Below, piece by piece: positions 1 through 64,000 of a stretch of 64,000 nucleotides of DNA. The stretch is from Patescibacteria group bacterium (GTDB taxonomy: Bacteria > Patescibacteriota > Patescibacteriia > JAXHNJ01). The notes under the pieces were generated by a model that was not told where the DNA came from, searched no databases, and was given only the letters and a program-made list of their open reading frames with translations. Within the stretch, counting starts at the first letter, position 1. Every line of letters begins with the position of its first letter. Where the stretch lies: NCBI GenBank assembly GCA_041649715.1, contig JBAZMP010000002.1, positions 4,964-68,963 of the forward strand, given 5' to 3'. The position numbers and the translations under genes were made by a program.

Positions 1-17
1 TCCTACAATATATCCCC

Positions 18-47
18 TTGACAAACCCTCTTTTTTGCGCTAAGGTT
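18..47 (+). promoter_or_regulatory. Possible sigma70-type promoter for the 99..545 gene. TTGACA at 18-23, a 17-nt spacer, then a weak -10 TAAGGT at 41-46. An AAAGGAG Shine-Dalgarno site sits 5 nt before ATG 99.
   Basis: Perfect -35 hexamer read directly. The -10 matches only 3 of 6 positions. The ribosome-binding site GAAAGGAG is at 84-91. Confidence 0.2.
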
Positions 48-98
48 TTAAACAATAAACGGCTGGTAATCTTGAAACTTTGAAAGAAAGGAGTGGTC

Positions 99-545
99 AT
101 GAAAAGACTGCTGCTATTTACCGTTCTACTTCTCCTTCTCTCCTCGATGGCTTATGGCGGGCAAAAATGGTACTGGTCCGTACCGATAGACAAGGGCGTA
201 CTCGACCAGAAAAAGAGCACCTATCTCGCCATACCGGCCAATGGTTCTTTACATTTTTCCCTGGGCGCTGTTATAGCGACTTCACAACAAGCCTACCGCA
301 ACGCCAGTATAATTTTCAGCGGAGTGGAAAGCGACTCCGACGACATCGCCGTGATTGAAGCCAGATACGATGGGTCAAGTGCTTTCACCAACAGCGTCGT
401 CTACCGGCTGAAAAAGGGCATGAAAATCAGAATTGCCCATCCGTTAGTGGCGGAACGTGACGGCGGACCAGCCCCGCCGCTCACTCTCAAATTCGTGCAT
501 TACGCCCGGGGATCTGCCCAGTTTATTCTAAAGACCGGGGAATAA
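99..545 (+). CDS. Hypothetical secreted protein. N-terminal signal peptide MKRLLLFTVLLLLLSSMAYG. No recognisable domain.
   Basis: ORF with a good Shine-Dalgarno site (AAAGGAG, 5-nt spacer to ATG at 99). Hydrophobic leader and a rho-independent terminator directly downstream. The track's GTG start at 93 was rejected in favour of ATG 99. Confidence 0.5.
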   Translation: MKRLLLFTVLLLLLSSMAYGGQKWYWSVPIDKGVLDQKKSTYLAIPANGSLHFSLGAVIATSQQAYRNASIIFSGVESDSDDIAVIEARYDGSSAFTNSVVYRLKKGMKIRIAHPLVAERDGGPAPPLTLKFVHYARGSAQFILKTGE

Positions 546-560
546 CCGCGCTCTTCCCCC

Positions 561-595
561 AGCCGTCTACTTGCAAAAGTATGACGGCTTTTTTA
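561..595 (+). terminator. Rho-independent terminator of the 99..545 gene.
   Basis: Stem AGCCGTC (561-567) pairs with GACGGCT (583-589), followed by TTTTTT (590-595). Confidence 0.6.
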
Positions 596-710
596 CTAGA
601 TTATTATTATTTCTCTGATCCCCCGTGAGAAATTGCTGGGGGTCATCCCGGAATAAGTCTCAAGCTATCGCACCCGCACCTCGCTTTGTGAGGCGCTTTT
701 TTATTCCACT

Positions 711-741
711 AAAAATTCCGCGCAGACTGGAAAGTCTGCGC
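711..741 (-). terminator. Rho-independent terminator on the minus strand, downstream of the radical SAM gene.
   Basis: Perfect 9-bp stem GCGCAGACT / AGTCTGCGC (720-728 / 733-741) with loop GGAA. On the minus strand it is followed by a U-run (plus-strand A-run 711-715). Confidence 0.55.
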
Positions 742-776
742 TGTGAATATATAATAATTGTATTTCAATTTTAAAT

Positions 777-808
777 AGCGCGCCTTTTCTAAGGCGCGCT
801 GGCTTTTT
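777..808. terminator. GC-rich perfect hairpin abutting the stop codon of 807..1832. It looks like a bidirectional terminator or mRNA-stabilising stem.
   Basis: Stem AGCGCGCC (777-784) pairs with GGCGCGCT (793-800), followed on the plus strand by GGCTTTTT. It lies immediately 3' of the TAA (807-809) of the minus-strand gene. Confidence 0.35.
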
Positions 809-1832
809 AACTTTTAAACACCTCTTCCAACCCCCGCGAAAAATTGCAGCCGATGATGCGGCAGTATTTGCCGCAAATCTTAATATTCTTTCTTTCCCGG
901 CTGGCTTTTTCATCCTTTAAAATATCTCCTAAATTTTCTTTGGCCAGATTGCCGATAACCTGCCCCTTAAAACATAAGGCGACCTCACCATTCGGATAGA
1001 CCACCAGATTTCTCTGGCCGGCGAAACAGCGGTATTTTAAGACATTCGGCGGGTTTAGATAATATTCTGCCATCGCCTTGATATTGGCCGGGGAGTTTTT
1101 GATCGGGCAGTTTTTATAATTCGCTAAGACCCAGTCGAAAAATTTAACCGCCTCGTTTTTTGCCGGCCACAAACTTTCAAGAAGACGGCTAGATTGTTTG
1201 TCTTTCGAGGCTTCCGATTCCACGCTTTCATCCAACGGCTGCAGAATAATACTGGCGCCAGACAAAGTCTTTAAATATTTTAACAACTCCGGCAGATCAG
1301 CGATATTTTTCGCCGTGATCAAAACGCCGATTTCCAATTTTATCCGGCTTTCAGAAGCCACTTTTAAGGCTTTCATCGCCTGACGGTAGGCCTGCGGATT
1401 ACCCCGCAAATCATTGTGAATGTTTTCTTTTATGCTATAGAAAGAAACCTTCAAAAGATCCAAGCCGACTTTTTCCAGCTCGGCCACTGTTTCTTTATTA
1501 ATCAGCAGGCCGTTGGAGTTTAAAGCGACATTTTTAAAATGCGGTTTTAAAGTTTTGACTAAAGACGAAACCAACTCTTTTTTTAACAACGGTTCGCCGC
1601 CGTTTATTTCCACAAAAGTCTCTGGACCAAAAAAATCTTTGGCTTTTCGCGCTATTCCCAACCACTCATTTTCCGATAATTCTAGGGCGAGAGGTTTTTG
1701 CCAAATAGAGCAGCTCTGGCAGCGGAAATTGCAGCGAAAAGTAATAATCAAGCTTAAAAACTCCGGCGCTAGATTATACCGGCCGGTTACGAAGCTTTCT
1801 TCCCTTTTTAATTTTTTAAATATTTTATTCAC
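807..1832 (-). CDS. Radical SAM enzyme with a C-terminal SPASM/twitch Cys-rich domain (peptide- or cofactor-maturase-like).
   Basis: CxxxCxxC motif (CNFRCQSC) near the N-terminus. C-terminal auxiliary-cluster pattern CFAGQ...VYPNGEVALC...IGNL...C..C....GC. Confidence 0.75.
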   Translation of the reverse strand: MNKIFKKLKREESFVTGRYNLAPEFLSLIITFRCNFRCQSCSIWQKPLALELSENEWLGIARKAKDFFGPETFVEINGGEPLLKKELVSSLVKTLKPHFKNVALNSNGLLINKETVAELEKVGLDLLKVSFYSIKENIHNDLRGNPQAYRQAMKALKVASESRIKLEIGVLITAKNIADLPELLKYLKTLSGASIILQPLDESVESEASKDKQSSRLLESLWPAKNEAVKFFDWVLANYKNCPIKNSPANIKAMAEYYLNPPNVLKYRCFAGQRNLVVYPNGEVALCFKGQVIGNLAKENLGDILKDEKASRERKNIKICGKYCRIIGCNFSRGLEEVFKS

Positions 1833-1897
1833 CTTTTTATTGAAATCTATTCCGCCACGCAGAAGATATCATCTAAGCGACATTTACTAGTAAGAAT

Positions 1898-2392
1898 TTA
1901 ATTTTTAGATGATTTTTCCGTACTTAAATCATACTTGTGTAATTTACGTATAACTAGCCAGTAAGCAACCACGGTATATATAGAAATGATATGCATTATT
2001 AGATAGAAATACATACTAATAACATACGGCAAAAAACCAGATTGATTTGAATCGATAGATTGATTAATAATGTGAGGTAATGTTACAAAACCGCCACCCA
2101 ATGTATATGAAACAATGATAAATATGATTAAAAGATATCGAATAATACTCCATAAGCGAAATATGCCAAAAATAATCAAAATTTGTAATATCTGCAATAT
2201 TAACAACCATAACGCTATCATCGCAACAAGGGGTGCTGCAAAACCAAATGTAAATAATTGAGAGCCCCCAAGGTCAATATAGTCAATTACAGATACTATT
2301 AGATTATAAAGATTAATAATAATTACTGAGTACCACAAATACTTAATTAGCTGATTATTCCGAATTATTTCTCTCTTTACCTGATAATTCAT
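1898..2392 (-). CDS. Hypothetical polytopic membrane protein. The gene is markedly AT-rich.
   Basis: 164-aa ORF with about 4 predicted hydrophobic helices. Local GC is clearly lower than in the flanks. Confidence 0.4.
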   Translation of the reverse strand: MNYQVKREIIRNNQLIKYLWYSVIIINLYNLIVSVIDYIDLGGSQLFTFGFAAPLVAMIALWLLILQILQILIIFGIFRLWSIIRYLLIIFIIVSYTLGGGFVTLPHIINQSIDSNQSGFLPYVISMYFYLIMHIISIYTVVAYWLVIRKLHKYDLSTEKSSKN

Positions 2393-2409
2393 GGGGGCTT
2401 TAATATTAA

Positions 2410-4176
2410 TTACTCCGCCACCCTAAACACTTCACTCACCGAGGTGATCCCGTCCAAGGCCTTTATCAAGCCATCCTGCACCATGGTCACCATGCCGTTT
2501 TTTACCGCGATATCACGCATGTCATATTCCGAAACCTGGCCGGATAGGATTATTTTCTCGATTTCGGCGTTCATGATCAAAACCTCAAAAATGCCGATGC
2601 GGCCGGCAAAAGTACTGTAATTGCAGGCCGGACAGCCGGCTCCCCGGTAAAATTTCAAAGGTTTGCTTAAATCCACTTTCCTTTCCGCCGTGGCCGGCAA
2701 TTTAGCGAGTGTCTCCTTGATTTTATCTGAAGTCTCTTTGTCCAAATGATCTTCAGTCTTGCATTTGGCGCAGATCCGGCGGACCAGACGCTGGGCCATC
2801 ACCGCGTTCAGGGCCGGGGCGAGCAAAAACGGTTTCGTGCCCATGGCCAGGAAACGGGGGATGACGCCGGCGGCATCATTGGCGTGAATGGTGGATAAAA
2901 CCAAATGGCCGGTCAAAGCGGCTTGAATGGCGATTTCCGCCGTTTCCAAATCCCTTACCTCGCCGACCATGATGACATCCGGGTCCTGCCGTAAGATGGA
3001 CTTCAGGCCGTTGGCATAAGTGTATCTTTTCGGCCCGGTGCGGGCGATCGTTTTTCCTTCTCGCGTCATTATCCTGGCCGCCGCTTCATCGGATTCGCCC
3101 GAAGAATCAATCTGCGTTTGGATGATGCCGGCCAGCTGATACTCAATGGGGTCTTCCAGGGTGATGATTTTTGTTTCCGGACTGTTCAGCTTATTTAGGA
3201 TTGAGTAAAGGGCGGTGGTTTTACCGGAACCGGTGGGACCGGAGGTGATGATCATGCCGTTGGGCCGCTCTATCTCCCGGTTTAATCTTTTCCGCGCTTC
3301 ACCGATGACGCCCAGATCTTCAAAGGATATTTTTTCCGCGTAGGCCATCAACAAGCGCATGACGACGCTTTCCCCGAAAGCCGAAGGAATGGTCGAGATA
3401 CGCACGTCTATCTTGCCTTCTTTTAAAAGCAGGTTCAGCCGGCCGTCCTGCGGCGTCTTATCCACGTTGATCTTCAGGCCGGCGAGCAGCTTGATGCGGC
3501 TGATGATCCTTTTCCACATGTCTTTGGGCAGAGTCGCGACATCGCGCAGTACGCCGTCCAGCCGGTAACGCACCTTGATGTCATTTTCTTCCGCTTCAAT
3601 GTGAAGATCGGAGGCCTTGGCTTGAATGGCGCCGGCGATAATCAAATTAAGGGTTTCCGTCAGAGGGACCTGATGGACTTTTTCCGCCAGGTCCTTAAAA
3701 CCTCCCATTTCGTTTTTATAGCGGTCAATCGCCGATTGCGTGATTTCCATCCCCTTGACCTCTTTTTTAAAAACGGGCAGATGCTCATACAGCTTCAGGG
3801 CTTCCGCATAACTGTGTTGCGATATAAGATAAACTGCCACGTGGGCCTGATTTTTTTCCGCGACTTTTTCCACCAGTTCCGCAATTTGGGGGTTTTCCGC
3901 ATTGATGGTCCCCAGCCGGATTTCCTGGCCGGATTTCAAAAAACAGATGGCCTGGTATTTCAAGGCTTCCTCTTTGGATAAAAGAGTCAGGGTCTCCGGA
4001 CCAATGGGAAAACCGACCAGATTAATGTAATTAAGGCCGGCCGACATGGCATTTTCCTGAACCAACCTTTCCTTTTCCCTAAGATTGATCTGGCTCATCT
4101 TTTCCGCGAATTTTTCCTCCACCTCTTTGGCGGCCACCCGATAATTAGATTGTTTATCGTCTGACGAAGCAATCAT
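2410..4176 (-). CDS. pilB: Type IV pilus assembly / type II secretion ATPase of the PilB/GspE family.
   Basis: Walker A GPTGSGKTT, GspE-type N-terminal domain, Asp/His boxes, and a C-terminal tetracysteine motif CAKC...CPAC. Confidence 0.8.
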   Translation of the reverse strand: MIASSDDKQSNYRVAAKEVEEKFAEKMSQINLREKERLVQENAMSAGLNYINLVGFPIGPETLTLLSKEEALKYQAICFLKSGQEIRLGTINAENPQIAELVEKVAEKNQAHVAVYLISQHSYAEALKLYEHLPVFKKEVKGMEITQSAIDRYKNEMGGFKDLAEKVHQVPLTETLNLIIAGAIQAKASDLHIEAEENDIKVRYRLDGVLRDVATLPKDMWKRIISRIKLLAGLKINVDKTPQDGRLNLLLKEGKIDVRISTIPSAFGESVVMRLLMAYAEKISFEDLGVIGEARKRLNREIERPNGMIITSGPTGSGKTTALYSILNKLNSPETKIITLEDPIEYQLAGIIQTQIDSSGESDEAAARIMTREGKTIARTGPKRYTYANGLKSILRQDPDVIMVGEVRDLETAEIAIQAALTGHLVLSTIHANDAAGVIPRFLAMGTKPFLLAPALNAVMAQRLVRRICAKCKTEDHLDKETSDKIKETLAKLPATAERKVDLSKPLKFYRGAGCPACNYSTFAGRIGIFEVLIMNAEIEKIILSGQVSEYDMRDIAVKNGMVTMVQDGLIKALDGITSVSEVFRVAE

Positions 4177-4229
4177 ATTCTATCCTTTAATTGCCTATAT
4201 TATAGCAGAAAAAATGATTACAGGAAACC

Positions 4230-4255
4230 AAAAAAGAGGAGTTAAGTATCCTCTT
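4230..4255 (-). terminator. Rho-independent terminator after the NrnA-like gene (minus strand).
   Basis: Stem AAGAGGA (4234-4240) pairs with TCCTCTT (4249-4255). On the minus strand it is followed by a U-run (plus-strand A-run 4230-4233). Confidence 0.45.
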
Positions 4256-4278
4256 TATTTCGGCAGATTGGCAAGATT

Positions 4279-5481
4279 TTAGTACCCGGTCTGATAAAAG
4301 CTCTTAACCCGTTCGAGAATCTTCTTTTCGGCCGCCGCTAGATCAGCCGCCGGTAATTCCACGCGGGTAAAATCCTTGGTTCCGCCCGGATTATATTCCC
4401 GGAAAAGCCGGAAACCATCGATCTGTTTAGTGCTGTAAACGATGCCTTTTATTTTCTTATCCTCCGCTTCGTAGAGGAGGGCGACGACCTCCGCCAAAGG
4501 TGTATTAATGATCAATTCATCGATCACGCCGATCAGATGATCGTCGCTGGCGCCGGATTCTTCAAAGTCATGGCGGGAAACCAGCGACCAGACCAGGCGG
4601 TGCTCCACGCCTTCTTTCAGGCGGGCCAGCACCCGACCCCACAGCTTTAACGTGGCGATATTTTTGGTTTGAAACAGGTTCTTGATGATTTCTTCCCGTC
4701 TCGCGCCGGAGGCGACCAGATGGGAAGCGATGGCCAATGACTTGGGCGTCACCGAAGTGGTGCGGAAACTTTTCGTCTTGGAAATTATGCCGGCCAGCAA
4801 ATTAGTGGCGATTTGTTCATTTAGGATATCCGCGCCCATTTCCTTGATCAGCTCAAAAATTATTTCCGAAATGGAGGTCGCCGTGATATCCACCAGATTG
4901 ATCTGTCCGAAAAAATCATTGGCGGGATTATGATCGATATTGATGATCGGGGTATGGTAAAAAAATTCAGCGTTGTTGTCATAGAGCTTGCCGACCGTGT
5001 CCAGATCGATGGCATCGAGCACGTAAATCAGGTCATACTCATACATCCCGGCTGAAGTAGTCAGATCCCTTTCCTCAAAAAAACCGTTTTTCGGCGTGAT
5101 AAATATATTAAGCTTGTTTTTGTCCTTGTCGATATCGTAGCTCAATTCCTCCACCTTGGTCCGCGAAACATCCAGAGATACAATGAACTTACGCAGAGTC
5201 GTTAATTCCGAAAATATTTCCGCGCTTTTGGGCAAAAAATTATGGGAGGGGGGCAGGCTAAATTCACTGCAAACGATCTTCGCTTTCTTGTTTAGCTTTT
5301 CAAAAGTCAAAAAAAGGGCAAGGCTGGAGGCAATGGCGTCCGTCGTGGGATTATTCGGCAAGACAATGACCACATTGCTCGCTCTTTTGGTGATATCGAT
5401 CGCCTGTTTATAGGGTAATGGTTCCATGTCCTTTTTAAAAAATGAATAAATAAGTATAACGGGAGTAGGAAAAACTGTCAA
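4279..5481 (-). CDS. DHH/DHHA1-family phosphoesterase related to NrnA (oligoribonuclease/pAp phosphatase) with degenerate catalytic motifs.
   Basis: Collinear with NrnA. The IDHN(P) segment replaces IDHH, ITATSISEIIFEL matches TSASSVSEMIYEL, and the C-terminal NPGGTK replaces GGGH. Confidence 0.6.
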   Translation of the reverse strand: MTVFPTPVILIYSFFKKDMEPLPYKQAIDITKRASNVVIVLPNNPTTDAIASSLALFLTFEKLNKKAKIVCSEFSLPPSHNFLPKSAEIFSELTTLRKFIVSLDVSRTKVEELSYDIDKDKNKLNIFITPKNGFFEERDLTTSAGMYEYDLIYVLDAIDLDTVGKLYDNNAEFFYHTPIINIDHNPANDFFGQINLVDITATSISEIIFELIKEMGADILNEQIATNLLAGIISKTKSFRTTSVTPKSLAIASHLVASGARREEIIKNLFQTKNIATLKLWGRVLARLKEGVEHRLVWSLVSRHDFEESGASDDHLIGVIDELIINTPLAEVVALLYEAEDKKIKGIVYSTKQIDGFRLFREYNPGGTKDFTRVELPAADLAAAEKKILERVKSFYQTGY

Positions 5482-5528
5482 GCAAGTTGGCGGTTAAACC
5501 TCGTATTTGCTATATTTAAAGGACTGAA

Positions 5529-6002
5529 ATGCAAAAAATTACCACAAACAGCGCCCGCCAAACCAAAGAAATCGGCTTTAAATTAGCCAAAAATATTAAA
5601 GGCGGCACCATCATCGCTTTAATCGGCGATTTAGGCGCCGGCAAGACCACTTTTCTGCAAGGCTTGGGCAGCGGCCTTGGGGTAAAACAAAAAATCCTAA
5701 GCCCCTCCTTTCTGCAATTGAAGCCTTATCCAGTGCATAGCCGACCGTTAAAATATCTTTTTCATTTTGATTTTTACCGCCTGGTTTCCTTTTCAGAAGT
5801 AGAAAGCCGGGGGCTGACCGAATATCTGCGGTCTAAAAACGCCGTGGTGGTCATGGAGTGGGCGGACCGCATAAAAAAATTTCTCCCCGCCAAAGTGAAA
5901 TACATTTACTTCACTTTTATCGACCCGGGCAGGCGTTCTTTGCTTTTTAAGAATTTTAAAAAAGAGGAGCTTCAATTTTTATCCTCTTTTAATAAATTAT
6001 AA
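5529..6002 (+). CDS. tsaE: tRNA threonylcarbamoyladenosine (t6A) biosynthesis ATPase TsaE (YjeE).
   Basis: P-loop GDLGAGKTTFLQGL, SPSF...HFDFYRL pattern, and a size of about 157 aa. Confidence 0.7.
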   Translation: MQKITTNSARQTKEIGFKLAKNIKGGTIIALIGDLGAGKTTFLQGLGSGLGVKQKILSPSFLQLKPYPVHSRPLKYLFHFDFYRLVSFSEVESRGLTEYLRSKNAVVVMEWADRIKKFLPAKVKYIYFTFIDPGRRSLLFKNFKKEELQFLSSFNKL

Positions 6003-6012
6003 TAAGATTTTA

Positions 6013-6291
6013 TTAAGTCGTAACGGAAACGGTTTTTTCCGCGGAAACTTTTGCTTCCCGACCGACATTATCCTCCACCACCATTTTTTCCGGGGTCAAA
6101 GCGACAACCTGATCAATACCGATGATCAGCTCTTTATTTAAAAGGCCGCGGATAAGCTGGCGGCTTTTGACATAATAACGGATGACCCGGTGTTCATCGG
6201 CCTCCAGGTCAAAATGGGATATCGCGCCCAGAAGCTGGCCGCTTTTCGTTTCCACGGGCAGATTGATTATTTTTTTATGGCTTAATATCAT
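6013..6291 (-). CDS. Small PRC-barrel-like protein (YlmC/YmxH-like) downstream of yidC.
   Basis: KIINLPVETKSGQLLGAISHFDLEADEHRVIRYYV resembles PRC-barrel proteins. It overlaps yidC by 17 nt, suggesting an operon. Confidence 0.4.
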   Translation of the reverse strand: MILSHKKIINLPVETKSGQLLGAISHFDLEADEHRVIRYYVKSRQLIRGLLNKELIIGIDQVVALTPEKMVVEDNVGREAKVSAEKTVSVTT

Positions 6292-7054
6292 GTCCTTCCA
6301 GTTTGACAGGACGCTTTTTTAAATATATATACTGTTGGGCAATGGCAAACAGGGTCGTGACAAACCAATATAGGGCCAGGCCGGTAGGGAACCGGTAGCT
6401 GAAAAAAATAATCATCAACGGCATAAAATAAGTCATCGTCCGGGAAGTGGCCGCCGCCACACCTTCGTCCTTGGCCCCGGGGATATTTTTTGGCGGTTTT
6501 TTTGACAGCAGCATTTTTGACTGCCAAAATTGGGAGGCGCCAGCTAAAAGAGCCAAAATCCAGTTGCCCGTTTTAGTCAAATCCACAAAACCCAAAAACA
6601 TGGTATTTAAACTATTGACGGAAAAATAATTTTGCAGAGATCCGTAAAGATTGCTGATTTCACCTTGGACTAAAATATGGGTGCTGGGGTCAACTTTTAT
6701 GCCGTTAAAAAAGACTTGAAACAAGGCGTACAGAATGGGCAGCTGAATCAAGAGCGGCAAACAGGAGGAAAACGGATTAACTTTATTTTCCTTATAAAAT
6801 TGCATGGTTTGCCGGCCAAGTTCTTCGCGGTTGCCCTTGTATTTTGCTTTTAAGGCATCCAGCTTGGGCTGGATCTCCTGCATCTGACGCTGTTGTTTTA
6901 TGCTCGAAAGGGAGGGAACGTATAAAATCAAGCGGATGATGATGGTAAAAATTATGATGGCCACCCCTAAATCATGCCCGGGGATTATTTTAACCAAAAA
7001 CAAAAGGGCGTTTAGCAGTGGTTCGTATAAAATGACATGAAAAATATTACCCAT
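6275..7054 (-). CDS. yidC: Membrane protein insertase YidC/Oxa1 family (short form).
   Basis: Conserved insertase core (…NPFSSCLPLLIQLPILYALF…). Located after rnpA-yidD in the canonical order. Confidence 0.8.
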   Translation of the reverse strand: MGNIFHVILYEPLLNALLFLVKIIPGHDLGVAIIIFTIIIRLILYVPSLSSIKQQRQMQEIQPKLDALKAKYKGNREELGRQTMQFYKENKVNPFSSCLPLLIQLPILYALFQVFFNGIKVDPSTHILVQGEISNLYGSLQNYFSVNSLNTMFLGFVDLTKTGNWILALLAGASQFWQSKMLLSKKPPKNIPGAKDEGVAAATSRTMTYFMPLMIIFFSYRFPTGLALYWFVTTLFAIAQQYIYLKKRPVKLEGHDIKP

Positions 7055-7055
7055 A

Positions 7056-7316
7056 TTAATGCTGTTTTACCGGATCATAACCGCCAGCCGACAGCGGGTG
7101 ACAGCGTAAAATCCTTTTTAAGCCCATAAAAATGCCTTTAATTGGCCCAAATCTCTCTATCGCCTGGTAGGTATAGACCGAGCAGGTGGGGTAAAAACGG
7201 CAGTAACCTGACGGATGTTTATAGGAAAAAATCCCGTGGTCTGGGGATAATGTTTTTTGATAGGCCCGGATCAATTTCAAAACTATTGTTTTTAATAACC
7301 GGTTTAATCTCGCCAT
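7056..7316 (-). CDS. yidD: Membrane protein insertion efficiency factor YidD.
   Basis: About 86 aa with [10 protein letters not shown]. Sits between rnpA and yidC. Confidence 0.8.
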
Positions 7317-7648
7317 AACTTCGCTTTTTTTATTAAACTTATCAGATTTTTTTCCAAGCCGCCGTACGCCAGGCCGAACACTGGTTTTTTCGCGGCAAAA
7401 ACGTAATCCAGACCCGGTGCAAAATTTCCCAAGTGGTGACGGATGATCTCGCTTAACTGCCTTTTAAAACGGTTCCGGGTTACGGCCTTGGGGGCCACTT
7501 TGGCGGAAATTACCTCCGCGAAACGGGGATTGCCTTCCTTGTTTGGCAGCGTTCTCAAGACTAAAAAAGGGGTAAAAAAATAATGGCCATAGCGGTAGAT
7601 CTTTTGAAAATCTGTTCTTCTTTTTAGGCGATATTTGGCCACAAGCAT
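7304..7648 (-). CDS. rnpA: RNase P protein component.
   Basis: Basic 114-aa protein (…[13 protein letters not shown]…) immediately downstream of rpmH. Confidence 0.8.
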
Positions 7649-7657
7649 ACAAATATC

Positions 7658-7795
7658 CTAAATGACCAGGCGGTGTCGGCCTTTTTGACGCCGTCGCGCT
7701 AAGACTTTCCGGCCGCTGGCGGTATGCATGCGGCGGCGAAAGCCATGACTGCGGCTTCTTTTTCTTTTTTTCGGTTGATAGGTCCTTTTCGGCAT
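7658..7795 (-). CDS. rpmH: 50S ribosomal protein L34.
   Basis: Manually translated 45-aa ORF: [45 protein letters not shown]. It falls below the ORF-track length cutoff. Confidence 0.85.
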
Positions 7796-7971
7796 ATAAA
7801 TTTACTTTGTCAGTCTATCAGAAAAATTTAACCTGGTCAAACCCGCGCCACCCCTCCTTAATTCTCCCCATCGTATCCACATGTTATGCACAATTTATGG
7901 TATTTCGCTTATGTTTTAGTTCCCGGATTTATGGTATATTTTTAAATAGCTTCAAATTTATTTTTTTACTT
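7796..7971. promoter_or_regulatory. rpmH-dnaA intergenic region carrying the dnaA promoter and DnaA-box-like 9-mers (candidate oriC part).
   Basis: GTATCCACA at 7873-7881 and TTATGCACA at 7884-7892, each 8 of 9 matches to TTATCCACA. Canonical rpmH/dnaA divergent arrangement. Confidence 0.5.
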
Positions 7972-9342
7972 ATGACTAAAGAAGAGCTATGGCAAGCAAC
8001 CCTTGGCGAGTTGGAACTTTTTATAAGCAAGGCTAATTTTACCACCTGGTTTAAAAATACTTTTATTTCCGCCCTTGAGGACGATAAGGTGGTCATCGGC
8101 GTGCCGAACGCCTTCACTAAAACCTGGCTGGAAAATAAATATCACCAGCCGATATTAAAAGCCCTTCAGAATATCACTAACCATCAGGTCAAGCAGGTGA
8201 CTTATCAAGTGGAAACACGGAAAGTAGTCGCCCGTGAAGCAGCCGTCCAAAACGGAGAAATCAAGGAAAACCACAAAGTTAAGGATCTGAACACAAAAGA
8301 AAGAGAATATTTAGAAAAATTCCACCTAAATCCCCGCTACACCTTTGCCAGTTTTATCGTGGGCAAGGGCAATGAACTGGCCCAGGCCGCCTGCACCGCC
8401 GTGGCGGAAAAGCCCGGATTAGTCTATAATCCGCTTTTTTTGTATGGCGGCGTCGGCCTCGGCAAAACCCATCTTATGCAGGCTATCGGCAATCTTATTA
8501 TCGAGAAACACCCGGAAAAAAAGGTGATCTACGTCACCTGCGAGAAATTCACCAATGAATTCATTCAATCGGTGTCAAAAGGCAACGCCGAAGACTTTAA
8601 AAACACTTACCGCAGCGCCGACGTGCTCCTTATCGACGATATTCAGTTTTTAGCCAGCAAGGAAAGAACTCAAGAGGAGTTTTTTCACACTTTTAACACC
8701 CTGCATCAGTCCAATAAGCAAATTGTGGTCACCTCCGACCGGCCGCCGAAATCTATACCCGCCCTAGAACAGCGCCTCGTCTCCCGCTTTGAGTGGGGGA
8801 TGATCGCTGATATCGGCCAGCCGGACCTAGAGACAAGAATCGCCATCTTATCCCAAAAATGCAAGGAAAAAAACTATAAACTCAGCCCGGAAATCCTTAA
8901 TTACGTCGCCTCCAACGTCCAAAGCAACGTCCGCGAGCTTGAGGGAGCCTTAAACCGCATTATGGCCTGGCAGGATCTCAGTAAAAACGAACCAACCCTA
9001 GATTCTGTAAAAAAACTTCTCACCTCCGTCAAACCGCTGCCGCAAAGAGGCGGCTTAACCACCAAACAAATCATCAACACGGTGAGTAGCTTCTTTGACA
9101 CCAAGCTTGAAGATTTGTTGGGCAACAGCCGGAAAAAAGAGTTGGTCCTGCCGAGACAAGTGGCTATGTATCTGATGCGGGAAGAGCTTAAGGCTTCCTT
9201 TCCGAATATCGGCCAAGAATTAGGTGCTCGCGACCACACCACCGCTATGCATGCCTGCTCGAAAATCGCCAAGGAAGTGGAAAATGACGGCAAATTAAAA
9301 CAAGACATTGTCTTGATCCGCCAGCGCCTGTACAATCAATAA
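7972..9342 (+). CDS. dnaA: Chromosomal replication initiator DnaA.
   Basis: AAA+ Walker A GGVGLGKTHL, a C-terminal DNA-binding helix-turn-helix, and a plausible N-terminus MTKEELWQATLGELE. The track ORF starts at 7807, but ATG 7972 fits DnaA length. Confidence 0.9.
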   Translation: MTKEELWQATLGELELFISKANFTTWFKNTFISALEDDKVVIGVPNAFTKTWLENKYHQPILKALQNITNHQVKQVTYQVETRKVVAREAAVQNGEIKENHKVKDLNTKEREYLEKFHLNPRYTFASFIVGKGNELAQAACTAVAEKPGLVYNPLFLYGGVGLGKTHLMQAIGNLIIEKHPEKKVIYVTCEKFTNEFIQSVSKGNAEDFKNTYRSADVLLIDDIQFLASKERTQEEFFHTFNTLHQSNKQIVVTSDRPPKSIPALEQRLVSRFEWGMIADIGQPDLETRIAILSQKCKEKNYKLSPEILNYVASNVQSNVRELEGALNRIMAWQDLSKNEPTLDSVKKLLTSVKPLPQRGGLTTKQIINTVSSFFDTKLEDLLGNSRKKELVLPRQVAMYLMREELKASFPNIGQELGARDHTTAMHACSKIAKEVENDGKLKQDIVLIRQRLYNQ

Positions 9343-9619
9343 ATTATTTGGGGATTAACTCCTGATAATTCTTTAACAACTTGTTTATAAAATTTGCGGA
9401 TGGAATAATTTAATCATCAAAGACTTTTTTAAAAAAATCTTTCCCCAGACTTAAACCAAGTTTAACCACATCTTATCCTGTACTTTTAAACGCCCGTTTA
9501 AACCACAAAATAAAACTACAAGTTGGTTACTCCACTTACCCCCATTTTTTCCGTTTTATTATTACTATGATTATATATATAAACTATATCTAATTAATAA
9601 TATAAATTAAATCATACTT
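9343..9619. promoter_or_regulatory. Very AT-rich dnaA-dnaN spacer: candidate oriC DNA-unwinding element with DnaA-box-like sites.
   Basis: TTAACCACA at 9462-9470 and TTATCCTGT at 9473-9481. Long A/T tracts at 9560-9619. Confidence 0.45.
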
Positions 9620-10720
9620 ATGAAACTTTCATTCACTCAAGAAAATTTAAATCGAGGTCTAGAAATAACAAGTCATATTGCCAGCCGAAATCAAACTCTG
9701 CCGATTTTAAACAATGTTTTAATCACCACCGACAACGGCGTGATAAAATTAACCACCACTAATCTGGAAATAGGCATAAATTGTCAGATCCGCGGCAAGG
9801 TTGAAGAAGAGGGAAAAATAACCGTTCAAGCCAAACTTCTAGCGGATTACGTAAATTCCTTATCACATGACCGGGTGGATTTTATTACCGAAAAGGAAAG
9901 TTTAAAGATCACCAGCGGTAAGGCCCAAACAGTGATTAAGGGATCATCGTCTGAAGAGTTCCCCTTGATTCCAAAAGTGGAAAAAAAACGCAGTTACCAG
10001 GTAAATGTGAAGGACTTTAAAAACGCCGTCATGCAGGTTATTTTTGCCTCGGCGGCCGACGAATCCAGGCCTGAGATTAGCGGAATATTTATTAAACCGG
10101 AAAGCAATAGCTTGACCTTGGCGGCGACCGACAGCTACCGCCTAGCGGAAAGAAAGATCAAATTAGAAAAAGCGTCAAAAGAGGGCGAAGGAGTGATTGT
10201 CCCCGCCCGGACGCTGCAGGAGTTGATCAGAATATTAAACGACGAAGTTGAAATATTGAACTTTTATCTGAATGAAAATCAGATTCTTTTTGAGTTCGAA
10301 GGCATTGAAATGGTTTCGCGGCTGATTGAGGGGCAGTACCCGGACTACCAGCAGATCATCCCCAAGGAGCATCGGACGCGCGTGGTTTTAAACACCCGGG
10401 AATTTATTAAAATAATTAAAACTACCAGCCTATTCTGCAAGCCGGGTATCAATGATATTAATCTGGAATTCTTAGCCGAGGGAAAAGCGGTTGTTTCCGC
10501 TTCGAACACGCAAATCGGGGAAAACATTTCCGAAGTGGAAGCCAAGGTGGAGGGGGATAAAAATTCCATCGTTTTTAACTATCGCTACCTTCTAGACGGT
10601 TTATCGAGCTTAAACACCGAGGAATTTATCTTAGAGCTGACTGACGAGGCTAACCCGGGTTTGATCAAGCCGGTCGGTCAAACCGATCATCTTTATATTA
10701 TTATGCCTATTCGGCAATAA
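9620..10720 (+). CDS. dnaN: DNA polymerase III beta sliding clamp.
   Basis: 366 aa with three clamp-domain repeats, immediately after dnaA. Confidence 0.9.
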   Translation: MKLSFTQENLNRGLEITSHIASRNQTLPILNNVLITTDNGVIKLTTTNLEIGINCQIRGKVEEEGKITVQAKLLADYVNSLSHDRVDFITEKESLKITSGKAQTVIKGSSSEEFPLIPKVEKKRSYQVNVKDFKNAVMQVIFASAADESRPEISGIFIKPESNSLTLAATDSYRLAERKIKLEKASKEGEGVIVPARTLQELIRILNDEVEILNFYLNENQILFEFEGIEMVSRLIEGQYPDYQQIIPKEHRTRVVLNTREFIKIIKTTSLFCKPGINDINLEFLAEGKAVVSASNTQIGENISEVEAKVEGDKNSIVFNYRYLLDGLSSLNTEEFILELTDEANPGLIKPVGQTDHLYIIMPIRQ

Positions 10721-10722
10721 AT

Positions 10723-11016
10723 ATGTTGCAGCCGATCGGTTCATTGCTTTCCGGGTCGATCAGAAAAAGCGGAATTGAGGCCCAGGTGCAGGCCAGCCAG
10801 GTCATTGAAGATTTTCACCAGGAGTTAATCCGGCTTTTTGGCCAGAAAATATTAAAAAATGTCCAAGCCAAATCATTGGAGCACAAGGTTTTATCCGTCG
10901 CGGTGCTAAGCTCGGTGGTGGTCAATGAAATAAGGCTATATCAGCCGCAAATAATAGAAAATATTAATAACAAATATAAAAAAACCCTAGTTGAGAAACT
11001 AAGATTCTTGATTTAA
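10723..11016 (+). CDS. DUF721-like small protein, commonly found after dnaN/recF.
   Basis: Pattern IGSLL…GIE…FG.KI…EIRLY…KLRF matches DUF721 family members. Confidence 0.45.
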   Translation: MLQPIGSLLSGSIRKSGIEAQVQASQVIEDFHQELIRLFGQKILKNVQAKSLEHKVLSVAVLSSVVVNEIRLYQPQIIENINNKYKKTLVEKLRFLI

Positions 11017-11029
11017 ATGGTTTATAAAT

Positions 11030-13882
11030 TTATTTAACAGTAACCGTAAGGTAATCTGTTTGTGTTTTATCACCTTTTTTATTCTCTAGGATTAGAAAAA
11101 GCCTGTAAACACCGGCCGGCGCTAAAGGCCAGGTCGCGCTGATACTACCGGATGCGGGACTAGAAAGCGAAGAGATATTCGTGGTCAGGCCATTCTTGTC
11201 TTGATAAGCAAAAGTGATTTTTTTTATTCCCTTTGGATCCGAAGCATACCCCTTGATGGTAAAGGGAAAAGAGGAGGCGGCAATTTCCGCGCCCTGACTG
11301 GGGGAGGTAAAATATAAGCTCGTGTCTGAGCTGGTAGGCAGAAAATTAATAGTGATGCTTGTTCGATTTACGTTGCCGACCGCGTCGGTCACCACCGCGT
11401 CCAGGTCATGATAGCCTTTAGCCAGCAAGGAAGCGCTGTAGGAAAAGGAAAATGGGCTGTGCGTGTTTTCGCTGGCCAGAATATCGTCGATATAATAACT
11501 AACCTTAGTGATGTCTTGAGGGCCGGAAACCTGAACGGTGAATTTAAACACGGACTGGCTGATTGTTTCGCTGTCTTTGGGGGCGGTAAAGGAAATTTGA
11601 GGCAGGTTTGCCTCGCTTCTTAGGTCGCAAGACTCTAAGGCAGGCGCCGTTTCAATGTAGCCGTGATCTCGCGCCCATTTTTGAACGGGCGTCTCCCAGT
11701 TGGCGTATTGGGGATCGCTGGCCGGGTTATCCGGCAGGGGGCCGCGCGGGTCATCCCTTTTTACGTAATAAAGTATGTTGTGGACGGCCTTCACGGTTTT
11801 CTCGGTGATAAATTCCGCGGGCCAATCAGCCAGACAGGTGGCCGGTATTTGTTTGCCGGTGATTGAGTCGACTTTGATCGGAAGATCCCCTGTAAGCTGT
11901 CCCTTAAGAATAGGTTTATCGGTTTGAATTTCCCTGAAGTCCTTGAAGTACTCGACCGGTTTTCCTTCTAAAGCTCTTCTCATAAAGCCATTCCAGATCG
12001 GCGCCGCCACGACCGAACCGTCTGCTCCGCGGCTCATTTCCGAGTTGTCATTATTGCCCACCCAGACGCCGGTCGCGATCTGTGGCGTATAACCCAAAGT
12101 CCAGGCGTCGCGGTAATCATCAGTGGTGCCCGTCTTGGCCCCCACCGGCCGGCCGCCTAGAGTAAGATAATTGCTGGCCCCAAAAATATAGGCGCGTGAA
12201 TCATTGTCGGAAAGAACCTTGCTCATTTGTCGGGCGATCTCCACGTCTAGGACACGGTTTGCTTTTCCTGGCTCATGCTTTTCCAGTATTTTGCCGTTAG
12301 CATCCTCAATCCTTAAAATTGAAGTATAACTCATTTTTTCCCCTTCACGGGCGAAAACGGCAAAAGCATTGGTGTGTTCCAAGAGGGTTACCTCCCCACC
12401 GCCTAAAACCAAAGAAAGGCCAAAGCGGCTGCGGTCGGCAAAAGTCGTATAGCCGAAGCTTTCGGCCAGATTTAAAACATTATCAAGACCGGCGAGATAC
12501 AGGGTTTTAACCGCCGGTATGTTAAGCGATCCTTGAAGAGCTTTGCGCATTGTGACCGGCCCATGTTCGGTCTGGTCATAATTTTTTGGGATATAATCCC
12601 TGGAGTCGGTTTTAAAAACAGTGGTCAGGTCAAAGAGGATCGTCTCGGGGGTGTAGCCGATTTTAAAGGCCGTGGCATAGACGACAGGCTTAAAGGAGGA
12701 GCCGGGCTGACGGGGTCTTAAGGTGACGTTTACATTGCCGTCGATATCTTTATTGAAATAATCTCGCGAGCCGACCATCGCCAAAATCTCACCGGTTTTA
12801 ACGTCGAGGGAGACCAGGGCGGCGTTAGAGGCGCCATATTTTTCAAATTTCGCCGTTCCTTTTTCAATTTCTTCCTCGGCGATTTTTTGAAGATCGTAAT
12901 CCAGAGTGGTGATCACTTTGTAGCCGCCCTGCTCTATTTCTTTGTCTCCGTATTTTTCCGCCAGCAGATCTTTGATGTACATGACGAAATGCGGGGCCAA
13001 AATATTTTCTCGCCTAGGCTTAATATCTTTCAGGATATCGATGTTTTTCGCTTCGTCTGCCTGGGTCTGGGTGATATAGTTCTGTTGGACCATCAAGTCG
13101 ATGATCATTTTTTGCCGCGCCACTAAAGCATCCGTGTGGGTGCCATAAGGCGAATAATAGGTCGGAGCCTGAGGGATGGCGGCCAGGAGAGTGCTTTCGG
13201 CCAAGCTTAAATCTTTCGCATTTTTGCCGAAAAAACTCATTGAGGTGGCTTCAATGCCATAGAGAGTGGAACCGTAGGGAATTTCATTGAAATACATTTT
13301 CAATATTTCGTCCTTGGAAAATTTCCTTTCGATCTGGTAGGCCAGGACGATTTCCTTGAATTTTCTGGTCCAGCTTTTCTCGGTGGTCAAGATGGCGTTT
13401 TTGACGAACTGCTGGGTGATCGTGGAGGCGCCCTGCGCTTTTTTGCGCTGGAGGACGTCGATGACCAGAGCTTTAAAAATGCGCGGCAGGGAAAAACCTT
13501 TGTGTTGGTAGAAATTTTTATCCTCGACCGCAATGGTGGCGTTAATGGCCGTCGTAGCGATATCGGTTAAATTCACGGCCGTCCGGTTCTGCTCGCCGTG
13601 AATCTCATAAAGCAGAGTTTTTTCATCACGGGCAAAAATTTTCGTGCTTTGGGCGATCGAGCGCTCGATCAGCTTATTGGGGTCAGGCAGGTCGCGGGAG
13701 AACCAGGCGAAAGCGCCCAGCCCCACAATACCGCCGCCTAAAATTAAAATAGCCAGGATCGGCAGCCAGCGGCTGGTCAAGTGTTCCCACCATTCTTTCC
13801 TCTTTTTTACTTTTTTTAAATGCCAATTCTCCCGCCAGGAGCGGTCAAAACGAAAGCTGGGTTTTAACTGGGGGATCGGCAT
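11030..13882 (-). CDS. Class A penicillin-binding protein (PBP1A: transglycosylase + transpeptidase) with a C-terminal extension of about 250 aa.
   Basis: GT51 motifs (QQFVKNA…, EIVLAYQIERK…KDEILKMYFNEIPYG), transpeptidase SSFKP and KTGTT motifs, and an N-terminal membrane anchor. Confidence 0.85.
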   Translation of the reverse strand: MPIPQLKPSFRFDRSWRENWHLKKVKKRKEWWEHLTSRWLPILAILILGGGIVGLGAFAWFSRDLPDPNKLIERSIAQSTKIFARDEKTLLYEIHGEQNRTAVNLTDIATTAINATIAVEDKNFYQHKGFSLPRIFKALVIDVLQRKKAQGASTITQQFVKNAILTTEKSWTRKFKEIVLAYQIERKFSKDEILKMYFNEIPYGSTLYGIEATSMSFFGKNAKDLSLAESTLLAAIPQAPTYYSPYGTHTDALVARQKMIIDLMVQQNYITQTQADEAKNIDILKDIKPRRENILAPHFVMYIKDLLAEKYGDKEIEQGGYKVITTLDYDLQKIAEEEIEKGTAKFEKYGASNAALVSLDVKTGEILAMVGSRDYFNKDIDGNVNVTLRPRQPGSSFKPVVYATAFKIGYTPETILFDLTTVFKTDSRDYIPKNYDQTEHGPVTMRKALQGSLNIPAVKTLYLAGLDNVLNLAESFGYTTFADRSRFGLSLVLGGGEVTLLEHTNAFAVFAREGEKMSYTSILRIEDANGKILEKHEPGKANRVLDVEIARQMSKVLSDNDSRAYIFGASNYLTLGGRPVGAKTGTTDDYRDAWTLGYTPQIATGVWVGNNDNSEMSRGADGSVVAAPIWNGFMRRALEGKPVEYFKDFREIQTDKPILKGQLTGDLPIKVDSITGKQIPATCLADWPAEFITEKTVKAVHNILYYVKRDDPRGPLPDNPASDPQYANWETPVQKWARDHGYIETAPALESCDLRSEANLPQISFTAPKDSETISQSVFKFTVQVSGPQDITKVSYYIDDILASENTHSPFSFSYSASLLAKGYHDLDAVVTDAVGNVNRTSITINFLPTSSDTSLYFTSPSQGAEIAASSFPFTIKGYASDPKGIKKITFAYQDKNGLTTNISSLSSPASGSISATWPLAPAGVYRLFLILENKKGDKTQTDYLTVTVK

Positions 13883-13891
13883 ATTTATCGG

Positions 13892-14776
13892 TTAGTAGAT
13901 ATTATTGGTCAGCAAGTCGGCGCCAAGCAAAAGGGCGTTGTCTTCAAGGTCTGATTTTACAATTTTTATGGTTTTATGTCGAGCGTATATCACTTCCTGG
14001 CCGAAGTCCTTTTTGGCGAGCGCAATAATTTTTTCAAAACGTGAAACGCCGCCGCCCAAGATGAATATATCCGGGCTTAGAGTATTGGCCAAGCTGGCCA
14101 GGGCTTGGGCTAAATAGCGGGCCATAACTTCGGCGGCCGCCAAAGCATTTTTATCACCTCTTAAGGCGAGATGGTTGATTTCTTCGCCTTTGAGGGTCTG
14201 ACCGGTTATTCTCCGGTAGTACTTAGATAAGGCCGGGCCGCAGACCTGTGATTCAAAGTGCCCGTAGTGTCCGCAGCTGCACCGAAAGCCTCCCTCTCTG
14301 ATTTGAAAATGGCCCATCTCCATCAGATTTTGCCGGCCGCGGTACAGCTTTTTATCAACGACAAAGCCGCCGCCGATGCCGGTGCCGATAGTAACGCCAA
14401 TGATGTATTGATATTTTTTACCCGCCCCCAGGATGCTTTCTGAAAGAGTGAAACACAAGCCGTCGTGTTCTACGAAGACCGGTTTTTTATACCAGCTTTC
14501 CAAGATTTTTTTCAAATTCACGCCCCGGATATAAGCAGGAAAATTAGTCGCTTCCAAGACCACCCCGTTATTGACCGGACCGGCAAAAGAAAGACCGATC
14601 GCCCTGGCCTTTTGCGGCTGATAATTCGTGATAGATTTTTTGATATTGGCCAGAAGGCGTTTTAAGCCCTTCTTTTTCTCGGTGAGAATTTTATGATGGG
14701 AAATGACGCGGTTGTTTTTCACTAACCCCGTGTTTATTTTTGTCCCGCCAATGTCACAACAAATGGTATAGGCCAT
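13892..14776 (-). CDS. ROK-family sugar kinase (glucokinase-like).
   Basis: N-terminal DIGGTK ATP-binding motif and the ROK zinc motif CSCGHYGHFE. Confidence 0.75.
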   Translation of the reverse strand: MAYTICCDIGGTKINTGLVKNNRVISHHKILTEKKKGLKRLLANIKKSITNYQPQKARAIGLSFAGPVNNGVVLEATNFPAYIRGVNLKKILESWYKKPVFVEHDGLCFTLSESILGAGKKYQYIIGVTIGTGIGGGFVVDKKLYRGRQNLMEMGHFQIREGGFRCSCGHYGHFESQVCGPALSKYYRRITGQTLKGEEINHLALRGDKNALAAAEVMARYLAQALASLANTLSPDIFILGGGVSRFEKIIALAKKDFGQEVIYARHKTIKIVKSDLEDNALLLGADLLTNNIY

Positions 14777-14839
14777 ATATTATGTATTTCCTATTATACC
14801 AGAAATATAGTATAATTTCAATTGGTAAGCTTTGAATAT

Positions 14840-16027
14840 ATGACCAAAGATCCCGAAAAAATCAGCGATTTATTGGCTCGCGGCGTTTCTGAGATTATTG
14901 ATAAAAAGAATGTGGAAAAAAAGTTGGCCTCGGGCAAAAAACTGCGGGTGAAACTCGGCATTGACCCGACCGGTTATGATCTGCATATCGGTCATGCCGC
15001 CCCCCTGCTTAAGCTTAAAGCCTTTCAGGGTCTGGGCCACCAGGTCGTTTTGATTATCGGCGATTATACCGCCCGCATCGGCGATCCTTCCGGCCTGGAT
15101 AAAACCCGGCCGCAACTTACGGAAAACGAGACGGAGAAATTCGGCGAAGAATATTTCAAGCAGGCTTGCCTTATTTTGGATAAAAATAAAACCGAAGTCC
15201 GCTGGCAGAGCGAATGGTTTGAGGAATTTGACCTGCAGACAATCATTAATTTAACCAGCAAGGCGACTCTCGCCCAGATTTTGGCGCATGAAACCTTTAG
15301 TAAGCGTTTGAAAAAAGGCCTGCCTTTGTCCACGCATGAAATTCTTTATCCCTTTTTGCAGGGTTATGATTCAGTGGCCGTCAAAGCGGACATTGAGCTG
15401 GGCGCGGTGGAGCAGAAGTTTAATTTACTGATGGGCCGGACCATTCAGGCCGCTTTTAATCAGCCTTCCCAGGATATTATGACTTTAAATTATGTTATGG
15501 GGACGGACGGCCGGAAAATGGGCAAGACCTTTAATAATTACATTGCCATAAAAGACCCGGCCAATGAAATGTTCGGCAAAGTGATGTCCATTCCCGATGA
15601 TTTGATTATACCCTATTTTGAATTGGCGACCGAAGTGCCGTTAACAAAAATCAAGGAAATTAAAATCGCTCTAGCCAAAGGCGATAATCCGCGGGACCAT
15701 AAAGCCCGGTTAGCGCGGGAGATTGTCGCTTTGTATCATGGGATTAAGGGAGCCGATGAGGCGGAAAAAGAATTCAACAAAGTCTTTAAAGACAAGAATT
15801 TGCCGAGCGATATTCTGGCCTTGAAATTGAAAAAGAGCAAGCTAAAGATAGCCGATTTATTAGTAATGGCGAAATTGGTTTCAAGCAAGGCCGAGGCAAG
15901 ACGATTGATTGAACAAGGCGGTTTTTCCTTGAATAACAAAAAAATAACGGAATGGCAGAAGGAAGCCACTTTTAACCCTGGTGACATTATTAGGGCCGGC
16001 AAAAGGAAGTTTTTAAAAATAGAATAA
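14840..16027 (+). CDS. tyrS: Tyrosyl-tRNA synthetase.
   Basis: HIGH motif (DLHIGHAAP), KMSKS motif (KMGKT), LQGYD, and a C-terminal S4 domain. The track ORF begins at TTG 14822; the ATG at 14840 is preferred. Confidence 0.85.
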   Translation: MTKDPEKISDLLARGVSEIIDKKNVEKKLASGKKLRVKLGIDPTGYDLHIGHAAPLLKLKAFQGLGHQVVLIIGDYTARIGDPSGLDKTRPQLTENETEKFGEEYFKQACLILDKNKTEVRWQSEWFEEFDLQTIINLTSKATLAQILAHETFSKRLKKGLPLSTHEILYPFLQGYDSVAVKADIELGAVEQKFNLLMGRTIQAAFNQPSQDIMTLNYVMGTDGRKMGKTFNNYIAIKDPANEMFGKVMSIPDDLIIPYFELATEVPLTKIKEIKIALAKGDNPRDHKARLAREIVALYHGIKGADEAEKEFNKVFKDKNLPSDILALKLKKSKLKIADLLVMAKLVSSKAEARRLIEQGGFSLNNKKITEWQKEATFNPGDIIRAGKRKFLKIE

Positions 16028-16034
16028 AAATACC

Positions 16035-16070
16035 AAAAAACGACCTCATTTATAAGAAGTCGTTTTTTTT
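16035..16070. terminator. Bidirectional rho-independent terminator between tyrS and the convergent 16094..17053 gene.
   Basis: 10-bp stem AAAAAACGAC / GTCGTTTTTT (16035-16044 / 16059-16068). Confidence 0.6.
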
Positions 16071-16093
16071 GTATCTATTTAATGTGTCTGAAG

Positions 16094-17053
16094 CTAAAAA
16101 ATTGCGACCTGCAGATAGGAATCGGTGGCGGCGCCGGTATTGGCCACATAACACTTAACCCTTAGAGTTTTGCCTGAAATATCGCTTGCGACATCGGCGT
16201 AGCCCACGCAGTTAGTGTTGCTGGCGGAGGCAACCGGCGTGATTTGGAAGAACCTTTCGTCGTAGACATCCAGATTGCTGAAAGTAAAGCTGTAATCGCC
16301 CACTCCATTTTTTACGGACACTGCCGGATCGCCAAAACTAGACATATAGATGTTCGCCGGATCATACCAAAAAGCGGCATGGACCGTGCCGTCACCCGTA
16401 TAATCCCACTGGACAACATCGCCTGAAAAATATGCGCCATCAGCGTAGATAAAATTCGTATAGATACTGTCGTTGGCCGATAAGCCGTCGACGGTAAGGT
16501 TGGTGTCAGTGTCAAAATCATCGCCGGTTATTGAACCATTCTTGATATCCGAGGAAGTAATCGTTTCGCTGGCGATCTTGGCGCTAGTCACCGCATTGTT
16601 TGCCAGGTCAGTAGTCGCCACCGCTCCAGCGCTTATCTTTGCGCTGGTGATGGCGTTATCGGCCATATCATCCGCAGTGATGGTTTCATCCTTGATATTG
16701 GCCGAAGTGACCACGTCGCGGCTGTCAATCGAAGCAACGGTCAGGGAGCCGGCTACTTCCAGATTGTCGTTGATAATGAAAGGCATCGTGTCGCTTGTCC
16801 CTGGGGTGGCGCCCCGGTAAATCCGCCCGTCGATCCTCACGTTGTCGCCGAAGGCGACGGGATTATCAGCGCCGGAAGTGGTGGTGCTGTTGACAATCGT
16901 GCCGTTGAAAAAAGTGACGCCGCCCACCCCCTGCAATCCGACCTCGAGTGAATTAACTTGGAGCGAGTCGTTTATAACCTGGGTCGCCTGGGCTATCTGC
17001 GCCGAAACAAAAACAACCAGGGCTAAGCCCAGGAAGATCGCGAGACTTCTCAT
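16094..17053 (-). CDS. Secreted protein with tandem ~11-aa repeats (beta-helix/fibre-like).
   Basis: Signal peptide MRSLAIFLGLALVVFVSAQIAQA. Repeats of the ITADDMADNA / ITSAKISAGAV / TSAKIASETI type. Confidence 0.5.
   Translation of the reverse strand: MRSLAIFLGLALVVFVSAQIAQATQVINDSLQVNSLEVGLQGVGGVTFFNGTIVNSTTTSGADNPVAFGDNVRIDGRIYRGATPGTSDTMPFIINDNLEVAGSLTVASIDSRDVVTSANIKDETITADDMADNAITSAKISAGAVATTDLANNAVTSAKIASETITSSDIKNGSITGDDFDTDTNLTVDGLSANDSIYTNFIYADGAYFSGDVVQWDYTGDGTVHAAFWYDPANIYMSSFGDPAVSVKNGVGDYSFTFSNLDVYDERFFQITPVASASNTNCVGYADVASDISGKTLRVKCYVANTGAATDSYLQVAIF
16500..16740. repeat. About seven tandem 33-nt repeats inside 16094..17053.
   Basis: Repeated units such as GATCTTGGCGCTAGTCACCGCATTGTTTGCCAG and TATCTTTGCGCTGGTGATGGCGTTATCGGCCAT. 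Confidence 0.5.
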
Positions 17054-17104
17054 ATTGTTTCCTTTCGATTAATTAATAATATAACCAATATAATAAATCT
17101 TTCA

Positions 17105-17428
17105 TTATAAAAATCGCCAGATTAAATGGCCGAATTCATAATATAAATATAATAGAGTTGTTATAACATAAATAATAATTGTACAAATTTTAATAGCTCT
17201 TGAATTATTGCGATTATGGAAAAACTTAAAGAGAAATAATATAGTAGTTAGCACTATTAAGGAAGGAATAAATAAAATTACACAGAGTAAAAAGGCGTAT
17301 GCATTACCCTCACTTGGTTCTTTATCAAAAAACATAGCAAATAAAGCCATTGAGGCGGTTCCTACGACCATAATAATGCTTGGTAGGCAGGCAACAGCTA
17401 GCAGGGCATAATATGTTTTTTTGCTCAT
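17105..17428 (-). CDS. Small hypothetical membrane protein; the gene is AT-rich.
   Basis: 107 aa with three hydrophobic segments. Confidence 0.3.
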   Translation of the reverse strand: MSKKTYYALLAVACLPSIIMVVGTASMALFAMFFDKEPSEGNAYAFLLCVILFIPSLIVLTTILFLFKFFHNRNNSRAIKICTIIIYVITTLLYLYYEFGHLIWRFL

Positions 17429-17434
17429 ATGTTT

Positions 17435-18370
17435 TTATTTTTCCCGGTAAAACTTGGCGGCGATTTCCGGGGAAACGGAATTAACGATCAGGCGTGAGCC
17501 AAGCTCTATGCCGGCCCAGACATTGCGGCGGGGCGAGATCCGCAGATAAAAATGCTCGTGCGGGTAGCGGATAGCCTGATGCAGGTAGTAATTATAGGGC
17601 AGATTGAACCGGCGGAGCTTTTCCAAGATGTTTTTCAAAATTTTGGCCAGGGATTTTAATTCATTTTTGTTGAGCAGGGAAATATTGTCAATATGCCTTT
17701 TGGGGAAAATCCAGGCCTCATAATTGTAGTTGGAGGCCCAGGGCGTAAAACAGGAGATATATTCGTCTTCCCAGACAAAGCGGGGCGATTTCTTCTCTTG
17801 TTTAATCAAGTCGCAGTAATAGCAGGAGCCCATCTGGATCTTGTATTCTTCTGCCCGGGTCAGGCGGTGCAAGATATGGGGCGGCAGAAAGGAGGTGGCC
17901 AGGATCTGGGAGTGGGCGTGGGTCAGGGAGGCGCCGGCCCGGCCGCCGTTGTTTTTAAAAATCAGCAAATACTGGAACCTTTTATTTTTACTGATGGAGG
18001 CTGTCCTTTTTTGGTAGGTCTCCAAAATCTTCTCAAAATGGTTTAGGGGCAGTTCGGACATCTCAAGTTTATGTTCCGGTGTCTCAACGATTACTTCTTG
18101 CACGCCGTAGGCCTTGGGATTATCCTCGGTGAAGACGGGAAAAACGTTTTTTATGACCTTGATCAGCCATTTTTTTTCCGGGCCGACGGTCAAGATGGTC
18201 TTGACGTTTCGCAGTTTTTCCGGACAAAACGGGCAGGCGCTTTGAGGGATGGATTTTCCTTCGCCCTCCTGTTCAAAATGATGAGGTCTTTTTTCCCGGC
18301 CGGGGGCGATGATCACCGCCCGGTCATTGATGTAGTCTTGCCTGATCTCTGACTGTGTTTTTTTGTCCAT
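17435..18370 (-). CDS. Galactose-1-phosphate uridylyltransferase (GalT)-family nucleotidyltransferase; may act as an NDP-sugar phosphorylase.
   Basis: Zinc-binding CPFCPE motif and the HIT-like active site HAHSQILA (HxHxQ). Confidence 0.65.
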   Translation of the reverse strand: MDKKTQSEIRQDYINDRAVIIAPGREKRPHHFEQEGEGKSIPQSACPFCPEKLRNVKTILTVGPEKKWLIKVIKNVFPVFTEDNPKAYGVQEVIVETPEHKLEMSELPLNHFEKILETYQKRTASISKNKRFQYLLIFKNNGGRAGASLTHAHSQILATSFLPPHILHRLTRAEEYKIQMGSCYYCDLIKQEKKSPRFVWEDEYISCFTPWASNYNYEAWIFPKRHIDNISLLNKNELKSLAKILKNILEKLRRFNLPYNYYLHQAIRYPHEHFYLRISPRRNVWAGIELGSRLIVNSVSPEIAAKFYREK

Positions 18371-18376
18371 ATTTAT

Positions 18377-19963
18377 TTAGTGATACAGCTTTTTATAAAG
18401 TTTTAGGTATTCCTGGCCGGAGCGGTCCCAGGAAAAATTTTGGTTCATCGCATTTTTTACCAATTTCCGCCAGGCCCTTTTATTTTGATATATTTTCAAG
18501 GATTTTTCAATAGCGGCCAGCAATTCTTTGGCGTCGAAGTTTTTGAAAAGGAAACCGGTGCCCCGGCCAGATTTGGGGTTGAATTCTTCCACAGTGTCTT
18601 TTAGCCCGCCGGTTTTCCGGACGACAGGAATGGTGCCATAGCGCATGGCGATCAGCTGGCCCAGGCCGCAGGGCTCGAAGCGTGAAGGCATTAAAAACAG
18701 GTCCGAACCGGCATAGATCTTTTGGGCCAATGAGGCGTCAAATCCGATCTTGGTAAAAACGTTCTTAGGGAAATCGGCGGCCATTTTCTGGGCGATTTCC
18801 TCGTATTTTGACAAGCCTGACCCCAAAATAACAAGCTGGATGTTTCTTTTCACCAAGTCGGGCAAAACAGGGATTAATAGATCAAGGCCTTTTTGGTCGG
18901 CGAGCCGGCCGACGACGCCGAGAACCGGGATGTTCTCGTCAATGGCCAGTCCGGTAATTTTTTGCAAATCTTTTTTATCTTCTATTTTGCCAGACGGGTT
19001 TACTGCGGAGTAGTTTTTTGCTAAGTTCGGATCGGTCTTCGGGTTGAATATTTCCGTGTCAATGCCGTTGACAATGCCGCTTAAATCGTTTTTTCTGGCC
19101 AGCAGATATTTTTCCAGCCCTTCGCCGTAAGCCGGGGTCAAAATTTCTTTCGCGTAGGTCGGACTGACGGTGTTAAGCAGGTCAGCATAGGCGATCGCTT
19201 GTTGCAGATAGTCGATAGTAACGGAGTCATATTTTTTTAATTTCTCTTCCAGGTTTTTGTCGCCTTTCAGATTCAGATATTTTGTCGCCTCGTCATAGCT
19301 ATATTTGCCTAAAAAGGAATAATCAATCGTGACGGGATTATTCTTATCGTGTTTCATTACCGGACCTTCCGCTTTTTTCAGGTTCAAATAGGCGGTCGCT
19401 TCGTCATAGTTATATTTGCCCTGATAAGCGATATTGTGGATGGTCAGAAGAATCTTCATTTTCGGAAACAGTTTGTCTTTTTTTGCCCTTTCTTTCAGTA
19501 AAAACGGCACGATACCGACGTGCCAGTCGTGACAATGGATAATATCCGGCCAAAAATTCAACGGAGAAAAAATCTCCTGGATGCAGCGGGCAAAAAAAGT
19601 GAATCTTTGGCATTCTCGGGAGGCGCCACCCGAAGAAGCGTCTTTTTCAAAATAGACGCCGCCTGCCCCCAGATATTTCAGGTGATCAATGAGATAGACG
19701 ATTACATCGGAGCCAGGCAGGAGGCTGGCGAAAATCCTGATTTTTTCTTTCTGGCCGTTAAAAGGCACTTCGATGTTGTCCGCCACCAGTTTAAGGGGGT
19801 ATTTTTTTTCGTCGATAATGCCGTATTTAGGGATTACGATTCTTGAATCCGCCCCCTTTTTCCGCAGGCTTTTCGGCAAGGCGCCGATAACATCGGCCAG
19901 TCCGCCCACTTTAGCCAGGGGGGTTAGCTCAGCGGCGACAAATAAAACCTTTGTTTTGGCCAT
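18377..19963 (-). CDS. glgA: Glycogen/starch synthase (GT5, GlgA-like) carrying an internal duplicated insertion.
   Basis: N-terminal KVLFVAAELTPLAKVGGLADV with an HNIAYQG motif. Two copies of KY(N/S)YDEAT(A/K)YLNLK…VTIDY. Confidence 0.85.
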   Translation of the reverse strand: MAKTKVLFVAAELTPLAKVGGLADVIGALPKSLRKKGADSRIVIPKYGIIDEKKYPLKLVADNIEVPFNGQKEKIRIFASLLPGSDVIVYLIDHLKYLGAGGVYFEKDASSGGASRECQRFTFFARCIQEIFSPLNFWPDIIHCHDWHVGIVPFLLKERAKKDKLFPKMKILLTIHNIAYQGKYNYDEATAYLNLKKAEGPVMKHDKNNPVTIDYSFLGKYSYDEATKYLNLKGDKNLEEKLKKYDSVTIDYLQQAIAYADLLNTVSPTYAKEILTPAYGEGLEKYLLARKNDLSGIVNGIDTEIFNPKTDPNLAKNYSAVNPSGKIEDKKDLQKITGLAIDENIPVLGVVGRLADQKGLDLLIPVLPDLVKRNIQLVILGSGLSKYEEIAQKMAADFPKNVFTKIGFDASLAQKIYAGSDLFLMPSRFEPCGLGQLIAMRYGTIPVVRKTGGLKDTVEEFNPKSGRGTGFLFKNFDAKELLAAIEKSLKIYQNKRAWRKLVKNAMNQNFSWDRSGQEYLKLYKKLYH

Positions 19964-19966
19964 ATA

Positions 19967-21988
19967 TTATTCCAAATTTTCCTGGATTATCTTTTTTAGG
20001 ATGATTAAATAGCGCGCCCGATTTTTATCTTTTGGGCCCATCAGCATCGTACTGATCGTCCAGATATCCAAGGCTGAACGGACCTTAAAGAGAGAAAGGT
20101 TTTTTTTCACCTCCTTGGCGATCTTCAGCCCGGCTTTTTTATAATACGTTTCTAGAAATATGTTTTGCAATGTTTTTATCCTTTTTTCGACCAGGAGGCG
20201 GTCAAGCATGATCCGCAAATGAATGAGGAAATTAGCGACATCAAAAGCGGGATAAAAAAGGCAGGAAAGGGTATAGTCAATCACGGCAACCTCATTGGCG
20301 GGCGTGATGATAATATTGGAAGCCTGGAAATCATTATGTGAAAGGACGAGTTTCGCCCCCTTGAGATCGGCTTTGGCCAATTTTAAATATTGATCGCGCC
20401 ATTTCTTGATCATCGGATAGTCTGGCGCGTCATATTTTTTTATTTTGGTCCTTAAATCCTGGAAAAAGTTCGGTTCGTCGTATCTTCTTTTATTGACGGC
20501 TGGCCAGGGCAGACGATGAAGCCTGGCAAGAGTAGCGGCGATTTTTTGGACGATGTTTGAAAAATTACGGCTCTTAAAATTCCACTCGCGCAGACGGGTT
20601 CCCGGCGTCTCCTCATAAAAAACATAGGGAACGTTGCGGAAAAAGAATAGCGGCCGGGGCGAGACCAAGCCCGGCTGGTTATGCTCATAAACATGTTTTA
20701 GGATAATGTATGTTTGGTGGGAAATAATGTTGCCGCGCAGGTAATAATCCACTTTTTCATTTTTGAAGGTGGCCACCGTTATTTTTGTGCGGGTTAAAAA
20801 ACTTGTTTCTGACAGGGCGTCCGGTTGATCAATGGTCAGATCAATAATATGCTTGGCTGCCGGGAAAAAACGGCGGAGATTTTTATTATAAAACTTCATC
20901 ATCACTTCCTTATTGGAGAAGACTTCTTTCAGATTCTTCTTTTTTTGCCACGGGGAGATATTCTCTCCGGTGTTAACGTTAAGTTCCCGGCAGATTTCCC
21001 GGGCTTTTCTAAGGGCCCGTAAGATTGTTTCATCCGCCTCGGGGCTTTGGGAGACGGAAACGGTATAAGCGATGATCTGCATAATCCACCAAAGCTCATG
21101 GAGCTGAAATCTGGCTTTTATTTCTTTAAATTTGATATTTCTGGCGCCCAAATAGGCGTCGATAAAGGTTTTTTTGACGCTGACGGCAGTGTTTGAGTCA
21201 AAACCCCCTCGCCACATAATGAGATTTGTCTGGGCGATTAAATTGGCCAGATCGCTGACGGGGTCAAAAATGACGCTTCGCCCCCAATCAATTACCCCGA
21301 TACTGTTTTTATTGATGATAATATTGTGCGGATTAAAGTCGCCGTGGGTGAGGCAGAATTGATCTTTTTTCGCGTAGACCAATTCTTCAAAAAGAGGGAA
21401 TGAATTTTCCAAAATAGTGGTGCCGGCGGCGTATATTCCCGGATAATAGTTCTTGTAATCTTCCTTGAAATAGCCGATCTCATTTTTGATTAGGCCCAAG
21501 GAACGGATCTTGCCCTGCTTAATCTTCAATTCGTGGAAACGGGCCAGCCACAAAGCCGCCTGCTTGGTCAGGTAAAGCAGGTCTTTCGGCTTTTTGCGGA
21601 TATATTTTGAGAAGGTGACGCCGGGATATTCTTCGTAGAGGACCAGATTGATCTTAGGATAGTATCCCAAGGAAAGCGGAACGTGAAAGGGGGTGAAGGC
21701 AAAGCCCTTACGGTAGAGGATTTTTTGGCTTAAATCCGCGATTTTTATTTCATCTTGACTGTCTCGCGAAGGGACATTGCCCCGGAATATTTTTTTGTCT
21801 GTCTTGCCGGCCGGCGTCTTAAAAGTCAGCTCGTACTTGAGGGATTTCTTGAACTCAAATTCGCTGATATCGAAAATTTCGATGTTTTTTAAGCGGCTAC
21901 CGGGCGGAAAAAAATCCTTGACGATTTTTTCAAAAAACGCCCGCATGTATTTTTTGTTTTTGACCTTTAGGAAAAACTCCGCCGGCAT
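19967..21988 (-). CDS. Tandem two-domain kinase of the aminoglycoside-phosphotransferase/choline-kinase fold; possibly a sugar kinase of the maltokinase type.
   Basis: Two catalytic-loop motifs: LTHGDFNPHNIII…IDWG and LSHNDFQASNIII…IDY. Confidence 0.45.
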   Translation of the reverse strand: MPAEFFLKVKNKKYMRAFFEKIVKDFFPPGSRLKNIEIFDISEFEFKKSLKYELTFKTPAGKTDKKIFRGNVPSRDSQDEIKIADLSQKILYRKGFAFTPFHVPLSLGYYPKINLVLYEEYPGVTFSKYIRKKPKDLLYLTKQAALWLARFHELKIKQGKIRSLGLIKNEIGYFKEDYKNYYPGIYAAGTTILENSFPLFEELVYAKKDQFCLTHGDFNPHNIIINKNSIGVIDWGRSVIFDPVSDLANLIAQTNLIMWRGGFDSNTAVSVKKTFIDAYLGARNIKFKEIKARFQLHELWWIMQIIAYTVSVSQSPEADETILRALRKAREICRELNVNTGENISPWQKKKNLKEVFSNKEVMMKFYNKNLRRFFPAAKHIIDLTIDQPDALSETSFLTRTKITVATFKNEKVDYYLRGNIISHQTYIILKHVYEHNQPGLVSPRPLFFFRNVPYVFYEETPGTRLREWNFKSRNFSNIVQKIAATLARLHRLPWPAVNKRRYDEPNFFQDLRTKIKKYDAPDYPMIKKWRDQYLKLAKADLKGAKLVLSHNDFQASNIIITPANEVAVIDYTLSCLFYPAFDVANFLIHLRIMLDRLLVEKRIKTLQNIFLETYYKKAGLKIAKEVKKNLSLFKVRSALDIWTISTMLMGPKDKNRARYLIILKKIIQENLE

Positions 21989-23349
21989 TATTTTTTTTCC
22001 TTTTGATAGCTTTTGATTTCCGCGATGCGGTTGCGCAAGTGGGCTGCCCTTTCGTATTCTTCTCCTTTCACCATGATTTTTATTTCCTGGCGAAGGTTAT
22101 TGATAATTTTGTCGATTTCCTTTTTCGGCAGTTCGGGGATCGCCTCATCGCTTCTTTGACGCACTTCCTCGTCTTCCTGGCGGCTTAAGGCCTCAACCGT
22201 GCCGTTACGCTGCCATTCGAAACCCGTAAATACAATGTCCTGGTAGAGTTTTTGCGCCCGATCTTTCAAAGCGGCAGGCGCCCCGGCTAAAAGCTGAATG
22301 GTTTCCTTCAATTCTTTGGCGCCGGCCTCGATCATTTCTAGGCTCCACCAGGGTTTGGCCGAGGCCCACCAAAATTGATCGGAATGCACCGCCCGGTCAA
22401 GCAGCATTCGGGCTTTTTGGTAGTTCGGATCGCGGCCAAATTGGCTGATCGCCTTTACGGCCAGGTGAAAGAGTTCCCATTGTTTTTCGTGGATCAAATT
22501 GCCCGGGTCATCCCAGCGGGAGAAAGGGGCGTTTTTTTCTAGATCTTTTTCCATTAGCGCCCAGGTGGAAGAAGCGGGGGTGATAGCTATTTCATCCTTA
22601 AAATATTTCGGAAGCTCTGAGATTAGGACGGTTTTTAATTTTTTTGACTTGTACATTTCAAAAAGGAGATGTTCCATACCCGGCCGATGGTGGCCAAAGG
22701 TTTCGCCGTCCATGGCAGTCAGTAAATACTCGTGCTTTTTCAGCCTTTCGCCTAAGGAGTCGATAAGAAGGGTGCCGGTTCCGAGCTGTCCGGACAGGAT
22801 CTTGTAGCTCATTTTTCTCTCCCGGAAGTATATTTTGAAATTCGGGGTGCCCTTGACGGTGTAAATTTTACTGTAATCAACGCGGCCCTGTTCCTTGGGA
22901 AAGGAAAGTTCGTCGACGATAATCCATTGGTAGCCTAAGCCGGCCACGATCTTGGCCACTTCGGGAGAAAAACCCATCTCCGGCGGAAAAAAGCCTTTCG
23001 GCTGGAAGGCTTCGCCAAAATATTTTTTATGGGCTTCGTGGTTTAGCTTCACTTGCCGGATGACCTCCTCTTTCGGTAATTTTGGCAGCAGCGGGTGGTA
23101 TTTGGCGCTGGCCGTCAGCTCGATCTGTCCTCTTTTTAGAAGCATTCTTATGTCATCAATGAGGTCTTGGCAGCCGTTTTGTTCGAATAATTCCACTAAA
23201 ATCGCGCTGACGTTCAAAGTGAGCTTGGCTTCAGGCGCTCTTTTTAGCTCGGCGACAATCCGGCGGTAAGACTCATCGGCGATTTTTTTTACCCAATAAG
23301 GTTTTTGGGTGGGGGGTTGGTAAATGTGTAAGAAATTGGCCCAATACAT
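21988..23349 (-). CDS. GH57-family alpha-glucan enzyme (branching enzyme / 4-alpha-glucanotransferase-like) with a C-terminal UVR-like motif.
   Basis: N-terminal FLHIYQP and a GH57 core. C-terminal EEYERAAHLRNRIAEIK resembles the UvrB/UvrC UVR motif. Confidence 0.65.
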   Translation of the reverse strand: MYWANFLHIYQPPTQKPYWVKKIADESYRRIVAELKRAPEAKLTLNVSAILVELFEQNGCQDLIDDIRMLLKRGQIELTASAKYHPLLPKLPKEEVIRQVKLNHEAHKKYFGEAFQPKGFFPPEMGFSPEVAKIVAGLGYQWIIVDELSFPKEQGRVDYSKIYTVKGTPNFKIYFRERKMSYKILSGQLGTGTLLIDSLGERLKKHEYLLTAMDGETFGHHRPGMEHLLFEMYKSKKLKTVLISELPKYFKDEIAITPASSTWALMEKDLEKNAPFSRWDDPGNLIHEKQWELFHLAVKAISQFGRDPNYQKARMLLDRAVHSDQFWWASAKPWWSLEMIEAGAKELKETIQLLAGAPAALKDRAQKLYQDIVFTGFEWQRNGTVEALSRQEDEEVRQRSDEAIPELPKKEIDKIINNLRQEIKIMVKGEEYERAAHLRNRIAEIKSYQKEKK

Positions 23350-23387
23350 AGGTTATTCTTAATTAGTTGATAAGTTTATAATTTATA

Positions 23388-24623
23388 CTATTCGGTAATC
23401 TTCTTGCCGCCCATTTCCGGGACAAAACCGACCTTATGCATGTATTCTTCGGCCTTGGCTTTGGCCTGGCCGGAAGCCTGCCACTCGCGGACCAAACCGG
23501 CTAATTCTTCAAGCATTTTCTGGGTTTCGTTTACCTCGGCGATGGAAATGCTTTTCAGAGGTTCTAAAACCCGGACTAGTTCTTCCGCCTCGCGGATGAT
23601 AATTTCCTGGCTCCACCAAGGCCGCATCGAAGCCCACCAGAATTGATCGGAAGCCAAGGATTTATCCAGAAGTTCTTGGGCGTAAGATAGATTCTCGTCT
23701 TTATTATTCTTCGCTTTTTCCATCAGTCCCAGGATTTTTTCCACTAGGGCCCATTGTCTGACATGAATAGGGTTTTTGGGGTTTTGCCACAGTATGTAAG
23801 GGGTTTTTTCAGAAAAATCTTCTTCTTCGGAAGACCAGCTGGCGGGGGCAAGGTCGACGGCCTCGAATTTATCGTAGTTTTTCAATAGCGCCGAGCAGGT
23901 GTCGGTGGTCACCTCCGACCGGGTAATCAGATTTTCCCAGAGTTTTTCCGTATTTTTCCGGTGGTGACCCAAGTTTTCTCCGTCCATGCCGGTTATCAAA
24001 AAATCCTTGCAGCGGCCATCTTCTTTGATTTTGTGGCAAAATTCATCCGGTTTTTCAAACAAAGCCTCAAAAGCGAAAAAGTTGCTGATGGTGCGGTTGC
24101 GGAAAATAACTTTTATGGAAGTATTCTTTATTTGATATCCCTGCTGGCAATTTACTCGGCCGATTTTTTTATTATAAGAAATTTCATCCAGAATAACCCA
24201 TTTTATTTTTAATTTTTCCAAGACCGGGACAAGATTATTACCCCAGGCCATCTCTGGGACGTAAAACCCTCGAGGTTTGTAGGCCGAGCCGAGATATCTG
24301 CGGTTCGCCTCTTCATTAAGACGGATCTGGCGGTAGATTATTTCCGCCGAGAAAAGAGGCAGGATAAGATGATATTTGGCGCTGTGAGTAAATTCTATTT
24401 GGCCGTTTTTGGCCAGCTTAATCAGATCTTCGATGATACCCAGGTAGCCGTATTTTGCCAGCTGTTCGGTCAAACTGGCGCTGATGTTTAGGGTTATTTT
24501 TACCGAGGGATTTCTTTTCAATATATCGAGCAAGGGGCCATAGCATTCGCGGGTTACTTTCCGGATAGTGGCCTCTTCCCAGTCCGGCGGCTGGTAAATA
24601 TGGAAAAAATTGATCCAGATCAT
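23388..24623 (-). CDS. Second GH57-family protein, a paralog of 21988..23349.
   Basis: N-terminal FFHIYQPP with collinear GH57 motifs. Confidence 0.65.
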   Translation of the reverse strand: MIWINFFHIYQPPDWEEATIRKVTRECYGPLLDILKRNPSVKITLNISASLTEQLAKYGYLGIIEDLIKLAKNGQIEFTHSAKYHLILPLFSAEIIYRQIRLNEEANRRYLGSAYKPRGFYVPEMAWGNNLVPVLEKLKIKWVILDEISYNKKIGRVNCQQGYQIKNTSIKVIFRNRTISNFFAFEALFEKPDEFCHKIKEDGRCKDFLITGMDGENLGHHRKNTEKLWENLITRSEVTTDTCSALLKNYDKFEAVDLAPASWSSEEEDFSEKTPYILWQNPKNPIHVRQWALVEKILGLMEKAKNNKDENLSYAQELLDKSLASDQFWWASMRPWWSQEIIIREAEELVRVLEPLKSISIAEVNETQKMLEELAGLVREWQASGQAKAKAEEYMHKVGFVPEMGGKKITE

Positions 24624-24627
24624 AAAT

Positions 24628-26097
24628 TTAGCTTGTTTTTTTCTCGCGGAGTTTTTTAATCGCCAAATAGTAGAGAGCGAGGTATTTTTTTGCGGGGATC
24701 TCCCAAGAATAAGAAAGGCGCATGGCCTGCCAGGTGAGATGTTCCCAGGTTTTTCGGTATTTGTAATTGACCAGGGCCCGGATGATGGCCGCCAAAAAAT
24801 CTTCTTTTATAAAACGGGAAAAGACGAAACCGTTGCCTCTTTCTTTGCGGGGGTCAAAGTCGGTGATGGTGTCGGACAGCCCTCCGGTTTCATGGACAAT
24901 CGGGATGGAGCCGTAACGCAGACTGATCATCTGGGAGATGCCGCAGGGTTCATAGCGTGAGGGCATCAGGAACATGTCTGAGCCGGCATAAACCCGCGCC
25001 GCCATTTTATCAGTGAAAGGGGAAGAGATGGCGATTTTCCGGGGGAATTTGCGGTTCAGCTTGCGGAAGGAATTGATATATTCTTTTTGCCCCGAACCAA
25101 CGACAATGAATTGAATGTCCATTTTCAGAAGAAAATCCATAAGGCGGAGAATTAGATCAAACCCTTTTTGTTCGGTCAGGCGGTGCACCAGACCAATCAG
25201 AGGGATGTCCGGGTCTACTTTTAGCTTCATCTCTTTCTGTAGGAGAAGCTTGTTCTTTTTCTTTTTGTCCAAAGAATTCCAGTCGTATTTATGCCGGATA
25301 TAGGGGTCAAAAAGGGGATTATACACATTATAATCTATCCCGTTGATGATGCCGAAGACATCCTTTTTCCGGGCCCGTAATATCCGATGCAAACCTTGGC
25401 CGAATTCCGGGGTCATTATTTCCTTGGCGTATCTTTCACTAACCGTGTTGATTATGTCGGCGTTTAACAAGGCTCTTTTCGTAAAATTTATATTTTTTAT
25501 TTCACCCTCCTTTTTTACGGGCGGAAGGTGATGGCCGTCATCGACCAGTTTTTTGGGAATTGTCCACCAATTCTGCTGGAACTGAAAAGGAAGGTTGTGG
25601 ATGGTAAAAAGAGTCGCTATCTTTGAATAGCCGATCTCCGCGCGGAATTTTTTCGCCAGATAGTTGGGAATTAGCCCGGCGTGCCAGTCCTGACAGTGGA
25701 TAACGTCAATTTTAAGTTTGAACTTCTCGATCATTTTTAAAACCGCCAGGTCAAAAAACAAGAATCTTAAGTTATCATCGGCGTAGTTATATAATCTTGA
25801 GCGATTGAACAGTTGCCAATTATAAATAAAATAGATGGGAATTTCGGGGGTAAAAAAAGTGCGCCGGTATTTGATATGATAATTGTTTTTATTAATAGTG
25901 ATATTGTCCTCGCCGATTTCTTCGATCTTTAAATTCTGGTTGCGGATAAAGCCGTAGTATGGCATGACCACGATCACTTTTTGTCCGAGGTGGACCAAGG
26001 CTTTTGGTAGGGCGTTGCAGACGTCAGCCAGACCGCCGGTGCGGGCATAAGGGGCGATTTCGGCCGTGGCCATTAAGATGGTGAGCGGTTTATTCAT
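24628..26097 (-). CDS. glgA: Glycogen/starch synthase, second copy.
   Basis: N-terminal TILMATAEIAPYARTGGLADV, an HNLPFQ motif, and a C-terminal GT-B fold domain. Confidence 0.85.
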   Translation of the reverse strand: MNKPLTILMATAEIAPYARTGGLADVCNALPKALVHLGQKVIVVMPYYGFIRNQNLKIEEIGEDNITINKNNYHIKYRRTFFTPEIPIYFIYNWQLFNRSRLYNYADDNLRFLFFDLAVLKMIEKFKLKIDVIHCQDWHAGLIPNYLAKKFRAEIGYSKIATLFTIHNLPFQFQQNWWTIPKKLVDDGHHLPPVKKEGEIKNINFTKRALLNADIINTVSERYAKEIMTPEFGQGLHRILRARKKDVFGIINGIDYNVYNPLFDPYIRHKYDWNSLDKKKKNKLLLQKEMKLKVDPDIPLIGLVHRLTEQKGFDLILRLMDFLLKMDIQFIVVGSGQKEYINSFRKLNRKFPRKIAISSPFTDKMAARVYAGSDMFLMPSRYEPCGISQMISLRYGSIPIVHETGGLSDTITDFDPRKERGNGFVFSRFIKEDFLAAIIRALVNYKYRKTWEHLTWQAMRLSYSWEIPAKKYLALYYLAIKKLREKKTS

Positions 26098-26103
26098 AAT
26101 TAT

Positions 26104-27183
26104 TTATTTAATAATACCCAAATAGCGACTGGCGATGACAAACATGGCGTGGCTCCAGGCCAAGGGATTGATGCTTTTTCGGAAATCCGGAAAAATCTGC
26201 TCGGGGATATAATTTTCCACTCTATCCAGTACCCAGGTGTAATAGGCGAGAGCCTTTTTTTTGTTGCCGGCCAGCACCCAATAAATCGCCAGCCAAAAGT
26301 TCAAAATCGGCCAGGCGCCGCCGCCTTCCCAGGCGGTACCTTCTGAGTCGAAATAATCAAATTGAAAACGATGAACGCCGCCCCCAACCACCAAATTCTC
26401 TTCGATTTTCTGGACGGTATTTTTTATTTTCTTGTCGTCCGGCTCAATGATTTCGAAAGGGTAAACAAGGCCCAGGAGCGAAGCATCAATATTTTTGTCG
26501 GAAATTTTTCCCGCGTTACGATAAAAATATTCATCGGATAGACTGTAGGCTTCTTCTATCTCGCGGATCATCTGCCGGGCGACCGCCTCCCAGGCTTTAT
26601 TGGGCAGAATCTGGTGAGCGCAGAGCAGTCCTCTGGCGCAGGCGGCCAGGGAATAGGTAAAATTATTTTCCATGACCGAAGAAGTTTTTCGGTAACCGTC
26701 TTCCCAGAGATCAAGGGTATTGGGCAAAAAATATTTTTTGTTCCAGGCCGCGCAAAGCCCTTCGGCCAGCCATTTGATCAGGTCTTTGTATTTTAAGGCT
26801 TTTTTTAAATCCGTCTTAAAATTAGAATAGACCATCCATAAAACGGTGCCCATTTGGTCGGGCTCGAATTGGGCGCCCATGGAAGCGACGCGCCCGTTCG
26901 TCGAATAATTGGCGTAAAGCAATTTATCCTTTTTGAAATCCTCGGGTTTGGTGAAAAGCCAATCCAGGAATTTTTCTTGTATTTCAATATTTAGATGTTT
27001 GGCCGCGACACAGACAAAAGAGGCGTCGCGCGGCCAAACATAACGGTAATTGGCCGCTTGGCGCGGATAATAGGTTTTATCCGTGTTGGCAGCCACGATC
27101 GCGCCGTTTTCCAGGGCGCAATCATTGAAAACCCTTGCGGAGCTTTCAATCAGTTGGCTGATTTTTTTCTTATCTAGGGGCAT
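26104..27183 (-). CDS. GH15-family (glucoamylase/glucodextranase-like) catalytic (alpha/alpha)6-barrel protein.
   Basis: YVWPRDAS resembles the YTWTRDS glucoamylase signature. About 359 aa. Confidence 0.6.
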   Translation of the reverse strand: MPLDKKKISQLIESSARVFNDCALENGAIVAANTDKTYYPRQAANYRYVWPRDASFVCVAAKHLNIEIQEKFLDWLFTKPEDFKKDKLLYANYSTNGRVASMGAQFEPDQMGTVLWMVYSNFKTDLKKALKYKDLIKWLAEGLCAAWNKKYFLPNTLDLWEDGYRKTSSVMENNFTYSLAACARGLLCAHQILPNKAWEAVARQMIREIEEAYSLSDEYFYRNAGKISDKNIDASLLGLVYPFEIIEPDDKKIKNTVQKIEENLVVGGGVHRFQFDYFDSEGTAWEGGGAWPILNFWLAIYWVLAGNKKKALAYYTWVLDRVENYIPEQIFPDFRKSINPLAWSHAMFVIASRYLGIIK

Positions 27184-27192
27184 AAAAAATAA

Positions 27193-27669
27193 TCAGGTGT
27201 AAGATTTTTTTTGCATACAGCAATAGGCGATGGCCAGAGCGTCAGCCGCGTCATCAGGCGTGGGCACGGCCTTTAAATTGAAAATTGCCTTTAGCATTTT
27301 TTGCATCTGGCCCTTGTCGGCTTTACCGTAGCCGGTGGTCGTTTGCTTGACTTGCAGGGGCGTAAATTCCAACAAAGGGATTTTTTCTTCCGCCGCCGCG
27401 AGACAAACCACGCCCCGCGCCTGGCTGACCAAAAGGGCGGTTTTGGTGTTTTGGCCGAAGAATAGCGATTCCACTCCGATTCTTTCCGGCTTATATTTTT
27501 TAATGATTTTTTTTAGCTCTCTGGAAATTTTTTCCAGCCTTTTTTCCAAGGGGGTTTTGGTTTCCGTGGTCAGGCAGCCGTAGACAATATTCAAAGTTTT
27601 TAATCCATCGGTTTTAAGAATGGCGTAGCCGGTCCGGGCCAGCCCCGGGTCAATGCCTAGAATAATCAT
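27193..27669 (-). CDS. ruvC: Holliday junction resolvase RuvC.
   Basis: N-terminal IILGIDPGLARTGYAIL and a size of 158 aa. Confidence 0.85.
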   Translation of the reverse strand: MIILGIDPGLARTGYAILKTDGLKTLNIVYGCLTTETKTPLEKRLEKISRELKKIIKKYKPERIGVESLFFGQNTKTALLVSQARGVVCLAAAEEKIPLLEFTPLQVKQTTTGYGKADKGQMQKMLKAIFNLKAVPTPDDAADALAIAYCCMQKKSYT

Positions 27670-27671
27670 AG

Positions 27672-28385
27672 TTATGCGATATTAGTATAAACCTGATTCA
27701 CGTCCTCCTGCTCCTCAAGACTTTCAATCAGATTTTGTATTGATTGCCATTTTTTTTCCGATTCAATCTCCACCTTGTTTTTCGCCACCAACTGGATTTC
27801 CGCGGCCGTGATCTTATATTTTTCCGCGAGCTTGTTTTTCACGCTCTGGCAGTCTTCTTTATTTGTGATGACGGTTATTTCGTTTTCGTCCGCCTGAATG
27901 TCTTCGGCTCCGGCGTCAATGGCGACCAACTCTATTTCGTCCTTGCTTTTGCTTTCCGGATCGACGATGATAACGCCCTTTTCTTCAAAGAGCCACCTTA
28001 CGGAATTCGCCTCGCCTAGGCGGCCGTTATTTTTCGCCAGAATGTTCTTTATTTCGCTCGTTGTCCGGTTGCGATTATCGGATAGAGCTTCCACTAAAAG
28101 GGCGATGCCACCCGGTCCATAGGCCTCATACATGATTGATTCCAGCTGGCTGCTTCCTTCTCCGGTGGCTTTTTTGACCGCCCGCTCAATATTGTCCTGG
28201 GGCATGTTGGCGGCTCGGGCCTTTTCTATGGCCAATCTTAATTTAAAATTGGCCGCCGGGTCTGCCCCGCCTTCTTTAGCGGCAATGGTCACGGCGCGGA
28301 TCAGTTTAGAAAATATTTTGCCTTTCTTCTCATCAGAAGCGCCCTTTTGCCTTTTTATCTGTCTCCATTTGGAGTGGCCGGACAT
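27672..28385 (-). CDS. yebC: YebC/PmpR-family DNA-binding regulator.
   Basis: N-terminal MSGHSKWRQIKRQKG…FSKLIRAVTIAAKEGGADP. Confidence 0.85.
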   Translation of the reverse strand: MSGHSKWRQIKRQKGASDEKKGKIFSKLIRAVTIAAKEGGADPAANFKLRLAIEKARAANMPQDNIERAVKKATGEGSSQLESIMYEAYGPGGIALLVEALSDNRNRTTSEIKNILAKNNGRLGEANSVRWLFEEKGVIIVDPESKSKDEIELVAIDAGAEDIQADENEITVITNKEDCQSVKNKLAEKYKITAAEIQLVAKNKVEIESEKKWQSIQNLIESLEEQEDVNQVYTNIA

Positions 28386-28520
28386 TTTTTACCATTAAAA
28401 AAATAAGGTTAGAGTGCTTATAATATAACATTTTTTACGTTTCAAGTCAAAGTAAAACTTCAGCAGCATTTGCTTAATTTGCGGTCCTTTGCTAGAGTGA
28501 ATTCAGATATAATAAAAAAT

Positions 28521-29585
28521 ATGAAAAAGTTGGAAAACAAAAATATTTTTCAAAAATACGACTCCGGAAAAGTTTTGTCTTCCTTAGAGCAGCTGCCTAA
28601 ACAATGCCGCCAAGCGCAGAAAGAAACAAAAAATTTAAAATTTCCGGCTGAATACCGCCGGGTCAGAAACATCCTTGTTTGCGGCATGGGCGGTTCGGGT
28701 TTGGGCAGCGACCTGATCCGAAATGTCTTTGCGAGCCGTTTAAGAGTGCCTCTTAATATCAATGCGGATTATGACTTGCCCGATTACGTGGATAAGGATA
28801 GTCTGGTCGTTGCTTCCAGCTATTCCGGCAATACCGAAGAAACATTGGTTGCCTGCCGCGCCGCTTTGAAGCGGGGGTCTAAACTTTTAGTTATTTCCGC
28901 CGGCGGAAAATTAGCGGGTTTTGCCCGGCACCGTCGTCTGCCGGCCTATATTTTTACGCCTAATTTTAATCCTTCTGGCCAGCCCCGTCTGGGTCTCGGT
29001 TACTCGGTCATCAGCCAAACGGAGATTTTTAGAAAACTGAATATATTAAGAATATCGGAAAAAGAAATAGAGTCAGCCATCGGTTTTTTGGAGTCGTCAA
29101 TCAATGATTTTTCAATAGCGGCCAGAAATAATCCCGCTAAACAGATCGCTTACCGTTTTTTCAGAAAAGTCCCGGTTATTTTTTCCGGCAATTCTCTTTT
29201 GGGCAGCGCTCATGTCTTGGCCAATCAGATCAATGAAAATGCCAAGAATTACGTCAGTTTTTACGCCTTGCCCGAATTAAATCACCATCTTTTGGAAGGT
29301 TTGACCCATCCAACGGTTTTGCGCCAATTTACTTTTTTGCTTCTGGAATCAAACCTCGATTCGCCCGCGGTAAAAAAGCGTTTTTCGGTCACCAGGAAAA
29401 TACTGGCAAAGAAGAAACTGGAAGCGACTACGCTTGTGGCCAAGGGCCGCGACCGCTTTAGCCAGGCTTTATGGCTGATGCTTTTCGGCGGCTTTGCCAG
29501 TTTTTACCTGGCGATGTTAAATCAGGAAAATCCCTCCTTGATCCCCTGGGTGGATTTCTTAAAAAGGGAATTAGCCAAAAAATAA
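28521..29585 (+). CDS. SIS-domain bifunctional phosphoglucose/phosphomannose isomerase (archaeal-type PGI/PMI).
   Basis: Sugar-isomerase domain GMGGSGLGSDL and a size of about 355 aa. The start was chosen at ATG 28521 (MKKLENK); the track ORF uses TTG at 28470. TATAAT sits at 28508-28513. Confidence 0.65.
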   Translation: MKKLENKNIFQKYDSGKVLSSLEQLPKQCRQAQKETKNLKFPAEYRRVRNILVCGMGGSGLGSDLIRNVFASRLRVPLNINADYDLPDYVDKDSLVVASSYSGNTEETLVACRAALKRGSKLLVISAGGKLAGFARHRRLPAYIFTPNFNPSGQPRLGLGYSVISQTEIFRKLNILRISEKEIESAIGFLESSINDFSIAARNNPAKQIAYRFFRKVPVIFSGNSLLGSAHVLANQINENAKNYVSFYALPELNHHLLEGLTHPTVLRQFTFLLLESNLDSPAVKKRFSVTRKILAKKKLEATTLVAKGRDRFSQALWLMLFGGFASFYLAMLNQENPSLIPWVDFLKRELAKK

Positions 29586-29668
29586 TATTATAAGCAATAA
29601 AACTCCCGGCTTCCGTGCTTGGCCAGGAGTTTTTTATTTTGGCTAAACAAGCCTGAAAATGATATACT

Positions 29669-31297
29669 GTGAGTATGAAAAAAATAGAGAAAATATACCA
29701 ATCTTTAGCGAAAAATTGGTTTTGGTTTTCTTTCGTAATTTTGGCAATAATCGCCTTTTTAGTTTTTTCATATTTTCAGTACAGCGCCACCTTTGCCGAT
29801 CCGGATTCTTTCTACCACGCCAAAGCCAGTCTTCTGATCCGCGATCAGGGAGTATCGACGCATTTTCCCTGGCTCCAGGACACCGTTCTAAGGGATAGTT
29901 ATACGGATCAGCATTTTCTCTATCATATTTTTCTGATCCCTTTTGTCACTTTTTTTGACCCTTTGGTGGGCATAAAACTGGCGACCGTTTTTTTAGGGAC
30001 GATATTAATACTCGTCTTTTACGCCCTCCTCCGGCGTTTGCAGGTAAGGGGTGCCTATTTATTTTCCCTCATTTTATTGCTTATTAATCCGTTCACTTTT
30101 CGGATCAGCCTGGCCAAAGCGCCGAGCGTTTCCCTGATTTTTCTGATATTAGGGCTTTATTTTATTTTTAGCCGCCGGCCAAAATGGCTTTTTTTCATTT
30201 CTTTTCTTTATGTCTGGTTTTACGGCGGTTTCATTCTCATTATGGCGGCGACTTTGATCTATCTATTTGTCGGTCTTGTATATGACCGCTGGTGGAAAAA
30301 AAACGAGCCTCACCGTTTCCTGGAAAAGATATTCGCTCTCCTGGGGCGCTCGCACCGCTTCAGGGAGAAAAAAAGAAATAATTTAAAAATATTCCTGGCG
30401 GTACTGCTCGGGCTAATTGCTGGTTTGGTGGTCAATCCTTATTTCCCCAAAAATTTCGGCTTTTACTACCACCAGCTGATCAAGATCGGTATCATAAACT
30501 ACTCAAAAATAATCGGAGTAGGCGGGGAGTGGTATCACTACAAATTTTTCGATTTAATTACCGACACCATGTCGGTTTCCGTCATTTTAGTGATTGCTCT
30601 GATTTTATTTTTTATCTGCATAAAAAGACAATCAAAAATTTCTTTCACGCTTTTTTTCATCTATATCCTGTTTTTTATTTTTACCCTCAAATCAAGGCGG
30701 TACGTCGAGTATTACGTTCCTTTCGCCCTGCTTTTCGCAAGCGTCTCCCTGCGCGATTCTCTAGCCCACTTGAATTTTAAAAAGTATCTATCGGCTTTTA
30801 AATCCGCCTATTTTAAAAATATATGGTCAAAATTATTCATTTCCCTGTTCATCCTTTATCTCGGCATTATTCTGCCCGTCATCATTGTCCGCGACTTTAA
30901 GGCCCAAAGGAGGGACTTAAGCAACGGCATCCCTTTTAATAAATATTACCAGGTTTCCCAGTGGCTTATTGGAAACAGCGCCGCCGGCACGATCGTTATT
31001 CACAGCGACTGGGATGATTTTCCCGTGCTTTTTTACCATAATTCGCACAACTATTATATCGTAGGCTTAGACCCGACCTTCATGTATGAATATAATAAGG
31101 ACCTGTACTGGAAGTGGGTCGATTTAACTACCGGTAAAGAAGTGCCTGATTTGTATGAAGTGGTAAAAAATGAATTCAAGGCTAGCTATCTGGTGATTGA
31201 AAAAGACCATGGCGGCATGTACCGGTTTGTTTCCCAAACGAAAAATTTCGGCCTGGTATACGAAGATAATGAGGTATATTTATACCAGGTTAATTGA
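29669..31297 (+). CDS. Large polytopic membrane protein with a C-terminal soluble domain; possible GT-C-fold glycosyltransferase, not confirmed.
   Basis: Ten or more hydrophobic helices and an acidic motif (FADPDSFYH) in the first extracytoplasmic loop. Confidence 0.4.
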   Translation: MSMKKIEKIYQSLAKNWFWFSFVILAIIAFLVFSYFQYSATFADPDSFYHAKASLLIRDQGVSTHFPWLQDTVLRDSYTDQHFLYHIFLIPFVTFFDPLVGIKLATVFLGTILILVFYALLRRLQVRGAYLFSLILLLINPFTFRISLAKAPSVSLIFLILGLYFIFSRRPKWLFFISFLYVWFYGGFILIMAATLIYLFVGLVYDRWWKKNEPHRFLEKIFALLGRSHRFREKKRNNLKIFLAVLLGLIAGLVVNPYFPKNFGFYYHQLIKIGIINYSKIIGVGGEWYHYKFFDLITDTMSVSVILVIALILFFICIKRQSKISFTLFFIYILFFIFTLKSRRYVEYYVPFALLFASVSLRDSLAHLNFKKYLSAFKSAYFKNIWSKLFISLFILYLGIILPVIIVRDFKAQRRDLSNGIPFNKYYQVSQWLIGNSAAGTIVIHSDWDDFPVLFYHNSHNYYIVGLDPTFMYEYNKDLYWKWVDLTTGKEVPDLYEVVKNEFKASYLVIEKDHGGMYRFVSQTKNFGLVYEDNEVYLYQVN

Positions 31298-31338
31298 AGA
31301 CATTCAGTCCGAAACAATAAATCTCCTTTTTTATTTAT

Positions 31339-32730
31339 ATGTCAATAAATATTTCCGCCAGGCTAAAGAGTTATTTGAAGGTTTATCGGGATGTTTTTCG
31401 ATTTTTCGCGCTTGACACCTGGCTTTTTACTTTTTTATCGACGCTTTCCTTTTCTCAAATTTATCCGTATTTTTTTTACTATCATGGGGTCTATTACCTA
31501 TTAGCGGCATTGGTTCTTCTAGTCTTGAGCCTTTATATCGGGTACGATATCCTTACATATTTCAAAAAAGATATTCTGCTCCACCGCGATAATATGGGCC
31601 AAAAGAAGCTTAAGTTAGTTATCTCGATGGTCTTGATCTTTATAGGTGGGTATTTGTTGAGCATATTTTGCCGACCTTCAGAAGTTATTGACACTAAAGG
31701 ATTGATGATACACGATGAAATTGTTCAGTCTAAATACACCATAAAGTATTTTCTGGAAGGAAAAGATCCCTATCAGTTGAGTTATAATAACACTCCGCTG
31801 AATTTAACGGATTATTATCGATATATCGAAATCAACAAAAAATTATTGGTGCCAAATCCTGCTTTGGTTACCTACGCCTATCTGCCGGGGCAATTTCTCG
31901 TGGCCGTACCCTTTTACCAGCTTTTTACCGCGGTATTTCACTGGTATGACCACCGGATATTCTATGTCTTTGTGCTCCTTGGCCTTTTGTTCGTTGTTTA
32001 CCGATTGACAAGAAATCCGCGCTATCGCCAGTTGTTATTAATAACTTTTTTCTTTTTCCCCGGTTTTTTTGATAAAATATATTTTGGCTTTAATGATTTA
32101 CAGCCTCTCCTTTTACTCCTCGCCAGCCTTCATTTTTTAAAGGAAAAACGAATTATCTGGTCGGTCGTGTTTTTGGGCGTCGCGGCCGCGAGCAAACAAA
32201 GCGTCTTATTCTTTATCCCTTTTTATTTATTGTATCTTTTCAAAAATGACTATTATTTTTCTTCGGAAAGAAGAAAAAAGACGATTCTTTCCCTTTTAAT
32301 CTTAGTGACCTTGGCGGCAGCGGTAGTTCTGCCTTTTTATTTTTGGAGCCCAAAGGATTTCATCAACGATGTCCTTGATTATCAAACCGGTAAGTCAGCC
32401 CAAAGCTATCCGATACACGGGCGAGGTTTTTCCGCTCTGATCTTCAGTGTTTTACGGTTAGTTCCTACGGTAAATGATTACTACCCATTTATTATTTGGC
32501 AGGTTATCTTCGCTTTACCGGTATTTGTCTATTGTCTCATAAGACAATACAGAGATAATTCGCTTAAAAATGTGATCACAAATTACTTATTAACCTTACT
32601 GGTTTTTTGGTATTTTTCCCGCTATATTTTCATTAATCATTACACTTATATGGCGCTTTTTTTGCCGGTGGCCTATCTAATCGAGGCAGGTGGACAAGAG
32701 GGTAAAACGGCAAATAAGTCCGTAGGCTAG
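31339..32730 (+). CDS. Polytopic membrane protein, possibly DUF2029/GT87-like.
   Basis: Shared motifs with the next gene (AAASKQSVLFFIPFYLLY vs LACVSKQSAWLILPFYFFY). The exact start is uncertain; an internal ATG is possible. Confidence 0.35.
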   Translation: MSINISARLKSYLKVYRDVFRFFALDTWLFTFLSTLSFSQIYPYFFYYHGVYYLLAALVLLVLSLYIGYDILTYFKKDILLHRDNMGQKKLKLVISMVLIFIGGYLLSIFCRPSEVIDTKGLMIHDEIVQSKYTIKYFLEGKDPYQLSYNNTPLNLTDYYRYIEINKKLLVPNPALVTYAYLPGQFLVAVPFYQLFTAVFHWYDHRIFYVFVLLGLLFVVYRLTRNPRYRQLLLITFFFFPGFFDKIYFGFNDLQPLLLLLASLHFLKEKRIIWSVVFLGVAAASKQSVLFFIPFYLLYLFKNDYYFSSERRKKTILSLLILVTLAAAVVLPFYFWSPKDFINDVLDYQTGKSAQSYPIHGRGFSALIFSVLRLVPTVNDYYPFIIWQVIFALPVFVYCLIRQYRDNSLKNVITNYLLTLLVFWYFSRYIFINHYTYMALFLPVAYLIEAGGQEGKTANKSVG

Positions 32731-32746
32731 GAACCAGTTTCAAATT

Positions 32747-34072
32747 ATGGTTAACTCATCTCAAAAGACAATCGGACTTGATTTTATCCTGCTTTTTTCT
32801 TTGGTTTTTTATTTTGTCATTCAGGAGAATTGGATAAAATTGTCCAGCCTTTTTTTGGCCTTTATGGCCCTTAGCGGGATCGTTTCCTATTATTTTATAA
32901 GCCAGTCAAAAATAGGGGACGGAAAAAAACATTATATTAAATTAGCGATCATTCTTGTTTTGATTGTTTCTTTGGTTTTATTCTCGCTTGTTCACCAGAT
33001 CATTTTACGCCGACAAGGAGCGGACATTCATTACACGCATGACGGAGCGGTGCAGACCGAGGAAGCGAGCAAATTCCTGGCTCAAGGGGTTGACCCTTAC
33101 GCGGCCGATTATCGGAATACGCCTTTCGGCCATTTTATTGATACCTACAGCGGCGGGGAAAGGGAGAATCCGGCCTGGACGCACTATGTTTATCTGCCGT
33201 TCTTGCCGGTTTTTTCCCTGCCTTTCCAGGCGGTAATAAAACAGATCGCCGGTTTTTTCGACCAGAGAATGGTCTATGGTTTATTGTTCATGGCAAGCCT
33301 GTTTTTTATCTACAAGCTTCCGGAAGAAAAAGACAAAAAATTGATCGGTTTGATTATTTTTGCCTTTAATCCGATCTTTGCCCGCCATTTAGTGCATGGT
33401 TTTAACGATATTTTTGTTTTTTTCTGGCTGATTTTTTCTCTTTATTTATTGAAACAAAAGAAATATTATTGGTCGGCCGGCATGCTGGCCTTAGCCTGCG
33501 TCTCCAAACAGTCTGCCTGGTTGATCCTGCCCTTTTATTTTTTCTATTTGTATTTTGCCGAAAATCCAATGAAGGCATTTTTGGATAAAATAAGGGGCAT
33601 TTTTAAAAAGCTCATCCCGTTTTTCCTGCTGGCGGCGGCCATCTTTACGCCTTTTCTCATCTGGGGCTTTGATGATTTTATCGATGACATCTACCGTTAT
33701 CCGGCCGGCAGCATCGCCTCCAATTTTCCCGCGATCGGTTATGGTTTTTCCCGCCTTTTCTATCTGGCGGGATTTATGCCAAGCCCCTGGAGTTATTTCC
33801 CTTTTTGGATTTTTCAGGCTTTCTTCGGCCTGCCGCTTTTTTATTTTCTGATCAAAAAGCAAATGAAGAATAATAATTTGTCAGCCCTCTTTATTAATTA
33901 CGGCCTTTTTCTGCTTGTTTTTTGGTTTTTTTCCCGTTTTTTTAACGACAACTATATCTCCTATCTTTCCCTTATTTTTCTGGCCGGCTATTTAGTTGAG
34001 GAAAAAATGACGCATAACGAGGCCGAAAAAACGGACAAAACGGTTTTAAACAATAATAAGGTTGGGCTATGA
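32747..34072 (+). CDS. Polytopic membrane protein, paralog of 31339..32730.
   Basis: Motifs collinear with the preceding gene. Its TGA stop overlaps the next gene's ATG (ATGA at 34069-34072). Confidence 0.4.
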   Translation: MVNSSQKTIGLDFILLFSLVFYFVIQENWIKLSSLFLAFMALSGIVSYYFISQSKIGDGKKHYIKLAIILVLIVSLVLFSLVHQIILRRQGADIHYTHDGAVQTEEASKFLAQGVDPYAADYRNTPFGHFIDTYSGGERENPAWTHYVYLPFLPVFSLPFQAVIKQIAGFFDQRMVYGLLFMASLFFIYKLPEEKDKKLIGLIIFAFNPIFARHLVHGFNDIFVFFWLIFSLYLLKQKKYYWSAGMLALACVSKQSAWLILPFYFFYLYFAENPMKAFLDKIRGIFKKLIPFFLLAAAIFTPFLIWGFDDFIDDIYRYPAGSIASNFPAIGYGFSRLFYLAGFMPSPWSYFPFWIFQAFFGLPLFYFLIKKQMKNNNLSALFINYGLFLLVFWFFSRFFNDNYISYLSLIFLAGYLVEEKMTHNEAEKTDKTVLNNNKVGL

Positions 34073-35730
34073 GAGGATATTTTCCCGCAATCAATAAAAA
34101 GGAGTGGTTTTTTGTCATTAAAATAAGCCTGATCTTAATTTTTGTCACGACAATCCCTTACATTTACGGCTATCTGATTACGCCGGCGGATAAATTTTTC
34201 CCCGGCATACATTCCCTGGGGCCCGGGGATTATAACGTTTATTATTCTTATATTGAACAGGTAAATCAGGGCCGTTTTATTTTTACCGATCTTTTTACCG
34301 GGGAAGAGCATCGCCCGTTTAATTTTAACCCTTTATGGCTGACCGTGGGCTTGTTCGGCAGATTTTTCCATTTGCCTTCAATTGCCACCCTGCAGGCCTC
34401 GCGCGCCTTTTTAATTTTCCCCTTTGCTCTTGTTTTGTATCTCTTCATCAGTTTTTTCATCAAGTCTCCGGCCCGGCGGCGCCTTGGGTTCCTTTTTTCT
34501 GTCTTTGCCTCGGGTCTGGGCAGTTTTTTCCTGCCGCTTATTAATCACTGGTACGGCCCGTCCCTGCCCTTGTCCCTTTATCCCATGGACCTTTGGGTAT
34601 CCGAAGGATATAATTTTTTGACCCTCTACCACACGCCGCATTTCATCGCGGCGACCGCGCTGATAATTTTTATCTTCCTCTTTCTTTTTAAATCCTTTGA
34701 AAAAGGCAGCTGGCGTTCTCTATTTTTCGCCGGCATCGCGAGTTTGATCTTAATGTTTTTTCATCCTTTTCATCTGCCGACTATTTTGGCCGTGCCGTTG
34801 GCTTATATTTTTGTCGCTTCATGGCGGGCCGGAAAATTATTGCGGCCTTATATCACGAAGTACTTTGTTTTTTTGCTTTTAACGTCGCCCGCGGTTATTT
34901 ACCAGTTTTTATTGGTCATTTATGATCCGGTGGCCGCCGGGCGGGCGGCGCAAAACATTTGCCAAACTGACCGCTTCTGGGTTTTTTTGATCAGTTACGG
35001 TCTCATTTTGCCCTTTGCTTTAATCGGCCTATGGTATAAAAAGCCCAGAAGCAACAAGCATATATTTTTGGCGACCTGGCTAATCGCCCAGTTTTTCCTT
35101 ATTTTCGCTCCGCTTACTTTTCAGAGAAGGTTGACCGAAGGGTGGCAGATACCTTTGTGTTTGTTCGCCTTTTGGGGCCTTCAATATTTCTGGGAATTTA
35201 TTAAGCGCAAAAAACCGGCCATTGATTCGTCCGGCTATAAAATTATATTTGTCAGCCTGATTGTTCTTTTATTCGGGCTTTCCAACTTCCATGTGGTCGC
35301 CCAGGACCTCTCGCTTTATACCAGCGCCGAATTTCGCGACCCGCCGCAATATGTTTATCTGGACAAAGGGTTCGGCGAAGCTTTTAAATGGATGAAACAA
35401 AATTTAACGTCTCAAGACGTCGTGTTTAGCGATGTCATCGCCAGCTCTTTTATCGCCGGTTTTACCGGCAAAAGAATCTACATCGGCCACTCGGTGGAAA
35501 CCCTTGATTTCGCCAAAAAAAGAGAAATAGCCAAATGGTTTTTCGAAAGCAATACGGGCGATGCTGAAAAAGAGCAATTCTTAAAAAATAACAAAATAAC
35601 CTATCTATTTGCGAACAATTTTATCTCTGTTGATTATAAAAATACAGCCGGGATTTTCAATCCTGCCACTAAGAATTATTTGAACCCGGTGTTTAAAAGC
35701 GGCGAAGTTGCAATTTATAAGGTGAAATAA
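34069..35730 (+). CDS. Large polytopic membrane protein, fourth member of the array.
   Basis: 553 aa with more than 10 helices. DYNVYYSYIEQVNQG motif in the first loop. Confidence 0.35.
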   Translation: MRGYFPAINKKEWFFVIKISLILIFVTTIPYIYGYLITPADKFFPGIHSLGPGDYNVYYSYIEQVNQGRFIFTDLFTGEEHRPFNFNPLWLTVGLFGRFFHLPSIATLQASRAFLIFPFALVLYLFISFFIKSPARRRLGFLFSVFASGLGSFFLPLINHWYGPSLPLSLYPMDLWVSEGYNFLTLYHTPHFIAATALIIFIFLFLFKSFEKGSWRSLFFAGIASLILMFFHPFHLPTILAVPLAYIFVASWRAGKLLRPYITKYFVFLLLTSPAVIYQFLLVIYDPVAAGRAAQNICQTDRFWVFLISYGLILPFALIGLWYKKPRSNKHIFLATWLIAQFFLIFAPLTFQRRLTEGWQIPLCLFAFWGLQYFWEFIKRKKPAIDSSGYKIIFVSLIVLLFGLSNFHVVAQDLSLYTSAEFRDPPQYVYLDKGFGEAFKWMKQNLTSQDVVFSDVIASSFIAGFTGKRIYIGHSVETLDFAKKREIAKWFFESNTGDAEKEQFLKNNKITYLFANNFISVDYKNTAGIFNPATKNYLNPVFKSGEVAIYKVK

Positions 35731-35776
35731 TTAATCGCCTTAAATAGGGGGGGGTATCCCCGGGTTTTTGATGGGA

Positions 35777-37804
35777 TTATAAAGTTATCCACAGGGGCGT
35801 AATTTCCCCCAATTTGTCTGATTTTTTGATAAACGGCCGGAATATTTTATCTTTACTCAAGCCCATCTTGCCCTCAGTATTGTACAGGGAAATTTTTAAC
35901 TGGTAATCGCCGGGAGTGACAGAGGCGGGGATCAAAAATTTATAATTCACTTCGATCAATTCGCCGGCCAGCCAGTCGTGAGTGGGGTAGAAGGCGGAGA
36001 GAGGATAGTTATCCTGCCAAACAATTTTGCTATTTTGTTCCAATTTCACCGTCATTTGATAATCGCGGCTGATTTTTTTCTCGCTCCGCCAGTAAAGAGA
36101 AAGCGGTAGCAAGCGGTAAGCATGATCATTGATCGATTCGGTGGTTATTGCCGATTGTTTAAGGCCGGCTAATTTTACGGCATTGTTAAAATCAATATTA
36201 CTGGAGGTGGCCTGGGCGGGCAATTTTTTTATGACGGCGTAAGGACTACTTTCGGCCCCAAGGCAGTCTTTTGTGTAAAGGAGAAATTTACCAAGATAAC
36301 GGTTAAGGCAAAAATCATTAGCGCTGATTAACTCGCGCATTCTTTGGGCGCCCCCGATATTATTCTCGTCATCCTCGCGGTACAAGTAATGGTAGTAGTT
36401 AAAATCAGAAAAATCAAAGAGCAGCGTCTGCGCGTCTGGCGGGATTCGGTAGTCTTGCGACGAGTATTGTTTTTTTCCCAAATACTGGTAGTGCAGCGAA
36501 TAAATTTTTTCCCGACCGGAAAGCCGCGGAATAAATTGAAAGCCGGTGGCGACCGGCGTGTCACGGTCAATAAGCGAAACAAAATCGTTTCTCAGACGTA
36601 CCTCCTCTTTGATCTTCGGATAACCAAAAAAATCCTTGGCCAGCCAAAATGCCGAGCCGGCATAAAGCGAAGAGTAGACGGCGATAATAACCACGATCGT
36701 GAGAAAAATCGACCTCTCCTTTTGCAGGATTGCCAACAGCTTGCCCTTATTCGGCCGATATAGAATTTTTTCCAGAGCGAAGACCAGGCCGATAAAAAGA
36801 AAAGGGATTATCAGAGAAGTATAGTGAATTTCCAAAGCAAGGGGGCCACCCGAGCCGAGCATGAGGATTTGAAAAATGATCAAGGCGACAGGCAAAAGAT
36901 ACTTTATTTTTATCAACGGCAAAAAGCCGAAAGGAAGAAAAAGCCCGGCTAAAAAGACGATATTATCCCCGGAAAATAGGTGTTTTAAAACCAACCAGGG
37001 ATGCCCGAAGAAATTTAATATGATGCTTTTTAAGTCTTGGCCAAGCCAGCCGTAATACAGGATAAATTTATATTGGCCATAACCGGAAAAATAGCCGGTG
37101 ATTTTAGTGGCGAAAATAAACCAGGCCAAGCCAATAACAAAAGGTACGACAATCCATTTCCATGATTTTTTCTCTATTAAGGCAAAAAAACTAAAAGCTA
37201 AAACAACCAACGCCGCATCTTCCCGCACCAACAAAGTAAGAATCAAAAACAGCAAAAATAAGCCAAATTTTTCTTCCAAATAATAATAGAAAAAAAGAAA
37301 AAACAGCGGGATGGCAAAAGGCAAAATATGAAATTCATAGGAGTTGGTGTTTTGAACAAAAACATTGCTAAGATAAAGTAAGCCTAAAAGCAAGCTTAAG
37401 TTTTCACCAAGTTTTTTTCTGGCGATTAAATAGAGGGGATAGGCGCCGAAAGCAAGGACGGCGGTTTGAAGGATGAGCAGACTGACCGGACTTTTAATTA
37501 AAAAATAGAGAGGGAGAAAAAAAAGAATAATCAGTTCGAAATGATCGCCCAGGTACGAATGAGGATGGATGGTCAGGCTGAAAAGATCTCCTTGGCTGGA
37601 ATTAAAAAAAACCTGGTTATAAATCGCCAGATCCAAACCGATATAATTGTAGGTGAAGTATTTATAGAGGCAAAAACCGGAGAATAAAATAATATAGGAG
37701 ATAATAAAAATCCAGAGGATTGGGCGAGAATGTTTTTTAATCCGTTCACTCCAGGTTTTTCCCGTAATTACCAGGCGTGAAAAAATATCTTGGCGGGTGG
37801 TCAT
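35777..37804 (-). CDS. Large polytopic membrane protein with a C-terminal beta-rich ectodomain (DUF2079-like?).
   Basis: 675 aa. GLDLAIYNQVFFNSSQGDLF motif in the first loop. Confidence 0.35.
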   Translation of the reverse strand: MTTRQDIFSRLVITGKTWSERIKKHSRPILWIFIISYIILFSGFCLYKYFTYNYIGLDLAIYNQVFFNSSQGDLFSLTIHPHSYLGDHFELIILFFLPLYFLIKSPVSLLILQTAVLAFGAYPLYLIARKKLGENLSLLLGLLYLSNVFVQNTNSYEFHILPFAIPLFFLFFYYYLEEKFGLFLLFLILTLLVREDAALVVLAFSFFALIEKKSWKWIVVPFVIGLAWFIFATKITGYFSGYGQYKFILYYGWLGQDLKSIILNFFGHPWLVLKHLFSGDNIVFLAGLFLPFGFLPLIKIKYLLPVALIIFQILMLGSGGPLALEIHYTSLIIPFLFIGLVFALEKILYRPNKGKLLAILQKERSIFLTIVVIIAVYSSLYAGSAFWLAKDFFGYPKIKEEVRLRNDFVSLIDRDTPVATGFQFIPRLSGREKIYSLHYQYLGKKQYSSQDYRIPPDAQTLLFDFSDFNYYHYLYREDDENNIGGAQRMRELISANDFCLNRYLGKFLLYTKDCLGAESSPYAVIKKLPAQATSSNIDFNNAVKLAGLKQSAITTESINDHAYRLLPLSLYWRSEKKISRDYQMTVKLEQNSKIVWQDNYPLSAFYPTHDWLAGELIEVNYKFLIPASVTPGDYQLKISLYNTEGKMGLSKDKIFRPFIKKSDKLGEITPLWITL

Positions 37805-37849
37805 TTTTTCTTTAGTTTATCTTATTTTATTCTATCTTAAAAATAAAAA

Positions 37850-37896
37850 GAAAACAAACCCGCCCCGCCATTTATGGCGGGGCGGGGTGATATTTG
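37850..37896 (-). terminator. Strong rho-independent terminator after the pilin-like gene 37912..38277.
   Basis: Perfect 12-bp stem CCCGCCCCGCCA / TGGCGGGGCGGG (37869-37880 / 37885-37896), followed by a U-rich tract on the minus strand. Confidence 0.65.
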
Positions 37897-37911
37897 AAGT
37901 TTAATTAGTCG

Positions 37912-38277
37912 TTAGGTAGTGACATTCGTAGTCGTGTTGACGACGAAGATGACAATGGCCCAGGCGAGCAAGATGATAATTAAACCAATCACAGCGGCTG
38001 AAATGACCTTTTTGGCCTTTTCAATCTTTTCTTCATTGCCGGCGGCGGTCATCCATTGGAAACCACCAATGATGATCATAATGACAGCGATTAAAGCGAG
38101 TAAGCCCAAAACCCATTGAAGGATGTTGATAACGCTTTGTTTCAGATCAGCGGTGCCTAAGCCCAGAGTGCCACCGACATTCTCAATGGAGAGCGGCGTT
38201 TGGGCCATGGCGACAAACGGCAAAGCGAAAGCAAGGACCGTCGTGGCGACTAATGCGATTTTTTTCATAGTTTTCAC
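37912..38277 (-). CDS. Small exported protein with VirB2/TrbC-like architecture (T4SS-pilin-like).
   Basis: MKKIALVATTVLAFALPFVAMA signal, then helix ILQWVLGLLALIAVIMIIIGGFQW, loop MTAAGNEEKIEKAKK, helix VISAAVIGLIIILLAWAIVIFVV. GGGGGTG Shine-Dalgarno site upstream. Confidence 0.45.
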   Translation of the reverse strand: MKTMKKIALVATTVLAFALPFVAMAQTPLSIENVGGTLGLGTADLKQSVINILQWVLGLLALIAVIMIIIGGFQWMTAAGNEEKIEKAKKVISAAVIGLIIILLAWAIVIFVVNTTTNVTT

Positions 38278-38319
38278 CCCCTTTCGGTAAAAGATATATT
38301 TTATTGTTTTTTACTTTTA

Positions 38320-38676
38320 CTAGACGGTGACGTCTCTGGTCGTATTGACCACGAAAATAATGATCGCCCAGGCGAGCAAGATGATAATGATGCCAATCAC
38401 TGCGCCAGAAATCATTTTCTTGGCCTTATCGATCTTGTCTTCATTGCCGGCGGCGGTCATCCACATAAAGCCCGCGATAACGAGTATGACCACGGCGATC
38501 AGGCCGAGCAGGCCCAAAATCCATTGAAGGATGTTGATAACGCTGGCCTTCAGATCAGCGGTGCCTAAGCCCAGGGTGCCGCCGATATTCTCAATGGAGA
38601 GCGGCGTTTGGGCCATGGCGACAAACGGCAAAGCGAAAGCAAGGACCGTCGTGGCGACTAATGCGATTTTTTTCAT
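38320..38676 (-). CDS. Tandem paralog of 37912..38277.
   Basis: About 85% identical protein with the same architecture. Confidence 0.45.
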   Translation of the reverse strand: MKKIALVATTVLAFALPFVAMAQTPLSIENIGGTLGLGTADLKASVINILQWILGLLGLIAVVILVIAGFMWMTAAGNEDKIDKAKKMISGAVIGIIIILLAWAIIIFVVNTTRDVTV

Positions 38677-38762
38677 AGTTTTTTGCTTTTTAGTTAGTTA
38701 ATTAAACGCTTCCTCCTTCTTAATTAAATTATCATAACACAGAATAAAAAAATTGTCAAATT

Positions 38763-39095
38763 CTAGCTGGTGGCGCTGGTAAAAATCTGCAATACATAGT
38801 TAAGGAAGGCCCAGCTGCCTAAGATAACAACAATTCCAATGGTCGCCCAGACTAAAGTATCTTTGCCTTTTTTGACCCGTTCCGGATTGCCGCCCGAGCC
38901 CAAAATTTGGATGCCGCCCCAGATGAACATCGCCAGGGCAAAAATGGCGACCAGACCGAGAATGATGCGGATCAAATTCTCTAAGAGGCAGTTCGCCGTG
39001 TCGCAGGACAGCGGATTTTCCAATTTGACGGCGTAGCAGTCCAGTGGCAAAACAAAGGCCAAGAGGATGAAAATAACAATGAGTTTTGTTTTCAT
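38763..39095 (-). CDS. Third pilin-like protein.
   Basis: Signal peptide; GGIQILGSGGNPERVKKGKDTLVWATIGIVVILGSWAFLNYV. Confidence 0.4.
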   Translation of the reverse strand: MKTKLIVIFILLAFVLPLDCYAVKLENPLSCDTANCLLENLIRIILGLVAIFALAMFIWGGIQILGSGGNPERVKKGKDTLVWATIGIVVILGSWAFLNYVLQIFTSATS

Positions 39096-39114
39096 AAAAT
39101 TATTTATATAATTT

Positions 39115-40572
39115 TTATAAAGGATAAGAGGCGTTGCAATATTTGCCGTCTATGTCACCGCTTGTCTGAGAATTACTCGGTCTCTCGTTATAATAGAATT
39201 CTGCGCCCGAGATATCATTACATTTACTCCGCGGCATCCAGTTGCAGCTGTAGTTAGTCGCGTCTTTTTGTTTGACGCAGGTGCCATAATTGCACGTTTC
39301 TAAATCATCTTTTACGTTAGTTGTCATCTGTATGCTTGTATAGGAGCTGCCAGTCGGGGTATAGCCAGCGGGGCAAACAAGTCTTTGTATCAAACATTCA
39401 TTGTTACTCCGAACACAAAGACGAAAAAGACAACTAGGGATGTCAAGACAGGATGTTCCGGCACTAAATGTTTGCCCGGCTAAAGTGCATTTTGAACGAG
39501 TGGTCATCGTGCACTCTGTTGTGAGAAGAGATACGTCAGGAATGCAACAGCCATAGTCGCAGGCGCCGGTATTCAAACACTTAGAACCTTCAGCGTGATA
39601 AGAAGCATTGGCGCCTTTTGTCCGGCCGGCGCAAGTACTGTCAGTCGAATCATAACAGCTGCATTCAGGGCAGATGGTTCTGTTTGGGACACAACAAGTC
39701 GTGGGAGCAAGGTCGCCCGGTTGGGGCAGGCCTTTCAATAAATCGCCTGACCCGGCCAGGCACATGCCGCCGGCCTCGATGGTCGCCCAGGTGGCATCAT
39801 CAACGATGCCCGTCGGTTTTAAGTCAGAACCGAGTATGCTATTCGCCAACTGAAAGCTTGTTACGCATTCTTTGGTTTGTTCGCCAAAACATCCGTCGAC
39901 ATCACCGCAAGCGCAATCACCGCGGCCATTTAAAGTTTTTTGCAGGCTCTGCACATATCGGTCAGTGGCTGAATTTTTAATGCCGCCGCAGCCGTATTGA
40001 AGGGCGTTCCTGGCGCAGTCTTTGTTCATGGTCTGATGGCAATCGGTGCCTTGCCACCAGAGCTGGCCGAAGATTTGACCCTGTTTTTCCGGGCCGAGCA
40101 GGGCGCCGACGGCAAAATTGATGATCAGCCAGGCGCCCAGGACGATGAGCATGCCGGTGACCGCCCCCTTGATAGTGGCCGTAGATTTTTGGATTTTTTC
40201 CTGGCTGCCGGCGGCCAAAATATAGCCAAAAGCCCCCCAGATAAAGAAAAAGAGGGTGACCAGGGCGACGGCAGTGATGCCGATACTGAAGCCATTGGCC
40301 AGCAACGCGACAAAATCCTCAAACCCGCACGGTCTGTTGATGTAGGTGCCAGAAATTTTGCCATTATCGCTTTCGCTGTAATCGCTGGCTAGGACGCATT
40401 CTTTTGTTGTGGCGTTTTCCTGGCAAGGGATCTTGCCGCCTGTTTGCACCTGGTAGGTGGTTTGGTCGCAATCCGGCAAAAGCTTGGGGAGTGTTAAGGC
40501 CCGGCCCTTGAGGGGGAGTAAAATCGCCAGTATGATAAGCCCAAATAAATGTAATTTAAGGTATTTTCTCAT
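39115..40572 (-). CDS. Pilin-like N-terminal two-helix anchor fused to a peptidoglycan-binding-like segment and a Cys-rich ectodomain of about 300 aa.
   Basis: Anchor LVTLFFFIWGAFGYILAAGSQEKIQKSTATIKGAVTGMLIVLGAWLIINFAV. A PG_binding_1-like segment VQSLQKTLNGRG…DGCFGEQTKECVTSFQ…GIVDDATWATI. About 30 Cys residues after position 150. Confidence 0.4.
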   Translation of the reverse strand: MRKYLKLHLFGLIILAILLPLKGRALTLPKLLPDCDQTTYQVQTGGKIPCQENATTKECVLASDYSESDNGKISGTYINRPCGFEDFVALLANGFSIGITAVALVTLFFFIWGAFGYILAAGSQEKIQKSTATIKGAVTGMLIVLGAWLIINFAVGALLGPEKQGQIFGQLWWQGTDCHQTMNKDCARNALQYGCGGIKNSATDRYVQSLQKTLNGRGDCACGDVDGCFGEQTKECVTSFQLANSILGSDLKPTGIVDDATWATIEAGGMCLAGSGDLLKGLPQPGDLAPTTCCVPNRTICPECSCYDSTDSTCAGRTKGANASYHAEGSKCLNTGACDYGCCIPDVSLLTTECTMTTRSKCTLAGQTFSAGTSCLDIPSCLFRLCVRSNNECLIQRLVCPAGYTPTGSSYTSIQMTTNVKDDLETCNYGTCVKQKDATNYSCNWMPRSKCNDISGAEFYYNERPSNSQTSGDIDGKYCNASYPL

Positions 40573-40581
40573 TTTAATATA

Positions 40582-41979
40582 TTATAGAGTTTTTTCGATT
40601 TTTTGAGCGGCCAAATTGATGGCCTGGCCAAGGTCGGCTTCTTCCAAGGCGACGGAATCGATCATTTCTTTAAAATAGTCCTTGGCAAGGGAGGCGTCGC
40701 GACCCTTATACCAGCTTTGGGCGGTCAGTGCTTGGTTGGCCCAGACCTGAAGATCGGGATTTTTGATCTGTTCCTGGAGGACAGATTTCAGCGGCGAGAT
40801 TTTGCCGGTGGTGGCCACGTAGGTAATGTTTCTTTTTTCCCGGGCGAGGACCTGGATAAAATCCCAGGCTTCATTCGGCGCTTTGGTTTTTTTCGCCACG
40901 GTTTCCACCCAATAACCGCCGTAGTTGATTTGGACAGGATTGCCGGCTGGATTCAGCACTCTGTCCGTGCCGTCGATATTGATGTGGAATATTTCTGTAA
41001 TGCCTAAGTTTAAGCCCGGGGCGCCTGCCTGTATCAGTTCTTTCTCGCTCAAGTAGCCCAGATAGTAAGCGGATTTTCCGCTTATAAAAGCGTCCAAGCT
41101 TTCCGGTTGTTTGCTGTTCCAGGAGTAAGTTTCCTTGTTTAGATCGGTAAAACCGGTATAAAAATCCAGGGCTCGGACACCCAGGTCGCCGGCTTCAACA
41201 CCCTGGCTGAAAGAAACCTTTTTTCCGTCGGCGGTAAGCATTTGTGTGCCGTTCTGCATCATGATAAGGGAAAGAATGTCAAAATAGTTTTTGATGTTCG
41301 AAGAAAGGCCTAAGGCGATGCAGGACTGTAAAATATTATTCTGCTGATCAAGAAGGGTCAGTTTTGAGCATTGAATGACCAGTTCCTGCCAGGTTTTGGC
41401 CGGGGCGGGCAGGTGAGCATTGTTCAGCAGGTCTTCGTTATAATAAAGCCCAAGAGTGTCGACGCTATAGGGCAGGCCGTAAATTTTGGCCAGGCCGCTT
41501 GAATCAGTCAAGACCACGTCTTTTTGGACCACATCGATGTAATTGCTGCTCAACTCAGCCAAATTAATTGAAGCGCTGGTTGCATATTTTACGTTGACTG
41601 ATTGCCCTATAATGTTTTTTTTAGTCTCGTACCAAGCGACTCTTGTTTGGTTGGGCAGCGGCAGAATTATATCCTGGTATTTTTTAAGCCAGGTATTAGG
41701 CAAAGAAAAAATATCGGGACCGGCATCCCTCGCCAGGGCGTTGATCAGATTCTTTTCATAATCCTCAAGCTTGACTTTGACAAAATTAAATTTTACATAA
41801 GGGTGGACCGCCTGATAGGCTTGGACGACAGCGGCGTAGTCTGTCGGGTCGTCTTCGACAATCCAGTAATTGAGAGTGACGGATTTGGGCGTAACTTTAT
41901 TCCCGCGGTATATAAAAGCAAGCGCCAGCGGGGCGACGATGGCGAGAAAGAGGGCGCCGATTATTAAGTATTTTCTCAT
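40582..41979 (-). CDS. Extracellular solute-binding protein (ABC transporter family-1, sugar-type); orphan.
   Basis: N-terminal anchor plus SBP_bac_1-like features. No permease or ATPase genes are adjacent. Confidence 0.65.
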   Translation of the reverse strand: MRKYLIIGALFLAIVAPLALAFIYRGNKVTPKSVTLNYWIVEDDPTDYAAVVQAYQAVHPYVKFNFVKVKLEDYEKNLINALARDAGPDIFSLPNTWLKKYQDIILPLPNQTRVAWYETKKNIIGQSVNVKYATSASINLAELSSNYIDVVQKDVVLTDSSGLAKIYGLPYSVDTLGLYYNEDLLNNAHLPAPAKTWQELVIQCSKLTLLDQQNNILQSCIALGLSSNIKNYFDILSLIMMQNGTQMLTADGKKVSFSQGVEAGDLGVRALDFYTGFTDLNKETYSWNSKQPESLDAFISGKSAYYLGYLSEKELIQAGAPGLNLGITEIFHINIDGTDRVLNPAGNPVQINYGGYWVETVAKKTKAPNEAWDFIQVLAREKRNITYVATTGKISPLKSVLQEQIKNPDLQVWANQALTAQSWYKGRDASLAKDYFKEMIDSVALEEADLGQAINLAAQKIEKTL

Positions 41980-41980
41980 T

Positions 41981-42853
41981 TTACTTTATTTTTAAGTTTT
42001 TTAGATATTCGCGGAAAGGTTTTTTTATTTCCGAGTGTTTCAGGGCGAATTCAACGTTGGCACGCAAATAACCCAGCTTGCTGCCGGTATCGTAGTAAGT
42101 GGCGTTTTTTATCAGGCAAGCCATCACTTTTTCTTGGCGGGCAAGCGCATTTATGGCGTCGACCAGCCAGACTTCTCCGTTTTTTCCAGGTTTTAGCTTT
42201 TCAAGATATTTGTATATCGCGGGGGTAAGGAGGTAGGCGCCATGGGTGGCCAGCGTGGAGGGGGCATTCTTGGGGGAGGGCTTCTCGACAATCTCTTGGA
42301 TCTGGTAGACATTGCCTTTGACCTTTTTGACCTTGGCAATGCCGTATTTAGAAACTTCTTCGGGCCTGACTTTTATAGCCGAAATAACCGAACACTTGTA
42401 TTTATTATAAACCGCCAGCATTTGCTTTAAACGGGGCGGGTTAGCATAGATGAATTCATCGCCCCAAATGACGATAAAAGGATCGTTGCCCACCAGATGT
42501 TTGACGTTTAGAACCGGCGTGCCGTTGCCGTAGGTGCCTTTCTGGCGGACATAGATAAAATTGGCCAGATCAGCGATGCGGCGCATTTCTTTCGCCGCCT
42601 TTTTCTTGCCGGATTCAATGAGCCGTTTTTCCAGCTCAAAGGGATAGTCGAAGTGGTCCTCAATAGATCTTTTTTGCCAGCCGGTGACGATGATGATGTC
42701 TTTGATCCCTGAAACCGCCAGTTCTTCCACCACGTACTGGATTATCGGCTTATCCACGACCGGCAACATTTCTTTCGGCTGGGCTTTAGTGGCCGGCAGA
42801 AAACGGGTGCCCAGGCCCGCGGCGGGAATAACCGCTTTGGTGATTTTTTTCAT
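41981..42853 (-). CDS. galU: UTP--glucose-1-phosphate uridylyltransferase.
   Basis: N-terminal KAVIPAAGLGTRFLPATKAQPKEMLPVVDKP and a size of 290 aa. Confidence 0.85.
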   Translation of the reverse strand: MKKITKAVIPAAGLGTRFLPATKAQPKEMLPVVDKPIIQYVVEELAVSGIKDIIIVTGWQKRSIEDHFDYPFELEKRLIESGKKKAAKEMRRIADLANFIYVRQKGTYGNGTPVLNVKHLVGNDPFIVIWGDEFIYANPPRLKQMLAVYNKYKCSVISAIKVRPEEVSKYGIAKVKKVKGNVYQIQEIVEKPSPKNAPSTLATHGAYLLTPAIYKYLEKLKPGKNGEVWLVDAINALARQEKVMACLIKNATYYDTGSKLGYLRANVEFALKHSEIKKPFREYLKNLKIK

Positions 42854-42945
42854 GACGAGTATTATTAAAATCCGCCTTTATTATAGCAGATATTGGCGAT
42901 TTTGTAAAATAAATGAGGAAGCTTGGCTTATTCTCTGCGGTTTTT

Positions 42946-43158
42946 TTATTTTTCTAATTTTTCCTTTCTGTTTTTCAGGGCTTCAAGCATTTCCTCCAAA
43001 TCTGGAATCCTGTTCAAATGGATATTGTCATTTTCAATTTTGGCTGTTTCTGGGTCAGCTTGAGTTTGTTCAATCGCATTTTGAACTTCATCCACGGTCT
43101 GCAAGCTTTCAACAATGGATAAGACCGCTGGCGGATAAATTGATTTTTCGTTTTCCAT
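42946..43158 (-). CDS. Small acidic hypothetical protein.
   Basis: 70-aa ORF. Confidence 0.3.
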   Translation of the reverse strand: MENEKSIYPPAVLSIVESLQTVDEVQNAIEQTQADPETAKIENDNIHLNRIPDLEEMLEALKNRKEKLEK

Positions 43159-43196
43159 ATTTTTTTATCTCCGCATATTATATAATGACCTCAAAT

Positions 43197-44114
43197 TCAT
43201 TTTCCCGTGATACTGGTATTATCGCCCCTATTTTCAATAATATCAACAATTCTTTGCCCATAGTAAGGAGCTATTTTTCTTGAGAAAGTTATATTAGGGT
43301 GCGAGTCATCCGGCCCGGCCGCGTATTCATTTTTTATGTATAACTGACCTTCTGTTTCCAGGGCGTAGAAATCCCAAATATAAATATTGTCGTTTTTTTC
43401 ATCCCATTCATTTTTGACCCAATCAAAGAATTCTTTGGCTCGCGCCGCGTTTTCTTCGCTTATTTCTCCCGCCACTTGAGCAGCGCCGGTCCAGACGAGA
43501 AATTTATTATTGGGAAATTCACGCATTTTATCCTTTAGGGCCCGGTACTGCAGTTTGTAGTTCTCAAGTGTTTTTTTTGGAGATGAAATGTCTGGGCTCC
43601 CCGTGTTTTCCTCGATATCGCTGACCGGGAAACAGTGTTTAAAAATTATCAGATCATATTGTTCCGTCAATATTTCCAAAGTCGGCTCTTCTTTGAAGTA
43701 ATTGTTGCCGGCATGATTGACCCAGATATTCCAATAATCATAAGGATAATTTTCCCACCCATAGGGTGAGTCTTTGGGAAAATTCTGCTCGCTGATCTGA
43801 TAAGCCGTGTTGTTTTTTTGATTGTAATCCGTAAACCAATCAGCCACGCCGCCGTTCCAGATATTCTCGCCGGTGGAGTGGTGGAAAAAAATAATTTCGA
43901 CCTCTTTATTTATAGCCGCAGTTTTATTAAAATTATCGCTATTCTGACTTTGATTGCTTATGGTCGCATTTTTGGTCTCCGCGGCACTTTGCGTGTTATT
44001 TTGTTTATTATTTCTAAAGATAAGAAATCCCGCCAGGCCCAGTGTAATAGCCGCCACGATAATTACTATTATTAATTTATTAGACATACCGCCTGAATTT
44101 ATTAAATTTTTCAC
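43197..44114 (-). CDS. Hypothetical exported protein (N-terminal anchor, Asn/Gln-rich linker, about 220-aa domain).
   Basis: TM segment IIVIIVAAITLGLAGFLIF. Domain with FHHSTGENIWNGG. No confident family assignment. Confidence 0.4.
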   Translation of the reverse strand: MKNLINSGGMSNKLIIVIIVAAITLGLAGFLIFRNNKQNNTQSAAETKNATISNQSQNSDNFNKTAAINKEVEIIFFHHSTGENIWNGGVADWFTDYNQKNNTAYQISEQNFPKDSPYGWENYPYDYWNIWVNHAGNNYFKEEPTLEILTEQYDLIIFKHCFPVSDIEENTGSPDISSPKKTLENYKLQYRALKDKMREFPNNKFLVWTGAAQVAGEISEENAARAKEFFDWVKNEWDEKNDNIYIWDFYALETEGQLYIKNEYAAGPDDSHPNITFSRKIAPYYGQRIVDIIENRGDNTSITGK

Positions 44115-44392
44115 TTTTTATTCTTAAGCCAAAAATTTTTGAAAAACGAGAGAGTGAGGTTGGAAAGAACAAAGGCCAAGGCCGGGACAATGGCGTTTAC
44201 AAAAGGGTTCGGCAGCCGGGAAAAATACATAAAAATCACGATAATTAGGTAGGTAAGAATAAAAATTATTATTTTTCTGATCCAACTGGTTTCCCAGGCT
44301 TTGTCTAGTTCCACACGTCTGTTCCGTTCTTTTATTGTTCTTATTTCTTTCTCTATTTGTTCATTTGAAAGCATATTATTTATCCCACTCAT
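44111..44392 (-). CDS. Small two-helix membrane protein.
   Basis: 93 aa. Its stop overlaps the downstream start. Confidence 0.3.
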   Translation of the reverse strand: MSGINNMLSNEQIEKEIRTIKERNRRVELDKAWETSWIRKIIIFILTYLIIVIFMYFSRLPNPFVNAIVPALAFVLSNLTLSFFKNFWLKNKK

Positions 44393-44858
44393 ATAGGTGA
44401 GTTTTCTTCCGGAGTTTAAGTTTATTAATTTCGCATTTAAAGCACAAACCGTTGTGGCAGCAGATTAATTCGCCGCATTTCGGACAGGCCCATTTTTTCT
44501 TTTGCCAGGCCAGGAATTTTTTCAGACCGTATTTCTTTATATATTTGTTATTTTCAATCATGCTCATGTGGTATTTTTTCGTATAGCGGTTATCCAGCCT
44601 TTTTAGTACTCGGCAGGGCATTTTTTTGCATTCATAACAGGCGTCAATTTTTTTGTTTTTATAAAAAGAACATTTTTTCATGATATGACCGCAGAACTTT
44701 TTTTTGATCCGGCAGCCGGGGCAATAAGAGATCTTTACCCCCTTTTTCTTAGTATTATTAGCCATAGCTAAGTACCAGGCGCAAAGAGAACAGTTCATGC
44801 CGCAAGGGGAGATGAGAAGAGGGGTTTTCATATTTCCATTATACCAAAAAAGCGGCAA
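44376..44858 (-). CDS. Cys-rich, probably zinc-binding protein (DUF3795-like).
   Basis: More than 20 Cys residues in CxxC/CxxxC pairs within 160 aa. Confidence 0.4.
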   Translation of the reverse strand: MPLFWYNGNMKTPLLISPCGMNCSLCAWYLAMANNTKKKGVKISYCPGCRIKKKFCGHIMKKCSFYKNKKIDACYECKKMPCRVLKRLDNRYTKKYHMSMIENNKYIKKYGLKKFLAWQKKKWACPKCGELICCHNGLCFKCEINKLKLRKKTHLYEWDK

Positions 44859-44913
44859 AAGAGCTTATTGGCCACGAGTGATTTGTTAAACAATTGATAT
44901 AATGAATTTAATT

Positions 44914-45132
44914 TTATTCTAACTTCCCCACCACCGGGTATTTGGTAATGAAGCTTTGGTCGTGTTGGCCGTGAAATTCCGCCGATAAATCGCGGCCGGC
45001 TTGATGGGAATTGTGGTCGCCGTATTCAAAAATATCGGTTACGTCATACACAACACCATCAACGGCGACGTAAGCCGGCCGGCCGTCCCGGCCGTCATTT
45101 TCGGCCAATTCCCCTGAAGTAAATGTTTTCAT
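44914..45132 (-). CDS. Small cytochrome b5-like/MAPR-like heme/steroid-binding-domain protein.
   Basis: LAENDGRDGRPAYVAVDGVVYDVT…AGRDLSAEF resembles the cyt-b5-like domain that lacks the His-Pro-Gly-Gly heme ligands. Confidence 0.45.
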   Translation of the reverse strand: MKTFTSGELAENDGRDGRPAYVAVDGVVYDVTDIFEYGDHNSHQAGRDLSAEFHGQHDQSFITKYPVVGKLE

Positions 45133-45139
45133 ATTTATA

Positions 45140-45844
45140 CTAATTAATTATTTGTCCAACTACCGGATATTTGGTGATGGAACTTTTATTATGTTGGCCG
45201 TGAAATTCCGCCGATAAATCGCGGCCGGCCAGATGGGAAAAGTGCGTGCCGCTGAAAAAAACCGAGGTGACGTCATAGACCAGGCCGTCCACGGCCACGT
45301 AAGCGGGCCGGCCGCTCTGACCGTTGTATCGGGCAAGTTCGGTCAGGGTGAAAGTCTTTATGACGTTCTGATTGGTATTCTGATTGATTACGACCTGCCC
45401 ACTGGCATTATTATTTTGTCCGGAATCAGTATTTACGATAAGATTGTCTTCGTCATCATTTTCTTCGCCGTTGTCTTCTTGGTTGATGATAACATCGGTA
45501 TTTGTGTTAAGATTTACGCTTTCATCTGCACCCGGTGCTTTTCTGGCATAGAATTTATCCGCCCATATGAAGAAAGAAATAAAAATCAGATAAAATAATA
45601 AAAGAATAGTTTTTCCGGAAGCGTGCCAAAACCGCCAGCGCTTGAAAGCCAGGTGGATGGCAAAACTGGTGTGGCAGACAAAAGCGACCAAAATAATATA
45701 GCTTAGCCAATCCAAATGCATTTTGGTCGCGAAATCGGCGCTGATAATGCCTTTAGTCAGGCCAAAGCCGCTGATGAAATACAAAAGCAGACAGATAAAA
45801 AGCAGCCAGGCGGCATAGCGGTCAATTTTAATTAGATATTTCAT
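45140..45844 (-). CDS. Membrane-anchored protein with a C-terminal cytochrome b5-like/MAPR-like domain (paralog of 44914..45132).
   Basis: Three N-terminal TM helices. C-terminal LARYNGQSGRPAYVAVDGLVYDVT…AGRDLSAEFHGQH. Confidence 0.45.
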   Translation of the reverse strand: MKYLIKIDRYAAWLLFICLLLYFISGFGLTKGIISADFATKMHLDWLSYIILVAFVCHTSFAIHLAFKRWRFWHASGKTILLLFYLIFISFFIWADKFYARKAPGADESVNLNTNTDVIINQEDNGEENDDEDNLIVNTDSGQNNNASGQVVINQNTNQNVIKTFTLTELARYNGQSGRPAYVAVDGLVYDVTSVFFSGTHFSHLAGRDLSAEFHGQHNKSSITKYPVVGQIIN

Positions 45845-45846
45845 AA

Positions 45847-46386
45847 TTATTTACTTTGAAAAATGCCGTAAGTGTTATCGATATTATCTTCAAATAACGG
45901 GAGATGCGGTGGTTTGAAGGTGAAAAAAATAAAAACAAATATCAGAATTAATAGTGAAAAAGCCGGAATGATTCTATTCTTGGGCTGATTTTCCCGCGAC
46001 AATATTTTATAACATACATATTTTCCAATAACAACCGGCACCACAAAAGTCAGTAAGATATCCGCCCATAAGGTATTGAAGCCGACAATGCCAGTGTAGG
46101 TGTAGAAAAAGCCGGTGATTAAGAATATAACCAGCCAGATTTCCGCCGCTTTGGCGCAAAGCAGGTTTTTCCCGGATCGCCGCAAAAAATACCATTCTAC
46201 TAAAGCGAAAAGAAGAATGGGAATTAAGGCCAATTTCAGATGTTCCCACGTGCTTTCATTTACCGGCGTCAAAGCGCCGACGATTTTATTGTTGCCTGAC
46301 CAGCCGTAGACAAAGTGAAAAAGAGAGCCGAAGATAGTGACAAAGAAAGCGCCGATAATTGAGAGTTTTAGAATGGTTTTGCTCAT
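45847..46386 (-). CDS. Hypothetical polytopic membrane protein.
   Basis: 179 aa with 5 hydrophobic segments. Confidence 0.35.
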   Translation of the reverse strand: MSKTILKLSIIGAFFVTIFGSLFHFVYGWSGNNKIVGALTPVNESTWEHLKLALIPILLFALVEWYFLRRSGKNLLCAKAAEIWLVIFLITGFFYTYTGIVGFNTLWADILLTFVVPVVIGKYVCYKILSRENQPKNRIIPAFSLLILIFVFIFFTFKPPHLPLFEDNIDNTYGIFQSK

Positions 46387-46416
46387 ATAGTAGTCTGGAT
46401 TATAACCTATATTATA

Positions 46417-47094
46417 CTATTTTTCCTCATTATATCTAAACGGGTTGAAATTAGTGTGAAGATCGTAATAATCCTCGTTTTCCCTTCTTTTCAAAAAACC
46501 GACAATTTTATAAGTTAAAGGCGTGAAAAATATTTCCACCCCACATTTGAAAATATAATTGGAGAGGAGAACAGCCGCCAGCAAACCTGGCTTTAATACG
46601 CCAGCGAAGGCGATTAAGACAAAGATTAAAGTATCAAAACCTTCGCCGACCAAAGTGGAACCTATTGTTCTGGTCCAGAGATATTTCCCTTTTGTCCATA
46701 TTTTCATTTTGGCCAAAACTAAAGAATTGGAAAACTCGCCGATAAAATAGGCGAGCAGGCTCGCGACCACGATTCGCGGAGTTAAACCCAATATTTTCAT
46801 GTAAGCGTCCTGATTTTCCCAATCCTTGGCCGGCGGCAAGGCACCGACAATCATTAAGATTGCGGACATTAAAAAAGCGGAAAAGAATCCCAGCCAGATG
46901 ACCCGGCGGGATTTTTTATAGCCATATACTTCGGTTAAAATATCACCGAAAATATAAGAAAGAGGAAATATTATCGTTCCGCCGTCAAAGGAAAAAGGCC
47001 CTAGTTTTAATATTTTGGTGGAGGCGATATTGGAAATCAGCAGGACAGCGATAAAGAGGCCCAAGACCAGGTCGAAATATTTATAGGGTCGCAT
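46417..47094 (-). CDS. YhhQ/DUF165-family membrane protein (putative queuosine-precursor transporter, VUT family).
   Basis: FPLSYIFGDILTEVYGY motif and 6 TM helices. Confidence 0.55.
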   Translation of the reverse strand: MRPYKYFDLVLGLFIAVLLISNIASTKILKLGPFSFDGGTIIFPLSYIFGDILTEVYGYKKSRRVIWLGFFSAFLMSAILMIVGALPPAKDWENQDAYMKILGLTPRIVVASLLAYFIGEFSNSLVLAKMKIWTKGKYLWTRTIGSTLVGEGFDTLIFVLIAFAGVLKPGLLAAVLLSNYIFKCGVEIFFTPLTYKIVGFLKRRENEDYYDLHTNFNPFRYNEEK

Positions 47095-47112
47095 ATTCGA
47101 AAAATGACAATA

Positions 47113-47739
47113 TTATATACTTTTAGTATCCTGTGAAATAATTAGCATTAATATAAAAAGGAATGACGTATAGTTAAATATCATTTCTGAAAGTTTTTTT
47201 TCATATAATATTCGTACATTTTTTGTATTTCCAAAACCTTTAACATTAACATAATAAATATTATTTTTTACCAAAATATTAAGTATTTCATCTTCTTTAA
47301 TAGAGTTTCGGATTCTCCTTAGTTCTTCAAACCCAGCGGAATATCGAATAATATGTTTTCTAAGATCTCCTTTGATTTCTGGAAATGATTTATCATCTGA
47401 CTTAATTTTTTTCAATAAATCATTATAACTTTTAGGCAATTTCTTATTAAGGGAAAGACCAATAACTTCTAATAAAATATCGTGGATTATTCTTAGATTA
47501 AATATGAAGTATTCAGTCAATGCGGCAACAACTTGATTCTCGGCTTCATTATTTTTTACATTTTTACCACCCAGCTTATATAATATATCTCCGAGGACGC
47601 CAGCCCTAAATAATCTATAATTCAATGTTTTTTTCTTCTTACGATTTGTGTATATTTTAACAACTTGTTGCGAATACTTACTAACAACAAGCAAAATGCT
47701 AATATCATCAGTTTTATCTTTAATGTTTATTGTTATCAT
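47113..47739 (-). CDS. Hypothetical protein in an AT-rich islet.
   Basis: 208 aa, Lys/Ile/Asn-rich, no recognisable motif. Confidence 0.35.
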   Translation of the reverse strand: MITINIKDKTDDISILLVVSKYSQQVVKIYTNRKKKKTLNYRLFRAGVLGDILYKLGGKNVKNNEAENQVVAALTEYFIFNLRIIHDILLEVIGLSLNKKLPKSYNDLLKKIKSDDKSFPEIKGDLRKHIIRYSAGFEELRRIRNSIKEDEILNILVKNNIYYVNVKGFGNTKNVRILYEKKLSEMIFNYTSFLFILMLIISQDTKSI

Positions 47740-47818
47740 ATCAAAATCTTTATTAGAGAGAGTATTCAGACTAAAAGCGGTTTAAATCAAAATATTATAG
47801 GGGCGCATAAATTTTCAT

Positions 47819-48235
47819 TTACATCACTTTCAAATAATAAGCTTCTTTCAGCCACTTGGTCAGTTTGGCATCCAATTCTTTTTTGTCCTCAATATCGATT
47901 TCATAAAAATATTTATGGCTTGACGCTTGACTCCATTTATTTATCCGCTTGTCTTTTATTTTTTCTTTTAAGACGATATGTATTCGAATCTTGTCTTTCA
48001 TGATATAACAGCAGCCGAAGGTATAGGAGGAGACGAAATGGATACAGCAGGGCAGGGATTCAATTTTGATCGGCCCGATTTTTTTAATTTTTTTCAAGAC
48101 TTCGAAATATAGGCTTTTAGCCAAATCGTTTCCGCGGGCCAAATGTTTTTTAACCGGGTAGACAACGCAGGAATGGCCCTGATTTTTATGGGCGAATTGA
48201 CGTTTGCATTTTGGGCAGGTCCATTTTTTGGCCAT
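47819..48235 (-). CDS. Hypothetical protein with an N-terminal zinc ribbon (CPKCKRQFAHKNQGHSC).
   Basis: 138-aa, AT-rich gene. Confidence 0.35.
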   Translation of the reverse strand: MAKKWTCPKCKRQFAHKNQGHSCVVYPVKKHLARGNDLAKSLYFEVLKKIKKIGPIKIESLPCCIHFVSSYTFGCCYIMKDKIRIHIVLKEKIKDKRINKWSQASSHKYFYEIDIEDKKELDAKLTKWLKEAYYLKVM

Positions 48236-48265
48236 AAAGTTAGTTTTAATGATTATAGCTTAGAG

Positions 48266-49036
48266 TTATTTTTTCAATTTATAGTAGCTTTTTGGATCAA
48301 GATAATCCGTTAGGAAATTACACATAGTAGTATTTGGCTCGGCGTCTTTGCAGGGGCAGGGGGATTCTTCCCGGATTTTTTTGTCAATGATCATTTCTTC
48401 TAAGTCCGCGCCGGCGGCTTCGTATTCCGTCAGGACTTGGTCCGTAAAATGCGGGAAGATGGAATCAATATTTTCATTGAAATCTTCATTTCTCGCTTTG
48501 AGCGAAATATCAAAATCATTCCCCCGCTGGCTGAATACGGCGTAGCCTAAGAGTTCTCCGGCTTTAATTTGATAGTCAGTCACCATATCTTCCAGATTAT
48601 TAAGGTGGAATATGGTTAGTTGCCAGTTTTTTGCTTGATTCGGGACCAATGTAAAGTGGTTGCCGCGTTCGGAAGACTGTATTTCAGTAATTTTTCCGTC
48701 AAATGGGGCGAAGACTTTTACTTTATCATTGCTTGGACTGTCGATTTCCTGCGGCACGAAATAATGTTTCAGGCTGCTGGAGGCCTCCGGTTCGCCGAAC
48801 AGATTGGTGGCGCCATACCAGTGGCCGGCACAGGAGCGGAAGCGGGAGATGGCTAGAATCTGGGTAAGATCGACCGGATTAGCGGTAATGAATTTTTCGC
48901 TAGCCATTTCCGCCGGGTTCATATTTGGTCTGATTTTTTGTTTTAAGAAAAAGCCGATTATCGGTATGGCCAGAATTACTAATAAAATCAGCCACCAGAA
49001 TTTTTTGAAGAATGATTTTTTGGGTTTTGCGTCCAT
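48266..49036 (-). CDS. Exported paralog-array member 1; conserved leader MDAKPKKSFFKKFWWLILL; degenerate LytM/M23-like beta domain possible.
   Basis: Start set at the conserved MDxxPKK. The C-terminal domain is similar to that of 51279..52037. Confidence 0.5.
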   Translation of the reverse strand: MDAKPKKSFFKKFWWLILLVILAIPIIGFFLKQKIRPNMNPAEMASEKFITANPVDLTQILAISRFRSCAGHWYGATNLFGEPEASSSLKHYFVPQEIDSPSNDKVKVFAPFDGKITEIQSSERGNHFTLVPNQAKNWQLTIFHLNNLEDMVTDYQIKAGELLGYAVFSQRGNDFDISLKARNEDFNENIDSIFPHFTDQVLTEYEAAGADLEEMIIDKKIREESPCPCKDAEPNTTMCNFLTDYLDPKSYYKLKK

Positions 49037-49040
49037 ATGT

Positions 49041-50312
49041 TTATCGTTCATAGGTAATTGGATTTTGGAAAGATTCGGACGCACCGCAGCGTCCTAATTG
49101 TTGTTCAATCTGAATATGCGTATCATCAATCAGCTGAAGGAGGATCTTTTCCTGGCCGTTGGTGCGGTTATCATCGTAGCAGTAGACTTTTCCGTCGGCG
49201 GTCACCTCGGAATATTCCCGGTCGATTAAGCCGGCATGTTTCGGGATAAACCAGAAACCCGTCACGTTTGAGACGGTGAATTTCGCGTATTGGGTCTCAA
49301 CATTGTCGTGAATTAAGATCATCGCGTTATTATTGTCAGTGACATTTTTTGTCGTCACCGGATTTTTAAACCAGTTGCCGGCCGCTGTACCGGGGATATC
49401 ATACATGATTTTTCCGCAGACCGGCTCGGTGGTTTTTGCGACAAATACCTGGGTATCGCTTCCCTGTGACCTCATGTCGCCGAACAAAGCAGAGTATTTG
49501 GCTTTCAGCTCGGGAGTATAATAATCTGTCAGGCAGTAAGCATGATTGGTAAAGGTGTAGTACCGGTCCGGATTGGCGAAGCCTAAGGCCGGTTTGTTAT
49601 AATCATACAGCCCGTAATCAACATGCATATTTTTTGGTCCCAATTTGCCCATATAGCCGATAATCTCGCCGGCTTTCAGCTGAATCCTGTCAAAATTCGG
49701 GTGGCAGGTGTAATACCAGCTTTGTTCATCTTCTTCGGTTTTTTCCTGACTGCAATTCAAGTTTTCTTCGTGAACAGCCGCGGCCAGCTTAGGCGAAAGT
49801 TTCGTGTAATGAACCATGGAAAGGTTAATGCCGCGGCAGGGGACCATATTAATCTGATAATCGTTGCCTATCAATGAATCATCGCTTTTGTAGTATTTTT
49901 GCTTAATTTCTACCCAGATCAGGGTCATGTCGGAGGGAGCGTAGACCGGAACTTCGGCGGTATATTCCCCGGCATAAGGATATATGTGGTCAACCGGTAC
50001 GACATGGCCGGACTCGTTTGAATTGCCCAAAGGGATGATGCGCAAGGGTAAGCCTTCGTCCATGAACGGCACGGTGAATATTTGCGAGGTATCGGCCGGG
50101 CAGGCCGGTAGGTCCGAAGCCAAGCTTAAGGCTTGGAGATCATCACTTTGAATTTGACTGGTATTAGTTTCTTCCGGTGTATTTTGTTTTACGTTTTTGT
50201 CTGACTCAGTTTTTTTGCAGGCGGAAATAAAAAGGACCAGACAGAAAACCGCGGCGATAATGAATATTCTTTTAATCATAGACTTTTTTGGTTGAATGTT
50301 TTTTAATCCCAT
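49041..50312 (-). CDS. Array member 2: a lipoprotein variant (lipobox LFISAC) carrying the family C-terminal domain.
   Basis: C-terminal …EYSEVTADGKVYCYDD…LLQLIDDTHIQIEQQLGRCGASESFQNPITYER. Confidence 0.5.
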   Translation of the reverse strand: MGLKNIQPKKSMIKRIFIIAAVFCLVLFISACKKTESDKNVKQNTPEETNTSQIQSDDLQALSLASDLPACPADTSQIFTVPFMDEGLPLRIIPLGNSNESGHVVPVDHIYPYAGEYTAEVPVYAPSDMTLIWVEIKQKYYKSDDSLIGNDYQINMVPCRGINLSMVHYTKLSPKLAAAVHEENLNCSQEKTEEDEQSWYYTCHPNFDRIQLKAGEIIGYMGKLGPKNMHVDYGLYDYNKPALGFANPDRYYTFTNHAYCLTDYYTPELKAKYSALFGDMRSQGSDTQVFVAKTTEPVCGKIMYDIPGTAAGNWFKNPVTTKNVTDNNNAMILIHDNVETQYAKFTVSNVTGFWFIPKHAGLIDREYSEVTADGKVYCYDDNRTNGQEKILLQLIDDTHIQIEQQLGRCGASESFQNPITYER

Positions 50313-50313
50313 A

Positions 50314-51276
50314 TTATTTATTTTCCTCTGTTTCGGGTTTATCATCTTTTACTTTCGGCTCCTCGGCAACTTCATAAGTGTTTTCGCCCAATTTATATCT
50401 AATAAGTGACCCGTCTATAAATCCTTCCGTTTCCCGGCCCAAAAGAAATTCAATGGCTTCGTGGTGATGCTTAACGCTTCCGGTTTCAGTCGAACACCGG
50501 AAAGAAATCTCATCGCCGAGCTTGAATCCCAATTCCGAAAGAGGTCGGGCTGATAGGGTGTAATCATATCCCAGACCGCCAGCGAGCATCCCATTCATTG
50601 AAGTAATCAGAAAGGCATCCTCGCCGCTGGCGTCTTTGCCGTTTCTTGTGATAAATGACATTACGTTAGCGACCGGGTCGATCTGTGCGTATTCTCCGTT
50701 TTCAGAAACAGTATAGTAACCGATGCCATCGTGAGCGGCATCTACCTTGTCTTGGCCGTTTTTATCTTTATAAAATATTTCGTCGAGCTTCCCCCCGTGG
50801 CTGATAATATAGTCGCCATCATATGAAACATGATCGGTCGGCAGTTTACCCCAATATTCAAATTTCAAGTACATATATTGGTTGTCAGCGCCGACGGACA
50901 AGCTTTTTAAATCTGTAAATGGCATCGGATAGGGAGAGGTGTTGTTGCCGCGGTACGTGTCAGTTGTCCGATTATGCGTGTAGATAAAAAAGTCATCTTC
51001 GGGGTCCTCAATTTTTATACCGGAAGCAAAAGCCGCATCAGCCGCCGTTAGCTGAGCCGCTGAAAACGGCAATGTTCTGCCAGTTTTTTTCGGATCACCA
51101 GACCCGTCGACAGGCGTGTTGTTATTTATGACCTTATAGAGATTTTTTTCCTTGTCCGAATCGCCGTTTTTTTTATCCCGGAAAGTTGCCCCCATGAACA
51201 CAACCACAATAATAATGATGATTGAAATCAGCCACCAGAATTTTTTGAAGAACGATTTTTTGGGTTGGGTGTCCAT
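50314..51276 (-). CDS. Array member 3: leader MDTQPKKSFFKKFWWLISII with a distinct C-terminal domain.
   Basis: Conserved leader. Only 1 nt separates it from the flanking genes. Confidence 0.5.
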   Translation of the reverse strand: MDTQPKKSFFKKFWWLISIIIIIVVVFMGATFRDKKNGDSDKEKNLYKVINNNTPVDGSGDPKKTGRTLPFSAAQLTAADAAFASGIKIEDPEDDFFIYTHNRTTDTYRGNNTSPYPMPFTDLKSLSVGADNQYMYLKFEYWGKLPTDHVSYDGDYIISHGGKLDEIFYKDKNGQDKVDAAHDGIGYYTVSENGEYAQIDPVANVMSFITRNGKDASGEDAFLITSMNGMLAGGLGYDYTLSARPLSELGFKLGDEISFRCSTETGSVKHHHEAIEFLLGRETEGFIDGSLIRYKLGENTYEVAEEPKVKDDKPETEENK

Positions 51277-51278
51277 AA

Positions 51279-52037
51279 TTATCTAAATTTATCTTCATAA
51301 CCTCCCGAGCAGATTTCCGGGGCATTGGCTTTCATCTCCGGCGAATTTGTTTCCGCCCAGATCTTCTCGATTAATATTTTTGAGGCGCTGTCGAAATAGA
51401 TCATGGGGCAAAGCCTCGGCTCGACCGCTGCGATAGACAGATCTTTTTGCGCGACATCATAATAGCCGAATTGCCAATGAATGTTCTTGTAATCTTGTCC
51501 GTTTTTGCCTTTTCCTTCGTTATTCGGCCAGCCGATGAAATCGCCGATTTTTACCTTGTCGCCGACTTTCAGATTGGGATTGGTGGCGTCAAGCCCGCAA
51601 TAATCCACGCCCCAGCCGTCGTCGGTCTTGGTCACGACCATGACCGTCGCGTTTGAAACTGTGTCTCTGATATCGACGATCGCGGCGTCCAGGGAGGCGA
51701 TGATTCTTATCTCTTTGTTCGTATTCCACTGAAAATCCAAGCCTGGATGGCCGAGGGCGGCATCGGCGTGGAATATCGTCTCGCCCATGGGGATCAGGGC
51801 GTCGGGGGCGTCTGAAGCGGCGAAGGGCAAGGACAGGACCGGTGTAGACGTCGGGCGGACGATTTGTATCTCCGGCGGTTCACCGGTTTCGTTCTCAGCG
51901 GCGGCTTTATTCTCGTTGTCTAGCCGACTGGCCCGGTGGCCGGTAATCCAGCCGTAGACAAAACCGACGATGAGCACAATCAAAATCAGGCCGAGCCACC
52001 AGAATCTTTTGATATATGATTTTTTTTCATTGTTCAT
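51279..52037 (-). CDS. Array member 4: leader MNNEKKSYIKRFWWLGLIL with a LytM/M23-like domain (HPGLDF).
   Basis: HxxxD-type motif, and a GDKVKIGDFIGW beta-strand typical of M23-like folds; the second His motif is degenerate. Confidence 0.45.
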   Translation of the reverse strand: MNNEKKSYIKRFWWLGLILIVLIVGFVYGWITGHRASRLDNENKAAAENETGEPPEIQIVRPTSTPVLSLPFAASDAPDALIPMGETIFHADAALGHPGLDFQWNTNKEIRIIASLDAAIVDIRDTVSNATVMVVTKTDDGWGVDYCGLDATNPNLKVGDKVKIGDFIGWPNNEGKGKNGQDYKNIHWQFGYYDVAQKDLSIAAVEPRLCPMIYFDSASKILIEKIWAETNSPEMKANAPEICSGGYEDKFR

Positions 52038-52040
52038 AAT

Positions 52041-53324
52041 TTATCTATCTAATGTCACAGGTTGGTTAAATTGATCCGTCGTTTTACAGGCGCCTCGTTG
52101 GTATTCAGCTTTAAGGTGATTGTTATCAATCAGCTGGATTAGCATTTTGCCAGCAGGATCGCCAACGCGATATATTGTGAGATTATAGCAGTAAACTTGA
52201 CCGTCCGTGCTAACCTCGCTTGGTTCACGATTGATTGTGCCGGAATGTGCCGGCGAGAAACTGAATATTTTCGGACCAGTAACTGTGCCAGCAGAAGAAA
52301 TCATGCCCTGAGTGTGATCAATGTCGCCATGGATGATGGCCAATTCTTCCGTATCACCGATATACCAAGTACCCTGAATGCTACCGATAACCTCCTGATG
52401 CTGGGTACCGCAAAGCGGTTCGCCGGTTCTTTTTGTGAATAATCCGTAATAATCATCGTACAAGCCGAATAGGTTATAATATTTATTTTTCAACTCACCT
52501 GTATACATATCAAAAAGGCAGATAGCATATTTCATATTTCCATTGTGGGTGTAGAATTTTAATTCAGGATTAGTAATCGCCGAGGACAGCTGACGATAAT
52601 CATGCGCCCAATCTTCAAAGGTTCCGCAGCGTCCGGGTTCTTGTTTCACAATACCAATGAATTCTCCAGCCTTGATGGAAATATTCGTTTCGACCCGGCA
52701 GTATTTACGGGCGCCTTCTTTGCCTAGTTTTGTAATTCCTTCGGTGCATGCTTTTGGATCTTTCAGCGCATCAGCAATCACTTGTTCGATTGACTCTGAT
52801 ATCGTTTCATAAATACTGAAATCTAGTACGACATTCTTGCACACAGTGAATGTCAGATTGGTACCGATTAATTCATATGTTCCGGTATTTTTAAGATCTA
52901 TATATTCCCGGTTGACCCCCGTAATCCATCCGTCCGCTGGAGCATAGCCACGGACTGGGTCGCCGCAGGGTATGTAATAGGAGTTATGGTCGGTCGCTCC
53001 CGTATGCCCCGGCGGGCTGACCCAGCCTAGGGGGCCAATGGCCCCAATTTCTTCCGGGTCAATAAAGGGGGCAGTTAAAATGCCTGCCAGATCATTTGGG
53101 CATTCGGGGAAATTACCTCCCTTGTCAGAGTCTTTATCAAAATCCTTTTTTTCATTGGTATTAATATCTTGTTGGTTCTGTTCAAAAGGTTTTTTATTTT
53201 TTTCATTAGGTTCGTCTTTGCCTGATAATTGCGACACTATAAGACATCCCCCAATAAGAATTATAATTATTAATAGGATCCACCAGAATCTTTTGAAGGA
53301 TGATTTTTTTGATTGGGCGTCCAT
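52041..53324 (-). CDS. Array member 5: leader MDAQSKKSSFKRFWWILLII plus the family C-terminal domain.
   Basis: C-terminal REPSEVSTDGQVYCYN…LIQLIDNNHLKAEYQRGACKTTDQFNQPVTLDR. Confidence 0.5.
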   Translation of the reverse strand: MDAQSKKSSFKRFWWILLIIIILIGGCLIVSQLSGKDEPNEKNKKPFEQNQQDINTNEKKDFDKDSDKGGNFPECPNDLAGILTAPFIDPEEIGAIGPLGWVSPPGHTGATDHNSYYIPCGDPVRGYAPADGWITGVNREYIDLKNTGTYELIGTNLTFTVCKNVVLDFSIYETISESIEQVIADALKDPKACTEGITKLGKEGARKYCRVETNISIKAGEFIGIVKQEPGRCGTFEDWAHDYRQLSSAITNPELKFYTHNGNMKYAICLFDMYTGELKNKYYNLFGLYDDYYGLFTKRTGEPLCGTQHQEVIGSIQGTWYIGDTEELAIIHGDIDHTQGMISSAGTVTGPKIFSFSPAHSGTINREPSEVSTDGQVYCYNLTIYRVGDPAGKMLIQLIDNNHLKAEYQRGACKTTDQFNQPVTLDR

Positions 53325-53334
53325 AATTGATTAT

Positions 53335-54646
53335 TTATCTTTGATACTCAAATGGGTTTATAAATGATTCATCAGAACTACACGACCCGTCCTGATGCTC
53401 TACTTTTAGCCGATGATCATTAATTAGTTGAACTAATATTTTCCCCGCCATCTTTTCTCTGCTCAGCTGTTTTTCTGCGGAATAATCATCCATAAAACAG
53501 TAAATATTGTCATCGGCTGTTATTTCACTTGGTTCTCTGTTAATTATTCCTGAATGTTTCGGGAAGAACATAACAACCGAATAATCTCCCGTGATAGATT
53601 TATCCATGGAAAATATGCCAATAGACGGGTCCATATTGTAGTGTACGATAGCCAGCGCTTTTGTTTGGTATACTTCGGGATTATCGCCCCACCACACTCC
53701 TTGGGCAGTACCGGGAATATCTTGGATTATCTCTCCGCAAACAGGTTCTTTAGTCCTTGCCATAAAATCCAGCGGGGTAATTACGGATTTCCCGTTTATC
53801 GTCTCCTCCCTTTGCGACAGATATACCCCAAATTTTGAAAAATACTGATCCTTCAGATCCCCTTTGTATAGATCAAACAGGCACATCGCACGGGAATATC
53901 GTTGATCTTTGGCATAATCCCAATTAATATCCGTTCTTTGCGGGGTGTTGTAGTTTGCGGCCCATACTTCAAAGAAGAAGCCATCATCTTTTTTACGCGT
54001 ATATCCAAGCAGCTCCCCGGAAGTAACTTTTAGATTTGTCTCATAAATACAACTCCCTTCCGTTCTCCCATGGCCTTCTTTATTAATGTCGTAGGTGCAG
54101 GAACCTTCAATGTTTTTTATCTCATTTTGCAGCCTTTGAGATATCTCGGTATAAGTCGTCAGATCCAAAACCAATCCTTTGCAAATAAGAAGAGATATTG
54201 AATATCCGGTGGGAATGTACTCTCCGGTCTCCGATTTCGCCGACTCTTCTGTCATTGATAATTTTAGCATTGGCCGGCGCGTAAAGAGGAATCTGGCCTT
54301 CAGCGAGAGACTGAAAATAGATGTGATCAATAGGGATGACATGACCCGGAGGATTTATATTTCCTAAAGGCGTAAGAAACAAAATTGCTTCCGGCGGCAT
54401 AAAAGGATAATCTAATATACCAGAAAGATCAGCCGGACAATCAATTACATCTGACGGGTATCTTATATCTGTTGGTTGTTCGTTATTGTTTTGATTATTT
54501 TCTGATAAGTTAACTGCGTCATTTAAAGAGGTTTCGTCTTTTTGGCTATTGCTGTTTAACGCGAATACTATAATAACCACGAAAGCGACTATTATTAATA
54601 ATCCCATCCACCAGAATCTTTTGAAAAATGATTTTTTTTGATCCAT
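53335..54646 (-). pseudogene. Array member 6, interrupted by a 1-nt frameshift near 54220-54260.
   Basis: Leader MDQKKSFFKRFWWMGLL in the 54122..54646 frame; family C-terminal domain in the 53335..54342 frame. The total span is not a multiple of three. Confidence 0.5.
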
Positions 54647-54653
54647 ATTATTT

Positions 54654-55586
54654 TTATTTGTAAGCGGCGTAATAAATACCCTTGGCGTGCTGGCCGTAAT
54701 ACATAAACCAGGCGCCGTTGATTTTTTCAAGAGTGGGATCGCAGGGCGGATTGGGAACGAATTTAAGATTGGCGTTTTCATTATTGCTCCAGTCAAAAAC
54801 CGGGGCGGAAAAAGCGCCGCTTGAGTAAACCGTGCGATAGATACCGGCATAGCTCCAGAAATAAACTCTTAATTCGCCGTTGTCCCATTTTACCCACTCC
54901 GCGCCGTCGGCCAGGCCATAAAGAGTCTCATTCCTTGAATCAAAGGCAAGGCCCTTCTTTTCCCAGGCCAGGCCGTCGCGGGAAGAGGCCCAGAAATAGA
55001 GCTGAGTGGTTTGGTTAGGCACTTTTTCCGAGGTTTCATAAGGCTCGTTGATTGTTCCGCGGTAAACCATAATATAGGTTTTGTCCGGCAGCAAATAAGT
55101 GCTTTGAGCGCCGACACTTTCCAGGTTAAAACCCGGTTCGGATTTATCAATCCTGACGCCGGGTTCATCGGTCCAATTCAGTCCGTCTTCGGAAACCGCG
55201 CTTTTAATCACTTGGTCGTTCTGAAAATAGGCGCGAAAACGGCCGTCAGGCAATTTTACCACATCAAAAAATACCGCCCAGGTTTTTCTTACCCCCTCTT
55301 CTTTGGTCCAGGTAATCCCGTCCGAAGAGACAGAGGAGTAAATCTGGCCGGCAAAATCCGGGGTTTCCGGTTCAGCCGCGTAATAAAGTCGGTACTGGCT
55401 GTTGCCCAAGTCCAGGATTTCCGCGTCGGCGTACTGGCCCGAGACGACGACGCCTTGTTCTTGCCAGGCAGGAGTAGTATTAGTATTTGTATTGGTGACC
55501 CTGGTATTGTCAGCCGTCTTTTTACAGGCGGAAACAAAAAATACCAGACAGATCAGGCTTAAGAGGATGATAAGTTTTTTGGGCAT
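54654..55586 (-). CDS. Lipoprotein with BNR/Asp-box repeats (beta-propeller sialidase/glycosidase-like).
   Basis: Lipobox FVSAC. Asp-box repeats SSDGITW, SEDGLNW and SRDGLAW. Confidence 0.55.
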   Translation of the reverse strand: MPKKLIILLSLICLVFFVSACKKTADNTRVTNTNTNTTPAWQEQGVVVSGQYADAEILDLGNSQYRLYYAAEPETPDFAGQIYSSVSSDGITWTKEEGVRKTWAVFFDVVKLPDGRFRAYFQNDQVIKSAVSEDGLNWTDEPGVRIDKSEPGFNLESVGAQSTYLLPDKTYIMVYRGTINEPYETSEKVPNQTTQLYFWASSRDGLAWEKKGLAFDSRNETLYGLADGAEWVKWDNGELRVYFWSYAGIYRTVYSSGAFSAPVFDWSNNENANLKFVPNPPCDPTLEKINGAWFMYYGQHAKGIYYAAYK

Positions 55587-55643
55587 AGATTATGGTATTT
55601 AAACAATAAATTATGCTTCTTTTATTCTACCATTTTTAGCCAT

Positions 55644-55672
55644 TAAAAAAAGAGCCGACACGCGGCCGGCTC
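55644..55672 (-). terminator. Rho-independent terminator after 55681..56007.
   Basis: Stem GAGCCG / CGGCTC (55652-55657 / 55667-55672), followed by a U-run on the minus strand (plus-strand A-run 55644-55651). Confidence 0.45.
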
Positions 55673-55680
55673 AGGGCGAT

Positions 55681-56007
55681 TTAAGGTATGGGGTTGATTT
55701 GGAAGGGGATGTCGTCTTTTCCCGTGGTTTTCAGATTTTCCCGGAAATAAAGGGAAAGGATTTCGTCAACCTCGGCAACTCGGGAAGGAAGGGCGAGAAT
55801 CTCCGCCTTATGCACTTTGCCCAGTTCATGGATTAGTTCCAGGGCGTTGCCAAGAAACAGTATATAAAGGGCTTCTTCTCCAATGATCCTGCCGAAGATG
55901 TTCGAAGAATTGAGTTCTTCGTGAATCCTCTTTTGAATCTCAAGAGGAAGCTGAAGGAATTTCTTAATCGTGAAATTCACGATTATCTGCCGGTCTACGA
56001 CTCCCAT
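55681..56007 (-). CDS. Hypothetical protein of 108 aa.
   Basis: ORF with no recognisable motif. Confidence 0.35.
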   Translation of the reverse strand: MGVVDRQIIVNFTIKKFLQLPLEIQKRIHEELNSSNIFGRIIGEEALYILFLGNALELIHELGKVHKAEILALPSRVAEVDEILSLYFRENLKTTGKDDIPFQINPIP

Positions 56008-56365
56008 CTATGCACCTCCCTGAAGAATGTTCAGGGCTCAAACTTATCAGATATTAAAAGAAAAGTCAATAATCCTAAAAACTCCGCCGTGACGCCTAGT
56101 GCGAGGGATGATTTTCGTTTTTCCGCTGGTTTTACTTTTGAGCTAATTTCTCGTTGAGTTATTTGTTCTTTCTGTGGCCAGAAAGAACCAAAGAGCCCTG
56201 GGGGCTTCAATTTTTTTGTTGCTAAGATCTTCATGTATTCTTAGCCCCGCGGGTACAAAAAGGAAGCCCCCAGACCCCAGCTTGCTAATATCATTTTTTG
56301 ATGCTAATTTTTTTTGGAGCGCCTCGGCTTCGGTGCCATTCAGCCTCGGCGCCGGCTTTTTTATC

Positions 56366-56394
56366 GCAAAAAAACCGCCGAGCAAAGCCGGCGG
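56366..56394 (-). terminator. Rho-independent terminator after the 56424..56813 gene.
   Basis: Minus-strand stem CCGCCG-GCTTTGCT-CGGCGG followed by UUUUUUU (plus-strand A-run 56368-56374). Confidence 0.5.
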
Positions 56395-56423
56395 CTTGGG
56401 TACATTTGATCTAAATCTCTAGT

Positions 56424-56813
56424 CTAGGCGGAAGCGGAGCGGAGGGTCAGGGTGACGTCTCCGCCAGCCTTTTCCTGGTCTTCGGAAAAACGGTAATTAC
56501 CCTTTGGGGTGAAGACGCCGCACGACTCCTTCCGGGCTACCTTCAGGCGGTACAAGACAGGCGGCTTTCCGGCCATGGGTCCGTCCAGGTATTGTTTCTT
56601 GAACTTGACCTCCTCGTTTTCTACCTGGCCGGTGATTTCGTCCTGGCCGTTTTTGTCCAAGATTTAGCCGGTAATGGCTCCCTCTGGCGCGACACTCATT
56701 TTGCCGATGAATTTGAACTCCTTTCTGACGAAAGACACGGGAAACACCGAGCATCCCCAGACCGCGTTTGTGTACAAACCATCAACGGTATAGTTACCCT
56801 TCAGCTTGCTCAT
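56424..56813 (-). pseudogene. Small GC-rich gene interrupted by an in-frame TAA (codon 50), giving either a 49-aa N-terminal fragment or a ~128-aa ancestral protein.
   Basis: Strong ribosome-binding site AAGGAGGT, 9-nt spacer, ATG at 56813. MSKLKGNYTVDGLYTNAVWG…EGAITG-TAA-ILDKNGQDEITGQ…TLTLRSASA continue in one frame. Confidence 0.4.
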
Positions 56814-56965
56814 GCTAATGGTACCTCCTTGATTCACGCCATGTAGAGTTATCTGGTTGAAAAGAACTTAAATAAATATATCATAAAAATTTCCTTTGGC
56901 AAGGAGATAAAGAATCCGCCTCAATTCTCCTTATAGTAATTTAACCCAGCGCCTTTTCCATCGGC

Positions 56966-57148
56966 TTATCGATATAAAACCAGAAAAGCCTGCCAGACCA
57001 GGAAGACCGGCCAGACGCAGGCTTTTAAAAAGCCTAAGACGCCCAGCCAGAAAGTGGCGGCGTGGCCGATAAAATAAATGCAGGCGCCGATAAAGCCGAA
57101 AAAGTACAGGGCGCTGCCGCCGCCGTGCGGTTTGAATTTGTGGTCCAT
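56966..57148 (-). CDS. Small (60 aa) two-helix membrane protein.
   Basis: Hydrophobic ORF. Uncertain. Confidence 0.25.
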   Translation of the reverse strand: MDHKFKPHGGGSALYFFGFIGACIYFIGHAATFWLGVLGFLKACVWPVFLVWQAFLVLYR

Positions 57149-57277
57149 AAGATTTGGAAATTAATAATGATTTATTCTACTTTTATCATAACAAAAAAAG
57201 CACGTTTGAGGAAACGAAGCCTGAATACAAAAACCGCGCCAGGGGAAATATCAGAGGCGCGATTTTTTTTATTTAAT

Positions 57278-57892
57278 TTATTGCGGATTGGCCGGGACAG
57301 GCGAGGCGGACAATCTTTTATACAGGGAAATATAGGCGAGCCAGACCACGGGCAGGGCGACAAAGACGCCGACGCCGAAAACTATCGCCCCCAGAATGAT
57401 GACCCCTAAAGCGGTCAGGCCGAAACCGAAGAGCGGCATTTTGATGCCTTTGGTCATGGCCGTGCTTTGTTTCATTGCTTCCTCAATGCCGAGATTTTTA
57501 TCGATAATCAGCGGGATGGTGAACAGAAAGCGTAAGGCCAGGTAAATGCCGGGGACGATAAGGAGGATAAAACCTATGGCGACAATAATGCCAATAATCA
57601 GGTTTGCCCCAAACACGCGCCAGTAGGGCTTGACCTGGGTAAAGACATCGGCGAGCGGCCGTTTGTTTCCGGCCTGGTAGTCCAAGACAAGACGGGTGTA
57701 ACCGCAGGCCATCCAGGTAGACAGGAATATTCCGAGAATATCAAGAGTGTAATGGCTACGGCCGTAGCCGCTGGTGATGCTTTCAATAAGGCAGACGATC
57801 ACGGCCAGGCCGACGAAGTACCAGAAGTTTTTTTTGACTTCGGTCCAGCCATAGCTTATCGCCTGACCGGTTTCCACTTTTTTTGTTTCCAT
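57278..57892 (-). CDS. Hypothetical polytopic membrane protein.
   Basis: 204 aa with 4-5 TM segments. Confidence 0.4.
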   Translation of the reverse strand: METKKVETGQAISYGWTEVKKNFWYFVGLAVIVCLIESITSGYGRSHYTLDILGIFLSTWMACGYTRLVLDYQAGNKRPLADVFTQVKPYWRVFGANLIIGIIVAIGFILLIVPGIYLALRFLFTIPLIIDKNLGIEEAMKQSTAMTKGIKMPLFGFGLTALGVIILGAIVFGVGVFVALPVVWLAYISLYKRLSASPVPANPQ

Positions 57893-58113
57893 AAGTTTAG
57901 GTTATTGGTTAATTAACTTAATTATAGCAAAAAAAGAGGGTTTGGGGCATGTTTATTAAAGATACAGGAAACAAGTGTCCAAACAATTACCAATATCCAA
58001 TAACCAATTTTTTAAACCATTTATTATGTTAGATGTGTTTAGTTATTGATTATTGGTGCTCGAATATTGCCTTCGCCCTGGCTCAGGCTAGGGGTTTGTA
58101 TCTTGTTTCTTGG
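57893..58113 (-). promoter_or_regulatory. 220-nt non-coding upstream region with repeated TTATTGG/CCAATAA motifs (candidate operator/promoter of 57278..57892).
   Basis: CCAAT at 57989-57993, 57996-58000 and 58003-58007 with 7-nt phasing. TTATTGATTATTGG at 58043-58056. TTATTGG at 57901-57907. Confidence 0.3.
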
Positions 58114-58509
58114 TTATTGTTTCTTCGCCAAAAGCGGTCCTATCAGCACGCCGACAAAGACCAGATAGGTGCTCCACTGGCCAAAGACTTTATCCGTCGT
58201 GCCGTTAGGCAAAGCGATGACTAAAAGAATGCCGGCGACAATGGCCGTCCAGATGAGGCCATAGAGCAGGGCCTGTCCGTTGCCCGCGGGCTTGATAATC
58301 CTGGCGAAGAGCCAGGAGATAAAAGTCATCAAGATCGCGATGATGACTCCCGTCCACCATAAGCCGGCCGGCTCGTCGGATCCGGTGAGTTGCGACATCA
58401 AAAAGAGCAAAAGCATGGTGATAATGAAGAGCAAAAAGCCGAAGATTATCGCCAGCAACCATTTTGTTTTTGGCTTTACTTTTTCCAAACCGATAGGGTT
58501 GTTTTCCAT
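58114..58509 (-). CDS. Hypothetical membrane protein.
   Basis: 131 aa with 4 TM segments. Confidence 0.4.
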   Translation of the reverse strand: MENNPIGLEKVKPKTKWLLAIIFGFLLFIITMLLLFLMSQLTGSDEPAGLWWTGVIIAILMTFISWLFARIIKPAGNGQALLYGLIWTAIVAGILLVIALPNGTTDKVFGQWSTYLVFVGVLIGPLLAKKQ

Positions 58510-58558
58510 AGATTTTTTTAAATTTAATTTCGGTACATTATATATAATTATTTCAATC

Positions 58559-59044
58559 TTAGCGCAATATCAATCCATATAATTGAGCGTCTTTACGACA
58601 GAATTGTTGCTTGATTGTTCCTTCCCAGACGAACCCTTTTTTCTTATATAGATTTACGGCCGGTACTAATTCTTCTTGTGTCCAAAGCCAGATTTTTCCG
58701 CAGTTATTTTGTCTCGCAAACTCTATTACTTTATCGACTAATTTTGAACCGATTCCTTGTTTTCGATATTTCTCCTTTACCATCATATCGCCCAAGCGAA
58801 TATTCATTAAGCCTAAAAATGCGGTATCGATATAACAAGTGGCTACCGCCTGGCCATTCTCGTCAGTCGCTAGAAGATACTCCCTGGTTTTGTTGGAGCC
58901 GTCAAAGTACTTTGTTAAATCTTCATAATTATCAATCTTTATCAGCTCGGCCGGCAATTTGCCTTTTAATTTTTTCCACTCAGAATATACTTCAATCAAT
59001 TTATCAATATCGTTTTTAGTGGCATAGTTAATAATAATCTTCAT
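58559..59044 (-). CDS. GNAT-family N-acetyltransferase.
   Basis: Acetyl-CoA-binding motif …RKQGIGSKLVDKVIEFARQNNCGKIWL…. Confidence 0.7.
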   Translation of the reverse strand: MKIIINYATKNDIDKLIEVYSEWKKLKGKLPAELIKIDNYEDLTKYFDGSNKTREYLLATDENGQAVATCYIDTAFLGLMNIRLGDMMVKEKYRKQGIGSKLVDKVIEFARQNNCGKIWLWTQEELVPAVNLYKKKGFVWEGTIKQQFCRKDAQLYGLILR

Positions 59045-59065
59045 TGTAATTTCACTTGTTATATT

Positions 59066-59635
59066 TTATTTTTCGTCTTCAAATTTAACGACATTTTTCC
59101 CTCGCTGTTGATTCTCGGATTCAAGTGATTTCAATATGCTCAGTCCGTGGTCTCCGGCTTCCCGGATTTTTTTAAAAGTTGATTTATCAACGAAATAGAC
59201 TTGGACGCCATTTTCAATCATGGCTTCAAGCCCGCTTTTGTATGGAGTTTTATCACTCAAACTGACGGTTTTTTTGCCGGTCCACTCGCGACCAGTTTTA
59301 CTTCTTTTAGGATCAGTTTCAAATGTTTCGCTGGGGAGCGAGTATATCGTACCGCCTTGGTCCAATTCTTCAAATAGTTTTTTATCGCTAATTATGTGAC
59401 AGTTTACGCCGTCAAATACCGATTTTTGCGTCCATCTATCGTCTGATGGGACGAGAAACATTGAAGCGTAGGCTTTGTCGGGGGTGGCAAAAATTACTGG
59501 ACCCTCTTCGGGATCGCGAAAAGTTTCTACCCGCGGTTCAAATTCATTTATTTCTCGGTTGGGAGAGGCATGATACAAAAATGGCGGTTTTTCTTCTTGT
59601 TCAGGCGAGTCAAAATTTTGTTCCGGATTTTCCAC
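59066..59635 (-). CDS. Hypothetical protein of 189 aa.
   Basis: ORF with an acidic N-terminus and no recognisable family. Confidence 0.4.
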   Translation of the reverse strand: MENPEQNFDSPEQEEKPPFLYHASPNREINEFEPRVETFRDPEEGPVIFATPDKAYASMFLVPSDDRWTQKSVFDGVNCHIISDKKLFEELDQGGTIYSLPSETFETDPKRSKTGREWTGKKTVSLSDKTPYKSGLEAMIENGVQVYFVDKSTFKKIREAGDHGLSILKSLESENQQRGKNVVKFEDEK

Positions 59636-59653
59636 AGATTTATTTTTAATATA

Positions 59654-59992
59654 TTAGTGTGGAAAGATTATCTCGCCCAAGGCGAACATCAGCCAGAAGC
59701 CGCCGACCAGGCAGAGAAGAATAAAGACAATAATGTTTAAGATAGTCCTTTCCTTAATTTTGAAAATTGCCTTGATGCTATAATAGAGGCCAAAGATAAA
59801 GAATACGATTTCCAGCAAGACCGAGAAAAAACCGCCGGGTATCCGAAAAAGACGAGCGGTAAGATTGCCAAGAGAAACAAACAGCAAGCCCCAAACAATA
59901 GTGATAATGCCAAAGATCAGGGCTCTTTTACCTTCCTTGGTCTGGGGCAACCATTTTCTGGCGGGTTTTTCCGAATTTGTTGGGTTTTCCAT
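59654..59992 (-). CDS. Small membrane protein with 3 TM segments.
   Basis: 112-aa hydrophobic ORF. Confidence 0.35.
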   Translation of the reverse strand: MENPTNSEKPARKWLPQTKEGKRALIFGIITIVWGLLFVSLGNLTARLFRIPGGFFSVLLEIVFFIFGLYYSIKAIFKIKERTILNIIVFILLCLVGGFWLMFALGEIIFPH

Positions 59993-60016
59993 GGATTTTT
60001 TTAAAAAATTATTTTC

Positions 60017-60676
60017 TTAAGTGTTTTTTAATAATTGCGCGGATATTTTTTTGACTTTCAACCGGCTATTTTTCGTCTGTTTTTTCAAAAAAAACTTGAC
60101 GTCGTTTCTTTGGAGGACTTCCGGCCCGAATTTTTCCAAAGATACCAAGACCTGCTGGATGGCGACATTAGTGCATTCAGGCGATATCTTGCCCTTGCTG
60201 TAATATTTGTTTTTTCCCACAGAGAGCAGGGCTTTCAGGATTTTTTCCCGATATTTGGGTTTATGGCCGGCGATTTCTCCCAAGGCCTTGATGGCATTGC
60301 CGGCGGTGATCATCATGGGGTCGGAAAGAAGGGCAATAAGTTTTGGAATCAATCGGTCAACTTTGTTTTTTGAATCAACCCGGGAAAGATTGCCGATGAT
60401 GATGGTGGCTGTCCATTTCATCACGTTTTTGTCGCTGTCCAAAAAGGCCGGAAAAAAATCAAAATCAGGATAAAGCGCCTTGGGATTATCCCGGGAAGTA
60501 TTAATGGCTTGTTTGGCGCAACAATACTTGATTTCGGGTTTATCCGCCAAGAGATCCTGCAGATTTAGTTTTTTCTTTTCCATGGTTTTAGAATACTCTT
60601 TTTTTGGCCAAAAATCAAAAATGTTGACTTTTGCATATGTAATTCTTATACTAAATATGTATTCATTATTAAGCAT
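60017..60676 (-). CDS. HEAT/ARM-like repeat protein (possibly a DNA-alkylation-repair AlkD-like fold).
   Basis: Helical repeats (…LIPKLIALLSDPMMITAGNAIKALGEIAG…). The true start may be ATG 60583 (MEKKKL). Confidence 0.35.
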   Translation of the reverse strand: MLNNEYIFSIRITYAKVNIFDFWPKKEYSKTMEKKKLNLQDLLADKPEIKYCCAKQAINTSRDNPKALYPDFDFFPAFLDSDKNVMKWTATIIIGNLSRVDSKNKVDRLIPKLIALLSDPMMITAGNAIKALGEIAGHKPKYREKILKALLSVGKNKYYSKGKISPECTNVAIQQVLVSLEKFGPEVLQRNDVKFFLKKQTKNSRLKVKKISAQLLKNT

Positions 60677-60693
60677 TAAATACGAAAAGACCT

Positions 60694-61785
60694 ATGACAA
60701 AAAAGATTTTACTTTTCGTGGCCGTGATTGGCGCCCTGGTCTTTGCTTGGCCGGCGGCGGATTGTCGAGCCGCGAACATTGCCGGTGGCAGCAGCCTGGA
60801 TAATGCCGTCGAGCTTAAAGCGGGCACCCATACCGGCGGAGCGATTAACGGGGATACGACCCAGTATTTCTACGTCACCCTGGGACAGGGGCAGCAAATT
60901 ACCGCCAAAGTACTGTATACCACCAACGTCCAATACGGGACATTAAGTACGTTGGCTCTGTACGATCAGGACCGTAACCAGGTCGTGGAACAATTCGAAG
61001 CAAATTATTCCACTGTGACCCTCACGGCCAATTGGCTGGTCAACGGCGACCAATCGTCTTACAAATATTATCTGAAGCTGGCTTCGGATGATGACGGCAT
61101 CAGTTCGTATAACCTGACTTTGACCATCGCCAATAAATACGATGGCGGGTCCACTCAGGATGCCCCGACTACTTTTGAAAAAGCGCTGAGCGTAACGGCC
61201 GGCACGACCAAAGGCTATCTGGCAGGTGGCACCGAGGCGGGCAACGACACGACGGATATGTACGCCCTTGTTCCTACGGTCAACGGCTCGTATACCATTA
61301 CGGTGACGCCGCCCACCGACGGACAAATAGGGGTGACTGTCTACGACGCAAACCGTCAGGAAGTGGATTCGCAGATCGGCAACAATGCCGGCAGCATCGT
61401 GACCAGCACTGTTCAGGCCGCTCAGGGCGCCAATTTATTCATCAAAGTCGGCTGCGATTATTACTGCAGTAATACACTCACCGAGTACCAGATGGTGATC
61501 GCCGCACCGGCGACAACAAACACCAACGGCAGCACAACAGCCGTCAATCAGAACGTCAATGCTTCAAGCAATGCCAATGCTAATACTAATACCGCCGTGA
61601 AAGCGAACAGCAACGGTAATATCAATACTAATACCGCCGCGAAAGATGAGGAAAGCGATTCCCTGACGCTCTATTTGATAATCGGCGGAGCGGTGATTCT
61701 CGTGGCGTTGATTGTGGTCATTATTATTGTGGTAAAAAAGAAAAAAACAAGTGCTCCGACGCAGGAACCGCCAGCAAAGAAATAA
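60694..61785 (+). CDS. Cell-surface protein with two pre-peptidase-C-terminal-like beta-sandwich domains, an Asn-rich linker and a C-terminal TM anchor.
   Basis: Signal peptide. PPC-like motifs (INGDTTQYFYVTLGQGQQITAKV; DTTDMYALVPTVNGSYTITV). C-terminal LYLIIGGAVILVALIVVIIIVVKKKK. Confidence 0.5.
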   Translation: MTKKILLFVAVIGALVFAWPAADCRAANIAGGSSLDNAVELKAGTHTGGAINGDTTQYFYVTLGQGQQITAKVLYTTNVQYGTLSTLALYDQDRNQVVEQFEANYSTVTLTANWLVNGDQSSYKYYLKLASDDDGISSYNLTLTIANKYDGGSTQDAPTTFEKALSVTAGTTKGYLAGGTEAGNDTTDMYALVPTVNGSYTITVTPPTDGQIGVTVYDANRQEVDSQIGNNAGSIVTSTVQAAQGANLFIKVGCDYYCSNTLTEYQMVIAAPATTNTNGSTTAVNQNVNASSNANANTNTAVKANSNGNINTNTAAKDEESDSLTLYLIIGGAVILVALIVVIIIVVKKKKTSAPTQEPPAKK

Positions 61786-61882
61786 GATCCGATATATCTT
61801 CAAAAGAACTGCACCGCAAGGGCAGTTCTTTTAGTTTGAAAAGCAGTATCAATTATTTTTTGCCTGCCCGCCTTGGGCGGGG

Positions 61883-62347
61883 TTATTGGTTATTCTTCAA
61901 GATTTCTTTCGCCCACCCGGCCGCTCTTTCCATTTCGTTCTGGCCAAGTGGTCCTTTCGTGCCTGAGACAATGAAACCCGCAGGGGCGGCGACTAACTGG
62001 CCACCCTTGCCTTGCAGCTCTTTGACTATTCGGCCGGCGGCATAACCGAATATTTTCAGGATAAAAATCTTTAAGTGAGTATCAAAGGCTGTCACTTTGA
62101 TGTTCTTTAGTCCGTCCGCCGGAATTTTATCCAGGAAAGCTTTTATGGCCGGGCTAGGCCGGCCGCCGTGCGTGGGGGAGCCAATGATGAGCAAATCAAT
62201 TGATTCAATATCGGAGATCTTGGCCTCGTCGGCCCTGATTATTTTAACTACGTTTGAGGGGGCTGAGGGGGTTAAGGCCTCGGCCACGGCTTGGGCGATT
62301 TTTTCCGTGTTGCCGTAGAGGGAGTCGTAGATAATCAAAATATTCAT
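61883..62347 (-). CDS. Flavodoxin-like FMN protein.
   Basis: ILIIYDSLYGNTEKIAQAV…IGSPTHGG pattern. Confidence 0.65.
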   Translation of the reverse strand: MNILIIYDSLYGNTEKIAQAVAEALTPSAPSNVVKIIRADEAKISDIESIDLLIIGSPTHGGRPSPAIKAFLDKIPADGLKNIKVTAFDTHLKIFILKIFGYAAGRIVKELQGKGGQLVAAPAGFIVSGTKGPLGQNEMERAAGWAKEILKNNQ

Positions 62348-62350
62348 AGA

Positions 62351-63283
62351 TTATTGATTTATTCTGTATTCCATTAACACGTAGGTTAAATACAGCAGGA
62401 GCAAAATAAAGGCTTCTTTTTTTGTCAGAATTTTGCCGGATCGCATGAAAGAAAAAAGAATAACGGCCGTGAAGACCATAAACATAGCGGTCAGATATAT
62501 AATCCGGGTCGGAAAAGAAAAGGGGTGGATGACCGCGATTAGGCCGACCGCGATGGTGGCGTCGGAAATCACCGTGCCCAGGATATCGCCTAAAGCAAGA
62601 CCGCTTGCTTTTTGCCTGACGGCCCGCAAGGAAAAAAATAACTCCGGCAAGGTTGTGCTCAAGCCCACAACTAGCAGACCGACTAGGATGGGATTGATGC
62701 GGACAGAATCGGCTAAAGCGACGCCGTATTTCACGGTCAGGTGGGAGCCTAAAAGCAAGACCGCCAGACTGAGTATCAGAAAAAGGATGTTGCGGAAAGG
62801 CCGGTTCGGCACATTCTCGTTTAAGGGTTGTGCGCGGGAAAAATTTTTCCGGAAGGTCCACCAAAAAAAGAAAACGCCGGTCGCCAAAAGCAGAACCCCT
62901 TCAAGCCGGGAGTAATAACCGTCAAAGCCGACAAAAATAGGGACGGCCAGCAGCAAGGGAAACCATTGGTTGCAATCCAGGATTTGGCTGCTGATTTTTA
63001 TCCCCCTAACCGAGAATAAAACTATTAAAGCGAAGACCAGGGTCAGGTCGGCAATGTTTGAGCCGAAAAGAGTGCCTAAACCGAAAGAAGGAATGCCCTT
63101 GATCGAGGAATCAAGGGCGATAAATGTTTCCGGCAGGATGGAGATAACCGCCACGATCAAAAAGCCGACGACATAATTAGGCAGCCGTAAAATCCGCGCC
63201 AAGTTAATAGCGTATTTTATGGAGAAGTCGGCGCTTTTGATGACCAGGAATAAAGAGAGGGCAAGGAAAAGTAAGTTAAGCAT
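62351..63283 (-). CDS. Ca2+/cation antiporter of the CaCA family (YrbG-like).
   Basis: Two alpha-repeats (…ILPETFIAL… and …LSTTLPELFFSL…) and 10 TM helices. Confidence 0.7.
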   Translation of the reverse strand: MLNLLFLALSLFLVIKSADFSIKYAINLARILRLPNYVVGFLIVAVISILPETFIALDSSIKGIPSFGLGTLFGSNIADLTLVFALIVLFSVRGIKISSQILDCNQWFPLLLAVPIFVGFDGYYSRLEGVLLLATGVFFFWWTFRKNFSRAQPLNENVPNRPFRNILFLILSLAVLLLGSHLTVKYGVALADSVRINPILVGLLVVGLSTTLPELFFSLRAVRQKASGLALGDILGTVISDATIAVGLIAVIHPFSFPTRIIYLTAMFMVFTAVILFSFMRSGKILTKKEAFILLLLYLTYVLMEYRINQ

Positions 63284-63301
63284 GGTTATTGTTTTTCCAA
63301 T

Positions 63302-63799
63302 TTAAAATAGGCCCAAGACTCCATAATAAATAAGGCTAACTATTATGCCCGCCATGATGACTCCGGCGGCAATAGACGGCAGAGCCTTTTTAAATGGGAT
63401 ATTAAAAAGGAAAGCGGCGATGGCGCCGGTCCAGGCGCCGGTTAAAGGCAAGGGAATGCCGACAAAAACAGCCAAGGCGATCAGCAGGCCGTATCTTTTG
63501 GCGCTGCTTTCAAATTTTTTCCGGGTGCGGCTGAAAAGCCAGGTAAAAAAACGGTTGAAAAATTTTGATTTTCTCATCAAAAAATTTGAGACCGGTTCCA
63601 GCCACCATAAAATAAACAAGATAGGCAGCAGATTGCCGATGAATGACCACAAAAATGCGCTCCATAAAGGCAGGTGAAAAGAACCCAAGGCGATCGGCAA
63701 AGCGACTCTTAATTCGGCAATTGGAATCATTGCTATTAGAAGGGTAGCCAATTCCGGAGGGAAATTATTAAATAAAGCGGCATAATCAATATTAAACAT
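63302..63799 (-). CDS. Small membrane protein, possibly of the 'small multidrug export' (COG2426) family.
   Basis: 165 aa with 4 TM segments and a PIAELRVALPIAL motif. Confidence 0.35.
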   Translation of the reverse strand: MFNIDYAALFNNFPPELATLLIAMIPIAELRVALPIALGSFHLPLWSAFLWSFIGNLLPILFILWWLEPVSNFLMRKSKFFNRFFTWLFSRTRKKFESSAKRYGLLIALAVFVGIPLPLTGAWTGAIAAFLFNIPFKKALPSIAAGVIMAGIIVSLIYYGVLGLF

Positions 63800-64000
63800 T
63801 TTTGTTTTTTAATAGTTGTAAATTTTTTGCTTGACGATTCTTAGGAGTGGCTAAATTGACGATGAATTCGATCAAGCCCATATTTTTTTCAATGATTTTT
63901 TCTGATCTTTAATAATTCTTATATTTTTCGCATGACCGAAAGGATTGGCGGGCGACGGATGGTATAACGGTATTATACAATAGGCTTTACCTTTATAGGT

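Follow-up and report, generated by a model that had tools for sequence, protein, structure and literature searches.

In the window, by which we mean the whole stretch of 64,000 nucleotides that was analysed, the minus strand carries a cluster of genes for alpha-glucan metabolism. Read along that strand, it opens with a GH15 glucosidase made up of the catalytic domain only (26104..27183; nearest solved relative, an isomaltose glucohydrolase), followed by GlgA_up, a GT5 glycogen/starch synthase (24628..26097) which is the paralog kept with the kinase in reduced clusters, and by two GH57 genes. Catalytic residues are intact in both, in GH57a (23388..24623), the second GH57 paralog, and, as nucleophile E124 and acid/base D214, in GH57b (21988..23349), whose nearest solved relative is the 4-alpha-glucanotransferase of T. 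litoralis and which carries a C-terminal UVR helical motif (22009-22113). The next open reading frame, 19967..21988, runs from ATG to stop and encodes a protein of 673 aa, a tandem APH-fold kinase with the order D1-linker-D2, which is the subject of this work. Its start codon shares 1 nt with the stop codon of GH57b (TAATG), and the two genes are translationally coupled. Downstream lie GlgA_dn (18377..19963), a second GT5 glycogen synthase that is always paired with a GalT-like gene, and the GalT-like gene itself (17435..18370), encoding a HIT-family nucleotidyltransferase (H151-A-H153-S-Q155) closest to the Arabidopsis ADP-glucose phosphorylase At5g18200 (1.7e-45, vs 6.5e-19 for E. coli GalT). 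The GlgA_dn duplication, which escaped both Tandem Repeats Finder and a DNA repeat search, stands out clearly when proteins and codons are compared. The kinase gene thus lies between glgA and two GH57 genes, just as a preliminary description had placed it.

The same description had remarked on the lack of GlgE and TreS, and this holds throughout the window: among the approximately 50 open reading frames scanned, which include every one of at least 250 aa, there is no GH13 gene (GlgE or TreS), GlgC, GlgP or PGM. GalU is present and Glc-1-P is therefore needed, and a ROK-family sugar kinase is conserved near the glucan cluster. A homolog of the PHP phosphoesterase found beside the kinase in other genomes (see below) was looked for in the window and is absent from it, and scans of the window for promoters and terminators performed no better than on shuffled sequence.

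Two kinase domains and their nearest relatives

The protein consists of D1 (residues 1-340, 20969..21988), a short linker (residues 341-355, 20924..20968) and D2 (residues 356-673, 19970..20923), all on the minus strand. The whole protein matches Pfam APH (PF01636) with E=2.4e-28 over two stretches and each half, taken alone, exceeds the gathering score of 23.2, with 48.9 bits for D1 (tested as residues 1-340, and also recognized by a D1-specific HMM and its clade) and 54.2 bits for D2 (tested as residues 341-673). D1 and D2 align with each other from end to end with 23% identity (E=1e-13); they are paralogs and the gene is the product of an internal duplication. The same tandem architecture is found in nine close homologs (670-677 aa, 32-100% identity) and, after clustering at 50%, in some 16 additional representatives (654-684 aa), and is therefore not an assembly artefact; word-indexed searches, with the protein or with a 9-sequence profile, returned the same nine proteins only, and the wider family emerged from an exhaustive profile search.

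Both domains carry the motifs of the fold. In D1, the catalytic loop HGDFNPHN (H215, D217, N222; residues 215-222, 21323..21346) is invariant in 19 fused homologs and is followed by the metal-binding segment IDW (D234; residues 233-235, 21284..21292); in D2, the corresponding elements are the invariant loop HNDFQASN (H551, D553, N558; residues 551-558, 20315..20338) and IDY (D571; residues 570-572, 20273..20281). The H-x-D-x4-N...D signature is intact in both halves of all 17 fused representatives, as well as in all single and split genes, so that, judged by motif, both domains are predicted to be catalytically intact. Strand 3 of each domain carries an RGN motif specific to this kinase family (D1, R69-G-N71, 21776..21784; D2, R418-G-N420, 20729..20737, invariant), which in D1 probably contacts the nucleotide phosphates in place of the usual Lys. 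In D1, it is followed by an invariant glutamate, E80, in the next helix (helix C), of which the alignment shows no counterpart in D2. The preliminary description, in which two complete APH-fold domains had been recognized from these loops and the ID(W/Y) segments, is thus upheld in both respects, since the motifs stand where they were reported and each half passes the Pfam model. It had also called the duplicated architecture unusual. The duplication stands, and its rarity has to be qualified: the slot occupied by this family holds single, split, fused-double and even triple APH genes, and about 20 other multi-APH proteins occur among the top 150 relatives.

An AlphaFold2 model built from 19 sequences (pLDDT 90.3, pTM 0.81) predicts a bilobal kinase fold with a helical C-lobe of the APH/choline-kinase type; the linker is its sole low-confidence stretch, and D1 and D2 are confidently predicted to pack together. 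This model superseded a first one, built from 9 sequences, which had been uninformative on domain packing (pTM 0.52). Foldseek returned 198 PDB chains at E<=1e-3 and, among the top 50 listed, nearly all are APH, choline-kinase or related small-molecule kinases. A plain phmmer search of the PDB with the whole protein gave marginal matches only (E>=0.003), and clade-specific domain profiles were then used. The top matches of these profiles and of Foldseek are ethanolamine/choline kinases, APH(2''), 25-hydroxysteroid kinase, the kinase domain of ACAD11 and MTR kinase. In the PDB, the D1 profile has its nearest neighbours in APH(2'') and APH(3'), and it weakly matches the catalytic-loop region of PknB-type kinases (E ~1e-5). 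The Choline_kinase model (PF01633, cut-off 29) is matched by D2 with 54.2 bits, the same as its APH score, and by D1 with 21.5 bits, which falls short of it; a role in choline metabolism is disfavoured by the genomic context. These data are best explained by a heterodimer whose two subunits, paralogous small-molecule kinases of the APH/choline-kinase fold, are covalently joined in one protein.

Curated family models do not place the protein more narrowly. The best among the 21 NCBIfam matches at E<=0.01 is CotS (TIGR02906), with 46.1 bits against a cut-off of 172.7, and the cut-offs are missed by a wide margin for APH(3') (44.6 vs 205 bits), APH(2'')-Ia/If/Ih (27.6 vs 475) and ThiK (26.6 vs 299). 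No MTR kinase (MtnK) model is among these matches, and the MTR kinase structure 2pun_B (rank 43, TMt 0.58, 13% identity) stands at the generic level of the APH fold. Homologs are annotated in public databases as "aminoglycoside phosphotransferase" or "thiamine kinase-like". It had been proposed that clustering with antibiotic or choline kinases would speak against a glucan role; in a generic sense the domains do cluster in this way, which at 12-19% identity says little about the substrate.

The preliminary description had suggested maltokinase (Mak/Pep2) as a lead, because Mak shares this fold and acts in alpha-glucan metabolism. A true maltokinase, supplying maltose-1-phosphate to the GlgE pathway, would suit the fold class and the glucan context, and no APH-fold kinase other than Mak is known from alpha-glucan metabolism in prokaryotes (PMC11046441). 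However, the Mak_N_cap domain has no match at E<=1 in either half, nor at E<=0.01 in the whole protein; no model of maltokinase or TreS-fused maltokinase is among the 21 NCBIfam matches; and neither the D1 nor the D2 profile has Mak among its top 60 PDB matches. By fold, Mak (4o7o_B) comes 46th in Foldseek (TMt 0.40, rmsd 14.3 A, 10% identity), behind ethanolamine/choline kinases, APH(2'') and MTR kinase. The catalytic-loop metal ligand is Asn in the window kinase instead of Gln310 of Mak (PMC11046441), and no GH13 gene, and hence no GlgE or TreS, is found either in the window or in some 30 loci related to it, with flanks of ~10 kb. Membership of the maltokinase family is thus largely refuted, and we consider this identification hardly credible. 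The kinase lies outside the Mak family, a position with which an activity forming alpha-maltose-1-phosphate from maltose and ATP would still be compatible.

Conservation of the kinase slot across Patescibacteria

Patescibacteria (CPR) account for a large share of bacterial diversity and are characterized by a minimal metabolism. In about 20 of their loci, down to 29-32% identity, a single gene order is found, GH15-GlgA-GH57-GH57(UVR)-kinase-GlgA-GalT-like, and in the loci examined the glucan block, typically of seven genes, occupies a fixed place near the replication origin. GH57b lies directly upstream of the kinase in every locus that has GH57b, and the association of the kinase with glucan genes persists in basal relatives. 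The synteny on which the preliminary description had made its proposal depend is therefore strongly confirmed, the same slot being occupied in these loci and in more distant ones. The link of the kinase to glucan metabolism is very strong, and the best explanation is that a Patescibacteria-centred kinase family forms a fixed component of an alpha-glucan (glycogen-type) operon.

The content of the slot varies, from the fused D1-D2 gene to two split genes or to a single gene of D1 or D2 type. Adjacent split D1 and D2 genes are found in two loci (L011, L012), a D2-type gene is the sole kinase in L013-L022, and a D1-type gene is the sole kinase in the same slot of L033 and L036. In another branch, represented by 25 proteins down to 36% identity, one kinase domain and the GH57 enzyme that precedes it form a single polypeptide, in which both active sites are intact. 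The D1 and D2 halves diverge at similar rates. In the tree, some D2-only genes nest among the C-terminal halves of fused proteins, which suggests that D1 can be lost. A scheme in which D2 came first and D1 was added later was abandoned in view of the D1-type genes that are the only kinase of this slot. The family displays side by side several steps in the evolution of kinase architecture: single genes, paralogs, split pairs, a fused heterodimer and the joining of a kinase to its partner glycoside hydrolase.

The partners of the kinase vary too. Some clusters hold the kinase and no GalT-like gene (L026-28, L033), and one of them is also devoid of GH57 (L033). A PHP phosphoesterase gene comes next after the kinase in many branches (L014, L017, L022, L026-30, L033, L036) and is absent from all 10 loci carrying D1 plus D2. 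These PHP proteins are nearest to nucleotide phosphoesterases and fall far below curated cut-offs. In L032 and L034, the PHP slot is taken by a protein of ~195 aa with a Walker-A-like motif, in which only a sub-threshold resemblance to thymidylate kinase is detected.

Candidate roles of the kinase

The kinase is probably sugar-directed. The reading that we tentatively prefer is that the kinase uses ATP to phosphorylate glucose or malto-oligosaccharides on which GH57 acts, and that it would feed the ADP-glucose-phosphorylase-like GalT homolog and GlgA; for substrate, phosphorylated position and metabolic flow, we infer the following scheme. The kinase would partner the GH57 glucanotransferase-like enzyme encoded directly upstream, and each domain would take the gamma-phosphate from ATP and place it on a hydroxyl group of a free sugar released or shuttled by GH57b and GH15, candidates being glucose and/or maltose or a short malto-oligosaccharide. 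APH-fold kinases acting on free sugars, such as Mak, NahK and MTR kinase, phosphorylate the anomeric C1-OH and, by analogy, this would be the position modified here. The sugar-1-phosphate could return to synthesis through the GalT homolog (Glc-1-P + ADP -> ADP-Glc + Pi) and then GlgA or, alternatively, serve as glycosyl donor for GH57. The two domains may represent two substrate specificities or two consecutive steps. We count the adjacency of the two genes wherever GH57b is present, the TAATG overlap and the GH57-APH fusions in favour of a functional coupling between kinase and GH57, the TreS-Pep2 fusions and the NahK-GalT pair (see below) as precedents, and the match to At5g18200, the lack of GlgC and PGM in the window and the presence of GalU in favour of the downstream route through GalT-like and GlgA.

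Several observations speak against a kinase that forms a sugar-1-phosphate. The gene occurs in clusters without a GalT-like gene or without GH57, and the conserved ROK-family sugar kinase nearby could already handle free glucose. In many relatives, the PHP gene after the kinase would be a futile partner for such an enzyme, and a cycle of phosphorylation and dephosphorylation fits better. Moreover, APH(2'') and APH(3') phosphorylate ring hydroxyls of pseudo-oligosaccharides and not C1; the presence of these ring-hydroxyl kinases among the nearest solved relatives argues against phosphorylation at C1.

The main and more novel rival is therefore a kinase for the glucan itself, which would phosphorylate ring hydroxyls (e.g., C6, C3 or C2) on the alpha-glucan chain or on GH57-bound oligosaccharides, with PHP as the eraser where present and two domains for two positions, in a cycle functionally similar to that of plant GWD/PWD and SEX4/LSF2. 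It is suggested by the adjoining PHP genes, by the fusion or coupling to a polymer-acting GH57 with intact catalytic residues, by the proximity of the D1 profile to APH(2'')/APH(3') and by the retention of the kinase where GalT-like is missing. We regard it as unlikely on balance, because known sugar or glucan phosphatases are not the nearest relatives of the PHP proteins, nucleotide phosphoesterases being closer, because neither the window nor any of the 10 loci with D1 plus D2 has PHP, because no carbohydrate-binding module is detected, and because no dedicated bacterial glycogen kinase figures in a 2024 review (PMC11046441). It is less probable still that only one domain is an enzyme and the other a regulatory or scaffolding pseudo-partner, binding a nucleotide or effector or docking GH57b or GlgA. 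The sufficiency of either paralog alone in many lineages, the nesting of some D2-only genes among fused C-terminal halves and the lack in D2 of an equivalent of E80 would agree with such a division of labour. Pseudokinases, however, usually lose at least one catalytic-loop or metal-binding residue, and here all of these are kept in both domains across 27-100% identity, while the two halves diverge at similar rates.

The kinase/phosphoesterase pairing, the weak match of D1 to the PknB-type catalytic loop and the UVR protein-interaction tail of GH57b, whose gene adjoins that of the kinase, could also be taken to indicate a protein kinase, which would phosphorylate GlgA, GH57 or another operon protein and so regulate glucan synthesis vs breakdown, with PHP as protein phosphatase. 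This is improbable, since every one of the best neighbours by fold and by profile is a small-molecule kinase, the C-lobe is of the helical APH/choline-kinase type, the PHP proteins resemble nucleotide phosphoesterases, and a stoichiometric fusion to a GH57 with intact active site would be unusual for a regulatory kinase. Finally, the public annotations and the solved structures nearest to the protein, APH(2'') and choline kinases, might be read as those of a resistance or housekeeping kinase (for aminoglycosides, macrolides, choline or thiamine) present in the cluster by chance. The slot fixed between GH57b and GlgA across the phylum, the translational coupling, the 25 GH57 fusions and the scores far below the cut-offs of all curated resistance and ThiK models make such a coincidence extremely improbable.

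The literature on CPR, glycogen, GH57 and kinases yielded no description of this kinase or of its operon, and the kinase family is an undescribed one. Surveys usually list the GH15 and GH57 genes of CPR simply as amylose degradation. The textbook routes of bacterial glucan synthesis are GlgC-GlgA and TreS-Mak-GlgE (PMC11046441), and a kinase obligatorily coupled to GH57 and GlgA lies outside both. Depending on the substrate, if the respective proposal is true, it would mean a cheaper, GlgC-independent route to ADP-glucose, a GH57 polymerase driven by sugar-1-phosphate, or the first bacterial glycogen kinase/phosphatase cycle. A bolder view, which we judge rather doubtful, is that the kinase is not a salvage enzyme but the core of a new bacterial system for storage glucan, for which two forms can be envisaged, with GalT-like and GlgA alongside as a GlgC-free ADP-glucose route. 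By analogy with GWD/PWD and SEX4, though with folds unrelated to those of the plant enzymes, an APH-fold glucan/maltodextrin kinase and a PHP eraser might run a bacterial cycle of phosphorylation and dephosphorylation on a glycogen-like polymer; alternatively, as a counterpart of Mak and GlgE, the kinase and a GH57 using a sugar-1-phosphate donor might constitute an ATP-driven glucan polymerase that dispenses with nucleotide sugars. The proteins are small and soluble, which makes direct in vitro tests feasible.

Relation to known systems

By profile and fold, the closest known proteins are choline/ethanolamine kinases, APH(2'')/APH(3') and the N-terminal kinase domain of ACAD10/11 (E 1e-13 to 1e-8; TMt 0.5-0.65), with which the window kinase shares the Brenner-type H-x-D-x4-N loop, the metal-binding Asp and the helical C-lobe. 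It differs from all of these in its RGN motif and exclusively glucan context, besides the low identity. With Mak/Pep2 (EC 2.7.1.175), it shares an ATP-dependent APH/eukaryotic-like-kinase fold in the service of alpha-glucan synthesis and the tendency to fusion with a preceding glycoside hydrolase, the TreS-Pep2 fusions of the GlgE pathway, which join a glycoside hydrolase to a maltokinase (PMC11046441), being comparable with the GH57-APH fusions. By contrast, the window kinase has neither the N-terminal cap nor a match to the curated models, replaces the Gln metal ligand by Asn, partners GH57, GT5 GlgA and GalT-like instead of GH13 TreS/GlgE, and occurs in tandem or single architecture.

In the bifidobacterial GNB/LNB pathway, the APH-like C1 kinase NahK (N-acetylhexosamine 1-kinase) is encoded together with its working partner, a transferase of the GalT family; AmgK and MurU, an anomeric sugar kinase and a nucleotidyltransferase, likewise lead from sugar-1-phosphate to nucleotide sugar. 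This is the logic proposed here for the kinase, GalT-like and GlgA. NahK is not among the top matches of the D1 and D2 profiles in the PDB or of Foldseek, and the systems differ in that the window GalT-like protein is of the class I/ADP-glucose-phosphorylase type and not class II, in that amino-sugar salvage contrasts with glucan building, and in that the tightest partner of the window kinase is GH57 and not GalT-like.

The plant GWD/PWD and SEX4/LSF2 system, with two kinase activities and a phosphatase on a storage glucan, offers a functional analogy for the glucan-kinase alternative only. GWD and PWD are dikinases with a phosphohistidine domain and carbohydrate-binding modules and are not homologous to the window kinase, whose APH-fold domains would transfer the gamma-phosphate directly and which has no PHP partner in the window. 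As regards the cluster as a whole, the closest parallel is the glycogen cluster of Sulfolobus, glgA-amyA(GH57)-gaa(GH15)-glgX-glgC, which has the same set of GT5 GlgA, GH57 and GH15. In S. acidocaldarius, glycogen synthesis, and not just breakdown, requires the product of amyA, presumably the GH57 enzyme. GlgC and GlgX belong to the Sulfolobus cluster, which lacks a kinase; that of Patescibacteria contains instead a second GlgA, the GalT-like protein and the APH kinase.

Two kinase domains on one chain

The gene at 19967..21988 on the minus strand, an ATG-to-stop open reading frame, encodes a 673-aa kinase in which, as the preliminary description had proposed, two complete APH-type domains are present. 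Pfam APH (PF01636) matches the whole protein in two stretches (E=2.4e-28), and when the kinase was split at residue 340 and the halves were scored separately, both D1 (residues 1-340; 48.9 bits) and D2 (the C-terminal domain, tested as 341-673; 54.2 bits) exceeded the APH gathering score of 23.2 bits, D2 alone also scoring 54.2 bits against Choline_kinase (Pfam). The catalytic loops and metal-binding segments that had been read from the sequence were found as well, HGDFNPHN at 215-222 and IDW at 233-235 in D1, HNDFQASN at 551-558 and IDY at 570-572 in D2. The two domains align over their full length (23% identity, E=1e-13), and the protein therefore arose via internal duplication or paralog fusion. 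The AlphaFold2 model obtained with a 19-sequence alignment has a mean pLDDT of 90.3 and a pTM of 0.81 (0.52 with nine sequences), its sole weak stretch being the linker 341-355, and we take it to indicate a defined packing of D1 against D2, a predicted covalently linked heterodimer.

Word-indexed searches retrieved nine relatives, all of 670-677 aa and 32-100% identical; the identical one comes from a Patescibacteria (CPR) metagenome-assembled genome, on a 262-kb contig. When 1.84 billion cluster representatives were searched exhaustively by profile, 78 matched at E<=1e-30: about 16 fused proteins (654-684 aa) and, for the rest, many proteins of about 340 aa with a single domain, which align to the N-half only or to the C-half only. 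Separate D1 and D2 HMMs sort the latter into D1 orthologs (318 vs 92 bits in a clear example), D2 orthologs (306 vs 86 bits) and undifferentiated basal forms, the same three groups being recovered in a neighbor-joining tree that, without bootstrap, is indicative only. Both halves of 17/17 fused representatives keep the H-x-D-x4-N...D motif intact, as do all split, single or fused ingroup sequences. A strand-3 RGN motif, missing from basal members, is characteristic of the D1 and D2 clades. The double kinase is real and more general than the preliminary description could see: it belongs to an undescribed family of APH-fold kinases, which is a fixed part of the Patescibacteria alpha-glucan operon and is coupled to GH57; the window holds its fused two-paralog state. 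Literature searches returned no description of this kinase.

The maltokinase (Mak, of the TreS-Mak-GlgE pathway) put forward as a lead fails every family test run, by domain, models, PDB profiles, fold and GlgE/TreS context. Pfam and curated models gave neither a Mak_N_cap domain nor a maltokinase match, and Mak is not in the top 60 PDB matches of either domain profile, among which APH(2'') and APH(3') are nearest to D1, and the ACAD11 kinase domain (1e-13) and choline kinases to D2. By fold comparison, M. tuberculosis Mak comes 46th at 10% identity (TMt 0.40, rmsd 14.3 A); ethanolamine kinase (E=2e-9), 25-hydroxysteroid kinase, APH(2''), choline kinases and MTR kinase all rank above it. A GlgE or TreS gene lies beside the kinase in no locus compared, so that the reported lack of such GH13 partners holds for the window and for the related loci alike. 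The kinase is not a Mak family member, and that it could nonetheless be a true Mak is scarcely credible. The same holds for an unrelated resistance or choline kinase; CotS, ThiK and resistance-APH identities were tried, and all model scores lay far below cut-offs. In a 2024 review of prokaryotic alpha-glucan enzymes, Mak is the only kinase of this fold and Patescibacteria are unmentioned (PMC11046441).

The kinase slot in the glucan operon

In the window, YebC, RuvC, GH15, GlgA_up, GH57a, GH57b, the kinase, GlgA_dn and a GalT-like gene (HIT-family nucleotidyltransferase) form a co-directional run, with junctions of -1 to 9 nt plus one 38-nt gap, and the GH57b stop and kinase start codons overlap as TAATG. 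For comparison, 22 loci, ascertained via a D2 motif, were taken from species-representative genomes and annotated with the window proteins. About 20 distinct loci of Patescibacteria, Kerfeldbacteria and Parcubacteria share this block with its gene order unchanged, and in them it lies between PGI at one end and TyrRS, ROK and PBP1 at the other. The kinase slot is occupied by a fused D1-D2 gene (window, L001, L003-L007, L009), by adjacent split D1 and D2 genes (L011, L012), by a single D2-type gene (L010, L013-L022) or by a single D1-type gene (L033, L036). Basal single kinases (L030, L032) and more distant double-APH proteins (L029, L034) are also glucan-associated, and in L035 a triple-APH protein adjoins a 661-aa GH57, so that the association extends well beyond the immediate family. 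Synteny with glucan genes in relatives, a check suggested in the preliminary description, is decisively borne out, since the slot is shared by about 20 loci and by distant relatives.

A PHP-family phosphoesterase gene lies directly 3' of the kinase in L014 (9997-10941), L017, L022 (1610-2524), L026 (12213-13106), L027, L028, L029 (10036-10902), L030 (8067-8942), L033 (8011-8892) and L036 (2814-3686). The window lacks it, as do 10/10 loci with both D1 and D2. The PHP protein falls in the nucleotide-phosphoesterase branch (nucleotide-phosphatase/RNase AM), with scores far below curated cut-offs. In L032 (2845-3435) and L034 (9048-9629) its slot is taken by a conserved protein of about 195 aa, 48% identical between these two loci and bearing a Walker-A-like EGAELxGKS motif; the one resemblance noted, to thymidylate kinase, is sub-threshold. 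Just upstream of the double-APH cluster of L029 (1-3745) are split PEP-synthase-like genes (PPDK_N nucleotide-binding and PEP-utilizer phosphohistidine domains), a proximity that may be coincidental; plant glucan-water dikinases have the same catalytic domains.

The operon lies about 7 kb from dnaA/dnaN (7807-10720 and 11030-29585), and DnaA, DnaN, DciA, PBP1, ROK, TyrRS, the operon, RuvC, YebC and PGI are collinear in relatives down to 48% identity, which makes this origin-proximal block unusually stable. Six loci from MAG records titled 'uncultured Gammaproteobacteria' (L010, L011, L013, L018, L019, L022) carry the complete Patescibacteria-type order YebC-RuvC-GH15-GlgA-GH57-...-PBP1, and that label is probably wrong. 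Between GalT-like and TyrRS, the window encodes a 319-aa protein (16094-17053), with short ITSAKI-like repeats and a hydrophobic, signal-peptide-like N-terminus, and a 107-aa hydrophobic protein (17105-17428); both are without family match, and this span (16094-17428) is shared by none of the related loci. At 31339-37804, next to the glucan genes, the window encodes a DUF2079 membrane protein and two membrane glycosyltransferases of GT87-like type, which, together with two large ORFs without family match (29669-31297 and 34069-35730), look like a probable cell-envelope glycan module.

GH57 coupling and a possible ADP-glucose supply

A first GH57-APH fusion was seen in a Pfam scan of long relatives, and a dedicated search gave 24 distinct clusters of 725-756 aa with PF03065 and PF01636 on one chain; their identity to the query falls as low as 36-38%, and the contigs they lie on reach 901 kb. 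The fusions occupy the same operon frame, and the GH57 nucleophile Glu, the acid/base Asp and the kinase catalytic motif are all kept in 25/25, a robust Rosetta-stone link by which the kinase and GH57b would share a pathway step or form a complex. All five GH57 regions are preserved in both paralogs of the window, and among solved structures GH57b is closest to the Thermococcus litoralis 4-alpha-glucanotransferase (7e-15). Only GH57b carries a C-terminal UVR (UvrB/UvrC-type) helical motif (22009-22113), which is conserved in its orthologs, is missing where GH57 directly abuts or is fused to the kinase, and may serve to dock the kinase.

In L037 (10235-13892), from one lineage of the GH57-APH fusions, two GT4 glycosyltransferases, a QueC-like ATP pyrophosphatase and a RimK-like ATP-grasp enzyme stand in place of GlgA_dn; GalT-like is retained, and the product may be a modified glucan. 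Outside the CPR-type frame, L035 (767-12933) encodes the GH57, the triple-APH protein (1054 aa), another APH and then ABC, OEP, MFP and MacB-like exporter genes; these genes and protein P0127, in which an ABC exporter and a double APH share one chain, together suggest a related kinase-GH57 system tied to export.

The GalT-like gene (17435-18370; H-x-H-x-Q motif intact) encodes a protein far nearer to Arabidopsis At5g18200 (PDB 1Z84/2H39; 1.7e-45) than to E. coli GalT (6.5e-19). GlgC, PGM, GlgP and GH13 enzymes are absent from the 64-kb window, which hints at a non-classical ADP-glucose supply. At5g18200 is cited as an ADP-glucose phosphorylase in a recent preprint. GalU (41981-42853, above its curated cut-off) lies 22 kb from GalT-like, and GH15 is closest to an isomaltose glucohydrolase. 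As GalT-like is always 3' of GlgA_dn and reduced clusters retain GlgA_up with the kinase, two modules are suggested, GlgA_up-GH57-kinase(-PHP) and GlgA_dn-GalT-like. GlgA_dn itself (18377-19963, minus strand) has 528 aa, against 481-490 aa in L001, L003 and L030, because of a 37-residue in-frame tandem duplication (19199-19420; residues 182-218 and 219-255) that these orthologs lack and at whose start 13/15 residues are identical, with 82% nucleotide identity.

Candidate substrates and known counterparts

Two intact small-molecule-kinase active sites are present on one chain that is dedicated to the glucan operon and coupled to GH57. The most economical reading, to be held tentatively, makes the protein a sugar kinase whose substrate would be free glucose, maltose or short maltodextrin. 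These sugars would be released by GH57b (transferase) and GH15 (glucosidase) and, to judge from the analogous Mak, NahK and MTR kinase, phosphorylated at C1; GalT-like would convert Glc-1-P and ADP to ADP-glucose, and GlgA would use the latter and give ADP back, at a net cost of one ATP per stored glucose and with GlgC presumably unneeded. The At5g18200 reaction we take to be ADP-Glc + Pi <-> Glc-1-P + ADP.

The main rival, in which the kinase phosphorylates the glucan or oligosaccharide itself and PHP is the eraser, is rather unlikely: it accounts for the kinase-PHP pairing and for those clusters in which the kinase is retained and GalT-like is lacking, but is without precedent in bacteria and leaves the absence of PHP from the window unexplained. 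It is improbable, with both active sites intact, that D1 or D2 is a non-catalytic partner, and a protein kinase is more doubtful still.

Of the known systems, Mak is likewise a fold-related kinase in glucan metabolism with the same general way of working, although the kinase reported here stands outside its family. For a glycoside hydrolase fused to an APH-fold kinase, as in the GH57-APH proteins, TreS-Pep2 is the one precedent (PMC11046441), and for an APH-like C1 kinase paired with a GalT-family transferase, as proposed for the kinase and GalT-like, NahK-GalT is one.

Follow-up and report, generated by a model that had tools for sequence, protein, structure and literature searches.

VirB2-like pilins and arrays of two to eleven of their genes are widespread in Patescibacteria, and the array of S. 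epibionticum, which is located inside a type IV secretion system (T4SS) cluster, is essential (PMC12102498, PMC10633639, PMC12857230). A total of 441 such arrays have been reported from 383 assemblies (Quinonero-Coronel et al. 2025). VirB4 is present in 2,417 of 3,035 Patescibacteria assemblies (80%); pilin genes are near virB4 in 1,135 assemblies, and of 1,948 assemblies in which VirB4 and pilins are both present, roughly 800 have the pilin genes away from VirB4 (PMC12102498). In three Paceibacteria, T4SS pilins rank among the genes of unknown function with the highest expression (PMC10936435). Few functions are known to be indispensable to the host-dependent lifestyle of Patescibacteria, and the T4SS genes with their pilin arrays belong to them. 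The locus described here comes from a Patescibacteria metagenome-assembled genome closest to those of the Kerfeldbacteria type and is located in a 64-kb stretch of DNA, the whole of which was analysed and is called the window. A VirB2-like array in this phylum is defined as at least two genes matching PF18895 or PF04956, in tandem or one gene apart, and the locus contains four consecutive genes of this kind. The array itself is therefore already known in the phylum and is not new. At a probability of roughly 55%, the locus encodes a chromosomal T4SS-type set of VirB2-like pilins that includes a low-copy wall-binding subunit.

The four open reading frames proposed by an earlier, sequence-only reading were all confirmed on the minus strand (37912–38277, 38320–38676, 38763–39095 and 39115–40572). 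The gene of major-type pilin copy 2 starts, according to NCBI, from the ATG at 38268 and encodes 118 residues (37912–38268), and an alternative GTG at 38277 extends the product to 121 residues. Major-type pilin copy 1 (38320–38676) is also 118 residues long, and the two copies share about 84–85% of their residues and 304 of 366 bases. The distinct-type short pilin (38763–39095; 110 residues) carries a C-x5-C pair (SCDTANC) at its mature N-terminus, occurs as a single copy per array in related genomes, and is named “pilin” by NCBI. The fourth and longest gene (39115–40572) encodes 485 residues. A hydropathy scan showed that each of the four proteins contains an N-terminal signal-like segment followed by two hydrophobic helices, with charged loops between the helices (GGFQWMTAAGNEEKIEKAKKV and ILGSGGNPERVKKGKD), as the sequence-only reading had described.

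All three short proteins scored above the 26.6-bit cut-off of the Pfam T4SS_pilin profile PF18895 (53.6 bits for major copy 2, 45.1 for copy 1, and 49.4 for the 110-residue pilin). The two major pilins also exceeded the cut-off of 40 of the NCBIfam family “Mbov_0395 pilin-like conjugal transfer protein” (NF045849; 47.2 and 40.7 bits). The TrbC profile gave 22–27.5 bits, slightly below its cut-off of 27.9, with 27.5 bits for the 110-residue pilin. The proposed VirB2/TrbC-like identity of the short proteins is upheld by these scores. The long protein reached 21 bits with PF18895, which is under the cut-off; a hidden Markov model (HMM) of the short pilins together with orthologous sequences matched it with E = 2.7e-16, and matched nothing in the window besides the pilin array below E = 0.7. 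PF18895 was matched by 71 of the 73 relatives that share the architecture of the long protein. A search of PDB sequences with the short-pilin profile returned no match. By profile comparison, the pilin likeness of the four proteins is far above chance. A purely compositional likeness, with the four being small membrane proteins or lipoprotein-like anchors of other descent, is very unlikely, since three of them lie about 20–27 bits over a curated cut-off and two exceed that of the NCBIfam equivalog. Furthermore, 1,835 database relatives bear PF18895, some of them called VirB2 by JGI, and the positions conserved among the orthologues include the loop and the mature N-terminus, not the hydrophobic parts alone.

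The 485-residue protein, or long pilin, consists of a signal peptide, a small cysteine-bridged N-terminal ectodomain, a VirB2-like hairpin (residues 84–159; 40096–40323, minus strand), a PG_binding_1 domain (residues 170–271; 39760–40065, minus strand), and a cysteine-rich tail (residues 272–485; 39118–39759, minus strand). The AlphaFold2 (AF2) model calculated from an alignment of 73 sequences had a mean pLDDT of 80.4, and the quality depended on alignment depth, as three sequences gave a pLDDT of 36. The model contains a hairpin of two 36-residue helices (84–119 and 124–159) with the connecting loop AAGSQEKIQK. A structure search with this model found solved conjugative pilins as the top helical-hairpin matches. 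The fourth gene does encode the same two-helix hairpin as the short ones, as had been claimed; its structural similarity to conjugative pilins is tentative. The PG_binding_1 profile (PF01471) matched residues 207–264 with 29.4 bits at a cut-off of 23, and the modelled domain has the three-helix fold of solved members of the family. The identity calls stood up to the profile comparison that had been suggested as a check, with scores over the curated cut-offs of PF18895 for the short proteins and of PG_binding_1 for the long one, and the resemblance of this segment to PG_binding_1 is far above chance. The domain probably binds peptidoglycan. It is laced with cysteines that are invariant in relatives: C178, C186, C195 and C220 in 73 of 73 sequences, C228 in 72 of 72, and C271 in 71 of 71. 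Altogether, the protein contains 34 cysteines, four in the N-terminal ectodomain and 30 past the second helix, in agreement with the earlier estimate of about 30. In the tail, a CC-x(11)-C-x(7)-C... module occurs twice and is followed by a beta-rich part; no known fold was found for the tail.

The long-pilin family was detected by an exhaustive HMM search, whereas a word-indexed protein search gave only three relatives. The architecture of pilin, PG-binding, and cysteine-rich parts was present in 73 of the best 150 cluster representatives; the fusion is a real family and appears to be new. An HMM of the cysteine module with default filters missed the window protein itself, probably due to the composition-bias filter, and the module counts in other loci are lower bounds. 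The first gene after that of the solute-binding protein, which precedes the array, encodes a long pilin of at least 200 residues in 22 of 25 arrays. The ectodomain of this first-position long pilin varies, with PG-binding and other cysteine-rich forms, as would be expected for an exposed, adhesin-like end subunit.

The expression signals divide the array. A sigma-70-like promoter (TTTACA-17-TATAAT with TG, 11 of 12 matches; 42880–42908, minus strand) is located upstream of the GalU-like gene and is likely to drive a transcript on which both the long pilin and the 110-residue pilin are encoded. A second, consensus promoter (TTGACA-17-TATGAT with TG; 38731–38759, minus strand) lies just ahead of the first major pilin gene, and five related loci (L001 and L004–L007) have a TTGAC(A/G) box and then a TATAAT-like box at the equivalent place. 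Directly 3′ of the last pilin gene is a strong intrinsic terminator (37859–37886, minus strand) with a 12-bp stem containing 11 G-C pairs, followed by a T-run. A GC-rich hairpin occupies this position in all 12 loci examined, though the sequences differ, and it is followed by a T-run in 11 of them, which is wherever the extracted stretch reaches beyond the stem. The promoter and terminator enclose only the two major pilin genes, and both signals are retained in related loci. The provision of the major pilins with their own promoter and terminator, kept in related genomes, appears to be new. Conservation differs between the subunits: orthologues of major copy 2 are 57–76% identical, which is similar to GalU and higher than the rest of the block, those of the 110-residue pilin in the same five loci are 44–56% identical, and the long pilin is just 31–40% identical across genomes. 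The enclosure of the major genes alone, together with the different conservation of the major and long pilins, points to a split into major and minor subunits. On the preferred reading, the array contains three kinds of subunits: two near-identical, strongly conserved major ones, one distinct short one, and one long one with a disulfide-stapled PG-binding domain and a variable cysteine-rich module.

The array is embedded in a conserved block of genes. A GalU-like sugar-1-phosphate nucleotidyltransferase (41981–42853, minus strand; Pfam NTP_transferase, 109.6 bits), the stop codon of which overlaps the start of the next gene, is the first gene of the block here, in the five loci mentioned above, in L088 and L089, and in many metagenome loci. 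It is followed by a membrane-anchored extracellular solute-binding protein (SBP) with one N-terminal transmembrane segment (40582–41979, minus strand; SBP_bac_1, 80.1 bits), which is not adjoined by an ABC permease gene. Immediately downstream of the array is a DUF2079 polytopic membrane protein (35777–37804, minus strand; 203 bits). Its weak NCBIfam match is to a “cell surface glycopolymer formation protein”. Facing the block is a convergent operon (28470–35730, plus strand) that, according to Pfam, encodes phosphoglucose isomerase (PGI), a 542-residue polytopic protein, two GT87-type glycosyltransferases, and a 553-residue polytopic protein. The 542- and 553-residue proteins contain seven to nine transmembrane segments and have no Pfam match even at E = 0.1.

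Related loci were gathered with a five-sequence alignment as the query. An SBP homologue is immediately upstream of the array in 25 of the 41 loci with enough upstream sequence, and DUF2079 is immediately downstream in 17 of the 38 loci with enough sequence. The convergent operon is syntenic with the pilin block in the seven loci named above and in L010, L018 and L020. The order GalU, SBP, long pilin, short pilin, major pilins, DUF2079, facing PGI, polytopic, GT87 (and GT2), polytopic, is retained down to 30–39% protein identity. About 20 metagenome loci have the block, as do genomes named as Kerfeldbacteria and Nomurabacteria, and the complete genome CP060223.1 carries it too. Its wide recurrence beside the convergent operon appears to be new: searchable papers and supplements do not mention the pilin, PG-binding, and cysteine-rich fusion or its GalU-SBP and DUF2079 setting, and SBP_bac_1, DUF2079, and PG_binding_1 are absent from the supplements of the T4SS survey paper. 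The constant neighbours of the pilins are a sugar nucleotidyltransferase, an orphan SBP, DUF2079, and GT87/GT2-type glycosyltransferases, with no T4SS gene nearby, which counts against a T4SS pilus.

The search for secretion machinery among open reading frames of at least 300 residues in the window revealed no VirB4, VirD4, VirB6, VirB3, or TrsD-like genes, and the only secretion ATPase among them was PilB/GspE (2410–4176), as the sequence-only reading had stated. This ATPase could in principle drive the four proteins if they belonged to a type IV pilus or to a competence system. However, in place of a class III prepilin leader, the proteins carry a standard Sec signal peptide, followed by a hairpin of two helices; the G-F-T-L-x-E prepilin motif is absent from all four of them, as had been claimed for the short ones, and VirB2-type profiles match where N_methyl does not. 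Moreover, the pilB gene is 34 kb distant and missing from most related loci; a weak PilB-like match approximately 4 kb past the array of one locus (L064) was the sole such hit. Because the prepilin motif and synteny were both missing, the link to PilB was rejected, and we regard a type IV pilus as hardly credible.

In none of the loci retrieved for this pilin subfamily, two of which were examined through precomputed Pfam tables, does a VirB4-like or other T4SS gene lie within 10 kb of the pilins. Extension past the window with Logan contigs, by about 2–3 kb more per side, did not reveal any T4SS gene. The earlier suggestion that the proteins form a different surface filament or scaffold was derived from the lack of VirB4 in the window, and it keeps some weight from the equal lack of T4SS genes around the related loci. 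Nevertheless, the absence of VirB4 from 64 kb says little, because VirB4 is widespread in the phylum and is often distant from the pilin genes.

The gene neighbourhood allows an explanation in which the hairpin proteins, present in large amounts in the membrane or at the surface, belong to a T4SS-independent envelope module and work with GalU, SBP, DUF2079, GT2, and the GT87 and polytopic transferases. Their short, Thr/Asn-rich outer C-terminal tails would be glycosylated from polyprenyl-phosphate sugars, and the proteins would self-assemble into a coat or short fibre, while the long member would link the membrane with the peptidoglycan and expose its variable cysteine-rich domain. The conserved order of the block and convergent operon and the lack of T4SS genes within 10 kb in all loci are consistent with such a module, as is the finding that PMT_2 glycosyltransferases are the most frequent family among the other large neighbours (6 of 62). 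The tail ...FVAGTTANVT is conserved among the orthologues of the major pilin, and its ...GTT(A/S)NVT end, containing an N-x-T motif, is nearly invariant in the close orthologues; copy 2 ends in NTTTNVTT, and 65 of 239 short pilins carry N-x-S/T within their last 12 residues. In the pilin glycosylation loci of Pseudomonas aeruginosa, pilA is followed by tfpO or tfpW, which encode pilin-glycosylating transferases. However, genes need not share a pathway even when their adjacency is conserved, the two operons are distinct units that converge, and Thr/Ser-rich tails can be simple linkers. DUF2079 is at most a putative GT-C transferase: a profile comparison with GT87 revealed no relation (hhalign probability 5%), and we found neither a solved relative nor literature on it. 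In addition, the protein family is otherwise linked to T4SS loci, as in the 1,135 assemblies with pilins near virB4. We consider such a module doubtful. Its full form is a rather improbable speculation: the GalU-to-DUF2079 block and the convergent GT2/GT87/polytopic operon would together form a single conserved envelope system of Kerfeldbacteria-like Patescibacteria that works independently of a T4SS, and in which VirB2-type hairpins glycosylated on their conserved ...TTxNVT tails self-assemble into a surface fibre or a tether between membrane and wall. The first subunit of the system would carry exchangeable cysteine-rich ectodomains, from the PG-binding module to giants of 1,635 and 3,098 residues. 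If this holds, the conjugative-pilin fold has been put to a new use.

Based on the preferred reading as a T4SS-type pilin set, an assembly mechanism can be proposed. Each protein would be exported via Sec, and its signal peptide would be cleaved after an Ala-x-Ala-type site. The hairpin would then span the membrane, its lysine-rich loop facing inwards and its two ends outwards, as suggested by the positive-inside rule and the exterior location that the cysteine-rich and PG-binding domains need. The Gram-positive-like T4SS of the phylum, whose VirB4 would be encoded elsewhere in the genome, may extract the major subunits from the membrane and stack them to build a filament or conduit of the conjugation type. 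Two points count against such an assembly: to our knowledge, a filament has been demonstrated for no Patescibacteria VirB2-like protein, and Gram-positive-type T4SSs normally lack a pilus. The long subunit, presumably a low-level product of the upstream GalU-SBP transcript, would be a rare end-piece. It may enter first and become a tip adhesin for the host cell wall, or it may remain at the base and tie the structure to the cell's own wall.

The locus provides a clear split between major and minor subunits, and the minor one, with its recognisable wall-binding domain and fast-evolving disulfide-rich outer part, is a natural candidate for host contact or anchoring. Its fixed genomic partners are a sugar-binding protein and membrane glycosyltransferases, not a secretion ATPase. 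The LPNCDxTxY N-terminus, the cysteine-stapled PG-binding domain, and the ...GTTANVT tail can serve as markers of the system in metagenomes.

The closest described systems are the arrays of the same phylum and PF18895/PF04956 family, such as SEML1_0006-0019 of S. epibionticum ML1 and the “Sec secreted array” of TM7x, which likewise consist of chromosomal tandem genes for small two-helix proteins with signal peptides and are often located on the side of the genome nearer the origin. However, the ML1 array is within a T4SS cluster, whereas the present block has no T4SS gene within 10 kb in any related locus, and the reported arrays consist of divergent paralogues (mean identity 25%, maximum 54%), whereas the major copies here are about 85% identical, with orthologues at 57–76%. 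In comparison with the VirB2, TrbC, and TraA pilins of diderm T4SSs and the archaeal Ced and Ted conjugation-like pili (PDB 8dfu, 8dft), the present set is without a sign of cyclisation, a partner VirB5, or a nearby VirB4, and it has one member with a 320-residue ectodomain, which classical pilins are not known to have. The Mbov_0395 and MMCAP2_0565 proteins of Mycoplasma integrative and conjugative elements (ICEs), whose family NF045849 is the best NCBIfam match, are also VirB2-like hairpins of single-membrane bacteria, but they are encoded on the ICEs beside conjugation genes in wall-less hosts, whereas the genes here are located on the chromosome, close to genes for housekeeping and the envelope, and one product is predicted to bind the wall. 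The resemblance to the pilA-tfpO/tfpW loci of P. aeruginosa lies in a major pilin gene directly followed by that of a large polytopic membrane protein and in a Ser/Thr-containing outer C-terminal end; the present pilins are VirB2-like instead of type IV, DUF2079 is only a putative transferase, and a strong terminator separates it from the pilin genes. Finally, the PG_binding_1 domain shares its three-helix fold and D-G-x-F-G...T...V..FQ motif with those of the Streptomyces Zn DD-peptidase (1lbu), CtpB (4c2c), SleB (6tci), and phage endolysins (5nm7, 3bkh), but in these wall proteins the domain sits on an enzyme, whereas here it is attached to a pilin hairpin and laced with family-conserved cysteines.

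The pilin array consists of four consecutive open reading frames on the minus strand, which encode a long pilin of 485 residues (window positions 39115–40572), a short pilin of 110 residues (38763–39095), and two copies of a major pilin (38320–38676 and 37912–38277). In all four ORFs, which the sequence-only reading had placed correctly, a Sec-type signal segment precedes a pair of long hydrophobic helices with a short lysine-rich loop between them. The first major pilin has 118 residues. The second reaches the previously assigned length of 121 residues when read from GTG 38277; the NCBI start, ATG 38268, is three codons downstream, yields 118 residues, and matches the start of the paralogue and of all orthologues. 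The two 118-residue proteins are approximately 84–85% identical, and 304 of 366 bases are identical in the DNA. GenBank entries of this Patescibacteria group bacterium MAG, where the array is located on a 262-kb contig, name the array proteins "peptidoglycan-binding protein", "pilin", or "hypothetical protein".

The identification of the short proteins as VirB2/TrbC-like pilins was borne out by a profile search, in which the three matched the Pfam family T4SS_pilin (PF18895) with 53.6, 45.1, and 49.4 bits (cut-off 26.6). Their TrbC/VirB2 (PF04956) scores of 22–27.5 bits were slightly below the cut-off of 27.9, and the NCBIfam model "Mbov_0395 family pilin-like conjugal transfer protein" exceeded its cut-off in two of the three. 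A chance resemblance to pilins is disfavoured. The type IV prepilin motif is absent from all four array proteins, as had been noted for the class III signature in the three small ones, which argues against participation of the array in a type IV pilus, a reading that is also disfavoured.

The long pilin scores 21 bits against T4SS_pilin, under the cut-off of 26.6, and is matched with E = 2.7e-16 by an HMM of the short pilins and their orthologues, which has no other match in the window. The AlphaFold2 model, calculated from a 73-sequence alignment (mean pLDDT 80.4), starts with a signal helix and a small β ectodomain, continues with a hairpin of two 36-residue helices (residues 84–119 and 124–159), and ends with a helical peptidoglycan-binding domain and a β-rich, cysteine-rich tail. 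The HMM and the model agree with the earlier proposal that the long gene begins with the same hairpin. The proposed peptidoglycan-binding segment corresponds to residues 207–264, which match PG_binding_1 with 29.4 bits (cut-off 23), and the approximately thirty cysteines of the ectodomain were confirmed as 30 of 34 located downstream of the second helix.

An exhaustive profile search with the long pilin retrieved 137 representatives at E ≤ 1e-30. The architecture of signal peptide, LPNCDxTxY-type N-terminus, hairpin, peptidoglycan-binding domain, and cysteine-rich tail is common to 73 of the best 150 representatives, of which 71 match PF18895 and 62 match PF01471. Cysteines 178, 186, 195, 220, 228, and 271 around the peptidoglycan-binding domain are kept in all family members with a residue at the position. 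The fusion of pilin, peptidoglycan-binding, and cysteine-rich parts defines a family. The long first gene of the arrays is modular: the peptidoglycan-binding module is present in about nine loci, and other cysteine-rich ectodomains are found elsewhere. C-terminal extensions occur in 60 of 299 pilin-like ORFs and reach 1,635 residues (102 cysteines; locus L084, 1504–6411) and 3,098 residues (107 cysteines; locus L044, 9905–19201). Since both giant proteins open with a major-pilin-type hairpin (HMM scores of 98 and 112 bits, respectively), the VirB2-like hairpin evidently serves as an N-terminal carrier of very large cysteine-rich ectodomains. Across related genomes, the major pilins are 57–76% identical, whereas the long pilins share 31–40%. 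The mature N-terminus and the tail ...FVAGTT(A/S)NVT of the major pilin are nearly invariant among close orthologues.

The major pilin genes are bracketed by a predicted promoter (TTGACA-17-TATGAT, 38759–38731), immediately before the first, and a predicted terminator (12-bp, GC-rich, 37886–37859), immediately after the second. Five related loci also contain the promoter boxes. The terminator position is occupied by a hairpin in 12 of 12 loci although the sequence differs, and 11 of these have a T-run. A second near-consensus promoter precedes the GalU-like gene, to which the gene for the solute-binding protein SBP_bac_1 (40582–41979, single N-terminal membrane anchor) is translationally coupled, with a 9-bp gap to the long pilin.

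The gene order around the array is deeply conserved. Five other genomes have a GalU-like transferase, SBP_bac_1, long pilin, 110-type pilin, two or three major-type pilins, and DUF2079, converging on phosphoglucose isomerase, a 542-aa polytopic protein, one or two copies of GT87, and a 553-aa polytopic protein. The order is kept although identity drops to 38% for the SBP and 31% for DUF2079. In precomputed Pfam tables, two further NCBI genomes have the same block and a convergent operon with an added GT2 (Glycos_transf_2) gene of about 230 residues between the polytopic proteins (L088, 15037–15735; L089, 16056–16739), which resembles a polyprenyl-phosphate-sugar synthase feeding membrane transferases and was not seen in the window's copy of the operon. 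A major-pilin profile retrieved 80 metagenome loci, which were counted where sequence sufficed: the gene immediately upstream of the array encodes an SBP homologue in 25 of 41, and the gene immediately downstream encodes DUF2079 in 17 of 38; the first array gene has at least 200 codons in 22 of the 25 SBP-preceded arrays. No ABC permease or ATPase gene accompanies SBP_bac_1 in the window or the related loci.

The window is chromosomal and origin-proximal. Among relatives with a name, Candidatus Kerfeldbacteria and one genome of Candidatus Nomurabacteria come closest. The replication-origin neighbourhood (1–11000) contains tsaE, with rnpA-yidC, dnaA (7807–9342), and dnaN (9620–10720) at 6–11 kb, followed by PBP1, glycogen genes, RuvC, and YebC. 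The pilB gene (2410–4176), which encodes a type IV pilus ATPase, is located only 3.6 kb away from dnaA. Searches of the entire 64 kb for tRNAs and Rfam families gave no match. The minus-strand glycogen/α-glucan cluster (17435–27183), which adjoins RuvC and YebC, encodes two GT5 starch-synthase-like proteins, two GH57, one GH15, a GalT-like uridylyltransferase, and a 673-aa double kinase-like protein, so that a big part of a small genome is given to sugar polymers. The product of 16094–17053 (minus strand), a secreted protein of 319 residues that contains short A(I/V)TSAKI... repeats, has no Pfam match even at E = 0.1. Six tandem paralogues (48266–54850, minus strand) of 272, 434, 320, 252, and 427 residues plus one split copy (overlapping ORFs 53335–54342 and 54122–54850, probably frameshifted) open with the membrane anchor KKSFFK(R/K)FWW(L/M). 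Their sole family match is a borderline Peptidase_M23 (28.0 bits, cut-off 28.7) in 51279–52037, and they are predicted to form a lineage-specific secreted protein family.

As the sequence-only reading had stated, no VirB4, VirD4, or VirB6-type family is present among window ORFs of at least 300 residues. In the fetched loci, a Walker-A screen of every unmatched ORF of at least 450 residues detected no ATPases beyond ClpB-like ones and a few others. When 62 ORFs of this kind were compared with Pfam, PMT_2, PBPs, ClpB, and P-type ATPases were the most frequent families, and none of the 25 listed belonged to a T4SS. This local absence, the synteny with envelope-glycan genes, and the conserved Thr/Asn tail of the major pilin are consistent with array proteins that act without a T4SS within the envelope-glycan system that always surrounds them, where they may be surface or tether proteins carrying glycans; we consider this main rival reading rather unlikely. 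Judging from the literature, a T4SS is quite probably encoded elsewhere in the genome.

The most likely reading, with a probability of about 0.55, is a VirB2-type pilin set with major and minor subunits, for which we infer polymerisation and T4SS dependence from family membership and the literature. The earlier identification of the proteins was right, and the suggestion of a different filament or scaffold is unproven. As a VirB2-type set, the hairpins would be inserted by Sec with the basic loop inside. The building blocks would be the two highly conserved major proteins, predicted to be highly expressed. The minor subunits would be the long pilin and the 110-aa protein, co-transcribed with GalU and SBP at a lower level. 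The long pilin may join the assembly through the common hairpin and display its wall-binding domain and variable disulfide-rich module, either at the tip, where it would be an adhesin for a host wall, or at the base, where it would anchor the assembly to the wall of the producing cell.

In a 2025 survey (PMC12102498), VirB4 was present in 2,417 of 3,035 Patescibacteria assemblies, with T4SS genes often near dnaA. VirB2-like pilins (PF04956/PF18895) were found in 1,948 VirB4-containing assemblies, near virB4 in 1,135, and 441 arrays of 2–11 pilin genes were reported. The S. epibionticum array is essential and lies inside a T4SS cluster (PMC10633639, PMC12857230), whereas that of the window has no VirB4/VirD4/VirB6-type family around it in ORFs of at least 300 residues. 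The published arrays, including that of S. epibionticum, make the array as such an already known Patescibacteria feature. As far as the literature could be searched, it describes neither the family of long subunits with peptidoglycan-binding and cysteine-rich parts, nor the modularity of the long first gene, nor the arrangement of expression signals into major and minor subunits, nor the conserved frame of GalU-SBP and DUF2079/GT genes.

Follow-up and report, generated by a model that had tools for sequence, protein, structure and literature searches.

A probable operon of seven membrane-tethered, mostly LytM-fold proteins in a Patescibacteria bacterium, five of which share a Lys/aromatic leader

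Introduction

Why do tandem genes whose products differ begin with almost the same stretch of coding DNA? The question is raised by a minus-strand array at positions 48266-55586 of a 64-kb window (the whole stretch of DNA analyzed here, from a Patescibacteria group bacterium). A preliminary description of the sequence had noted a leader common to five of the genes and had proposed a dedicated sorting or variation system for surface proteins. The analysis given below leads us to regard the region as, probably, a single operon of a Patescibacteria (CPR) bacterium that encodes seven proteins, mostly LytM-fold, tethered to the membrane and located outside the cytoplasm.

Results

The array contains seven genes (G1 to G7, Table 1) separated by spacers of 7, 10, 3, 2, 1 and 4 nt, within the range of 1 to 10 nt described earlier. 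The former count of eight arose from two ORFs (54122-54850 and 53335-54342) that a DNA alignment to the intact ortholog (P0003, 439 aa; identity of 64% in the N part and 84% in the C part) showed to be the single gene G6. The alignment contains a 2-nt gap at 54255/54256, a deletion relative to the ortholog, and G6 therefore reads as two ORFs. The array promoter would lie within the intergenic stretch upstream of G7, in which there is also a hairpin (55672-55652) that resembles a terminator and belongs to the gene before.

Table 1. Genes, leader cores and upstream region of the array, in window coordinates
Feature	Position	Strand	Description
Intergenic stretch upstream of G7	55587..55680	(-)	sole space for array promoter
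G7	54654..55586	(-)	first gene of operon; lipoprotein
G6	53335..54646	(-)	G5-family member, leader MDQKKSFFKRFWW; split by frameshift
G5	52041..53324	(-)	427 aa; FWW leader
G4	51279..52037	(-)	252 aa; leader MNNEKKSYIKRFWW, then M23-like domain
G3	50314..51276	(-)	320 aa; leader MDTQPKKSFFKKFWW, then beta-rich body, no assigned fold
G2	49041..50312	(-)	G5-family paralog; lipoprotein
G1	48266..49036	(-)	256 aa; leader MDAKPKKSFFKKFWW, then degenerate LytM-like domain
Leader core of G6	54608..54637	(-)	KKSFFKRFWW
Leader core of G5	53280..53309	(-)	KKSSFKRFWW
Leader core of G4	51996..52025	(-)	KKSYIKRFWW
Leader core of G3	51232..51261	(-)	KKSFFKKFWW
Leader core of G1	48992..49021	(-)	KKSFFKKFWW

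The five genes said to share a Lys/aromatic leader and a hydrophobic helix do so: G1, G3, G4, G5 and G6 open with M-D-x-x-x-KKSFFK[KR]FWW and continue into a hydrophobic helix of about 19 residues. Across them the core varies as KKS[FSY][FI]K[KR]FWW and starts 5 to 6 residues after the initiator Met, and they were the only in-frame carriers of the motif within the window. All five leaders followed the positive-inside pattern (net charge of +3 or +4 in the N flank and -2 to +2 in the C flank), and their helices were of membrane-spanning length (mean Kyte-Doolittle hydropathy of the best 19-residue window, 2.3 to 2.9). In G5, the leader and transmembrane helix (residues 10 to 33, continuous in an AF2 model) are followed by a linker (residues 35 to 67, disordered in the model), a LytM/M23-fold domain and a beta-rich C-terminal domain with conserved Cys. 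A lipobox was present in none of the five FWW leaders; this and the length of the helix suggest that the leader is an uncleaved (type II) signal anchor in N-in/C-out orientation.

The leader had also been attributed to a BNR protein. G7 has no FWW leader, nor does G2, and both carry lipoprotein signals instead, the lipobox being ISAC (residue 29) in G2 and VSAC (residue 18) in G7. The signal of G7 is MPKKLIILLSLICLVFFVSAC, and that of G2 matches it at 32 of 37 nt; the n-region of G2, QPKKSMIKRIF, resembles an FWW leader that has decayed. Asp-box-like motifs occur in G7 at residues 87, 132 and 202 (SSDGITW, SEDGLNW and SRDGLAW), but the protein matched no Pfam family, BNR included, at E <= 1 and had only faint glycoside-hydrolase matches elsewhere.

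Downstream of the leader, at least three unrelated types of C-terminal domain had been distinguished. This division did not hold: in hhalign comparisons, G1, G4 and the family of G5, G2 and G6 appear as distant homologs over the leader and the LytM-fold domain (G1 versus the G5 family, 98.5%, E = 2.6e-15; G4 versus the G5 family, 96.2%), and G3 is a further type that had been overlooked. G4 matched the M23 family of Pfam (PF01551) with an E value of 2.5e-6 and 28.0 bits, under the gathering score of 28.7; G1 was also under the cut-off (E = 1.1e-3, 19.5 bits), and M23 did not match G2, G5 or G6. The LytM beta-barrel fold that characterizes the M23/LytM domain was nonetheless found, and G4 had weak matches to LytM structures in the PDB. 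The zinc-binding and catalytic pair HxxxD and HxH was not complete in any of these domains as read from their sequences: G4 has HPGLD but carries HWQ where HxH would be, in the G5 family there is GH(x4)DH and, at the place of HLHFE, PFEIW, and G1 has neither motif. Because HxH is missing, their enzymatic activity is uncertain. The invariant cysteines of the bodies are consistent with a place outside the cytoplasm. The bodies of G1, G2, G4, G5 and G6 are old paralogs that have diverged, and synonymous sites in those of G2, G5 and G6 agreed no more than by chance (53 versus 48.5, 53 versus 55.3 and 52 versus 56.3). G3 matched nothing in Pfam or NCBIfam, and its AF2 model was poor (pLDDT 51.5).

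We then considered the leader in other genomes. It was not absent from orthologous loci, being retained in orthologs of G1 (found in genome L049), G3, G4, G5 and G6 from other Patescibacteria. In the seven-member G3 family it was present in 5 of 6 homologs, the sixth (P0042) beginning downstream of the leader, and in the G5 family in 12 of 31. Leader-bearing bodies comprised at least five multi-member families and four single-member types, with PQQ propellers and DUF922 among them, and the leader was also found on a BNR propeller, in keeping with the earlier claim of one leader on several body types. The motif was conserved where bodies were only about 35% identical, while its codons changed: Arg was encoded by AGA, CGT, CGC, CGG or AGG and Phe by TTC or TTT. 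Since the amino acids of the leader persist from genome to genome and the codons do not, selection acts on its protein sequence, and these results support a real motif-bearing N-terminal segment. Apart from FWW, eight of its positions carried 2.4 to 3.5 bits of information each (51 leaders, a set partly selected by the motif). Conservation of the motif far exceeds the needs of an ordinary signal anchor, which speaks against a model in which the leader is an anchor only.

The motif is not common elsewhere. A search of the protein universe with the leader gave 20 clusters at E <= 1e-3 among 1.84e9 representatives, and no other exported protein of the window or of the genome had the FWW leader; the genome's class A penicillin-binding protein (PBP) has a different N terminus. 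Such confinement to these families, with other exported proteins differing, hints at sequence-specific recognition beyond a biophysical anchor. The identical decapeptide did stand directly before a membrane helix in 31 Actinomycetota proteins; of the two carriers checked, L024 has Transgly and Transpeptidase domains (Pfam) and L013 has the sequence motifs of a transglycosylase. Since it abuts the helix there too, it fits a juxtamembrane role. The leader had been called novel: it is rare and has no model in Pfam or NCBIfam, but the same decapeptide is found in Actinomycetota class A PBPs.

These data bear on the possibility, which we judge to be unlikely but worth keeping in mind, that KKSFFKRFWW is a sequence-specific targeting signal, comparable to YSIRK-type leaders, by which a partner on the cytoplasmic side or within the membrane would direct the wall-active set to a single location (the septum, a pole or a host-contact zone, for example) or assemble it into a complex. 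The information content of the motif, its persistence on diverging and varied bodies, its rarity, its absence from the window's other exported proteins and its recurrence on another class of wall enzyme all agree with such a role, as does the clustering of leader-bearing genes in arrays in genomes L002, L045, L052, L058, L094 and L096. Against it, no candidate partner adjoins the array (its neighbors are DUF5655, Vut_1, DUF6512 and Cyt-b5), many G5-family members manage with a plain MKK-hydrophobic leader, a lipobox replaces the leader in G2, and the cytoplasmic tail is merely about 12 residues long. The dedicated sorting system proposed earlier was likewise not borne out, with no processing or sorting gene among the neighbors and no database model of the leader. 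We are more doubtful again of a specific form of this idea, in which the motif would be a juxtamembrane address label that gathers wall-remodeling proteins, among them LytM-fold, G3-family and PQQ/BNR proteins, at the septum or host-contact zone. If it were true, the recurrence in Actinomycetota PBPs would mean either that enzymes of peptidoglycan share a targeting code or that an epibiont mimics the anchor of its host.

Next, we looked into the identity of the leaders as DNA. The 30-nt core AAAAAATCATTCTTCAAAAGATTCTGGTGG had five matches with <=3 mismatches (0 of 100 shuffles matched; 0 expected by chance), and a repeat search recovered the same five-copy family as direct repeats of about 40 nt, 0.8 to 2.2 kb apart. 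The near-identity described for 48990-49036 (G1) and 51228-51276 (G3) amounted to a difference at 1 of 40 nt (2 of 39 in an anchored comparison). The leader of G1 differed from that of its own ortholog at 8 nt and the leader of G3 from those of its orthologs at 14 and 10 nt; leaders within this genome are thus more alike than they are to the leaders of their own orthologs. We simulated cores with the same amino acids and the codon usage of the genome, of the cluster bodies or of 5' ends. The observed mean pairwise nucleotide identity of 0.91 exceeded the simulated 0.76-0.77 +/- 0.025 (0 of 20,000 simulations reached 0.91), and amino acid conservation plus codon bias therefore do not suffice to explain it. 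Furthermore, the same-codon fraction was 0.84 for pairs in the window, against 0.60 for pairs inside other genomes and 0.51-0.53 for pairs from different genomes, a difference reached by 1 of 2000 permutations of the labels. The leaders of G5 and G6 had 9 of 10 codons identical (4.6 expected), and the G1/G3 pair taken alone gave a P value of about 0.002, calculated from codon usage and before correction for 10 pairs. Being genome-specific and strongest for G1/G3, the excess points to gene conversion or 5'-segment exchange between tandem paralogs, clearest for G1/G3, a reading drawn from some 40 nt in each gene. Gene conversion among paralogs had been one of the earlier suggestions, and the resemblance of leaders within this genome supports it. 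As a separate observation, the Ser codon TCA was nearly universal in leaders across genomes, for which neither conversion nor a general 5' bias fully accounts.

It is improbable that the 5' segment is mainly an unstructured, A-rich enhancer of translation initiation or coupling, serving genes without Shine-Dalgarno sites that start 1 to 10 nt after the previous stop. Shine-Dalgarno sites were indeed missing from the array, as had been noted, but they were missing for almost every gene in the window, and the window's other genes are translated without the leader segment. Codons 2 to 8 of other genes were A-rich and G-poor, the leaders use AAA, TCA and AGA, and replacements of TCA for Ser, which most leaders have, often keep an A at the third position (CCA, ACA, GTA, TTA), all of which would suit such an enhancer; yet TTC is favored here, against the A/T trend, and simulation with 5'-end codon usage still gave 0.77. 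Leader RNAs had a little less structure than their shuffled counterparts (z = +0.3 to +0.7), as an enhancer would, but not significantly so. Because the core Arg and Phe codons vary freely between genomes, there is no universal nucleotide signal; with the RNA unstructured as well, the nucleotide-level function proposed earlier is not supported.

The variation system proposed earlier fares worst, and we consider it very improbable that the 5' segments are recombination handles of a programmed system in which a single expressed leader receives different bodies or genes are switched on and off: the direct repeats, the near-identical leader on the different bodies of G1 and G3, the varying array content of related genomes (seven genes here, but a single one in L049 and two in L001) and the broken G6 as a possible by-product would agree with it, but no member lacks a start codon or a full-length frame, all of them lie in a single operon, the bodies are ancient paralogs with saturated synonymous sites, poly-A tracts are 6 to 8 nt long with the G6 frameshift outside them, and we found no silent cassettes, no long hypermutable tracts, no tandem repeats, no inverted repeats (recombinase-linked or otherwise) beyond short imperfect ones and no recombinase among the neighbors. 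Because all repeats are direct, recombination between them would delete genes and not switch them.

Discussion

The explanation we favor, and hold to be probable, is that the array encodes five signal-anchored and two lipoprotein-tethered wall proteins, the leader of the five being selected as protein and partly homogenized by conversion. Five proteins would be held by an uncleaved N-terminal signal anchor and G2 and G7 by a lipoprotein signal. The leader would form the cytoplasmic-face and interfacial part of the anchor, with a short basic tail (KK..K[KR]) and an aromatic FWW belt, ahead of an Ile/Leu/Val helix of about 19 residues, a polar disordered linker of 30 to 40 residues and the globular domain. 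The probable role of the LytM-fold bodies is to bind peptidoglycan, to cut it or, like EnvC, NlpD and SpoIIQ, to regulate hydrolases of the wall. The DNA identity would then have three sources: the low-degeneracy residues K, F and W of the motif, the A-rich, G-poor bias in codons 2 to 8 of a genome without Shine-Dalgarno sites, and gene conversion or 5'-segment exchange between tandem paralogs, above all G1 and G3.

SpoIIQ, EnvC, NlpD and DipM are membrane-anchored degenerate LytM proteins, with which the array proteins share only 10-15% sequence identity. Unlike them, the G5 family has GH(x4)DH, one residue longer than HxxxD, and an extra C-terminal beta domain outside any Pfam family, and no gene for a partner amidase or a SpoIIIAH-like protein was seen. 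In the Vlp/Vsp proteins of Mycoplasma and the Erp/Mlp proteins of Borrelia, which are families of paralogous surface lipoproteins with tandem or dispersed genes, the 5' DNA that encodes the leader is kept alike in front of divergent bodies, which is attributed to recombination; the promoter and 5' UTR are kept as well, and phase or size variation occurs. The array is similar in having 5' leader DNA alike among paralogs with divergent bodies, and it differs in that identity is limited to about 40 coding nt within one operon without a switching element.

The YSIRK-G/S and KxYKxGKxW leaders of Gram-positive surface proteins are cleaved and go with LPXTG or serine-rich proteins, KxYKxGKxW also with accessory Sec. 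As in the array, a conserved motif lies within an N-terminal export leader of proteins with different bodies, and to this extent the parallel drawn earlier stands. It is one of analogy only: neither model matched any of the eight ORFs in an NCBIfam scan (E <= 1), the motif here reads KKSFFKRFWW, the hydrophobic segment is long enough to span the membrane, and export genes linked to the array were not seen. The class A PBPs of Actinomycetota, bitopic wall enzymes with an uncleaved type II signal anchor, have their motif after a cytoplasmic tail of 25 to 145 residues and in a single orthologous family, whereas that of the array lies 5 to 6 residues past the Met in several families, and the PBP1 of the CPR genome itself has a different anchor. 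In both, KKx[FY][FILV]xxFWW (KKGFFRRFWW in the PBPs) leads straight into a single membrane helix, and both combine a basic tail, an aromatic interface and, after the helix, an extracytoplasmic wall-active domain.

Organization of the gene array

The array consisted of seven minus-strand genes lying head to tail, G7 to G1 in transcription order, with spacers of 7, 10, 3, 2, 1, and 4 nt. The window derives from a metagenome-assembled Patescibacteria (CPR) genome, and G5 is 100% identical to the Patescibacteria protein WC528_03430. The preliminary description had counted eight genes; the eighth was an artifact, as two of the open reading frames are the halves of a single broken gene, G6. Relative to its intact 439-aa orthologue P0003 (from locus L001 of another genome), to which its N part is 64% and its C part 84% identical, G6 has a 2-nt deletion that sits outside homopolymer tracts. 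G6 is either a genuine pseudogene or the product of an assembly error. Space for a promoter was limited to the ~65 nt following the terminator-like hairpin of the upstream gene, and because of this the array is best read as one operon. Scans for Rfam families and for tRNAs found neither in the window.

Array genes and other features of the window
Feature	Window positions	Strand	Description
G7	54654-55586	-	lipoprotein, without FWW leader
G6	53335-54646	-	G5-family member, broken
G6, ORF halves	54122-54850; 53335-54342	-	artifactual eighth gene
G6, 2-nt deletion	between 54256 and 54255
G5	52041-53324	-	427 aa
G4	51279-52037	-	252 aa
G3	50314-51276	-	320 aa
G2	49041-50312	-	lipoprotein, paralogue in G5 family
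G1	48266-49036	-	256 aa
G2 signal DNA	50209-50245	-	FCLVLFISACKKT
G7 signal DNA	55516-55552	-	ICLVFFVSACKKT
Hairpin of upstream gene	55672-55652		terminator-like
Class A PBP	11030-13882	-	Transgly, Transpeptidase, two Big_7

The array had also been said to leave no room for Shine-Dalgarno sites. Such sites are indeed absent, but almost no gene in the window has one (near-absence across 43 gene starts, with A/T-rich upstream regions), and we rejected this as a special feature of the array since it is genome-wide. The spot occupied by the array is variable, with one leader-type gene at locus L049, two at L001, and seven in the window. On the immediate upstream side of the array, L049 and L001 both have an SRPBCC (Polyketide_cyc2) gene; on the other side, L049 and the window both have a DUF5655 zinc-ribbon gene.

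A shared leader with the features of a signal anchor

Five genes begin with the FWW leader, KKS[FSY][FI]K[KR]FWW followed by ~19 Ile/Leu/Val-rich residues. Their N-termini read MDAKPKKSFFKKFWW (G1), MDTQPKKSFFKKFWW (G3), MNNEKKSYIKRFWW (G4), MDAQSKKSSFKRFWW (G5), and MDQKKSFFKRFWW (G6). In a six-frame search of all 64 kb, only these five gene starts had the motif in frame. The 30-nt DNA consensus of the motif (the core) had 5 occurrences at ≤3 mismatches and was matched in 0 of 100 shuffles, and a repeat search of the window recovered the same five-copy family. The leader array noted in the preliminary description is real and statistically sound, and its example of near-identical 5′ DNA in G1 and G3 was correct (1 mismatch in 40 nt); several of its details were wrong. 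The lipoprotein signals of G2 and G7, with lipoboxes ISAC and VSAC, respectively, have 32 of 37 nt in common, and the bodies that follow them differ. QPKKSMIKRIF, the n-region of the G2 signal, resembles a degraded FWW leader, so that G2 looks like a mosaic of two leader types.

Several features together describe the FWW leader as a predicted uncleaved signal anchor with an N-in, C-out orientation. Its flanks have net charges of +3/+4 on the N side and −2 to +2 on the C side, and its best 19-residue window has a mean hydropathy of 2.3 to 2.9; the AlphaFold model of G5 has one continuous helix at residues 10 to 33, followed by a disordered polar linker (residues 35 to 67); and the bodies in the array combine invariant cysteines with the fold of a wall enzyme. 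The positive-inside rule and the interfacial aromatic belt are well established for membrane proteins; here, the Lys and Arg residues would form the positive-inside part and FWW the aromatic belt. The array would then encode membrane-tethered wall proteins, most of them of the LytM fold, that are transcribed together and carry a conserved signal-anchor motif. A type IV prepilin-like leader was rejected, as Gly at −1 and Glu at +5 are both missing.

Nucleotide identity of the leaders

Next, we looked into whether the leaders are more alike as DNA than their amino acids require. The mean pairwise nucleotide identity of the core was 0.91 among the five window leaders, versus 0.76 to 0.77 ± 0.025 after synonymous resampling of the same amino acids with genome-wide, cluster-body, and start-proximal codon-usage tables (0 of 20,000 trials reached 0.91). 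Within this genome, leader DNA identity thus exceeds what amino acid conservation and codon bias predict. The bodies of G2, G5, and G6 were saturated at synonymous sites, their same-codon counts at identical residues being 53 versus 48.5 expected, 53 versus 55.3, and 52 versus 56.3, and the G5 and G6 leaders had 9 of 10 degenerate codons in common versus 4.6 expected. Across 28 leaders, drawn from the window and 15 CPR loci (16 sources), the same-codon fraction at identical residues was 0.84 for window pairs (63/75), 0.60 within other genomes, and 0.51 to 0.53 between genomes; the difference between the window and the others was reached in 1 of 2,000 label permutations.

The window leaders were closer to one another than to the leaders of their own orthologues. 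G1 and G3 differed at 2 of 39 nt, whereas the G1 leader differed from that of its orthologue (L049) at 8 and the G3 leader from those of its orthologues (L092 and L094) at 14 and 10, with G3 bodies 74% identical; the G4 leader had 7 to 12 differences from its paralogues and 20 and 13 from its orthologues. As protein, the leader of G3 (MDTQPKKSFFKKFWWLI) agrees with that of G1 (MDAKPKKSFFKKFWWLI) and not with those of the G3 orthologues (MGQQKKSFLRTFWW and MDQRKSFLKRFWW). Because this pattern reverses what is expected of divergence after duplication, it points, with moderate support, to gene conversion or recent transfer of the 5′ segment; the support is moderate because the tract is only ~40 nt long. 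For the G1/G3 pair alone, we estimated a P value of ~0.002 from codon usage, before correction for ten pairs.

Start-proximal codon bias probably contributes as well. In codons 2 to 8 of the other window genes, third-position A had a frequency of 0.33 versus 0.20 later in the gene, and G had 0.11 versus 0.22, and the leader codons AAA, TCA, and AGA partly fit this general bias. The leader Ser codon at position −6 was almost always TCA in the 28 CPR leaders, a codon that makes up ~12% of the Ser codons of this genome, and its replacements often retain a third-position A (CCA, ACA, GTA, and TTA). The near-universal TCA is not fully accounted for by the general 5′ bias. A nucleotide-level function in the mRNA or in translation initiation, proposed earlier, is unlikely: the codon for the leader Arg changes with the genome (AGA, CGT, CGC, CGG, or AGG), as does that for the Phe preceding WW (TTC or TTT), and the predicted folds of all seven start regions were neither better nor significantly worse than those of shuffles (z of +0.3 to +0.7).

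Leader nucleotide identity would thus have three sources, namely, low-degeneracy residues, start-proximal codon bias, and local gene conversion. The locus offers a worked case of concerted evolution confined to ~40 nt of coding sequence, and it cautions that 5′ nucleotide identity among paralogues can arise from any of these.

The leader outside the window

A scan of 185,579 species genomes with the back-translated decapeptide gave 89 matches. Thirty-one were in Actinomycetota proteins with KKGFFRRFWWV directly before a membrane helix. Two of these were checked: Pfam identified L024 as a class A PBP, with Transgly and Transpeptidase domains, and L013 has transglycosylase motifs in its sequence. 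The Actinomycetota sequence is highly conserved across many MAGs (31 contigs, loci L004 to L088). Five further matches preceded a mid-protein membrane helix in Brachybacterium or Corynebacterium proteins, and one was in an Oscillospiraceae protein. Seven were N-terminal leaders of the window's kind, four from records titled Patescibacteria or Berkelbacteria and three from records labeled simply "bacterium" or, once, Gammaproteobacteria; the remaining matches were short and out of frame. Because matches precede membrane helices in Actinomycetota proteins, the sequences argue that the decapeptide recurs at the juxtamembrane position of bitopic wall enzymes and is not a CPR invention. The FWW leader is also not a generic anchor; the N-termini of the window's class A PBP and other exported proteins are unrelated to it. 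The juxtamembrane segment of that PBP, KKRKEWWEHLTSRWLPILAIL, also contains Trp but differs from the leader.

Among 1.84 billion representatives, a profile of the five leaders matched only 20 clusters (E ≤ 1e-3). A leader-only profile gave 4 matches at E ≤ 10 against 5.8e9 clusters, a size at which a 45-residue profile cannot reach significance, and a metagenome pattern scan gave ~9 true leaders among 33 matches. The bodies in the 20 clusters belonged to the G1, G3, and G5 families, other M23-like proteins, a BNR/Sortilin propeller (P0049), and thrombospondin-like repeats. One metagenomic member, the 665-aa P0055 (L128, 6750-8747), combines G3-like and G5-like domains with the FWW leader in a single chain, a fusion that links the G3 and G5 families functionally, as judged from its domain composition. 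In the Thr/Asn-rich metagenomic proteins P0054 and P0058, FFRRFWW or LERWWW with an Ile-rich helix forms a C-terminal anchor.

In the collected CPR loci, leader bodies fell into five multi-member families and four single-member types, including a PQQ propeller family and a DUF922 protein, and two or three leader genes stood side by side in six loci (L002, L045, L052, L058, L094, and L096). The motif was present in 12 of 31 G5-family homologues; because the other 19 have plain MKK-hydrophobic leaders, it is dispensable for that family as such. No model of the leader exists in Pfam or NCBIfam, and a literature search on the motif string and on CPR signal peptides found nothing relevant.

Is the array a sorting or variation system?

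The array had been read as a dedicated sorting or variation system, and neither part was borne out. No sortase-like, protease, or insertase gene adjoined the array, whose neighbors are DUF5655, an unknown protein, Vut_1, DUF6512, and Cyt-b5. We found no recombinase, meaningful inverted repeat, or tandem repeat, and the leader repeats are all direct. With this orientation, recombination would lead to the loss or duplication of genes and not to a switch; it could explain the gene numbers at comparable places in related genomes (1, 2, and 7). Phase variation via A6-A8 tracts was rejected, as the sole frameshift lies elsewhere.

The leader may also serve in sequence-specific targeting, a reading of particular interest since the motif exceeds the needs of an anchor both in conservation and in restriction to certain families. 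Little is known of how CPR bacteria build and decorate their envelopes and attach to hosts, and most of their exported proteins are unannotated. The leader is a recognizable mark of a small, CPR-centered set of co-located exoproteins. If a partner does read the motif, it would constitute a new sorting code and a simple handle for predicting CPR surface proteomes; if not, it is still a useful annotation rule.

Bodies of the array proteins

The bodies had been described as unrelated types. G1 and G4 align to the G5-family profile (G5, G2, G6, and homologues) over the leader and LytM region (98.5% and 96.2%), and on the basis of these alignments five of the seven genes are ancient paralogues of one putative leader-linker-LytM ancestor. 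G4 scored 28.0 bits against Pfam M23 (threshold, 28.7), and the G5 model was confident (pLDDT 86.5, pTM 0.78). The G5 family has an extra beta-rich C-terminal domain with no family match; relatives of G3 were detected only within seven metagenomic proteins, and its model (pLDDT 51.5) was of too low a quality for fold searching. Three Asp-box-like motifs are present in G7, which matched no BNR model. The LytM-fold family of G5, G2, and G6, with G1 and G4 as distant relatives, is not covered by Pfam or NCBIfam.

The HxH motif is lost from all of the LytM-type bodies and is replaced by HWQ in G4; in the G5 family, GH(x4)DH is conserved and PFEIW occupies the position of HLHFE. Judging from these residues, the LytM bodies may be atypical enzymes, or they may be non-catalytic LytM factors of the kind represented by EnvC, NlpD, and SpoIIQ.
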